Below, one piece after another: positions 1-64,000 of a stretch of DNA of 64,000 nucleotides (position 1 is its first letter; each line of letters starts with the position of its first letter). The notes beneath the pieces were generated by a model that had not been told where the DNA came from, did not search any database, and saw only the letters and a list, made by a program, of their open reading frames with translations. The DNA is from Lepidodermella squamata (taxonomy: Eukaryota; Animalia; Gastrotricha). Both the position numbers and the translations under genes were made by a program. Where the stretch lies: NCBI GenBank assembly GCA_047495785.1, contig JBLDXI010000009.1, positions 4,092,001 through 4,156,000 on the forward strand, read 5' to 3'.

Positions 1-795
1 CAAAAACGCGAGCGTCTCGCTGCAAAACTGGCTATTATCATCCATGCATCTGCTCGTTTTTGTTGTTTTAAAAACAACACGCGAACAAAAATTGACAGTT
101 TTAAGGCAGTTCATTTATTTTTGTTGCGCGCGTCAAAAGCTGCCGAAAATTGTCACCTTTTGCGCGAGACGCGTGTTCAGCTTTTGTTTAGCCACTTACT
201 TACCTGAGTTTGTGTATGTTGACGTTGTTGTTGACGTCGCGCGCGCTCGTTTGAACTAAACTAGCAACATCAAGGGCGAAACACCTGCTGTCGACGCTCC
301 GATCTCAAGAGTTGACGCCTTTCGTCGTCACTCACTGCTTTACAGACCCGGCTTTTTATTGCCGCCCTGCTTGCTGCTTCTCAAGTGTACGCTGCTGCGC
401 GCATGATGTCTCGATTTCAATTTATTATATTTACTATTATCACTTTGGCTCATCTCATCATACTGCGTTCGTTTTGCACTCTCGTGTTGTCAAGCTAATT
501 GATGCAACAAAATAGCCGGCGGCGCGGCACAGGTAGAATAGTACCCTATTACTTATTACTACTACTACTACTCTCCATTTAGTACCTACCCCCTCTGCAT
601 AATTATTTTCATTAAAAAGACACGTGCGCACTAAATTAGATGATGATATTTTCCTCATTTTCTCTATAGAAAATTTATATTAAATCAATTTATCAAAAAA
701 TAACCGCCGCATGGGAGTTGCCGTCCCGCACTGATCCGGATTTTTCGTCGATTATAAACACAAAACATCATCATTGTCAGTTCAATTTTTGAAAC

Positions 796-3700
796 ATGCT
801 GGCCTCTTCCATGTCTTTATTGCTATTATCATCGTTAATTGTTACGACGAGCTACGTCGCGTCAAGTGGCGCGTCGACGGCGTGTTCGACATGTTTCTGC
901 TCCGGGTCGGAGATCTACTGCCAGGAGAAGCGACTTCCGGCCATCCCCGCCGACCTGCCAAGCTCGATAACAACGCTCAATATGAAAGGTAATACTTACT
1001 TGATAAAGTTTCCATATATTTCGCGTTAGGCTATATCATTAACCACTCGTAGTTTCTAATCCATTGTCAGTTATTTTTTGCCGACACCGCGGCAAATATT
1101 TGCCCACGATCTCGTGTGTTGTACGCGGTATAATAACTTCCGTTTTAGTGCTTTTAATTATTATTATTATTGCTGCAGCGCGCTCGCCAGAAAAAAAAAT
1201 ATGATGCCGTAAATTTTATTACGCAGTCATTAATCATTAAGGTGGACTTTTTTGCACCCGCGCGTGCGCTCTCTCTCTCGCCGGAAAAGGTGCCCGATGC
1301 CGGTTGTTATTATTTGCGCACCGTTTTAAGGGTGTCTTAATGAAAAGACAACACACTTATATAGCGGTTTTGTTTGGCGCAAACACGGCCAACGATACAA
1401 ACGGGCAGATGGCCGCGGCACGTCGCACCTGTTTGCCGAACAGGGCCACTGGGCTGCTGCATCTGCCTACCTGTGCTGGCTGCGAGGCCGGAAGAGGTGA
1501 GAAAGGCGACGCGTGATGACCCGGTTGTGACATCGATCCAAGCCGGGCCGGAAAAAGCGCCGCGCTGCCGTTGCGCAACCGCCATTAAGGCGGCGGTGTG
1601 AGGCCCGCTTTCGTCTTTGTGGCGCAACTAATTACTGAGGCTATAGCCGTTTTTTGTCACACATGACCGCGCGCCGACGAGGCGTAACTAGTTGCTTATT
1701 TATTAGTTATATGTTACAAGCAAAGCAGCTCGAGTCGGCAACCCTGGCGAGCGATGGCCTTTTCGCAGACGTTTATCACCGGCCGTGATCTGGCGCGGGT
1801 GCAACCGCTGTTTTGTGTTGGTTCCACCTGATGCGCTGCTATTAGGGCGTGTCCGCAATAATCGCGTGGGGGCCCACTCACTTTCTTAGCAACCGGTCAA
1901 GCGTGTCTGTTTCTTATCATTATCATTTGAAAAGCTGCAACATGTACGCACGCAATGATTGAATTATAATATAACGAGATGTGTTGTGAAAACAGTCTTG
2001 AGGGCGCGGATTGATTTCACCTTTTGGCCGTTGCGCCGTGTATTTGAGATGGAAAAATAACAAAAATAGCCGCGGCTAAATGTGAGTAAACGCTGCCACG
2101 CCCATCAAAAATAACGAGCGGCGACAAGGCTGTGAAAATCTGAGAGATTGCCCAGCGTTTTCTTACGTGTTTACGTGATCTGAATAAATAATATATATAT
2201 ATATATATATCGGAGCAAAAATGCGCTTCGAGGGCATTTTGCTGCTGCTGTTGTAATTGTTGCGGCGCGGCTGTTATCGCATTTCGATTTATCGCCCGCG
2301 CTATTTTTAAGGTGGGCCGTAACTAAACATTTGAGCGCGAACGAGGCTAGAATTAATAATATAATATCTTTCGAGGCGTGTTATTCTAACACAACGTAGC
2401 AATTCTGATTAACAATGCGCAGGAAAAATAGCAAAGGAAAATGTATCAAACGCGGGAAAATAAAAAAATTGAGAAAAATAGCCGAAAAATATTCGAATTA
2501 TTGATTATTTTATTGAATTTCTCAAGTGCTAATGTGTTATATTTTTCGTTCAACAGGAAATCAATTTGAAATTCGAACGCTGTTCCGGAGTAATTTTACA
2601 AAATTCACGCGGCTGACGCATTTGACGCTGGCGAAATGCGGCCTCGAGCTGATTCACGCGGACGCGTTCGCCGATATGAAGGCGCTAACGCAACTCGACC
2701 TGTCGTCGAACCGCCTGCTAATCATCGAAGACGGCACGTTCGCCGGCCTCAACCTGCAAAATCTCTTCTTACACTACAACCTCGGCCTTTTCCTGTCAGA
2801 ACGCGCGTTCATCAACGCATCGATTCGGCACCTATCAATGCGGCATTGCGGCCTGTACGGCATTGAGCCTAGCGTATTAGCACCGCTGTCTGACAGCCTC
2901 GAAGACCTCCTGCTAGACAAGAACAAATTGACGAGTTTAGACGAGGCCATTTTCGCGCCTGGATTTCCGAAATTGAAATCGCTATCACTCGGCGGAAATC
3001 CGTGGCATTGTTCGTGTGAATTAAGGTGGCTGAAGGCATTTCACGCCCGAAATCGGACCATGTTCATCCAGGAAGACCTGGCCTGCGCGACGCCGGATAT
3101 CGTGTCCCATTTCTACTTCTCCGCACTTCACCTCGCCGATTTCGAATGCCAGGCGCCGTTATTTGAAGACATTTCCATCATTTTCCACGCAGAACGCGCC
3201 GAATTGTCGTGTACAGTCAGCTCAGAGGCGGCGACTTCGGTTAGCTGGCTAACGCCGGGCGGAACGCGCCACGTCTACCAGTCGGGTGCGCCGCAGGTCA
3301 GCAGCGACGGGACAACGGTTGACCGGCGCCGGGTGACTACAGCTAAACTAGTCGTTGCCCGGCCGCCGTTTGTACAGCCAACAGCCGAGGGTGAAATTTC
3401 GCTGAAACAACGCCAAACGTACAAATGCATCGCTGGCAATTTGATTGGAAATGTTTCGACGTCGATCGACGTTGTCTGGCCGCCACCGGTTCGCGTTCAC
3501 CAGTCTGCGCCGCAAAAGTCGAATCTAGCGCAAAATATGACCGATCTACTGATGTTAGGCTCGAACCCGGCGATTTGCGTCGATACAATGGCGATAATTG
3601 GCGCGATAGTTGGGACATTCGCGTTTACTCTAATCGCGATTTTAATTACGTTGTTAGTCACGCGCAAGATCAGGTCGTGTTTAAGGCGGCGGAATTCGGC

Positions 3701-4124
3701 GAATTCGTTCCTGCACCGTCGTCCTAGCAACGCGCCGTGCTGGGGCCCGGTGATGACTGCGGGCAAGCTGACCGGCAGTTTGCGGCCGAACAGCGCCGGG
3801 CCGAACGGCGCCGCGACGCCGCTGGTCCTCAACACGTCGAGCGGGTCGTCGTCTTCGAGCCGGCAAAGCGCATCGGGTGGGAATATATCGAACCCGAACG
3901 GCACGCTGGGCAATGGGAATAGTAATTTCATCTATCATCCTGGTCACACGTTCGCGCCGGCGAATAATTTAGAGGAGTTGTCGAATTTCATCGAAGCAGC
4001 GTCGTCGTCGCCGGGCAGCAGCGGCGAGCGGCCGATGTTGGCTATTCAAGGCTCGTCGAGCGGCTTCACTTACCACGCGCCAGCGCACAAGCAAATGCAG
4101 GTTTCGCTAAATCACCGGCGGTGA
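796..4124 (+). CDS. LRR + Ig single-pass membrane protein (Kekkon/LIG-family-like); exons 796-988 and 2557-4124
   Basis: Signal peptide, LRRNT (CSTCFC..C), phase-1 GT-AG intron joining ...NMKG|NQFEIRTL, several LxxLxLxxN repeats, LRRCT (GGNPWHCSCELRWL), Ig domain (LSC...W...YKCIAGNLIG), TM helix (AIIGAIVGTFAFTLIAILITLLV) and Ser/Gly-rich tail. Confidence 0.85.
2188..2210. repeat. (TA)n microsatellite in the LRR gene intron
   Basis: About 11 TA units read directly. Confidence 0.85.
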
Positions 4125-5249
4125 AAAAAAATCCTCCTTAAATAAATTTTTTTATATTTTTTTCTTTTCGTTCTCCTTTCTTGTTGATTTCTCTTGTGTA
4201 AATAATAATCATCATCATTTGAGCACACCTCGAAATAATCTGGTGATATAAGAATCAAGTCGCCGTCGTCGGCGAGACATTTGAAATGTTGCCGTGGGAG
4301 CGCTCTTGTTGTTGTTTTGACGGCGGTTGCGCGTTAAAGGTCACGAAAATCTGCGCCGAGTCACGTTCTGCGCGCAAAACGGCCGGATGCGGAGATTAAA
4401 CGCGTCCGGTTCCAATCTTCAGCAAGAGTGCGCGCATGGTGTCGACGGCTTGAGTGGTCTCTCTCTCCCTCTCAAAATCCGTGTCTCACACTATATCATT
4501 GCAATTCATGAATAATGAAAATATAAGCTAAATTATTCCTTATGATGATGATAGTAGTTGCAGCAATTGTATCGCACACTTCGACAATCAAGAAATGTAC
4601 GGCTATGCAAATTTTATAGTAGATTATCGTTGCGCAACCTCGTCAACAGACCTCAACAGATGCCAATTCATTAGGAATTCAAATAACCGCAAAACTCGTA
4701 AATTTAATGACCCTGAATAATAACTGCTGTCTTGTGTAATACCTAGAGCACGCCAAACTTTTTCATCATCATCATCGTCACTCACGAAGATTTTTTTTCT
4801 ATGCGGTTTTAACGAAAGAAAACAACGTCTTTTTCATGGTATTACTATTGAAAAAAATTGCAGCGCCAATACCGCACAAGTATTTTTTCTTTCTTTGCCT
4901 GCCTGCGAATTTGATTCAATTCGAATTGATTTCTTGTATAAATGGGATGTTCTCTAAAATAACATTGCGTAATATTACGTTTCAGCTTGAACGTGTTGTA
5001 AACTGCGAAAAAATATCAATCGTTGAAAATGCAAAGATTTATTGATGAAAAAAATATGTGGGATTTTCTTTTTTTCGTTACAAAATATTGGTTTGAAAAA
5101 ATCTATATACAATACGTGTATGTCTTTTTTTACTTTGAGGTTGAAAAAAACTGAGGACGCAATAATGTTTGAATGAACTGAAATTTGAAAAAATGTAGAG
5201 AAAAAAATAAATAAAATGAATCGATTTGACAAATGACCGGGTTTTGTTT

Positions 5250-6930
5250 TCAATTATGTTGGCTATTTTCGGGCAGAAATAGTGCCATCGATATCGAGAC
5301 ACTGATCAGGTGTAATAGGCCGAAAATTCGGTCAAGTGCCCGGCTGATTATCTGCCATTCGCCGTTGATTTCGCTACGAACATCGCCGAGAAGTGCTATC
5401 TTCGCGAGAAAATCAGCGAAAATCTTGAAATTATTGCATGCAGCTATATTGGAAAATTGATCGAGGTACAATTAGCCCACCTTGAGTGCTGACTGAGATG
5501 ACGGACGATGAGTACTAAAATATAGCTGTGTGGTGAACGAACTCAGAAAAACCGCTATTATTCCCGAGACGAAATGATAAAAATAGAAGCATCCTGAACG
5601 AGAAAAACTTCGGGGGATCCTTTCATTACAATTGAAAAACTTTACCTAGGAGAGGAAGCATTGTCGAGTCGAATGCAGCAGTGTGCATTAATAGAACAAG
5701 GAGCATGAAAAAAGCACACGAACAAGCGAGAGCCGCGTGAATTTTAACCGGCGATTCTGGCGGAAGGATGAAAGCTGAAAGTTGAAGCAAAGCCAACAGA
5801 ACGCTCGAGTAGATGAAAACGAAAAGGCTTATCGTCGATGGATGGTCCGTGATATCTGTTTTGCCAAATGCAATTGGTGAACGATTACATTCCCAGCTTA
5901 CCTAAGATGAAGGTTAGCCCTGGTAAAGGCTCGTTACAAGGGTCGCAGTCGGCAAAATACACAGTCAGATGCTTGAAAGCTTCGTTTCGAACAAGTTCCC
6001 ATTCAGATCTGTGTTGGTAGTAGGTCTCTACGTCTATACTCGCCTTGCCGTTCAAAAAATCAATGTCCAACTGCTTGCTGCTGTAGTCCCAAGTGCTGAA
6101 CGTCAACGAGCAGTGATGTTTGACGTGAGCTAGTGGAAACTTCCTTTTTAGATCGAATTTTTGTTGTCCCTTAACTTACGAAAATTGCGGGTGCCTGACG
6201 TACATTTGGCTCTGAGAATTTCAAATGGAGCCCAGGTAACATTTCCATCGTAGTAGGCTGTAGCAGATGACTTCTCAAGATCTTGAGACTGGCTTGCGAC
6301 CCTGTAAAGAACAAAAATATCTGCGAGAATTTTAATGCCCAACAAACATCTCTTGAAGGACGAGATCAGGCTTCCTGGAAAGCGCAAAGTTAGGTAGAAT
6401 AATTGAGGGTAATAAAGTATAATACCATATAACGCTGACTGGTATCAGGACCTGGTTGATTCCACTGAATTCAATTTTATTATCCCAGGCCAAGAACGGA
6501 TCTTTCCACCTCTACATAAATGCAAGTCAGTAAGATTTCAAGTCAGAAAACCCTCAACGCGTTCGCTTATACATAACTTCGCCGAACGTGAGCATTCAAA
6601 ACTTGGGTCCTATCATCTATGTCGATGATTCGCACGAGAGAGAGACCGAATGTCACATGGACTGTTTCAGTTCTAAAATGAGAGCAAGTTTCAAGTCCGA
6701 ATATAGCTTAGTGTATCGCTCCAACCTGGCCTGAACTGGTCTGCTATGCGTGCCAATTTGTGTGTAAAATTCTGTAAGCCGATAAACCAACCGATTCTCA
6801 TCAGATAGTGGAGTTGCATCTATGAGTGAAAGATGATACATAAACTACATCGATGTTAGTCAAACTTACCCAAGATATTGGCCAGAGTTGTTAAAAAGTA
6901 GATTAAATTTACAAGATCAAAACGAGCCAT
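5250..6930 (-). CDS. Divergent nAChR-family (Cys-loop) subunit A, non-alpha type, multi-exon
   Basis: Spliced reading gives signal peptide, WKPDLVLQE, Cys-loop CTSGTRNFPHVKHHC, FSTWDY, loop C YFADCDPCNEPLP, M1-M2 FILPPESPVKIH, a very short M3-M4 loop and M4 EWQIISRALDRIF. Confidence 0.85.
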
Positions 6931-7207
6931 GGAATATCTGCAGCTTAACACCCTCAGCGAGAAACATAATATAACGTTCTCAACCTGTGCTCATCCCATT
7001 TTTTATTACAACGGCCAACCACAGTTCTGCAATAAATCAAGGGGCTGCGAGAGTAATGACCGCTTTACTGCCAGCAACATGCTACACCTTGTTTTCATAG
7101 TCGGGCCGCATTTGTTGATTCGCAAGGCAAAAAAAATGATATAACACCAAAAGATCGCACTTTATTGCGTAATGATGGAGTGCCCAAATAAGCAAGCGTC
7201 AAAACTG

Positions 7208-9094
7208 TTAGTAGGTCATGGCGGTACCATTAGGATTACGGAATCCTTCATTCAAATCACTAGGAGGCCTCGGGAACAGTACTGCCAGCGAGACAATCAG
7301 ATTAACAATGTAAATGCACAGGAAGATGCGATCGAGAGCCCAGCTTATGATTTGCCACTCCAACACCCCTCTCTGCACTTTGTCTTTCAACTTTGTCCGT
7401 TTGACCAAACTTGCGACAACTTTTCTTGTTTCTGAGCTTGATTCATCGTCTGTGGATTTGTTCCGAGCCGTGACGACTAGGGGCACCTCTTCTTTAGCCA
7501 AGCTCCTAGTGGACGGACTGGAGTTGCCTAGCATCTCGTCGATGGACTCAGGTATCCAGATACATAATCCTTTCGCGACTATTTCGACCATAATCTGTTA
7601 AAACAGAACAAGCTAAAGTAGAACTTGGCAAGTAAAAGTTGGAACCTTTTTAAGCCAAGGATTCGGAGCATTTCGCTTATCTGCCCGGTAGTGCACAGCG
7701 ACCACCACTGACGCAGCGAGTGTAACAATCATGGACACCACAATGTTGTAGCAGAAATAGATTCCTGTTAGATACATAAAAAGCTAACCAGTGAAGATCT
7801 ACAAGGGCAATATCTACCGATAGATGACAGACGGCGCGACGCAGCCGGCGAAAGATTCTTTAGTGTGAACAGTAGAAGGACGAATCCAACGAAGCTAGTG
7901 AGGCCCACGTGAATCTTGGCCGGAGATTCAGGCGGTAGGATAAATACTGCCATTGTTAAAAGAGCGAGCAAAACACTGGGAAGAACTAGAATGTGACTCA
8001 GTATGGAAGCTTTACGCCTTAATTCTGCCATGATAGAAATACAATTTCGGTCGGCTTTGATATGTCTCATTGCTTACTTATTGAATATGTCAAATCTGGA
8101 TAAGGGTTATTAGGACAGCATTCGTAGATTTGAACGTTCTTCTGAGCCTCGTAACTGACGATGGACCATACAGGGGAGTCGATGTATTCGTCAACGATGA
8201 CAAACTGCTTGTCCTCCACAAAGTACAAGTCCATTTCGTGAAGGTTGTAATTCCACGATACAAATTTCAAGAAAAAAGTGATCTCATCGAATGCTATTTG
8301 GAGAAAATGACTTTTGCCGCAAAGGGAACGTTCAAAGCTCACGAAAATCAGTCACATCGATATCGACAGATGTCCTAAGGGTCGCTGAAGACACCCACGT
8401 AACTGTTCCATCGATTTGGACATTCGCTAGTTGCTCGGCATCAGAAACCTTCTGCTCAGCGCTTAAATCAATTTGATTTACAATGCCCATAAGGCAATTA
8501 GAAGGAGGTCTTACTAGTTTTGTAAGATAATATTAGGTCGCCTGAAAATCAGCATTTAGAACTTGGGTTATAGTTCAGAAATACCTCTTACCAAATCGTC
8601 TTGATCGGCAATTGCACGTGCTGTACAGTACCGAAGCCCATGCCATTCCATTCAAGGTATGGATTGTGCCATCTCTATTTTTCAAATAGATAAAAATTAA
8701 AGGGATTCCAGAAAAGTAATAGTTACGTATTTCCTCCAGACATGAGTTGCAATGATCTGATTTTCTTCGTCCACATCGAGGATTTGAATCAACGACAGGC
8801 CGAATTCAACACGCATGGTTTCATGGCTAAATTCGGGGAAATATTATAACCTGTTCAGAACTAAGAGGTGTTTTAAGTAAACATACTCTCCCCTAACGGG
8901 TCTTCCATACAAGCCATTTTCTGTGTAATTGGCAGTGATGTATTTGACTATTCGTTGCTCGTTGTTTGACGCAGACACCGCTAGAAATATTGATAATTTG
9001 AATGGACAAAAGGAAATTTCAGGAATTTACCAGAGATAAGGGAAGTAATCACTGCAGTTGAAACTAAGAAGATCATTCGAGGCAGTAACATCAT
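7208..9094 (-). CDS. Divergent nAChR-family subunit B; alpha-type loop C but no Cys-loop cysteines
   Basis: Exons encode SNNEQRIVKYI, FGLSLIQILDVDEENQI, WRPNIILQN, RTSVDIDVTDFPFDEITFFLKFVSWNY, YECCPNNPYPD, FILPPESPAKIH and EWQIISWALDRIF. Confidence 0.88.
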
Positions 9095-9533
9095 TTCAGC
9101 GCCTTAATCTGTGACACTGGTCCGTTTTGATTGTCTTGTTTTTGACGTGTGAAACAAGGCGAAAAGCCAGTGCTGCTGTCTGCACATTGCTTTTTGCATA
9201 ATAATAATTCCATCTCGCTCTCAATTTTGAAGTTGTCCCGCGCGCTCAGCCCGGCAGCGTATTCATTCTTTTGACGAGATAATAGACAAGGCCTAGTTCT
9301 TCACTCCACCCAGAAAAGTAGACGCACTATTGTTACGCAGGTGACGGATGAAAGACCCCTTAAGTTTGATGGGCACTGTGCGATACTCCAAATTGCAGCC
9401 CTTGTAAAGTGGGCTGAAATTACAACAGCGGCGCGGCTAACAATAGAAGAAAATAAGCGGTTATAAGCCAAAATGTTTATTCTGAAGGTAGCTGTTTAAT
9501 AAAATGAGCTCAATGCAACAATTCGTGAGTCAT

Positions 9534-11326
9534 TCAGATTTCGGAGTAAAAGGGAGGAAGCGGCATGAGGCAGATCATTGAAATAGCCATATTGATAACG
9601 TATAAAACCAGAAATATCCGGTTGAAGGCGATGCTAATCACTCGCCACTCCGTGATGCCCTGTAGGAAACGTTGTTTTGACCTCAAATTGTCGAGAAATA
9701 CTCGGCTGAATCGCTGCATTTCTGGCTCCGAAGCTTCCAGGGTGGCTCTTGGCCTGGGAACCGGCCGGCCAGGAATTATACTCGCCGAGCTGCTGCATCG
9801 CGAAGGCCCAGACGGGTAGAGCATTGTCTCAGGCATGTGAACAAACAAACTCTTAGCCGCAACCTCGATCATAATCTAAATCGAGAATGAAGAAAGATTG
9901 TTTTATTCAAGTGTTTTTACCTTTTTGATCCAGTGCGGAGGTGGTTCTCTCTTATCAGCTCTGTAATGAACATTGACGACAAAAGCGCAGGCAAAAGTTG
10001 CAATCAGCGAGACAGACATGTTGTAGAGGTACCAAATAGCTGGGAAATGTGTTTGAAAGGTTTATATTCGATGCTTGCACAATAAACATACCTAGCTTCG
10101 GAAGGCGATTATCAATTGAAGATGGAGCAAGTTCCCTCAGCAGCAAGAACTCGAAGAAGAATGCTACGAATGAAAAGATTCCCAGATGGATTTTCGCAGG
10201 TGATTCAGGCGGTAAAATGAACATCGCGACGGAGAAAACCGAAACAAAAATTGCTGGTGAAATCACCAAGTGCCTGTAGAACAAGTCGTTGCGACGTATT
10301 TCTAAGCAGGAACGTTAAACTTGATTATAGATAGTCATGAAATAATTATCTTACTGAGGTGAAATGAAAGAACAGGGTAAGGTTCAGGGCAACAGGCGTA
10401 AAACTGAGTATCCTTCTCAGCCCAGTTCGAAACTATATTCCAGTCCGGCGATTGAACGTATTGAGTTAGATCGAACTGTTTGCTTGTTAGAACTGGGTCC
10501 ATATAGTGGCCGTGATAGACCCATGATCCGAATCTTAATGAGCAGATCTGTTCATCGTAAGCTGGAGACAAAATATTTTAAATTACAACAATGATCAATA
10601 AAGTGACACATACGAAAGTTGGTAGCGTTAACGCCACAGGAAGCTTTGATAATCGAAGGTGGAATCCACAGCACTGTTCCATCACTGTAAACTATGGCTT
10701 TAGCGTCAACATTAGTCGCCATTTCTCCAACGCTTTCCAAGCATGGCACAAAAATCGTTAAATTGTCACTTCTTTCCTGCTAAACAACTTACGTGTTGTA
10801 CATTACTATGTCTGGTTTCCTAAAAAAGCAGAGTGAGAAGCTTTCGAAGGAGATTAAAATATCTCACCAAATGGCGCTGACTGGCAATTGAAGTTCCTTA
10901 ATACCACCAAACTCTCGATCGTTCCAAGCCAAGAAAGGATCAAGCCATTGCTGACCAGAAATTTAATTCATTATCTGAGACTTAATAGGGAGTAACTTAC
11001 GTATTTATGCCACACCGAAAGTGTGACAATGTGATTTTTCTCGTCAAGTTCCATGATCCGAACAAGCGTGATGCCGTATTCGATTTTAATGGTGTCATTC
11101 CTGCGGAATGCTGTTATAAACAAATCCGAAAATCGTTAAAAAACTCACTGTGTTTTTACTGGTCTGCTTAAAGATGAATAATCTTTCGTTAAATGTTGAA
11201 GAAGTCTCTTCTCATCGGATACAGCATATGATCCTAGGGTGACAAAGGCCACTAGAAAAGCAATGCCAATAATCCCTAAAACTTACCAGCGATCAGCCCA
11301 AGGATAAGTGCGAAATATGCGAGCAT
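9534..11326 (-). CDS. nAChR-family alpha subunit C, predicted anion-selective (PPESPAK)
   Basis: WKPDIVMYN, Cys-loop CGVNATNFPYDEQIC, FGSWVY, YACCPEPYP, FILPPESPAKIH, EWRVISIAFNRIF. Confidence 0.9.
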
Positions 11327-11881
11327 GATAACCTGATATTTATTTGCCTGTTTTAGATACAAAAACCACAACTGATCTCGATATTACTCAAGAAGTGCGC
11401 GGGAGCTGTTTTCATTAGATACAAGGATGTTTTTCGAGATATCGCTAACATTTATCATATTCTAATAGCCAGCGAGTTTGAGCTGCGCGATATAGCGAAT
11501 CATTCACAGAGAAAAAAGCGTTGCGAAGCTACACCGCTAATGACGATACGGCGATCGGTGCAGCGCCGATCTCGTAAAATGTGATTATTAAGCTATTACT
11601 GACAGATTTCGCCCGAGGGTGGAAGAATTGCTGCAATTCTCTCACCAACGCCCGCCGACTCAAACGCAAAATATGCATAGGCGTTACATTTGTAACCCGC
11701 ATGTGAATCTGGCGGAAACCACCGCGCATAAACACCAGCATCCTCATTTTTTGATCGGTACAAATAGATGAAAGAATCCACCCACCAACATATTTATTAT
11801 GATATTGCTACTTTTACAGGTTATGCATCACTTGGTAAAAAACAGGGGAAATTGATATGGAGTTTCGATGCGAAATCAGGC

Positions 11882-13696
11882 TCAAAAGCCGAAAAATAAA
11901 ACTAGGACTAGCATAGTCCCAGACATAATTGTGTAAATAAAGTAAGCTGCAAAAAAGAAACGATTCAGTGTAGCGCCGATTATTTTCCATTCCATCACAC
12001 TTCGGTGTCGGTCTTCCTTCGACTTCATAGATTGAAGAATGGCTTTACTGACTGCGCGTAGGTCTCTAGCGACGGCTATTTCCGCAGGTTTAGACCTCTC
12101 CATCAAAGGAGTCTCAGAACCAGGGCGGTTGTGTGGGCTCAAAAATTGATACTCCTGCTCTGGCTCCAGATGTTGCGGCATTGAGACGCAGAAAAGCTTC
12201 GCGAGACCTCCAACAACAATCTACAAATGCAGAGTACTTGAATTAACCGAAAGTTTCAATTTCAAGGCTTACAATTCGAAGACAGATGGATGGAGGATTG
12301 CGTTTATCCGCCCGGAAATGAACATTGACGACGATGGAGCAAGCAATCGTTGAGATCAATGCCGCGATCATATGATGCAAGTAGAAATACCCTGAAAGAA
12401 TACGTTTTTAATTTGGATTAAGTATTCTTTCAGAAAATCACCTATAAAAGGCAGCCATTCGAATGAGAGAGAGAGAGTTTCACCCAAGCTCAACAGCAAA
12501 CAGAGAAATCCGACGAAAGTCCCAGCCCCTATGAGGCTTTTTGCAGTAGATTCCGGCGGTAAGATGAACATGGACATTGCCAGAATCGGTAGAAGCAGCG
12601 CCGGTAATACCTTTGTGAACGAATGCTTGTTGTATAAATGCTTCAGTTCTGCAAAACGTGATTTACATTCTCGAAGCGAAAATTAATTAAGGTAGGCCTT
12701 ACTCAAAGTGTAAATGACGTCCGGATATAAAAGGCTCGATTTTGTTACACGATTCAGCGTGATGGCCCATTCATTCGCTTGGACGGCGTTGAGATTGCTG
12801 ATATCCATCGACTCCACGTTGTCTTTAAGAACTAATTCAACTTCGCTGCTACGATAAGACCATGTGGTGAATTTGAAGAAGCAGGTGTACTCATTGTAAG
12901 CTAGTTAAAAATTCAACTGAAAGATGATCAAAGGCACTGTAAGGAGAAATTTGCATACGAAAATTCCTCGAATCCGTTTTGCACGATGCTCGCAGTGTTT
13001 CAGGAAAAACCCAAGTTACATTACCATCCGATGTAACAGTCAGAGGAACTTGGCCAAGAGTCTCGGTTCTACCCGCTCTGGAAGTATTTGTTTTCGAAGG
13101 ATTAATTAATGACATGTTTTGATTACTTATCAGTCAGACAGGTTACGTCGGGTGTCCTAGGAAGGAAATTCGAATAAATAACGAAACTAAAATGGTCTTC
13201 AATTTACCATATCTTCTCAGCAGGCAATCGTATCTCTGCAATCCCATCGGAATCATTGGAGCTCCATACCATCAAAGGATCATTCCATTTCTGTTAAGCA
13301 AATATTACAAGGCTATTCAAAAATAAAAAAATATGCTCTAACCATGTGGCGCCAGGCATTGACCTCCAGCGCTTGATGTCGCTCATCAAGATTTAATATT
13401 TTTGTCAACCATATGCCTATCTCAATTACAACTTTCGAGCCTCTGTGTTGATGCGTTACGTCATAAATTAGGAGTTCGGCTTTATTTTCGTTTTTTACCT
13501 ATCTTTAACAGGGCGGCTCTCTTTGGAATAGTTGTTGGTTAGGAAATTAATCAGTCGTTGATCCTCGAGTGTTTCGCCATTTTTCCCTAATTTCAAACCG
13601 TTCATAAATTTAAAGTGAATAACGCAAAAACGTACCCAGGCAGCAATTTCTCATGCATAGCGAATATAAAATGAATAGTGTTACAAGGCTCACCAT
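11882..13696 (-). CDS. Divergent nAChR-family non-alpha subunit D
   Basis: Signal peptide MVSLVTLFILYSL, SRPVKD, WTPDVTC, Cys-loop CKTDSRNFPYNEYTC, FTTWSY, loop C without CC, FILPPESTAKS, EWKIIGATLNRFF. Confidence 0.85.
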
Positions 13697-14079
13697 TGCA
13701 AAGTGCGAAAATCGAGTACCGTGAACGCTCAATTAAACCAAAAAGCTACTATAATGAGCATCGGGGATATCGTTGCCTGCATTGACAGCTGAGTGATCTA
13801 TAGACGCTAGAACGGTGTTGAAAGCTAAATCGCCATGCCTGATAACCATTTCGTAACTGCACAAAAAAGAAAACTGTTATGCTCTACGTATTTACTTATC
13901 AAGAATAAGTTGTTCAGTGCGCTCTGGAGTAATGAAAATCCGGCTCTCTTTTGACGTGTGGAAAAATAAACAATATTATTGGATTTGATGTGATGCATCC
14001 CAGAAAGTAACACTTGGAATTACTCTGATAGATGAAAGATAATATTTTTATTGAACAAAATTGGGATATCTCGAGAAAA

Positions 14080-17073
14080 TCAAAAACCTATTTTAATCGA
14101 AAACTCATCGCCAATGTTAGGCTGAATTTTGGTGAACGAAATCGCATAGCTTTGCGAAGTTGCATTGTAAACACCCACTGCTTGCATATTTGGTTTGTTT
14201 GTACACATAACTGTCAGTGATTTGGGTGGCGAAGGTAAGGCGAAAACATTGACAGCACGATATCCCAAGGCCGCGCCTAAATTTGCATCATTCGAGGCGT
14301 GATCGACTGCTGCAGTCAATGTAACATTCGGACCTCCAACGTCTCGATTGAAGGTGTATGAGATCAGCCAATAGTTCCCGGTTTGCAGGGTCCCATCTGA
14401 TTCACCGTCATCCCAAAACAGAGTTCCCGAGGCTTTCCAGTCGCAGCCAGGTAAGACATCAAGCCAAAGCGGCATTTGTCGCCTTTGAACGTTGATGAAA
14501 GATGAAATTAAGCAATTAAATTAATTGAATTAGTCTTACGTAAACTTTGTTGCTACATAATTGCCGTCATTAATATCTTGCATCGGCAGAATCGATCCTC
14601 CTCGTTGTAAATAAGTGGTATCATTGAAGGTAAATTTTTGACCGGATGGATTGTTGCAGATTCCAATAGGCGGCTGATCCGGTCGCATCTTATCCAACCA
14701 AATACCCTGAGGCAAATCAGCTACGACTTGGTTAATAAACTCGTGAACGATTGGGACGACCATGATTGACGCCCCTAACATGAATTTGTCGTCAACATCA
14801 GTAAGAGCTGGGAATTCAAAGAACAGCGGCCTTGCTACGGTGGATCCATCAGCATTGGCCCAATAAAAAAGGGTGTACATATACGGTAGCAAATGATAGC
14901 GATGAGTCATGTAAATTCTCGAAGTCTCAGCTACGTCAGGCCCGAAATAGGCAGGATCTTGGTCGTGGGTATCGAATGTATTGTGATTCCGGCTGAATGG
15001 GTAAAATGCTCCCAGTTGCATCCAACGCTTGCATAATGCAGCGGTTGAATTGAGCATGAATCCACAGATGTCAGGGCCAGTATGGGCTATTCCGAATAGG
15101 GACATTTCTAACATGCCTGTTATAGACCGGCGAAGATCGATCCAGGTTGCGGCGTTATCTCCTAACCAATGAGAAACGATGCGGCCACTGCCTGCGAAAG
15201 TCGATCTGGACAGAACAAAAGGCCTCTTCCCAGGATGGGCCAATTTTAGCGCTTCAACTGTGACGAAACTTTCAGTCCAGCCGTATAGACTATGGACGTC
15301 ATAATGCCGATACTTTCCATTAACGTGTCGCGCTTCCATGCAGATAGTCTTGTCCCCCATTCTCGCAGGTCGAATTATTGGAACATCAAAAATGCTTATA
15401 CTATAAGTTCGGTACGGTGGGTCGTCATACTCGCTTTTCGGGCATTGCAACGCAAAATCTTCCTTGGTGTTGGTGCCGAAATTGGAAGGCTCATTCATAT
15501 CAATCCAAACGCCGTCAAACGGTAAGCGTTTTGAATGCCGAACTAACAGGTCTTGCCAAACCTCAGCAGTTTCTGAGCGGAAGAAATCGGGGAAGGCAGC
15601 ATAACCTTGCGGCCAGACGTGGCCAAACATTACTGAACCATTGGGCCACTTGGTGAAAGTGTCATTTCCCATAAGAAGCTTCCATGGTTCGTAGTTATTT
15701 GTTTGCTCGATAGCGGGATCCTAGAAAAGTTTCTGAAGCTTTGATGTAATCGTAAGGTTTTCAGAACTAACCACAATGATAATGGAACGAAGTCCATGCG
15801 ACTCTCTTTCACTGGAGAAGAAATCCGGTAGCCCCGCAAAATTGACTGGGTCGTAAGTGAAGTCTTTCCGACCATCCATATGATCGATATCAGCATAAAT
15901 TCCATCAAGGGGTATCTTGTACTGACGGGTTCTATTAATTACAACTTGCATGTGCGTCAGATTGTTGTAGCCCCAACGAGACAGTTGGAACCCGAGTGCC
16001 CAATAAGGCGGCATATACGGCCGGCCAACGAATGCAGTATGCTGCCTGATTACATCACCTGCAGTTGGTCCGGTATAGAGGTGGAAGTCGAATATACCTC
16101 CTATAGTCCGAATGACTATGGTACCAGACCCGTTGTAGCCTGGCTGCAAGGCATACTCTGCAAAAATCAAATTATGTGGTGTTATAATTGAATTAGCCGA
16201 CCATACCCATGGCATTCGAGTTCATCAGGAAAACGCCGTGAGAATTTCCGTCGTTTTCGAGGACGAGGTACATAGGATGGACACCATAAAGTGGGAATCC
16301 CAATCCATCTATCGGCAACCCAGGTGGTTGGTCACGAGCAAACATTGGCCATGTCTGATCACCAAAGTCAAAGCAAGCGTGTTTTTAGTCAAGTTTTTAA
16401 TCCATACCTGGTAATTGAACTCATGTTTGAAGTAAGGATGCTCATGCTCCCCGATTCCATATAAATTAGTCGAAGGCAGTTTGGTTGTTATTTGAAGAAA
16501 TCGGTTGGAAAATACAAATCCACCGAGAGACGTGTCAAACAAGACAGTCCCTGAAGATTTTCGAACAATTTTTACTGAAAATGGAGTCTGCTTGATTTGA
16601 ATGTCGAAATCAGCGCTAGCGAGCGATGCGGATTCCGATGGCGTAAAATCCGTCCTGAAAGGAACTTCATAACGCTGCTTACCAGCGTCTTCAAACTTGA
16701 ATTGAAGATGATAATCCTCAAGGATTTTAGCGGTGAATACGACATTCTGAATAGCAGTGTCGAAAATTGTCGCGTTAGAAAGGGGAACCAGAGCGGCATA
16801 GACTGCGAATCCATTGCAATTCGTGCACATGTAAACGCCCTTGTAACCCACAGAATCAGGCGGCATAAAACATGGTGACACCCTGTGGTCACCTCCAGTA
16901 TCAGGGTCGTATGAGCAGCCTCTGCTCACGCATTGCGCCTCAGTAACAGTCCACCTAAAACGAGGACTTCCATTTTGCTCCGGAAAACAGTTGATGCGTG
17001 AAAATATAGGCGGCGATTGAGTGGTAGCAATCGAAAATACGCTAAGTAGTAACCATACCCCTAATTTGTCCAT
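14080..17073 (-). CDS. Glycoside hydrolase family 31 alpha-glucosidase (maltase-glucoamylase/GAA-like) with N-terminal trefoil domain
   Basis: Signal peptide, trefoil-type Cys pattern, [20 protein letters not shown], catalytic WIDMNEP and HWLGDN motifs, [25 protein letters not shown]; split by short introns. Confidence 0.95.
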
Positions 17074-17139
17074 GATGTTTCAGTGCATAAAGCTTGTAAA
17101 TGGAGAACGCCATGATATAATTCGGCCATACCTGGGTAA

Positions 17140-17325
17140 ATTTGAGATAAGAGCCTTAGAACAGCGTCCGGTCCCGGAATAAGCTTATCAAGACAGCCGA
17201 ACTTGATTTCACTCGTTTCTTGAACTCAAACAGAAAGGTCAGTCTTAAAGATAACGCACATCAATGTTAAATTTTATTTTCCTTGTATTTGACATCGACA
17301 GCAGAAAAACAATAAAATTATCAGA
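17140..17325. promoter_or_regulatory. Cluster of WGATAA sites upstream of the GH31 gene
   Basis: Four GATA motifs (AGATAA twice, TTATCA twice) within about 250 bp of the ATG; fits gut expression, but the DNA is AT-rich so chance is possible. Confidence 0.25.
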
Positions 17326-17674
17326 AATGTTGGCAACAGCTTCGCGAGTATCATGCAAAATAATATCAGATTTTCATTCCGGTTTATTTAGAGTTTACTG
17401 AAATCACGCAAAAATATTATTCACAGCATGCAGGCCCAATAAGGGTTTTGATATAAAGACAACTGGGTTTGTCGGTAAAACTAAAAAAGGAGTTGTATAA
17501 GCTACACATAAAATAAGATATTTAGCATGCGTTTAGAACAGCCAATTCGGAAGACGCACGAAACTCATCATAGCTCATTATTATAAAGCAACAATTTCTG
17601 GACTAAGAAATCAAATAAAAAAAATCACGAATGACGGGAATGAAGAGAGCATTGGAATGATTTGCGTAAGTCAC

Positions 17675-20600
17675 TTAATCATCAAGACTGCAAAGTGCAG
17701 CGACTCCGCGCACTATCCAGTGCCTTGAATCCTGATCAGTCGGGAAACTGATTGCCAGTACGTAGTTTGTGGAATGGCCAGTTGTTGACAAAGTACCACG
17801 GCGCGCCGATGTCTTGTAAACGGGGCAGGTGTAAGATGGTTTTGGCACAATTTCAGAAGCTATGGTCGGTTTCAATAGAATGGTCGGAACTGGGTCGAAC
17901 AGCACTTTCGGCAATGACTCGGCTAATTGCATGGCATTACGATCAAACCTCGCGCCTTCGAGAAAGATTCCGGTAACTAAGGCGCCATCTTCTGGCCTAT
18001 CCAAGCCGCAGGTTGACAACTCAGTCGGACCACATAGGGTGGTTGTAAGGATAAAATCGAACGTCAACTGGTTGATAGGAACCTGGTGGCGACGGGCGTA
18101 GTTCTGCAAAACGCCGGTCAAGAAGGATTGGGTGAAGTAGAAACCTGACAGCCAGAAAACTGGCGGTGGGCCATGCTCAATCCAATCCGAAAAGAATTTA
18201 AGCCTCAATAGCAGGTCAGCGACATAGGATCCCAGGGGCTTCAGAGATGGGTAAGATTTCGAAGCCCATAAGGTAGGCACACGACCAGCGAGTAGGGAGC
18301 CGAAAACTTCGTCGAGCTCAGAAGACATTACCACAAGACCTTTAATAGCCTTGGTCAAGCTTTGCAGGGATGAGCGAACCACCTTTGTCAGGCGATTAAA
18401 TCGGAACAGCTCTTGGCGAAGGACAGTGTTCATCGACTCAAGCCTAACTACAGGGTACTTCTTCATAACAGAAGCTACGTCGAAATCAGCCGGTAGCTTT
18501 GCGATAATATCATTCGCCAAATCGCTGACTGAATCAGCCGCGGATTTCCCGCCGGAACCTGAACCTGAACCAGCTGTTCTAGGCAGGGTGAGCAGAACCC
18601 CGGCGAATAGGTCTCGCGTTTCAGCCGCGTCTTTGGTAATATCTGCGTTATCATGCAGGCCAAAAACCTCAGGGGTTGGATTGAGAGGCAAAGCTCTGAT
18701 GTATTCTACATACGACTGATATGGGCCCTCCTTAGGCGCATAGTAATGGCCGCTTGGCGAGAATCTGTAAGCGTCATTATCGACTACGTCCTTATTGATG
18801 TACAGAGAAAGAATGTTCATCAAAGATCTGCGATCTTTGTCATCAGTTACACGACCACCATAATTACATTCTCCGATGAGATAAGTCAAAGCTGGTAACT
18901 GGAGTTCCTCGTAATCATTCAAGAACATAATAGTTTGCTTCAACGAGATACGTAAATCACTCTCGTTGAATTCGTAAGGGATGTTCCAACCTAATGGTCC
19001 GAACTTACGCCGCTCCTGAACAATGGCGTGGAAGAAGCAAAGACCGAACAACATCTTATGCCAACGAGGGCCGGTTTTACAGCTGTTGAAGAAAGCTGGG
19101 TCGGAAACAGGGTCATTCATGTACGACCGTAAAAGGTTCATTCTCAACCCTTTAGGAGGTTCATTCGTCATTTTCACTCCGTTCTGAAGTACTGATACAG
19201 GGAACTCATCTGACGGGTAGGATGTTAGCCACAACCTGAAATCTGGATGGGTCTTCTCAGGCACGATGACTTCCTCGCAAATGTACTCAAGCTTAGGCAT
19301 CCAAGATGTCGCCAAGTGGCAATTTTGAAGAACTACCCAATGCCCGTTTTGGGTCGCATCTTCAATCAACTTGGCTGCAACTGGACCTTGACCCTGCCCT
19401 AAAGAGATACTGCTCATCTTCGAAGTAGCGTAACCCTTATCAGTCGCAAATCGAAGTAGAGCTGCCATAGGGTCGGCACCAGGCGATAAGACGAAAATCA
19501 GCGGCGAGCAACAATTTGAGTCGGAAAATGAGCCCGGTAAATCGAAGGTAGGAGGTTCGATAAACTGAGGCCCTATCGCCTTAGAAATGAACATTTGAAC
19601 GGCTGGAACCATTTTGTCTGGTCTGAAGCATCTTAGAACCACCAGATGTTGCAAGGGTCCCAAATTATCGAATGGTTTCGGGTATTCTGCTGACTGAGGG
19701 GTGACGTTATCGTAGACACTTCTTCTCCAGGTATCAGGGTCTTTTTCCACAGATTGACGGAAATTAGCTAAACCGAACAAATCTGAAGCTCGGACAATTT
19801 CAGACCAAGATTTGTCGGAAAGCCATTCCTTAGCTGGATTAGGGTGAGGATTGTCTAAGGCCACGCCTCCAGTCAACAAGAATCTCCAAACGCTTTCTTC
19901 AACCTGTTTCCTACCCCTCATGATTCCAACGCAAAGTAGCAGAGAGAAAAGAAGTTTATCCTTCTCGAATAAAGACCTGCAAACATTGCGATAGATCGAT
20001 AGGGTGAAGTGGTCATTCAAAGTGTCAATGCGTGTCTCCAGAACGGCTGATTTTGTCGATTTCTCAATCGACTGATTGTAGAGAGATACGAACCAAATCA
20101 ACGAATACTGGTACATAGGTTCAAGATTCGCTAGATCCGAAATTGTAAAGAATAGCAAGGCTGAATGCCTAGCTACTGGTGTGTAGCCATTTCTAGCGTC
20201 ATCAATCATCTTAGCCGTAGCTGCTGCGATTTCCTCCTTAGCTTGGATTTCCTCGGAAAGGGTCTTGGAGGACGATAACACGTTAATAGCCGTTTCGTCC
20301 TCCAAAATGTTACCCTGGCTCGAGGATAAAACTTCAAGAATCTTGTCTTCAATTTCCTTTAACCGCCTCTTATTCTCAGCTGATTCTACAATCAATTGGT
20401 TCTTCTTCTCCTCAAGTTCTGGCCTTTCCTTAGCGACTACAATGCCAAGTAACTGATCTTCCAAGCCCTGAGGCGTGATCATGAAGTTGATCAAGCACAC
20501 CTTAACAGCCACCTCAGGCAGGTAATGAGGGTTACGAAGCCTGGTGGTAATGTAGAGCCGGAAATCACGTGAATATTCAATCACGTTATCGCCAAACTTG

Positions 20601-23600
20601 ATGTACTCAACACCTTGTTGTTTGAACACGGCTTTAAGGAGGACGGATTCGAGAACTGGGTCCAGCTCTTCGCCAACGTTTTCCATAAGGCAGGGTTGAC
20701 CGAACTGGATACAATTCTCGAGAATTCGGGTGTAGTTAGGATCCGAAAGTTTGACCACTTGCAAATGGTTATTTTTCTCCATGTTTTTGATCCACTTATT
20801 AGCTTGGCCCTAAAAACGAAAAAATAAGAACATGAAAATTGAAAAATCGAAATAAAAATGTTAATTTTACATTGAAAATTCAAATTTAAAATTTTGACAA
20901 TTTGAACAATTGAATTTTGAAATTTCAAAATGTCAAAAATGCATATTTTGAAAATTTTAAATTTCAATAAATTTCAAAAATTGAAATTTTGAACATTTTA
21001 TAATTCCAATTGTAATTTTAGGTTGAATCACTTACTTGAGGGTCGATCATTAGAGGCCACCGGCGGCTGTTCTTGATGACAATGCCATTATCAACACTGA
21101 ACGCATCGACCGGCAAGCCAGCAATATTCCACGACCGAATTTGAACCGCATCTCCCAGCGTCTGGCTAACAGAAAACGGTTCTGAAACCGGAATATTCGC
21201 CGCCGCTGTTTTGCGCTGCCAATCGTGGACGCACTCGTTACGGAAATCGACCGTAAACGCGCCTAAATAGGCAATAACCGCCGCCGAGATCAACACATCG
21301 CCGGTACAGTTCGAATATTTCTCGCCGAGAATTCGCGCCTCTTCCGTCCAACGCGTTTTCTCACCGCCCAAACCACCGATAAGCCGTTCGGCACGGTCTA
21401 GCTTCTTGCGGCAAAGTTCGATTTGCTCCTCCAACTCGGCTTTTTTCGCTGTATTTCGCTCGAATTCAGCGTTCAAATCAGCCAATTTGTCTAGAAGCTG
21501 CTGTAGTACGGCTCGTTTTTCCTGTAATTTAGCCTGAGCCACCTTAAATTCAGCCTCGGCTTTGGCTAATTTCTCCTTTTTCGGGGCAACAACCCTCGCG
21601 ACTTTATCGTAGGTATCCATAGCTCGGACCCACTTGCAAAGACCCTCGCAGGCCGTAGATGCGTTTTTGACGACTTCAGGGTCGAAATCTGGGTTCGGAA
21701 TGAATTTCTGCCGGATTCTTTGGATGAAGGGCGGCGAAATATTGTCCTTGTCATATTGCTTGAGTTTATCCAGCAATTTTACATCGCCGAGTAATTTCAG
21801 CGAAACTGACCAGTAGTCTTCAATCATTTTACCCGAAGCCGGGTCAGGTTTTCGCTCGGGTTTTATACCGAACAGCACGCAAACCGCCTCAAGGACCAAC
21901 TTCACGGTACCAGGTGGGTTTTTCATCGTTTTAACCACGGCAATATCGGCGGGTTTTAGGGTGTTCAAAGCGTTGATAGCCGCTTCTAACGCGGGTATAG
22001 CCTCGGCTAGATCGGCCTCGCATTCGGTTTTGATGGCCTGAGCAGCGGCCGAGGCTTCATTAGCCTCGCGTTCGTCGATGGCGACGATTTCTTTCTTCGC
22101 CTCAACTTCGACCGTATCTTGCTCGATGCGGATCATGAGCGCCTCGGTTGCGCGGCTAGTTTCAACGAGTTGCGGCTGCAGGTCGTGCAACTCGACTTGC
22201 ATAATGGCGATTTGACTCGCGGCAAAATCAAGTTTCTCGAGACCCGTCAGGTACCTAAAAATCAAGAAAAATCAGCTCATAATCCTGAATTCAAAAAATT
22301 TGAAATTTTGAAAAATATATAAAAATTAAAACATTTTTTTTTCAATTTTTAAAAAAATATTAAAAATTTTCATTACAAATGTGAGTCAAAATAATAATAA
22401 TTTTAAAAAATTGCCAAGAAAATTAATTTTCTCATAACTGGGTCATAATTCAATAAATTTGAAATATTTTTACCTTTGTCTCATGGTAGTCAATTCGTTC
22501 CGCTTTCTTCCCAAAAGCGTTTTGAAGGTCATAATCAGTTCCAAATAGCTAGTCGGCGTCACGTAATTTTTGCGACCAAGCGCGCTGTAGTATTTCTCGG
22601 ATAACAGTCGAACCGATTCGTGGAAATACTTGCACAACGACGTGATAGCCTCTCGCTGCGAATCCTCCAGCTCAACGTCCTCGAAAAAGCGATGCGCAAC
22701 CATTTCCAAGGCATCTTCCGGCCACGGTTGGAACCAATCAATTGTACAACAATTAATCAAAGACGGGAACTGGCGAAGTCGATTTCGGAAGGAATCACCG
22801 ATGGGCGACATAGCCAGGACAATGTGCAAATTTCGCCTAACTCGCTCGATGAAGTAGTTGTACAGCGCCATGGGTAAAGCGTCGATTTTACGATTTTCTT
22901 GCTTAGCTGCTTGTTGCATCTTATCGCAAATTTCAGCTCGCTCATCACCTGAAAAAATTCAAAATCAGAAAAATTAAATATTTCAAGGTGTGAATTTGAG
23001 AACAAATTCTAAAAATTTACCGTAAAATGTGTCCCAAAAATAGTGAATTTCAATTTTCAAATTTTCAAATTAAATATTACTCAAATTCCCATGTTTCGAA
23101 TTTTCAAAAAAAAAATGAAAAATTTAATTAAAACTAAAACTCATTCAACTCGTGAAATCTCGTCTCCACTCGCCTAAAGGCTCGCTCCGACTCGATTTCA
23201 CTCGTTTCATTCGTTTTACTCGATCTATATTTCGTGCTACTCGAAAATATAGACTCCTACTCATACTATATCATACAAATATGAAAAGGTTGGGAAATTC
23301 CCGCTCGTTTGCTCACCTGCGAATAAATTCGGCAAATCGCCGGTGTTCAAAATCATGCCAACATCTTCCATGTTCGATTCGTCCTTGATCTGAGTATCAG
23401 CGAAGAAAAACACCGTCGGCCGACCTGTCATACCCGCTTTTCTCAGCAGCCGCTTCATATCTTCCCTCCAGTCGTTTTTCGAGTAAGACTTCGACATTTC
23501 AATCTGGAACAAATCGTAATCAGCCATGAAAGCGGCCAATCTCGCGGCCGACTGCCGGCCCGACCCGCCGACGCCGACAAGTAGAGCATGGCCGTTGTCC

Positions 23601-26600
23601 TGTTTCAGGACACGGGCGACTCGGCTGACGTGTTCGATGGCGAATTTGAACATGACAAGGCGCATGGGCGTTTTGCTCATCTGGTTGTAGTCTTCCAGGT
23701 AGCGCTCGAAGACTTTTGTCATGTCGCGAACGTCCGGCACTTCGTCGTACAGTTTTTTCTCGCCTGTGTGATAGTCACCGAACATGAGACCGCGAACGTC
23801 ATCGTCGATAACGCGGCCTGATCGCGACAGGTGGCTCAATACCTTGTCGATACTCAATCTGGATTCGGAAAAATGGCACAACAGGTGAAAATCGCGCAAA
23901 TTAGGCTTAGAAACTCAAGATGTGATTTTTTAGCAAATAATTGTTCAGTGATAGCATACGCTGTAATGCGTGAAAATTTACGATATTTTAAGTTTGCCTC
24001 GGAATTTAACCGTTTGCAACCGCATCGTATTCAAAGAACTCACGAAACAAAAATATTTCCAGGTGATATTAAGGTGAGATCTAGTCAAATAATCTAGTAT
24101 CTTCAAAGTAGATATTGTTATTCCGTTCTTGCTACCTTCCAAACAGTTTACCATCTGCCCCTCGTTTTAATTTGACAGAGTTTGAAAAAATATGTAATAT
24201 TTTCTCAACTCTGCTTCCAAACTAGAGAAGATACGCGAATGAAGAGAAAATATAAAAATTGACCAGGATTCTAACACTTCAATTTTTAGGAAAGTTTGGA
24301 GCCATACTGCACACTGCGCTAAATTTGCGCATATTAAAGATCGAGATGCCAAGAAAGAATTTTCCCTCAACGTCACAATTTTGCAGGGACTTATTTTTAC
24401 AATTATTATTATTATCATAAAGAGCGCAGCTTACGCATTAGCGCCCTGAGGAAACACTAACAAAGGCGGAGAATACATACCTTAGACACAAATTATAATT
24501 CGCAGATGGTTAATTAAGAGATCTAAGACTTTTCGACCCCCACCTACTAGTCTACTACCTTAAATAACAGTTTCAGAAGAAATATTCAATATTTTCTAAT
24601 ATGTATCTAATATGTTGTTATTAAATTGGAGATATCAGAAAAAGAAGAAAACTTGAAGATTGAAGGAACGACAAATAATAAAACAGGGTAATTGCATTAT
24701 TTATAAATTGAGGTAGATATGTCCACAAATTGCTTGTCGACGCTCAGCGCTATTCAAGCTCGGAAATTTTTTATAATTCAAACAAATAAATTTAAAAGCT
24801 AAAAGCATCAAACGTTCCAAATGTCATTTTCTCGACAATCTGCTAGTTTTATCAGCAACTATCAGACTTGGCTAGTTCTCAAGCACGACGAGCATTCTTT
24901 GCAAAAGCTTCCAAGGCATAATTAAAACAAAAAATATGCGTTCGGTGATCAAGTGATTGTTTTCGAACAGCACAAAGCAAGTGACATCGTCAACACGAAC
25001 TATTCATTTCCCCAAGCAAATTTAAAAATTACTTTCATGAACGAAAAATCGCATTAAAAATCAATTTGCCGAGCTGTAAAATTGTTGATAATAAAATTAA
25101 AATGAAGATAAAAATTGCAAAAGTCTAGGAACTACTAGAAACAAAAGTTCATCCCAAAGTCAATTAAAATTTACCCTGGACTAGGTTACATAAAAACGAT
25201 TCGAAATGTATAATTACATGAAAATAACCGGGGTTTATATACCTGAAATTGTGTTGACACTCGTCTTTGACCAAGGTGAAAAAAGTTTGCCGATCTTTGT
25301 CATCGGTCAACCGGTCGTAAAACACTCGATAGACCTCATGAATCCACAGCCTAATGAGCTTCTCCTGCTCAGAACCCAATTGAGCCGGGCCCGCAAGCAA
25401 ACAGCCTCGAACAACGCGCGAAAAGTCTCGCAAATTGAAAACATAATGCGACTTGGTAGGCGTGGGTAAGAATTTAAGAACAGCCGTTTTATACACGGCC
25501 AGCGTCGCGGCGACCAGCATGCGGCCCGACCGCGCAAACGTCGAATCGAAGCCCTTCTTCGCGAAATGCCAATCGGTGATGGTCGAAAAAATGCGCGTCA
25601 TTGTCGTGTCGTCGAATTCATCGATTGAAATGCAGTTGAAATGACGCGTCAACCGGCTGGTTATCTCATTTCGGCCACCCCCAGGCGGTCCCATAGCCGT
25701 GATTAACAGCACGTCCTGGAGGAAAATTTTCGATGTGTCCTTCTTATCGTACCAATGGCCGTGGTCTAGCCACTGCCGGAGTAGTTCGATCGGCGGCTGG
25801 GCGCCCCATTTCTCCTTAGCCGGCATGTTCAAATCGTCGATGAATGTGATGGTTTTCTTACCCAGGGGTGGGCCGTAGACACCCTTACGGCGACGGTCTA
25901 ATTTAGACATGATTATATCCTGAGTTTGAGATGCAGTCGTTCGAGCCGAGAAATTGATTGTGTTTATCACAAAACTTTCTCTAGGCATTCGCATCAGAGA
26001 TGATAGGGTGATTTCCGATTTACCCGTACCAGTCGGGCCGACAATCATGAATGGAATGTTATTTTCGATGTAGACATTCAGGAAGAACATCTGCCGGGCT
26101 GTTTCAGCGGTTGGCACGATTAAATCGTTGAATTTAGCGTCGGCGGGGAAGGTTGGCGCTTGGATGGTTTCCGTCCAGTCTGTCCAAACGCCGGCGCCTT
26201 TCTTCTCGAAGATGAAATCGTAGATTGTGCCGCGTTCTGGGAACACGTTGCTCTTGTTCATTTTGCAGCTTTTCGGCTTTGGATACGTGTTGTCGAGCCC
26301 GTTGATTAGATTGCGGAAGTAGACATCGAATTTCTTGCGAGATTCCATTAGCAGCATGCCGCTTACTGTCCACGTCAACGCGAATAGGAAAAGGCCTTGA
26401 AGCCAAAGGGTAATCTGAAAAAAATTAAAAATTGTTAAAATGAGGACGTTAAAAACTAAAAAAATGGAACGGGCTACAAAAATTACACAAACTTAAGGAG
26501 GCTATGACAAAAAACCAGTTTCAATTCCGAATTATTCTAAAATTCGCGGCAAATTGCGAACTCGACGAATTCATACCTTAGACACAAATCAAGGTACCCA

Positions 26601-29600
26601 TGACAACATACAAGTCGCAATTTTTCGACAAAATAAATTTCAAAAATTTCTAACGATATTCAAATTTCAAAATTGATACTCGAACTTAGCTGCCATTTTC
26701 ACACGGGTTTACTTTCAAAATAAAACCACAACACATTTTCACATTAAGCTATTTTCTATATGAAACGCAAGTTAACACAAATTATATCAGGGCAAGGCTA
26801 CTCTGATATTACCAAGGTGTCCGGATCAACGCGCTTTATAGACTGAATTTCGATTGTTATTTTTTTAAAAAGCTGGATTTATTCGATTTTTTTCATCAAT
26901 TTTTACCTGCTGCCCAGTGAGGCTAGTATCGCTTTCTTCATCCGCTATTTTGATTTCTTGCATCATGCAAGACATGAGGCGCATCATCGTGTGAACTGCG
27001 TGAATTTCCGAAATGTTAACGAACTGTTTGCATTCGTGTTGGATGAAGGACAGACTGGGCGGGATGAGCCATTCGAACAAATCATCCAACATCTCGCGAA
27101 TTTCGGCGGTCACATTTTTTGGCAGCGACGAGTCGATCCACGACTTTTTCAACGGCCGCCAGCCGAGATTGACCGGCTCCAGGTAGATCATGCCGCAACG
27201 GGAGACTGTCGCAGGACTGGCCTGTTCGAGATCAGCTGGTTCGAAGATCAAGTTCATGGCGTTTGACATTTGAATAATTTCACCAGACATCAAACACAGC
27301 TTCTTGTTATCGTCCAGTACCGTGTTCATGTTTTCAATCTAGAATGAAATATGTAAAAAAATTAGAAATATATGCGGCGAATTTCAAGTTCAATTCGATT
27401 TCAGACCAGTTAATTTCAATTTCAATATCCATTGAAATTTGATAGAAATTTAAAATATTTTTCATTGGATAGATCAGTGTTTCCAATGCAGAAATTCGAC
27501 GTTGACGGTATATTTTTGATACTCATAATTATCTTTGGTCATAAAGAGCGCAGCTTACGCATAAGCGCCCTGAGGAAACCATAACAACGGCGGTGAATAC
27601 ATACCTTAGACACAAATTATAATTCGCAGATGGTTAGCTACAACTTCGAAGAATAATTGACCCCCATCTACTAGCTAAATGCATCAAAGAGTTCTACCTG
27701 TTTTGAGCAATAATTTGTTAAAAAATTTAGCAGCAAATGCAATATAAAATTCAAAACAATCAATTATCAATATAAACAATGGAAATTTTAATTTAACTTT
27801 GAAAATATAATTAAAAGTGCATTTATCCTAATTTTCAAAGAAATGTTGGCATGACCTTTTATATTCTATCAAAAAGCTGTTATAAAATAAAATAAAATTA
27901 CCCAAACTGCGTCGACAGGGCCATCGAGGAGGATCCATTTTCGCTCAGGCGTTGGACTCGATGCGTATTCTCGGAAAGTCGTCGCCAAAACTCCATCAGT
28001 CCACTCATGCGAAACCGGGTCAAAACAGCCGTACAACTGGCCCATCGTAATCGCCTTCGGGTTGATAATTCGATAGAGAACCTTATTTTCACCCATCAAG
28101 CCAGCGGCATGCAAGTCGGTAAGGGCTTCGCTCAGAACTTGATAGCCAACAGTTTTGCCACCCATCGGCTCGCCGACAACCATCAAACCGTGACGAACTA
28201 AAATCATCTCATAGATCTGAATAATTTTCTCAATGTGCCACGGAACTGGCTGCAACTGTCGTTTCGCCATGTTGCTCTTCAACGCCTCGATGAAAGCGGT
28301 GTAATCTGGCGGTTCAAGAGTGACGCCCATGAATAAATCGCCCATAATTCCCTCGAATAGCGGGATGTCTTGCTGCAGAAACTTCGGCAGATTAACGTCC
28401 ATGATAGCTTTCAGTAGAATCTGAGCCTCGTCCTGATCCGGGTATTTCAGCTTCAAATTACCGGCGGCTGTTAGTACGGATTTCACAGCTCGCATACCGT
28501 AGTCGTAATGGCTCTGGGAACTGAGCTGTTCCGAACAAAGTTTGTAGACGTTGACAATTTTTTCCGAGAGTTCTTTCGCGCTGAGAAAACCCATCGAGTA
28601 AAGCGAAATTTCGCCGATCATCGCGTAGTCGGGTACCATCATAGCGACACTTCGGAAAAGTACCTTCAGGTTATCGGGAAGCTCTTGGCGACCGGCGTAA
28701 CCAGGGTTCATCGTGATGAACTGAAAACATAGAACAGTAAATTAAAGAATTGAAATTTCAGAGTAATCAAATTAATTTCGGTTTTTTAAAGCAACTGGTG
28801 CTGGTGCGTATTTACCATTGCGCCTCCTTATTCGATGACACTGGGGTAACGGCGTGCGTCTCATTTCGTTCACTCTTAGGCAATCAGTTTTTTGTCACAA
28901 GAAAGGACGCAGCTTACGCTTTAGCGCCCTCAGTTCCACATGGAGCTATCTGGAGTCTGATACATACCTTAGACACAAATTTAAATTCGCAGATGGTTAT
29001 TAATTTTCTAAAAGGGTTAAAACCTGGGTTCTGAGAGCTAATAACTAAAAATCTAATGGTTATGTGATTGATAAATATTGCTTAAATGCCATGATGATAT
29101 TTAGGAAGTAAAATAATGATAATTGAATAGGTTTTTAATACATTTCAACTAAGAATTTAAATTGATAAATTTTTTCCTAGTGACATCAAACAATAATAAA
29201 TCGATCACTTGTTGATAGCATTGACTCTATCATTTACAATATCTATTGGGTATATGCTATGTTTTAGCGATTACAGAAGGCCTTGAACAGGTGAATAAGG
29301 GTCCAAACTCAGGTGGAAGTATTTTCATTTTACTGCCGCCAGGCGAACTCAAAAAACGTATAGCTACAGAAGTTTTCTTCAATTTTTAAGCTTGATAGTA
29401 ACTTGCGTTCACTTTTTAGAATGGGAACGTTTATACTCGATGACCTAGATTTTTTGCCTAAAATAAAACACGTTTCTATCAATCACACACTTATTTTTTG
29501 CAGCGATGCTGTTTATTTCTACGATTTGATCGTCGTCGTTTCTATCCGCAATAACATTATCGCTGTTTTTCTATGAAAAATCCACCCTGCATATATCGAA

Positions 29601-32600
29601 TTATATTGGTCTGAATACAAGCTTCGAATGGCGTCAAGTAGCCACGATTATACGGTTATAACCATCGACGGCAAGGAGATCAGGGTGAAATCTGAATATT
29701 TAGCTAGGATCATTGAGGATCAAGCCAACGATTCAAGCGAAGAGTCATCACCAAGCATGAAGACTCAGAGGAATGATTCCGATAGCGAGTCAGTTACAAC
29801 AAATTCGACCCCTGTACCTAAAAAAGACAACCACTTAGATAAACCGTCAACTTCGAAGCAGCCGGCTGTTAGCACTACTGGACGCATGAAATGGACAACC
29901 GGGCGAACTCGTCAGTTTTTGACCGAATGTCTGAACAGGAAGAAAGAATTGCACGGAAAAGAAAGTAAGCCCAATAAATTTTTCCAATTTTGACAAAATA
30001 TCGATACATTTTTGCGACATATTTAAATTTTTTTTCCATTTTTCAAGGTACTCAGATGCGCGTTTTTTGCGAAATTGCGAAGTCACTGCCGTTCGCTGCC
30101 TCGAACCCGCAGTGCTTGAGAAATCGCTACAACGCCATGAAAAGAAAGTACAAGCTGCACATCGAAGCTGGGAAACAAATCTCCGAACCAATCGACGATG
30201 ACCTGGGCAGTATACTCGATCTAGCCGGGCAATTATGGGACGATGATCCTAGCGTGCGGCCTCAAAAAGGAGAGCCAAAAGCAGTCGCTGAGAAACCTGC
30301 TGAGAAAGAGAAAGAAATTGCGGCGCCGAGGCGGCGGCTTAACAAGAGATATGGGCCGTTTATTCAAGATTTGATGACCAAGCGAAGCACTAGCAATGTT
30401 GAGGCTATTCTCGAACTGATGGAAAAGAAGTATGAAGAGGACAAACTCCGAAATGACCGCATTCTTGATTGTTTGCAAAAACTGACTGAGCACATTGTTT
30501 CAAGTAAAAAATGAAAATATTGATTTTTGCTATCGGCGTTTTCTGTTACATTTTCGTTTACTCTCTGCGGGTCTGCGTGATTTTTTTCACAGGATTTCTA
30601 GAATTTAGAGGATAACGACGGCTAGCTATTATTGACGAGACAATTATCGAAGCTGACTGAATAAAAAATGAGAAAAATCAATTTGCTCTCAACTGAATTT
30701 TTTACTATTTTTTTAATTTCACCTGTAATTTTATGAGAGAAATTCCAGGAATAAGATTGGACGATTCCGGGGAAAAGTTGAGCAACGAACTAATCTATCT
30801 TCACACGAGTTACATGAACTAGTTTTTCTCACGTCTTTGTCCCATTATTTGTTTGGGCTTTCACTGGCATTTCAGTTTTTCAGATAAAAGTGAAAAAACA
30901 TGTTTCTCGTGAAATTGAGGAGATCAAATCATTCGAATAAATTAAATTGTTCAAAAATCGTAGACTTATGAATTTTATATTAAATGAATATCTCAGAAAT
31001 AATTTTCATTTCAAAAATAATCTATAGGAATAAAATAACTCACCACGCTGCAGGTCGGATTGAGGGAAAGATCGGTTCCTTCGAAAACGAACCGCTTCGC
31101 CCGCGCAATGATCGCCTGTTGAATGGTCAAAATCTGTTGAGCAATCACACTCAACACCTCGAGCTCAATGCGGTTGAACTCGTCGAAACACGCCCACGCA
31201 CCCGCCTGGGCTAGACCCTTGAAAAACTTGCCCATCGCCTTGTAGTCCAAGCCATCCGAGCAATTGAACACAACGCACTGCTTAGCTAGGGCTTTAGCTA
31301 AATCTTTTGTAGTCTCAGTTTTCCCAGTACCGGCTGGTCCTTCCGGGGCGCCGCCGAGGTTCATCTTCAACGCGCCCATCAAGGTTCGATAGCATCGATC
31401 TGTCAATGGTGTGACGACTAAACGGCCTGAATTACCCAGGTACTCATAGCCGTACTGCAGCTCGGTCGTTATCATGTGTACATACATCTCCGTGTTCCAA
31501 TAGTACCGCATCTGCGACATCCAGTTGAAATCCTGGTTTCTAGTCACATTCGCCGCGACTAGTTGCTTGACGACATCTCGCGCGTGTACGTCTAACACGG
31601 TCAACGCGTTCATTGTGATGCGGTGGTTGGGCAGCAGTGGGCCGCGCACCATGCGGACGCTGTCGTCGATCTGGTCGCAGCAGCGTTGGTAGTAGTTTTT
31701 CAGCTCTTGCCCGGTTGGGTCGTCGAAGCAGGCGCTAACTTCAGAGGTCCAGTAGGCCTGGGACACGCAGATGACGACCTGACCAGGCCATTCGAGCACC
31801 CACTGGCGCCGCGGTACTGTGGTGTAGGATCCCATCGAGTCGCCGATGACTTTGCGAATGCTAGAAATCATTACCTCTTCGACCTAAAAAACAGAATTAT
31901 TATGAGAAATCGGGCAAGAAAAATCAGAAAAATTGTAAATTTCAATTCGGCTAAACGCGATACAATTTCGAATAATTTTTTGAAATTTTCTTTATTTCAC
32001 GGAAATTCTTGTAGCTTATAGCTTGCCATGAAAGAATCATTGGGAAGTAAAGCATTGTGAGTAAAATCGTGAATTTCTTGTATTTCCATCAGTTCCGAAT
32101 TCGATTTTCCTATATTTTTTAACCCGCAATAAACTGGTTTTTTTTTCTTTTTTTACCGAGTTCACTTTGAAAATAATATAAAAAAACGAGTAGGTTTATA
32201 AACCTGTAAAAAAATTGCAAAATTCTGTAGGAATGCGGAAATGACAAAAATGACAAAAATTCATTAAAAAATGTGGAAATTAGAAAGCGATTGAAATTTC
32301 GGGAATTCGGGCTTGTTTCTGTATTCTCCAAGAATCGAATACTCGCGTATTTTCCGATTTTTCGATTCAACGAATTAATCATGAAATTCCCGAACAATTT
32401 CGAGGGAATTTTTGGCATAATAATAATTCAAAGACTATCACGATTTTTCTTACCTGAAGAAGCCATTTTTCGACCATGCCTTTCGCTTTACCCGGGTTGA
32501 CTTTGTAAGCGAGCGGAACCAGCTCGCCCTCAGCCGAAATTATACCCGTAATTTCCTGGATATTGTTGAACTCGAGCAAATGAATGCCCTCGAAGCATTT

Positions 32601-35600
32601 TTTCAAATGCGGCTGAACTCGAAGCGGGTCTTTTGTCTCGGACAGAATTTCGAGAAGTTCATCGTTCGACAGGAAGAAGAAACGCGGGAAGTAGAGCCGC
32701 TTCTTCTCCAAATAATCGTTTAATCCCCTCTGAATGCCTTCCAATAAGTCATTCGCCTCTCGAAGACGCTTAACCATGTTAGGCTGGTCAGTAGCCACGA
32801 GGCAGTTCGTGTTTTTAACAGCTTGGGACATGATATCTCGCCAGGTTGAATCGACAATGCCGAAAGACCGAGTTTCCTCCGGCATTTGTGCCATAATGTC
32901 CTCGGAGCTGAAAATCGGCTCAAGGTAAAGCCAAGTTGCTTGAACGTTCAGCCAAGCGTCTAAAATGTCCTGCATATCGGTCAACTTCATCTGCCACTCG
33001 CGGGCTTCAGTCTCAATCGGCTTGATAAACGGTGATCCCATCATAGTTTGAGCCTTGATGATGTGATCGTCGAGCAGCAGCTGAATTTCATCGATAGCTG
33101 CGAGAATTTTGATGTCTGAATCGCGGTATGGCACGAATTCGAAGCACATACTCGTCCATTCTGACTTCATTTTCGTCAACGATTTCTCCAGCGCGTGTTC
33201 TTTACTCGCAGCTCCACTGATTTCCTCAAGCTTTTGGATGAATTTATGCAAACTCAACTCGAGCATTTGAGTTAGGGTGGTTTTCTCATCCGGAGTTATG
33301 TCCAACCCTACAACTTCACTCATCTGCTCCCAGTGGCGTAATTTCAAACCAGGGTTGCAAATAACTTGCATGAGAGGCAGATGGGCCTTGAATCGATCGA
33401 TTCTCGCGCAAGCCTGGTCGCAAACGCGGCGAGGTTGCGGGCTGTCGGCGAAAACTTTGCCCAGCTTATGCAAAATTCGCCACATTTCTCCAACGTCGTT
33501 TTCAATAGTTTCGGCATTTTGGTCCTTAAAAGGTCCGTTCAGCCATTGGTCCGATTTGACATGATATTCATCTAGAAATCGAAAATAAATACAATTTTCA
33601 ATTAATTTTACGAAATTAACTTCGAAAATTTAAAAATTTGAATTTAATTTAATTTGAATTTTGAAAATTTTCAATTAGTTCTTAGCAGTTTTAGTCTTGA
33701 ACTTACAAGTTGTTTTCCAAAGCTTTTCGTAAGGATCTTTCGCGATGAAAATTTCTTGAAGTTGAGGGAAAGAAGTTTGCTCCCATTCGAGCAGCTTCTC
33801 CTCGATGTTGATCTGGTCGAGATCGCTCTGAAGCTCATCGAGCAGCTTGCATAGAACATTCATCTTCTCAACGCATTCCTTCATATCTTCAGCCGTCATT
33901 AAATCGCGCTTTTTGAACCAATCCAACTGCTTGCCGGCATCTTGCAGGCGCTCCTCGAACACTTTGACGCGCTTTTTCAAATTAACCTCGGCTGTATCGC
34001 GTTTATCAGACAATTTTGTTTGAGCTGATTCGAAGACAGCACGCATTTTGAAAGGCCATTGAAGCACAGTCTTGTTCAACGCAATATCATCAGCCGGCAT
34101 TTCGGAATAATCCAACAGGAACATGAGACGTAAGAACGCCTCTTCAACCTTTTCTTTCAACGTGTAAAACGTTTTATCCATCGATGTATTCAAATACGTT
34201 GTCAATTCGACGAGTTCAGCCGTTGTCGCGGGGAGTGAGTTCAGTTTATCGTTCATTTCTTCAAAGCTGTGCGATACATCGCGATTTTCCTCGCGATTAT
34301 CCGTCATAGCCGCTGACGTGATTCGAAGCCGAAGCGATTCAACAAGTTGTATCATTTCATAATTCAAACCCTCGGCATAAAGGCAAAACATTTGAAGAGG
34401 AACGGTTAATCGAAGCGATGACAGTTCGATCTTCATTTGTCTCAGACTATCCAATTTCGTCTTGAACGCCTCCAATGAATGAGGCTCGGCAAGAAATGAC
34501 GTCACATTGCGATCAGCTTTGCCGTTCAACAAGTCTATATAATTTTTATAGACAGTAAGATATCTCTGTGGGCCGATCGTATTCTTCCGATAACTTTCAA
34601 GAGCTTGGTCAACAGCTTCAGTTACCATCAACTCGTCTTTAGCCGCTGTTCTGATGACAAGTCCAGCCTCTCGCAAGCCAGGGAACAGCTCAGATTCAAC
34701 GCGTGGTATCCCTTGGGAAGCTGCGACTATTTCGAGAAAGCATCTAATTAAACAATCTCGAACGTCCTTGAACGACGGTTCAAAGCCGATCTTCGGCTCT
34801 TCGACGATCAATTTAAGAGCTAGAAGTGGTTGTTGAACAAATAAAAGCTCATCGTATTCGCCCGTGAAATCATTTCCAATAGCATATTGTTCGAAAAATT
34901 CCACGAGATCTTTCAATGAGTCGGCGACAAGTTGGCGAAGCTGGTGAGACATCAGCGCAGCGACGCAGCTGAAAAATTTCTCAGCCATCACCGCATTGTC
35001 ATTCGCACCTCTTGGTACCAAGTGCCACCAGTATCTCTTTCGATTTTCGAACAAAGAATCCGCTGCAGCTCCGATCCACGCAGTAGCAAGATGATCGTGA
35101 AGCTCTTTACAATGCTGCGACACCAATTTCTCAAATTCACTAGGAATGAGTGGCAAATTCGATTTTGCAATATCGTCAACGCGCACAAATCGAAGATGCG
35201 CGAATTTTGAGCTGAATAATTTTTGAAGATCGATAACAGCAGCATTAGTAACGAAGAGCTCCCTTGAAATGGCTGAGTGAGACTCAACGTAAGATTCGTG
35301 CCATGGAACTGGTGCGCGAATGACCATGTGTGGTGTTGACCGTATAACTGAATTGATGTGCAAGCGCTTTCTCTCCAAAGGATCTCGCAAAACGTAATTA
35401 ACCATTGCGCATCGCATACTCAAATCATAATCTAGAGAAGTCTCGTATTCAAGCGATGTGAAAACTGGCCGTAGACGGGTGGTTGAACGAAACTTTTGAG
35501 GTACCAGCTTGAGGATAGATTCTTTCTGTGACAATGGTGGGTCGGCAATCATGTCCTTCGTTATGCCTTGTTGAACGTAATAGAAGTAGCGCTCCACGTC

Positions 35601-36607
35601 GTCTTCAGTGGGTAGACCCACTCGTTGCGTCTCCTTATCTTCATCTTGCAACATGCGCTGCCTTTGAACTATGGGGCTCGTAGGACGATCAGTTTCGTCG
35701 TCACCGAAAATTCTGTGATAGTAGTTTGCACTCTGCTTCTGTTGCTTCGGTTTGGATGAGCTACTAGCTTTCGATGAAAAGGGCCTCTTTTGTTTTTCTG
35801 TTTAAACAGTAAATGTGAGACGTTCACCAAATGTGTATAGATTATTAAAACACGAACGTTTGAAAGCGATTTGATCTTCTATGGTGGGCTGCTTTCTCAT
35901 CAAAGTTAAACTGAGACCTTTGGCGCTTGGACTGTAGTTAGCTCCAATGCTATCACTCGGCTGGTGAGCAAATGGTTGCTCGGCATAAGGTGATGCCTTT
36001 GTGAATGAAGCTTCAGCTTGCATGAGCGGTGGATGATACGCATTTCGGTTGACAATCTAACAAAATGTAAATTTGAATGCGAAGCCAGCCAAAAATAAAA
36101 CCATACGTAGTATAAATCAGAATCAAGACCTTTCACCCCTTCAGGAATAGGACGCAGCAAAGGATATGGCTCACATGGCAGATTAGAATAGTTGTACTTC
36201 GGCGTTTCATGATCATACTGAAAAAGCAACAAAGATAGTAGGAGAAGAGCTTCTCTTGGAAATGGATAAAAATGAAATAATGCGCATGAAAGTAAAATGA
36301 TGCGTTCAGCGTTAAACTGTTCAACTGAAGCAAACTGAGAAGTTTGGTGGCATCAGTGGAATCAAACCTCGATGAATGATTTCGGCCGTATAACACATGC
36401 ACTCTTTGCCCTTGGAACTGTCTTTGGCCGAGTAACTACAGCGCTCTTTAATACAGGAAATTGAAATCGGAAGTCGCTATTTGTTTCATGGCTTGGGCTG
36501 AAGATCCCGAAGCCGGCAAGAATCAAATACTTAAGAAAAGTTCATACCTTAGCTCTATCAAGAGGCCTCTCCAAACGAATGTTGAGCTTCGTTTTCCCGG
36601 TATACAT
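17675..36607 (-). CDS. DNAH3: Axonemal inner-arm dynein heavy chain, DNAH3-like; 5' exons (above ~36250) uncertain
   Basis: P-loops [24 protein letters not shown] and GVGGSGRQS, stalk coiled coil, C-terminus [11 protein letters not shown], and N-terminal [19 protein letters not shown] resembling DNAH3; exons joined by GT-AG introns. Confidence 0.9.
24416..24511 (-). ncRNA. Candidate spliced-leader (SL) RNA gene, copy 1, in dynein intron
   Basis: Minus strand AACCATCTGCGAATTATAATTTGTGTCTAAG|GTATGT...AGGGCGC-TAAT-GC-GTAA-GC-T-GCGCTCT; repeated at 27540-27635 and 28901-28998. Confidence 0.6.
26521..26607 (-). ncRNA. Candidate SL RNA, divergent type (copy 4), in dynein intron
   Basis: Shares the 18-mer ATTTGTGTCTAAG|GTATG with the other copies; upstream TACCTT pairs perfectly with AAG|GTA; downstream hairpins and an AATTTTAG Sm-like tract; ends approximate. 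Confidence 0.45.
27540..27635 (-). ncRNA. Candidate SL RNA gene, copy 2, in dynein intron
   Basis: 91/96 identical to copy 1 with an identical leader; shares an upstream 16-bp element at the same spacing. Confidence 0.6.
28901..28998 (-). ncRNA. Candidate SL RNA gene, copy 3, in dynein intron
   Basis: Leader differs only in its hairpin loop (TATA to TTAA); middle region fully diverged; 3' GNRA hairpin kept with pairing-preserving changes. Confidence 0.6.
29628..30514 (+). CDS. Myb/SANT-like (trihelix/MADF-type) DNA-binding protein nested antisense in a dynein intron; exons 29628-29964 and 30048-30514
   Basis: An 83-nt GT-AG intron joins [22 protein letters not shown] to VFCEIAKSL...[16 protein letters not shown]; short C-terminal coiled coil ([17 protein letters not shown]). 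Confidence 0.7.
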
Positions 36608-39600
36608 TTGCAGATTCAACTACAAAACATTACTTAATGGAGCAGCTTCGATCGAACTATTGTCAGTTAATCTGATTAAGTATTACTAGTTACTCTCAAG
36701 GAGGAAACCCGTAAGAACAAGTCGATAAGCATGCCGTTGTCATAGACGCCTCATTTATTGATTTATTAGAAAAATAGTTTATATTTAATAACAAATGATT
36801 TAATAATTATACTAAATTTTGATGTCAAAAACTATTTTGGCGCTATATTTTCAAATTTATTTTCGCGAACTTGGAATTTTTCTGCAATGTCTATGCGCCA
36901 CCTGTTTGAAGAGTCACCTGATTGCGGTCTTTGCTTCCCTGCTGCGATTTGCCCGCGCTTGCGATTGCGAAAAAATCGACAGGACAACATAGCACGGTTA
37001 ACTGCCGACGACGTGGTACCCGTCAGGTCTTCGACTTCACGAGGGTTCACGACGGCAACAGACTGGCGCGCTTGCTCGACTTCGACGAGAATACAATGTG
37101 TTTTATACAATGTGTTTTATTGCTGTTAACCCAGTTGAATTAATTATTGACTTGCTAGTAGTAAATCAGTAATCATCTCAGTTCAGAGAAGACTATATTA
37201 TACAGCATGGGATGCAAAGAGACTAGCTACTAACATGCGCCCAGGCAGAGGAGGCGGATGGCGAAGCCCCGTGCTCCTAAAATACCTACTTCTCCACCTG
37301 GGCAATGTCTGGAAATGGCTAACACCCAGACAGCTGCTCGCTACCGCGCCTTCTGAAGCACTAAGGGCACCGGGCGGGGTGGCCTCTGAAGTACACGCTC
37401 CCGGCGCCTGCCCTATAGACTTCACAGGGAACGGGCTAAGTCCCCATTTATATGCCTACATAACTCTAGTTCTGTCTTTCCCCCCTCAGTTGGGCTCGCA
37501 CACCCGGTCACAGCTAACTTTGGAAACTATATTATTAATTGCCCATGTATAGCCTGGGAAAAGAGCGCCTGGGCTTCGCATTCCATACCATTCATCCATC
37601 CATCAGCCCGTCATTGAAGATATCAAAGTTTTGAACATCAAGTTGTTGTGAATGCATCAAATTCTCCTGATTTGGTAAACTTTATTGATGCTCCGATTAT
37701 TCTAGCTGTCTCGACTTTATTAAATCATTGAAACCTATTTGTTATGATGTAAAAATATACTTCTTCCAATGCAGCATCATCAACTTTCTTCGTTAATCGT
37801 GTATGCATGTCCTTATTGTGTATCCTAGGCGTGACAGTTTGATTTGGAATCACAAGTGAATCCTTCTTATTTTGAGGCCGGGGTTAGCTGATTGTTTGCA
37901 AGTCGATGCTATATCTGGAAAATGAATATTTCAGGATGATTAGTTGGACGTAGTCTAGCCGTCTGCCTTGTTCTTGAACTTGTGAAAACTGGAAACACGT
38001 TTTAGAATTTTTAATGTTGGAAGAATTTTCATCAGTTGCCGTTGATAATTGCTTACTATTTTCACGCTATTTTAATAGCATGAACAGGCACGTTCCGCTT
38101 TTTTTGAAAACTTCCTAATTAGGCGCCATGCGGCAAAAAACTTGTTCATTAATTCCCAAAGCTAATTTTAGCTAAGTCTCGTCCTAGTTGGATAGCACAT
38201 GTTTTTTTTGCTAGCTATTCCTCATTTTCGAGTTACAGTAAGCAAATCTTCGTCTGAAAGCCAAAAGCGGTTATTCAATTTGCTTAACGCTTTCCATCAC
38301 GCTCATCTTATTACATATAACAAGCAAACAGAACATGACATATCGCGAAACAATCGAATGATACGCTTGGTTTATTACGGTAACAAATGTATATCCGCCA
38401 ACATTTTTTTCAAGCTAGTATGTGGTCAGTAAAAACGCAACCGCGCCCAGTACAATGTTTTTTCCGGTTATAACTATCGGCTTTATTAGTTTTGAACGCG
38501 CACACTCCGAATAAATTTTTCTCGTCAAATTTTAGCGATAAAATTCCAAATAGAGACATATTGTGGCCTGTTTACGAACACTGACCACACTCTAGTCGCT
38601 CGTAATCACATTATGAATGGATTTCACATGGAATAATCGATGAGAGGTTCTGATCATTGCTGATTGCTGACTGCCGATTACCATCAGTGATAAAAATATT
38701 ATAGATTTCTAATTTCTAGGCCATCCTTTCGCTGTATGTAGCACAATCCGTTTTATTATCCACGGTATTTAATTCGTTTATAATTCCTGATGTGAAATGG
38801 CGGAATATTGCGAGCCAGGTATTGTTTACCAATGCTATTTCCGGGCTACTCAAACCGCTGCCTAGAATCACCCATCACCCTTGCATTAAGAGAACAACCC
38901 CTTGGCGATCAATGACAAAACGTAGTTTCTAAATTGCGGATTTCCTGTGTTAAAAATGCGCATTCTCTTGAGCGGAAATCGCTGTTATAGCCCTAATGAT
39001 CGACCCGTTTTGCGCGCGCCCCTAATATTTCTAATTAAATACTCGTCCTTCATTTCTTCTCACTGTTATCTTCGCATTATCACGGCAGTTCATCGCTATT
39101 AAATTCTCATTAGACAATCACGTTATAAATGACTTGTTGTTTACTGCTTGAAAGCAGCTTGGCTCATCAATAAATCCGCTGACTTCAAACCAGCCCGTCA
39201 CTTTTATTCAACAATCAAATTAGTTGTTGTGAAAAAATCACGCTTCATAAATCTGATAGTCCAATTTTGCGCCTCATTTGATCTGGCTCATTCAATGACA
39301 GTAATTTCGCATTTTCTTCCATCAAATATAAATAAATAAGTAATGATGAAAAGCTCGGCTTGCGATTGAGTGGGCGATACCTGACCGTGTTTACCAATAT
39401 ACAGATCGACCACTTTTGAGCAAATAATATGTCACATAGCCGGCCATTTCGGCCCGAAAACATCGATTCGTCGATAACAATATTTACATGCATCTCTCTC
39501 GCTCCCTTTTTCTTGTCTAGTGTAATTGATTTTTGTCGTATGTGTATAGGGCTATCGATAACAAACTTTCGCGATCGCCGCTGGGCGCTGGCTGAATTTC

Positions 39601-39659
39601 TATCGCCATTATTTTTGAATAGGTGCTTCTATAACATCAAAATAATGCCCTGAAAAGAA

Positions 39660-42600
39660 ATGTTAGCCATTTTACTGCTGTTCAACCTGGTCAAAGCAGA
39701 TCCGTCCGTTCTCCACGCCCGTGAGTTTAATAATCCGGGCTTTGATTTATCGAATTTCTCAACACTGCGGGCTGTTCAATCGCAATGGGGCCAAACCGAC
39801 ATGCCTTCCCTTGCGAATCGGCTATATTACAAATTATTCGTTGTTTCTAACTACAATCCACATTTAAGGCCGAGGGGTCGTTATAATAAGCGAGTTTTAG
39901 AGGTAAAACTCGGCCTAAAATTGACTCAACTTCTCGATGTTGTAAGTTTAATTTCTAGCGATTTTTCTCGAATTTTTATTCAATTTTTGTTCAAGGATGA
40001 GAAAAATCAAATAATGACAACAAACGTATGGCTACGTCAGGAATGGTTTGACGAACAGCTACAATGGGACCCGACAGAATTTGGTGGCATTAAGGAGCTA
40101 TTTATCCCGCCGGAAAAATTATGGCTACCTGATATTGTGTTGTACAACAACGCGGATGGAAATTACCAAGTGACTTTGATGACTAAAGTCGCGTTGGCCT
40201 ATACTGGGCAAATCGTGTGGGAACCGCCCGTTATCTACAAAAGCAGCTGCCCTATTGATGTCGAGTATTTTCCATACGATCAGCAACATTGCCACATGAA
40301 ATTCGGAACGTGGACTTATGACGGTAAATTTTCTCGAAAATCCAAAATTTTTCAGAATAAATTTTCGTTGAACCAAATTTCCAAACTGGTTAACAGTCTC
40401 AATTCCGAATAATTTTGTTAAATTAGGATTAAGCTCTCAAAATTATGGACAGTCCTTGTAAAGAAAATTGCGTAGAATTTATTTGACATTTATTTGGTTT
40501 TTCTAATAATTAAACTTGAAATGTCCAAAAGTTGAAATAAAAGCTCTTACGAGCAAATTGAATATCCGAAATTTGGTTCCATTGAAAGTAGGACCCGTCG
40601 CTATTTTTATTTTTATTTTATTTTTTTATTTTTTATTTTTTAAATTCTGATCTATTTGTTTAGGTTTGGAGGTTGATTTGAGGCATACACAAGACCCTGG
40701 GAACGACACAGCCATTAAATACGTTGAAGACGCGATTGATATTTCGAGTTATTACGAATCCGTAGAATGGGACTTGTTAGCTGTCCCAGCCGAGCGTCAT
40801 TTAATCAAATACGAATGCTGCGAAGGTATGAATTATTTTTCCAAAAAATGAGAAAAAACTCAAATTTCGTTCTTTTTCAGAACCTTATATTGATATAACT
40901 TACAATATCACGATTCGTCGTAAAACTCTGTTTTATACGATAAATTTGATCGTTCCATGTGTTGCGATCTCATTTTTGACCGTTTTGGTCTTCTATCTGC
41001 CCTCGGACAGTAATGAAAAAGTAAAATATCTCAAAATTGCAGTTGCATTTTTTGAGTTTTTCAATTTTTTCTATAGGTTACTCTCTGCGTGTCGATTTTG
41101 CTCTCGTTGACTGTGTTCTTTTTGCTGCTCGCCGAAACCGTTCCGCCGACGTCACTCGTCGTGCCGCTAATCGGGAAATATTTGCTTTTCACAATGTTCC
41201 TCGTCACGCTTTCAATCGTGCTAACCATTATTGTGCTCAATGTTCACTTTCGATCGCCTGAACTCTACAAAATGTCGCCGTGGGTGCAAATCGTCTTCAC
41301 GGTCATGCTGCCAAAGTGAGCTCTTAATTCTTATACTTGTTACCTAGAATAGCATTATTTTATTTTCTATCAAAAATGGACGGGTCGCAATTATGCAAAT
41401 TGAAAAAGGGTCTTGAAGTGAGTGTCTCCCGACTCTGCTTATTTATCTTCTAACAAGCGAACAGGAACGTTTGAAATATCAATTCAGGTATCAATTTATA
41501 AATGAGTAATTGCAATGTCCACATTCCAAAAAATCTGAAAACTTAAGTGCCTGAAATTCGCGAGTCCGAGAAGAAAACATTGATTGAAATCATTTACATC
41601 AAATTTTCGATAAACGCTCCCATCGGAAACTTAGGGGAACCACAAAATCACTCTTGGTTGTAGTTGAAATTGTTGAAGCTTGCGATTGGGGAGATTTTCC
41701 AACATTTAGCATTTTGTTTCTTGAAATATCTAAAATAAAACATTTGAGAATGCAATGCTCGCCAGCGCTAACCGAACCTAGGAAATTCACCAAGTCACTC
41801 GTTCTGCCGCCCACCCCGCGAAATGAGAAATATTGATGCTTCCTTTCATCATGCGACCGCTTCGTCCTCGTAACATGCTAACATGAACCAAAGGAAATGT
41901 AATGATGCGGCACTCACTGCAAACTTTATTGATTAACGATTGGATGTTAAAGATATTAAGCAACGGATATTATAATTGATTGAAGCTTTAAATTGATGAT
42001 TCTGCCCATCTCTGGCATCTCACGCGACTCATCCGCCTCAGCTCATATTTGTCGATTGCAAGAACTACTAGGCTTTCAGGCATTTACACGACCTCATCCC
42101 CATCCAGCTGACGCAACTATAATTATAGCCACTTGGACAAAGCTGAATGCCGCGCGCCTGTTCCTGTGGCAGTTCTCGGTTGCTTGGCTGCGCTTCTGCT
42201 TGGCCGCTTTGAGCTCCGGCATTGCTGAAAATGGCTGATGAAACCTGAGCAAAATAACAGTAGAACAACATGATATTCATATATGAGCGAATAAACCTAC
42301 CAGAAGAGCTAGGATAGCTGCAAATTTAAGCATTTTCCCGTGGAGAAAAACTTGAAAATTATAGGAAGAAAACTTTAAAACGAAAAGATAGCGAATGATG
42401 TGAGATGCGCTGCTCATCTCGAAAAGATGTTCGTACTGCTGGGCAAACAAGATCGAACGCCAAACTTGAGGTGAATTCACGGACCGCTGAATGTCCCATC
42501 TTTCATGCTTCTACGCCATACTGCCATGATGATGTGAGATGCGCTACCCGTCTCGGAAAAATGTTCCTACTGCTGGGCAAATACGATTAAATGCCTAAAC

Positions 42601-44523
42601 TTGAGTTGAATTCACGGAGCACCGAATGACCCATTCTTCATGCTTCTACGCCATACTGCCGTTACTGGCACCACGTGATGAGTATTCAGCTAGCTACCTA
42701 AGAATAATTAATAGGAAGAAAATGATGAAATAAAGATGATGCTATGTTATGATGATGATGATAAATACTCATATGAAATGCTCAATTACTTCGCCTTTAC
42801 GAGTAAGCTGCACCTCAGTAGGGTTTTACCTCGTAGCTTAGAATTCAGCTTAGAATGTACCAAAACCGTTATTTGATAAGTACAGTGAAAGTTGTCTAAA
42901 CCGGGCTAAGGTCGTGCCAGGCAAAATCGTCCGGTTTAGAGAAAGTCCGAATTATTTTAAACACCGGACCGGCACGAAATACAGTGAAAGCCCGAATTTG
43001 CGCCCTCGGATTTTCCGCCAATTCGGATTTTACGCCAGGTTTTCGCGTGCCCCCCCCCCCCCCCCGGCGAAGGCAATGTAAAAGATGCTAAAGTACATCC
43101 GATTTCAAGCCACCGGATTTTACGCCAGGTTTTTTCGCGCAGCCATAGTAAGCCAAAACACATCCGATCTTACGCCAAACTCGGATTTTTGCCAAATCGT
43201 GCCAAAATTTGTATTTACGTATATAACGATATATCAGTTTCACAAGTTTATGAGTAAATATGCATGGCAAAGCACCTTAATTTTGCTAGTAAATTCATGA
43301 AACGAAGTGAGCAGCAATGCCCGCTCATGGCATAACAACTCCTCGGCAGTTTGGAATGCCCGAAAACAAATTAGATATTCAAAAGCAGCGCAAAAAGTTG
43401 GGGTGTATAGCCAATTAGCGCGCAGTTACATTCCAAAATGAAGAAGAAATAGATGCGCTAAGTTGCTTTCAAGTTTCAAGTGCGTTAAACCAAGGCGCGC
43501 GTAACATCAGCAGCGCTCGCGATTTGACGCGCCCCCATGTGGGTAACTGCTCTTTTGTTGTAGTCACCCGTGAACCGCGCGCACACTTATTATTTTTGCT
43601 TATCAATTGTGTTCACAATTGGAAGTTTTAATTTTTTTTCAAAATGTTGAGGCTACCCTTGTCGGGCGGTGCTGGCACTCTCTTCAAAATTATATGAAAA
43701 ATTGGCCTTTTATTGCATAAACCGGACTTCGAGCCCCAAATCCGTCCAGTTTATACCACCAGTCCGGTTTAGACAACAAAATTATAAAGAAAAGTCCACA
43801 CTTTCGGATGGGGCCACCCGAAATCGTCCGGTTTGAACAACTTCCACTGTGCTTTTTTTGATTATATTATTGCTTCGTATGCCACAGAGTTCTGCTAGTT
43901 TCCCGTCCAAGCGTGAAACACGACGAAGAAAGCGAGGACGAACTCGACTATGACCTCGAAAAGCTGACATCCGCCCTGAAACCTGTTCTCAACAACTTCA
44001 CGCCGATTTCCCAAACTCGCAGCAAAACTTCGCACAACTTCGACGCGAGTCACATTGTCGATCGCGGGCCGATTCGGGGTGCGAGGCGCAGCAAGTCTGA
44101 AATGGCGTCGCTGTGGTCGAGCCGGCGAACGGCGAGCCACGAAACGAACGATCTCGGCCATTTCGAGGGGACGTTTTTCAACGAATCTGGCGTTGAATCC
44201 TGCGTCTACGGCGAGTTTTACAACCAGTTTCCAGAAATTCGGCAGGCTGTCGCTGACATCGAAGATATTGCAGATCGGTTCAAGAGCATGAGACATCACA
44301 CAAGGGTAAGTTAGATTCGTTAGAACTTGAATTTCATTATTTTTGTGTTTCGAAGCTGAAAGAGGAGTGGAAGTATGTGGCGATGGTGCTAGATCGGCTT
44401 CTACTTTACATTTTCTCGATATCTTGTCTTCTCGGGTTTTTCGGCATCATTCTGCAGGCGCCAACAATTTACGACAGCCAAACTAGTGATTTGATCAGCA
44501 AATTCCGACATGAATTCACTTGA
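39660..44523 (+). CDS. Nicotinic acetylcholine receptor alpha subunit, cation-selective type; large intron 41316-43887
   Basis: [13 protein letters not shown], Cys-loop [66 protein letters not shown]. Confidence 0.95.
42068..42333 (-). CDS. Secreted 4-Cys toxin/AMP-like prepropeptide, copy A (69 aa); exons 42333-42301 and 42244-42068; nested in the nAChR intron
   Basis: [11 protein letters not shown]|[58 protein letters not shown]; 56-nt GT-AG intron; downstream AATAAA near 41925-41930. Confidence 0.8.
42883..43849. mobile_element. Non-autonomous Tc1/mariner(pogo)-type DNA element in the nAChR intron
   Basis: Imperfect terminal inverted repeats CAGTGAAAGTTGTCTAAACCGG / CCGGTTTGAACAACTTCCACTG, 5' flanking TA, internal GTCCGGTTT and CGGATTTTACGCC subrepeats. 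Confidence 0.6.
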
Positions 44524-44814
44524 TGAACGAATTCTTAGCTATAAAATGTTGGCAAGTTATTACGACTTGTGTTATTTTTTTGCTGTGCCTTTTCTTCATG
44601 CTTTATTTACAATTTATACAACAACACGTTTTCACTCGATCTGTACTGCGATTTGACTGAACGAAGGAAGATCTCTTTAAAATGTTACCTATGCCGTTTC
44701 TGCTATCTTCACTCAATAAAACTGTTTACATCGAATCGGGAATGTTTTCCGCAGTGTATGCTTCGGTCTTGAGAGGCCTTGCTGAAATTCTTCCAGGGCA
44801 ACTTCACAATACTA

Positions 44815-44886
44815 GGCACGGTGGCTCAATTGGGGCGTTGCGTATCTAAGGGATATCGCTCGGGACTGGGTTCGAGTTCTAGTGCC
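44815..44886 (+). mobile_element. tRNA-like head of a probable SINE or tRNA pseudogene
   Basis: 72 nt with A box TGGCTCAATTGG, B box GGTTCGAGTTC, T-arm and GGCAC/GTGCC acceptor pairing, but an irregular anticodon arm. Confidence 0.45.
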
Positions 44887-45340
44887 GGAACCAAGATCGA
44901 GTCCTTTCTTGGCCCCGCGGTTGTTTTACCAATCCACCGATTTGCAAAGGAAAAAATTGGGAGGCTGGGAGTGTCAGCTAGATTGCAACGGTCGATTCAC
45001 GTTACTACTTCTTCACCTTCACAAATTCAGTCGTGCGCCAAAACTGAGTTCAACAAAAGCTGTATGCTGTGTCTATTTTAGGCGAGTCGTTAGGCGATGT
45101 CGGCCACCCCGCTAAATGAGAAAAATTTCCCGTCCATCCTACAACCGCTTCTTAACTGCTTGCTAGCGTCAACCAAAGGAAATGTTGTGATGCATCACTC
45201 ACAGCAAACTTTATTATGGACGTTAAAGATATTAAGCAACTGATGATATAATTTATTGAAGCTTTTAATTGATGATTCCGCCTATCTCTGGCATCTCACG
45301 TGACTCATCCGCCTCTGCAGGCATTTGACGATTGCAGCTA

Positions 45341-45612
45341 TCAGGCTTTCACGCACGTACATGTTGTGACACCACCTGTTGTGACGCAACTGCTCTTATA
45401 GACGGGATATCTGCAGTCTGCACGAGCGGGGCCGCGCGCCTGTGCCTGTGGCAGTTCTCGGTTGCTTGGCTGGGCTTCTGCTGCTCGGTCAGCGGCAACA
45501 TTGCTGAAAATGGCTGATGAAACCTGAGCAAAATAACAGTAGACCAACATGATATTCATACATGAGCGAATAAACCTACCAGAAGAGCTAGGATAGCTGC
45601 AAATTTAAGCAT
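45341..45612 (-). CDS. Secreted 4-Cys toxin/AMP-like prepropeptide, copy B (71 aa); exons 45612-45580 and 45523-45341
   Basis: [11 protein letters not shown]|[60 protein letters not shown]; same 56-nt intron and flanks as copy A. Confidence 0.8.
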
Positions 45613-46692
45613 TTTCATGTGGAGAAAAATTGAAAATTATAGGAAGAAAACTTTAAAACGAAAAGATAACGAATGATGTGAGATGCGCTGCTCATCTCGA
45701 AGAAATGTTCGTACTGCTGGGCAAACAAGATCGAGCGCCAAGTTTGAGGTGAATTCACGGACCGCTGAATTACCCATTATTCATGCTTATGCGCCATACT
45801 GCCGTTACTGGCACCACCACGTGATGAGTATTTAGCTAGCCCCTCGATTTCGCAATTTTTTATATTCACCCTAGTCGAACCCACTAAATGAGTGAAACAA
45901 TTTGATGATACCTAAAATGATGAAGAGGAAGAAAATGGTGAAATAAAAATAATGCATTGCTAGATTGCTATGCTGATAATGATGATAAATACTCGTATGA
46001 AACGCTGCAACTCAGTATGGTTTTACCTCGTCCCCATTCAGCTTAGTTCTTTCACGGCGGATAGGACGATTTCGGAATTTCTACTTTGAAAATTCGCAGA
46101 AAATTGAATTTGATGAATTCTTGATCGCCCTTTTAATGAATATTGATTTTCGATGTTGGCTACAAGGTTCTGAGTTCTGAGACGAGGGCACCGTTATCTT
46201 GCATGTTAGCAATTTGGAAATTGAAAATAGTCAACTTGAGATTGAAATTTTCTTTTTTTCAACTTGAAATGTAATAGGTTTCTCATATCACCTATCTGAT
46301 CTTTTTTGATCCAACAAATCCGTGTCCGGCATAGTCTCATTGACCTCGTGTCAAATTTTCGAGCTGGAAATTTTGAAGTGACAATGCTATTGAAATTCAA
46401 TCAAACCGGCGGAATTCTTTCTATCCGCCCAGACTTTACAGGCGGAGTGCGTGATTTTTGTTCTGAAAAAACTGTCGCGAACAAAACTGGAAAAGTTAAA
46501 TTCAGATCTGAATGCTGAGCCTCTAAACTTTCGTAAACTAATTTTTTTCGGTTATATAAGTGGGTAAAAATCTTAGGAACATACAAGGGAGTAATTTAGA
46601 ATCTGATATTCCAAAACTGAAGGCACCTGACACAAAACTAGGGTGCTCGAAAAATCGCCTGAAATCAGCTGGGCGGATTAAACGGAAGAAAC

Positions 46693-47043
46693 CTTTTTTC
46701 CGCAGCAGATTTTTTTATTTTTTTTGTATAGCATATTTAATTTGGCTCTGAATCTCACGATTAAAGTTTATTTCGATAGCTGAGGATTAGGACTGTCTAA
46801 CAAGCTCGAAGTCCTTGATTTAGTATGCACCAACTTGGAGATACGCTGGTATGATTATGACGTCATCTTTCTTTTTTTCTCAAAAATCAAGCTATTGTTG
46901 AAACGTGAAAACGAATCGTTCGGCAGAATTTGGGCCTAAAGGTGCCCCTCGAATGCCGCTATCAACTGGAACAATTATTATTGTACTATATATCATGGCC
47001 TGGCTTGTATAATTGAATAAAAAAAATCTGCTGCGGAAAAAAG
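46693..47043. mobile_element. Small inverted-repeat-bounded insertion (MITE-like)
   Basis: CTTTTTTCCGCAGCAGATTTTTTTATT at the left end and its near-perfect reverse complement at the right end. Confidence 0.5.
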
Positions 47044-47082
47044 TAAAATCTGCTGCTGAAAAAAGAGCTATCCATTAAACAT

Positions 47083-47291
47083 ACCAGAAGAGCTAGGATA
47101 ACTGCAAATTTAAGCATATTTTATGTGGAAGAAAACTTGAAAAATTGGAAGAATATTAAAAAGAAAAGATGGTGAATGATGCGAGACGCGCTGCTAATCT
47201 CGAAAAGATGTTCGTACTGCTGAGCAAATAAAATTGAATGTTTAAATTTAGTTGAATTCAAGGTACACTGAATAAACCATTCAGCATGCTT
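47083..47291 (-). pseudogene. Third, truncated copy of the Cys-peptide gene (upstream region and signal exon 47117-47085 only)
   Basis: MLKFAVILALL followed by a GTATGT donor, plus about 170 bp upstream homologous to copies A and B; no second exon of its own found. Confidence 0.65.
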
Positions 47292-47772
47292 GTAGTTATC
47301 GAAAAGCAGAAGTTATCAGAAGAAAGGCTGCAATAACGGCTTAGCGATAATTTTGACAATTCCTAAATTCAACTTCCTTACAGCGTGGTAATCAACAGGG
47401 TTTAATCTATGAACACCTGTCACCATGCCAGCAATACCTGAAATGATTATGATCGGCTAAAGCTAAAGATCTACCGATGATGTAAGTAGAACAAGTCCTC
47501 GCATCTGTTCTTGATATACCAGTTCATTTTGATATCTTGGAATGATTATTCACCAGAATTAAGCACCAAGCGAGACTCCTATTTTTTCATGTTGTACAAC
47601 TGCACCGTTTAAATAATCTTCATACCTCAGACCTCAGACTACAGACTGAGCAGCGTTATTTACAGCAAAGCCCTTGCACCGTGGTTCTTATCTGATTCCA
47701 AAAAATTCGCATTAGATAACCAGCCCTTTAAAAGGGACGGCGAAGAGCCTTTCACCCTCAAACAAAGCAATT

Positions 47773-48738
47773 ATGTTTTCTGTAATTTTCACGATTCTCC
47801 TGATCACCGCCTCTGTGAGAGCCATCCCGTCCGGCTCCTGTGGCTTGAATAAGTACGGCAATTTCAGGAACAGGCTTAATGGAGGTTCAATCGAGTCATA
47901 CATAGTTGGCGGGATAACAGCACGATCCAATGATTACCCGTGGCAAGTCACGCTTCAGTTCATGAACCAGCAATGCAGGACTTTGGAGCAATGCCACGCT
48001 TGTGGCGGAACAATCATTAGTGATGAGTATATTCTTAGCTCAGCTCGCTGCATTATCTACTTTTCACCAAGCGGGAATGATCCACAAAATTGGAAGGTGA
48101 TCGCGGGCAAGCACGATTTGTCTACAACAGAGCCGAAACAAATGACTTACAATGTCAGAGAACTCATCATGCACGCGAGCTACAACCAGCCATCGTTTAG
48201 TGCCAATGACATCGCCCTGCTCCGGCTCTCTTCACGGATAACGTTCAATGATGACATCCAGCCTGCTTGTTTACCCTGGCCGAAAATTAGTGGCCTATCC
48301 AACGAGTGGGCGACTATCACTGGCTGGGGGAGAACAACCGCAGTCGGACCCGTTTCGACATTCCTTCAAAAAGTTACCCTGCCGACCAGGTTAAACTCCG
48401 ATTGCCAGCTTAACGTAAACGTGCCCATTACGAATGGAATGATTTGCGTTGGTGGGATGGGGGATAGGGGGATAGGAAGCTGTCCCGGCGATTACGGTGG
48501 ACCCCTAGTTGTTGAGATCAACAAGAGGATGGTGGTTATTGGTGTCAACTCATTTGGGGCCAATCAATGCTCGCAGTCGTCCAGTACTCCTGATGTTTTC
48601 ACTCGTGTTTCTGAATATCTGCAGTGGATTAACGATAAGAGCGAAGGTCGCGTCCCCTTACCAAGTTCGGCATATAACTTTCACTCAAATGTGTTCATGC
48701 TTCTGTTGCTCCTAGCTCTATGTCCGCTTTTTGATTGA
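47773..48738 (+). CDS. Intronless trypsin-fold serine protease homolog, catalytically inactive, probably GPI-anchored
   Basis: Signal peptide, IVGG, CGGTII, SSARC (His to Arg), DIALL, GDYGGP (Ser to Tyr), hydrophobic C-terminal tail. Confidence 0.9.
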   Translation: MFSVIFTILLITASVRAIPSGSCGLNKYGNFRNRLNGGSIESYIVGGITARSNDYPWQVTLQFMNQQCRTLEQCHACGGTIISDEYILSSARCIIYFSPSGNDPQNWKVIAGKHDLSTTEPKQMTYNVRELIMHASYNQPSFSANDIALLRLSSRITFNDDIQPACLPWPKISGLSNEWATITGWGRTTAVGPVSTFLQKVTLPTRLNSDCQLNVNVPITNGMICVGGMGDRGIGSCPGDYGGPLVVEINKRMVVIGVNSFGANQCSQSSSTPDVFTRVSEYLQWINDKSEGRVPLPSSAYNFHSNVFMLLLLLALCPLFD

Positions 48739-49334
48739 TTGAAACGAAGTAAAAGAATTTAGGCGGGAGTGTCAACATTTGGTGGCCTATAAATGAAAGA
48801 GAATTGGTCGTAAGGGTTTGGTTATCAGCTGCTAATGTAAGTAGAACTGCCGGTTTGACGGCTGCCCTCACTTGGTTACATCGCCGCCCTTAATCCACGG
48901 ATTGCGGTAGCCAACACAAACATATGCATGCTTGGCAGCCTGATTTTCGGCCTGGCATAATGCACTAACTTAAAATTCTGCTTATTGGCAATAACAATAA
49001 TATGACTACAGCTGCCGACGTCTGAGTTTTGCTGATATTCGAGCGAAACCTTTTGATATGTTTATCCACGCTCCAGATTTTGTATTTCTCACTACATACT
49101 GCTGAAAGCTGAACTGCGTGCTCCTTCAAGTTCAAACATTTTTTTGGCCGCGTGAACAGGCAGAATGCGCAACCCCGTGAATGAAAACCTCTGCTTAGCA
49201 ACTACCGTGAAAAGCAAAGTTTTCGAGAGTAAAAATATGACACTACTTATCTTATACATCTCTCAATAGCCCTTGATATCAGCTAGTGCGATTTGTGGAA
49301 ATTGTTATCAATCTTTCCAGGGGTGGTAATCACG

Positions 49335-52300
49335 ATGGCGAACAAAAACCACCCGCCAGCTTTGTTGAAGGAGGCAACAATGGAGTCGACTTTTGTCTCA
49401 GACCCCATTCCAGGGATGCTCTACGACCAGGAAGCTGGTATCTACCGTCGCGCAGTGCCACCACGCGATCTACCAGCCGTTCATGAGGAAATCCTACAGC
49501 AAGTCAACGACATAGAATCTCGTCTGTTATCGGTTGAACGCGATTTTTACGGCAACACAAATGACAGGCAGTTCATAAAACGCCTGGCTATGTTGATTAA
49601 ACCTGTTCAAGACGTGACAGATGTTATGGCGATATCGTCTCGTAAAGACATGGAAAACATCCTTATGGCGATTCGCGACAAACTGGCAGAGACGAAAATG
49701 GATGAAGCTGTCGCGCGATTGGAGGCTTACAACAAGAAGTTGAATTTTTACGTGCCGAAGTGCTTGAAACTCATGCAGGAAGTGTATGCGTTAACTCGCG
49801 AGACTGAGAAGTACTGCCAGAGCTTTTACGATTCTGAGACGATGGTCGAGTTGGGAACGGCTAAGGATTACGAGGAGATGCGCAAAATGTGAGCGTGAAT
49901 TCTATTTGCTCCAAGTTATACATGTTTTCAAGGGGAGCGAAGGTGAAGCTGTGTAACTTTTGGTAACATGGTCCCAAATTTAAGTATCCTTACCGTGAAA
50001 TTTTGTTGTTGCTTAATATCTGGCCGTAGAGAATCTATAATTGGCGCAAAGACCATAATCCTATACTCTTTCAATATTCATGAACTTTGCTACTCTGGTT
50101 CCTATTTCTATTCCTATTATTCCTCTATTCCTATGTCCTTACTTATTTCAATCCCTTTTTGCAATTCCTTTACTGATATTCTTGATCCATCTGTTACTAG
50201 CCCCAGTCATTGTAAACCTATTCTGATTTTCAACGCACCTACTGCCTCGATCTAATCCATACTCATATTCTCAAATCTGCTCCCTTGTCCCTTTTATTGC
50301 ATATAATCATTCCCTTTCGTATTCCCACGTTCTTTTCGGAAACCCTGTTCTGGTTCCTTTAGTGATTCCCATTCTCATATTCCTATTCCTATTCCTATTC
50401 CTATTCCTATTTCCCATCCATATTCCTAATAGGAATCCTATTCCTATTCCTATCCATATTCCTAATATGAATCCTATTCCTATTCCTATCCATATTCCTA
50501 ATAGGAATCCTATTCCTATTCCTATCCATATTCCTAATATGAATCCTATTCCTATTCCTATCCATATTCCTAATAGGAATCCTATTCCTATTCCTATCCA
50601 TATTCCTAATATGAATTCTATTCCTATCCCTATTTCCCATCCATATTCCTAATAGGAATCCTATTCCTATTCCTATCCATATTCCTAATAGGAATCCTAT
50701 TCCTATTCCTATCCATATTCCTAATAGGAATCCTATTCCTATTCCTATCCATATTCCTAATAGGAATCCTATTCCTATTCCTATCCATATTCCTAATAGG
50801 AATCCTATTCCTATTCCTATCCATATTCCTAATAGGAATCCTATTCCTATTCCTATCCACATTCCTAATAGGAATCCTATTCCTATCATTCCTATTCCCA
50901 ATTTCTAGCCAGAGTCTTGTTCCTATATCTTTGTCGAGTCATATTATGTAACTTCCGAGCGAACCTATGTCGCATTCTTCTGCTTGGTCCTTTTCCTATT
51001 ACCTTGTCTCTTGGAATGGCTCACTCTCAGGTTTAGCAGTTGTAACACAATTCAATGAGAAGATCAACTTTCCTACTTCATCTATATGATGATCAGCAAC
51101 GTTTTTAAATTTCCAGAGTATATCAATCCATCAACGAAAGTTTGAAGCGCTTGAAAGTAATGTGGCACCGTTACGACAACGGAACCGGCCTTGAACTGCC
51201 AAATTTCTCACAAGGAACAGCCAGCTTATCGTTAGAATGCGAATGCACCCGCCAGTTGTTCCTGCTCATGTTTCCTGAAGTTCGCGAAACCATCGTCGAG
51301 TCAGCCGAGAAGCTTCGCGAGTGGGTTAAAACCGACAAGAGCTTCATATCCTTCCTCGAGGGTGACCACACTTACCTTCGGGAAAACCTTGAATTCATGG
51401 ACCGCGAGTTGCAGAATTTAAAGGCGAAATACCACAATTCGGTGTCAAATGTTGAAGTTGTCGAAGAACAGCTACAAGATGCGGTTAGAAATTTCGGCTC
51501 AGGAAATGTCAAAGAAATGATTCGTGATCTAGTAAGAATTTTGATTGAATTTTCTTTAATTTCACGAAACTTTTTACAGACTAAAACCGACCAATCATTG
51601 CGAAATCGGCTGCGTGAACTTATGGGATATCACCATTCATTAGGTATGGACAAGTTAGGGGTAAAGCGAAGGATGAGGGAAAGGCCTGAAATTTCGGATA
51701 CGAAAGAAAATCGAGAACGAATCGAAGGTATAGCTGGTAACATGGTGGCAGTTGAGCATGAAATTCGAGCGGCTAAAAATGAAATCAAGCGTATCAATCA
51801 GAAGCTAATAATCGCCAGCGAATTCAACGACCGAAAAACGTTAGAAATTTAAATAAATTATTATTTTAAAATTTTGATTGTTTTTAATAATTTTCAGAAT
51901 GCTAGAGGACAAGCGAGCTAAGGCATTGAAAATGAAAACCGATCTGGAAAAGGAAATCAAAGATCTGAACGAGAAGCAAGCTAAGATGACGTCTCAAATC
52001 CAGCTGGCCGATGCAATAATTCGAATAAAAGGCGCCCCAAATGCGGCCTACAACATTTACTACAACTTGGCGCGAAAACCAACCGATCAGGATCCGGTTG
52101 TTCTGGCTTGCAATGTCGTATCGAAGCACATCCGCCATAAATGGCCGTTACTGTATAGATCGCTGCCGTTTCAAGGCCGCGGCAAGGAGGAAGTTGATTT
52201 CGATGTGCGGGAAATTAGCGATCGGTCACGCGTTACGACGGCTGATAGGGCTGATAAAGCACTTCAACGATGGCGGAGATATAATTCCAAAGCAAGGTGA

Positions 52301-64000: not shown

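Follow-up and report, generated by a model that had tools for sequence, protein, structure and literature searches.

The spliced-leader (SL) RNAs of flatworms are 78-103 nt long, carry leaders of 31-36 nt and hold the splice donor in the first stem (PMC12582326). The rDNA/5S neighbourhood is a usual place for SL genes (PMC7346339, PMC12460157), and a canonical Sm site is usual, not universal, in SL RNAs (PMC6053224). In C. elegans, failed 3' processing of an SL gene lying sense to coding exons can result in chimeric, translated RNAs, the sn-mRNAs (PMC6390993). An earlier note had proposed that a 64,000-nt stretch of the Lepidodermella squamata genome (hereafter the window) contains four candidate SL RNA genes within a dynein heavy-chain gene. 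The features found in our analysis are the following.

17675..35654, minus strand: host gene, axonemal dynein heavy chain of the DNAH3 type (5' end not fixed)
23859..25242, minus strand: dynein intron with copy 1 (1384 nt)
24416..24511, minus strand: copy 1, candidate SL RNA gene (leader 24511-24481, donor from 24480, 3' hairpin 24447-24421)
24535..24550, minus strand: upstream block of copy 1 (-39 to -24), a candidate snRNA-type promoter element
26415..26906, minus strand: dynein intron with the site-4 fragment (492 nt)
26572..26592, minus strand: site 4, a 21-nt fragment consisting of the 3' end of a 30-nt-type leader and the donor, not a full gene
27339..27901, minus strand: dynein intron with copy 2 (563 nt)
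27540..27635, minus strand: copy 2, candidate SL RNA gene (leader 27635-27605, donor from 27604, hairpin 27571-27545)
27659..27674, minus strand: upstream block of copy 2, at the same offset as in copy 1
28721..31043, minus strand: dynein intron with copy 3 (2323 nt)
28899..28998, minus strand: copy 3, candidate SL RNA gene (leader 28998-28968, donor from 28967, hairpin 28930-28904)

Three full copies proved real. They lie on the minus strand, with their first bases at 24511, 27635 and 28998, and each shows the architecture first described for them: a 31-nt leader with no conserved acceptor on its upstream side, a strong donor (AG/GTATGTAT), a middle that varies and a hairpin at the 3' end, together ~92-96 nt long. 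The 18-mer around the donor occurred exactly 4 times in the window, when 0.05 occurrences would be expected by chance even if 3 mismatches were allowed. In addition to these copies, two further full genes, designated L014 and L007, were found in metagenome contigs of related animals. Similarity began at AACC in all five full genes, which gives the family a sharp 5' edge, and other genomic contigs parted from copy 1 exactly at 24511. The donor octamer GTATGTAT was invariant in all five, the middle being free to vary. A GU donor directly following a short leader with no paired acceptor, in a gene that is short, present in many copies and sharply bounded at its 5' end, is what is expected of an SL RNA gene. 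The flatworm SL RNAs resemble the copies in length, in the leader of ~31 nt, in the GU donor, which in the copies lies within a predicted first stem, in the 3' hairpin, likewise predicted here, in a leader end that is conserved next to a middle that varies, and in the occurrence of same-strand clusters less than 5 kb apart whose paralogues differ within a genome (PMC12582326). However, the flatworm leader ends in AUG, whereas here it ends in AAG and contains no AUG, and the UVUUUGG Sm-like motif that flatworms keep before the last hairpin (PMC12582326) has no conserved counterpart here.

The fourth site, previously taken for a divergent full copy, turned out to be only a fragment of leader end plus donor. 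It matched the neighbouring copies over 18 nt and the 30-nt-leader type of the relatives over 21 nt. Since the AACC start and the family hairpin were absent and the covariance model of the family gave no match there, we ruled it out as a full copy; it is a remnant.

The host gene was identified by exon-by-exon search, and the reading frame was checked by translating 30 nt on each side of every junction. The four introns carrying the copies and the fragment were consecutive, had clean GT-AG ends and were flanked by exons that joined in frame, and all four sites were oriented sense to the dynein gene. Thus, the arrangement of one site per intron in four consecutive introns, all host-sense, proved correct. 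This layout is that of intron-processed snoRNAs, and the strength of the candidate SL donor, which equalled that of the host dynein donors, would also suit repeated alternative micro-exons of dynein. Still, we consider both origins very unlikely. No conserved C/D or H/ACA boxes were detected, antisense matches to the 18S, 5S and 28S 3' end of relatives did not exceed 9 nt, and the Rfam check, at both gathering and E-value thresholds, returned no relevant family; on these grounds the snoRNA reading was rejected. The micro-exon reading was rejected because no acceptor upstream of the leader was conserved among the copies, and the pseudo-exons of copies 1 and 2 contained stops in all frames. Moreover, the family also occurs outside introns, in L014 and L007. 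The intronic layout is probably incidental rather than tied to dynein, the introns offering spare space in a compact genome.

The flanks, which the earlier note had described as largely unrelated, were not wholly so. Copies 1 and 2 were 88% alike across 136 nt, and 15 of the 16 positions of their upstream block were identical, identity being lower on either side of it. Copy 3 had a middle that differed from those of copies 1 and 2 and no match to the upstream block. Being multi-copy, dispersed and clustered in introns, the sites could also be regarded as a short mobile element (SINE or MITE) or as retrocopies of a small RNA, which we consider most improbable. A retrocopy would lack the upstream DNA that copies 1 and 2 carry, conservation was patchy instead of uniform, and a homologue occupies the rDNA spacer of another animal. 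Flanking direct repeats of at least 7 nt, a conserved poly(A) tail, terminal inverted repeats and a B box were all sought in vain, and SINE and MITE were rejected for want of target-site duplications, tail, inverted repeats and a Pol III box.

Both outside genes belong to the rDNA spacer, with 5S as a neighbour. L014 is a complete homologue whose leader measures 30 nt and which is ~140 nt away from a 5S gene, at the 3' end of 28S. L007 is a paralogue whose 29-nt leader is different, its start, donor and hairpin base being unchanged. The metagenome search gave genomic matches only; 15 fitted the pattern, 13 of them by chance. A looser pattern yielded 38 matches in viral contigs, which were rejected as family members because they scored 25 bits or less, in comparison to 60-108 bits for the members of the family. 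Because the family sits beside 5S in two related animals, the proposal that these genes are dispersed in host introns rather than arranged in tandem or linked to 5S could not be upheld. The homologues in the rDNA spacer beside 5S and the presence of several leader types are features shared with the 5S/rDNA-linked SL genes (PMC7346339), including those of chaetognaths (PMC12460157) and C. elegans sls-1 (PMC6390993). Copies 1-3 differ from these in being located outside rDNA, in introns of a protein-coding gene, and in a leader that matched neither the papers searched (its end was queried together with 'spliced leader') nor any Rfam family.

The search of sequencing runs revealed DNA-like contigs only, with nothing relevant in run X2. 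Contigs with a depth of ~1900 and ~2050 fitted the leader with a 1-nt gap, their consensus strings being compared with it by eye, and the flank contigs had depths of ~50-110. Run X1 was possibly made from the source sample and is therefore not independent. The contrast in depth fits many copies of the family and is not to be read as a count. Copies 1-3 would appear to be outliers of a large SL RNA family.

This raises the question of whether the copies in the window are silent orphons or pseudogenes of such a family, the working leaders being supplied by the rDNA-spacer arrays and other clusters. We regard this as unlikely, while giving it some weight. There is a clear remnant, site 4, among the copies; their leader has 31 nt, one base more than in the relative linked to rDNA and in the contigs of greatest depth; copy 3 is devoid of the upstream block; and the upper hairpin is weakened in copies 1 and 2. 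On the other hand, the leader, donor and hairpin are almost invariant while the middle and the flanks diverge, which points to selection, and the upstream block of copies 1 and 2 has been kept across a less conserved spacer.

Folding gave a mixed picture. The whole-copy folds of copies 1-3 were no better than those of shuffled sequences (z -0.3 to -0.7 and +0.3). The 3' hairpin alone was significant in copy 3 and in both outside homologues (z -3.3, -2.8 and -3.5, respectively) and weak in copies 1 and 2 (z -1.4). In the RNAalifold consensus, which holds the donor stem and the 3' hairpin, the 5' ACC paired with GGU at the donor. Of the sequence changes earlier thought to preserve pairing, TATA to TTAA is a change within a loop and no test of pairing, and the 3'-stem change of copy 3 consists of two one-sided G-U/G-C swaps. 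Two-sided covariation was thin, amounting to one pair change in the L007 paralogue only, in a register set by hand.

No canonical Sm site (RAU3-6G) followed the donor; AATTTG, inside the leader, was the one Sm-like motif seen. This does not exclude the copies from SL RNAs, since the accepted SL RNAs of Oikopleura dioica and Paulinella micropora also have a donor and stem-loops, the latter being predicted in our copies, and no RAU3-6G after the donor (PMC6053224). Copies 1 and 2 share with them a pyrimidine-rich single-stranded middle; however, there is no relation in sequence, and a pyrimidine tract, even in a relaxed form, is not common to all of our copies. The missing Sm site would also suit another snRNA-like RNA (U7-like, SmY-like or new) whose donor-like motif does not act as a splice donor, and the leader end resembles the Sm-like site of U7. 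We find this improbable. The Sm-like site AAUUUGUCUAG was absent, the 3' hairpin, which in U7 directly follows that site, lay 33-38 nt beyond the donor, the L007 paralogue has lost the U7-like motif and retained the donor, and Rfam gave neither a U7 nor an SmY match. U7 snRNA was thus rejected on the missing motif, the distant hairpin and the blank Rfam result.

Taken together, the best explanation, which we hold to be likely, is that copies 1-3 belong to a large family of SL RNA genes with a trans-spliced leader and are at work, or were until recently. This reading is partly supported: it fits every DNA-level test made, and from it we infer expression and trans-splicing. Short DNA blocks carrying SL genes would have been copied into the roomy dynein introns, where each copy would most likely have an snRNA-type promoter of its own upstream and not depend on dynein for its transcription. 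The product would be a capped RNA of about 92-96 nt, closed by the 3' hairpin and presumably bound by Sm proteins, the first 31 nt of which the spliceosome may join, via the AG/GUAUGU donor, to the unpaired acceptor of other pre-mRNAs. The C. elegans sn-mRNA case differs in involving an SL2 gene upstream of a gene and the loss of Integrator (PMC6390993), whereas here the genes are intronic. An exact look-up of 10 ORFs and searches with a phosphodiesterase exon and a single-exon orphan gene revealed no near-identical transcript-derived protein from which an mRNA 5' end might be reached, and neither did the comparison of a trypsin with all representatives, in which the best identity was ~42%.

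It is also conceivable, though rather doubtful, that the dispersed genes with the 31-nt leader form a functional class separate from the rDNA-spacer leaders, SL2-like and serving downstream operon genes, with no Sm site in the intron part; given their intronic position and sense orientation, they may at the same time be internal promoters whose leader is cis-spliced to the next dynein exon. The exon following copy 2 and that following copy 3 each have an in-frame AUG 9 nt in. To our knowledge, an SL2-like class for downstream operon genes has so far been known only in nematodes.

Our literature search for gastrotrichs or Gastrotricha with spliced leaders or trans-splicing retrieved only an unrelated review on Euglenozoa, and the papers on the L. 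squamata genome and small RNAs made no mention of SL trans-splicing. Copies 1-3, as assigned here from their sequence, probably represent a known kind of gene and process with a new member, in a phylum for which we found no earlier report. SL trans-splicing is patchy across animals, and its single or repeated origin is debated (PMC7986045). Flatworms, to which gastrotrichs are thought to be closely related (PMC6468455), do trans-splice, and so a gastrotrich SL family would make the ancestry of trans-splicing in that branch of Spiralia testable. Such a family would also provide, in its leader, a 5' primer for full-length cDNA.

Three full elements of a candidate spliced-leader (SL) RNA family were found on the minus strand, starting at 24511, 27635 and 28998, each with the 31-nt leader, donor, variable middle and 3' hairpin described in the earlier note. 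The leader reads AACCATCTGCGAATT(AT/TA)AATTTGTGTCTAAG and is followed by GTATGTAT, the variable middle and a hairpin beginning with AGGGCGC. An 18-mer spanning the donor has exactly four occurrences in the window, where 0.05 would be expected. The GC content of the window is about 42%; that of the L. squamata genome is 43% (122 Mb in 157 contigs at 83x cover; PMC11660948).

24416-24511, minus strand: copy 1
27540-27635, minus strand: copy 2
28899-28998, minus strand: copy 3
26572-26592, minus strand: site 4

Across 136 nt, copies 1 and 2 show 88% similarity, and copy 3 has the same leader and hairpin with a different middle. The fourth site had been taken for a divergent copy, but it is a fragment judging from its sequence, since it has just 18 nt in common with the full copies and escapes the family covariance model; its match to the 30-nt-leader type seen in related animals covers 21 nt. 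An imperfect hairpin downstream of it (26520-26575, minus strand) is unrelated to the family and folds no better than shuffles (z -0.7).

Conservation is patchy, the leader, donor and hairpin being kept and the middle and flanks free, a pattern expected for a structured RNA gene. In the consensus fold the 5' ACC pairs with GGU at the donor, enclosing a small leader hairpin, and the 3' stem has 7 bp. Folded whole, the copies were not better than shuffles; the 3' hairpin alone was significant in copy 3 and in both genes found outside the window, and not significant in copies 1 and 2. Pairing changes among the window copies are one-sided, and one two-sided change occurs in a distant paralogue. 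Structural support for the elements is moderate. The elements contain no canonical Sm site 3' of the donor, a lack for which the SL RNAs of Oikopleura and Paulinella are precedents (PMC6053224). Upstream, copies 1 and 2 retain a block of 16 nt at -39 to -24, and the stretch between it and the start is less conserved. The block, missing from copy 3, is a candidate snRNA-type promoter element.

The host gene, according to Pfam and protein comparison of the exons around the elements, codes for an axonemal dynein heavy chain nearest to DNAH3 (best full-length matches 65-67% identical). Each site falls in its own GT-AG intron; the four introns are consecutive, have lengths of 2323, 563, 492 and 1384 nt and are four of the five largest dynein introns mapped, and the exon joins across each are in frame. 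Dynein micro-exons were ruled out because the offsets of upstream YAG sites differ between elements and every pseudo-exon in copies 1 and 2 contains stops in all frames. Comparison with Rfam matched the element to no family, as the earlier note had left to be checked, and this together with sequence features rejected a snoRNA or another snRNA; a mobile element was also rejected, target-site repeats being absent. The largest dynein intron also holds an antisense two-exon ORF (29628-30514, plus strand), Myb/SANT-like by eye and without a Pfam match. Other features of the window were as follows.

42068-45612: duplicated small, prepropeptide-like genes, from the first reading of the sequence
50380-50900: short AT-rich tandem repeat
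57302-57373, minus strand: tRNA gene, the sole Rfam match in the window
58318-62200, plus strand: two tandem phosphodiesterase/ENPP-type paralogues

A pattern scan of metagenome contigs gave two real matches, L014 and L007, both from related animals. The former carries a full homologue whose leader has 30 nt; its middle differs, and its hairpin is the same except for a GAAA loop in place of GUAA. This homologue lies near the 28S 3' end, with a 5S gene about 140 nt away. Across the 28S end and 5S, L007 is about 80% alike to L014; besides these two it contains a second gene type, four leader-plus-donor fragments and an 18S gene. The second gene type has the same AACCATC start, donor and hairpin base and a different, 29-nt leader. 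Directly after it in the rDNA spacer (minus strand, 2581-2436) lie the four 32-nt fragments, head-to-tail, without the AACC start and 3' hairpin. The leader gene is on the strand of 5S and opposite 28S in L014, and opposite 5S and on the strand of 28S in L007, which implies that the spacer was rearranged between these relatives. The 18S gene of L007 (minus strand, 2004-1; about 2.0 kb, 1347 bits) is very divergent, whereas the 28S end and 5S of the same contig look ordinary and agree with those of L014. This 18S may have truly evolved fast, or the contig may be an assembly chimera, a choice that bears on the taxon of L007. Linkage to rDNA/5S and the presence of two gene types were observed in these relatives' contigs only.

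Contigs of the public sequencing run X1 were compared with 24300-29150, and their cover of introns and exons was DNA-like. Single-copy depth was about 80-110. Contigs at depths of about 1900 and 2050 agree with the leader apart from a 1-nt gap, some contigs part from the window sequence exactly at the AACC start, and those departing just past the donor octamer rejoin the hairpin base, by eye, at copy 1's spacing. The picture suggested is of a family of many copies, some in high-copy arrays, with the reservations that depth does not give a copy number and that the source sample may be X1 itself. With the rDNA/5S-linked homologues, this removes for the family the contrast drawn earlier between dispersal in introns and 5S-linked arrays; the intronic array is itself not special.

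The anatomy, genomic context and family membership of copies 1-3 are known here from genomic DNA. Each is most likely a small-RNA gene in its own right, with a product of about 92-96 nt, the first 31 nt of which would be trans-spliced onto unpaired acceptors in other pre-mRNAs. Transcription of these copies, a cap, binding of Sm and the trans-splicing itself are inferred from what characterises SL RNAs (PMC7986045, PMC12582326), and the main alternative is that the three copies are silent. CAG or TAG acceptor-like sites at 49321, 55279 and 58300 (plus strand), 14-20 nt ahead of the first ATG in three genes, are possible trans-splice acceptors. Short duplications at the DNA level probably spread the copies, as suggested by the upstream DNA common to copies 1 and 2 and the lack of target-site repeats at both. 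Local duplication would also account for the common orientation of the four sites, which has a chance of 1/8 if they are independent.

SL trans-splicing is a well-known process, of which the searched literature held no report in Gastrotricha; the leader of copies 1-3 appeared in no searched paper and no Rfam family. Since gastrotrichs are placed near flatworms (PMC6468455), a gastrotrich SL family would be of real comparative interest.
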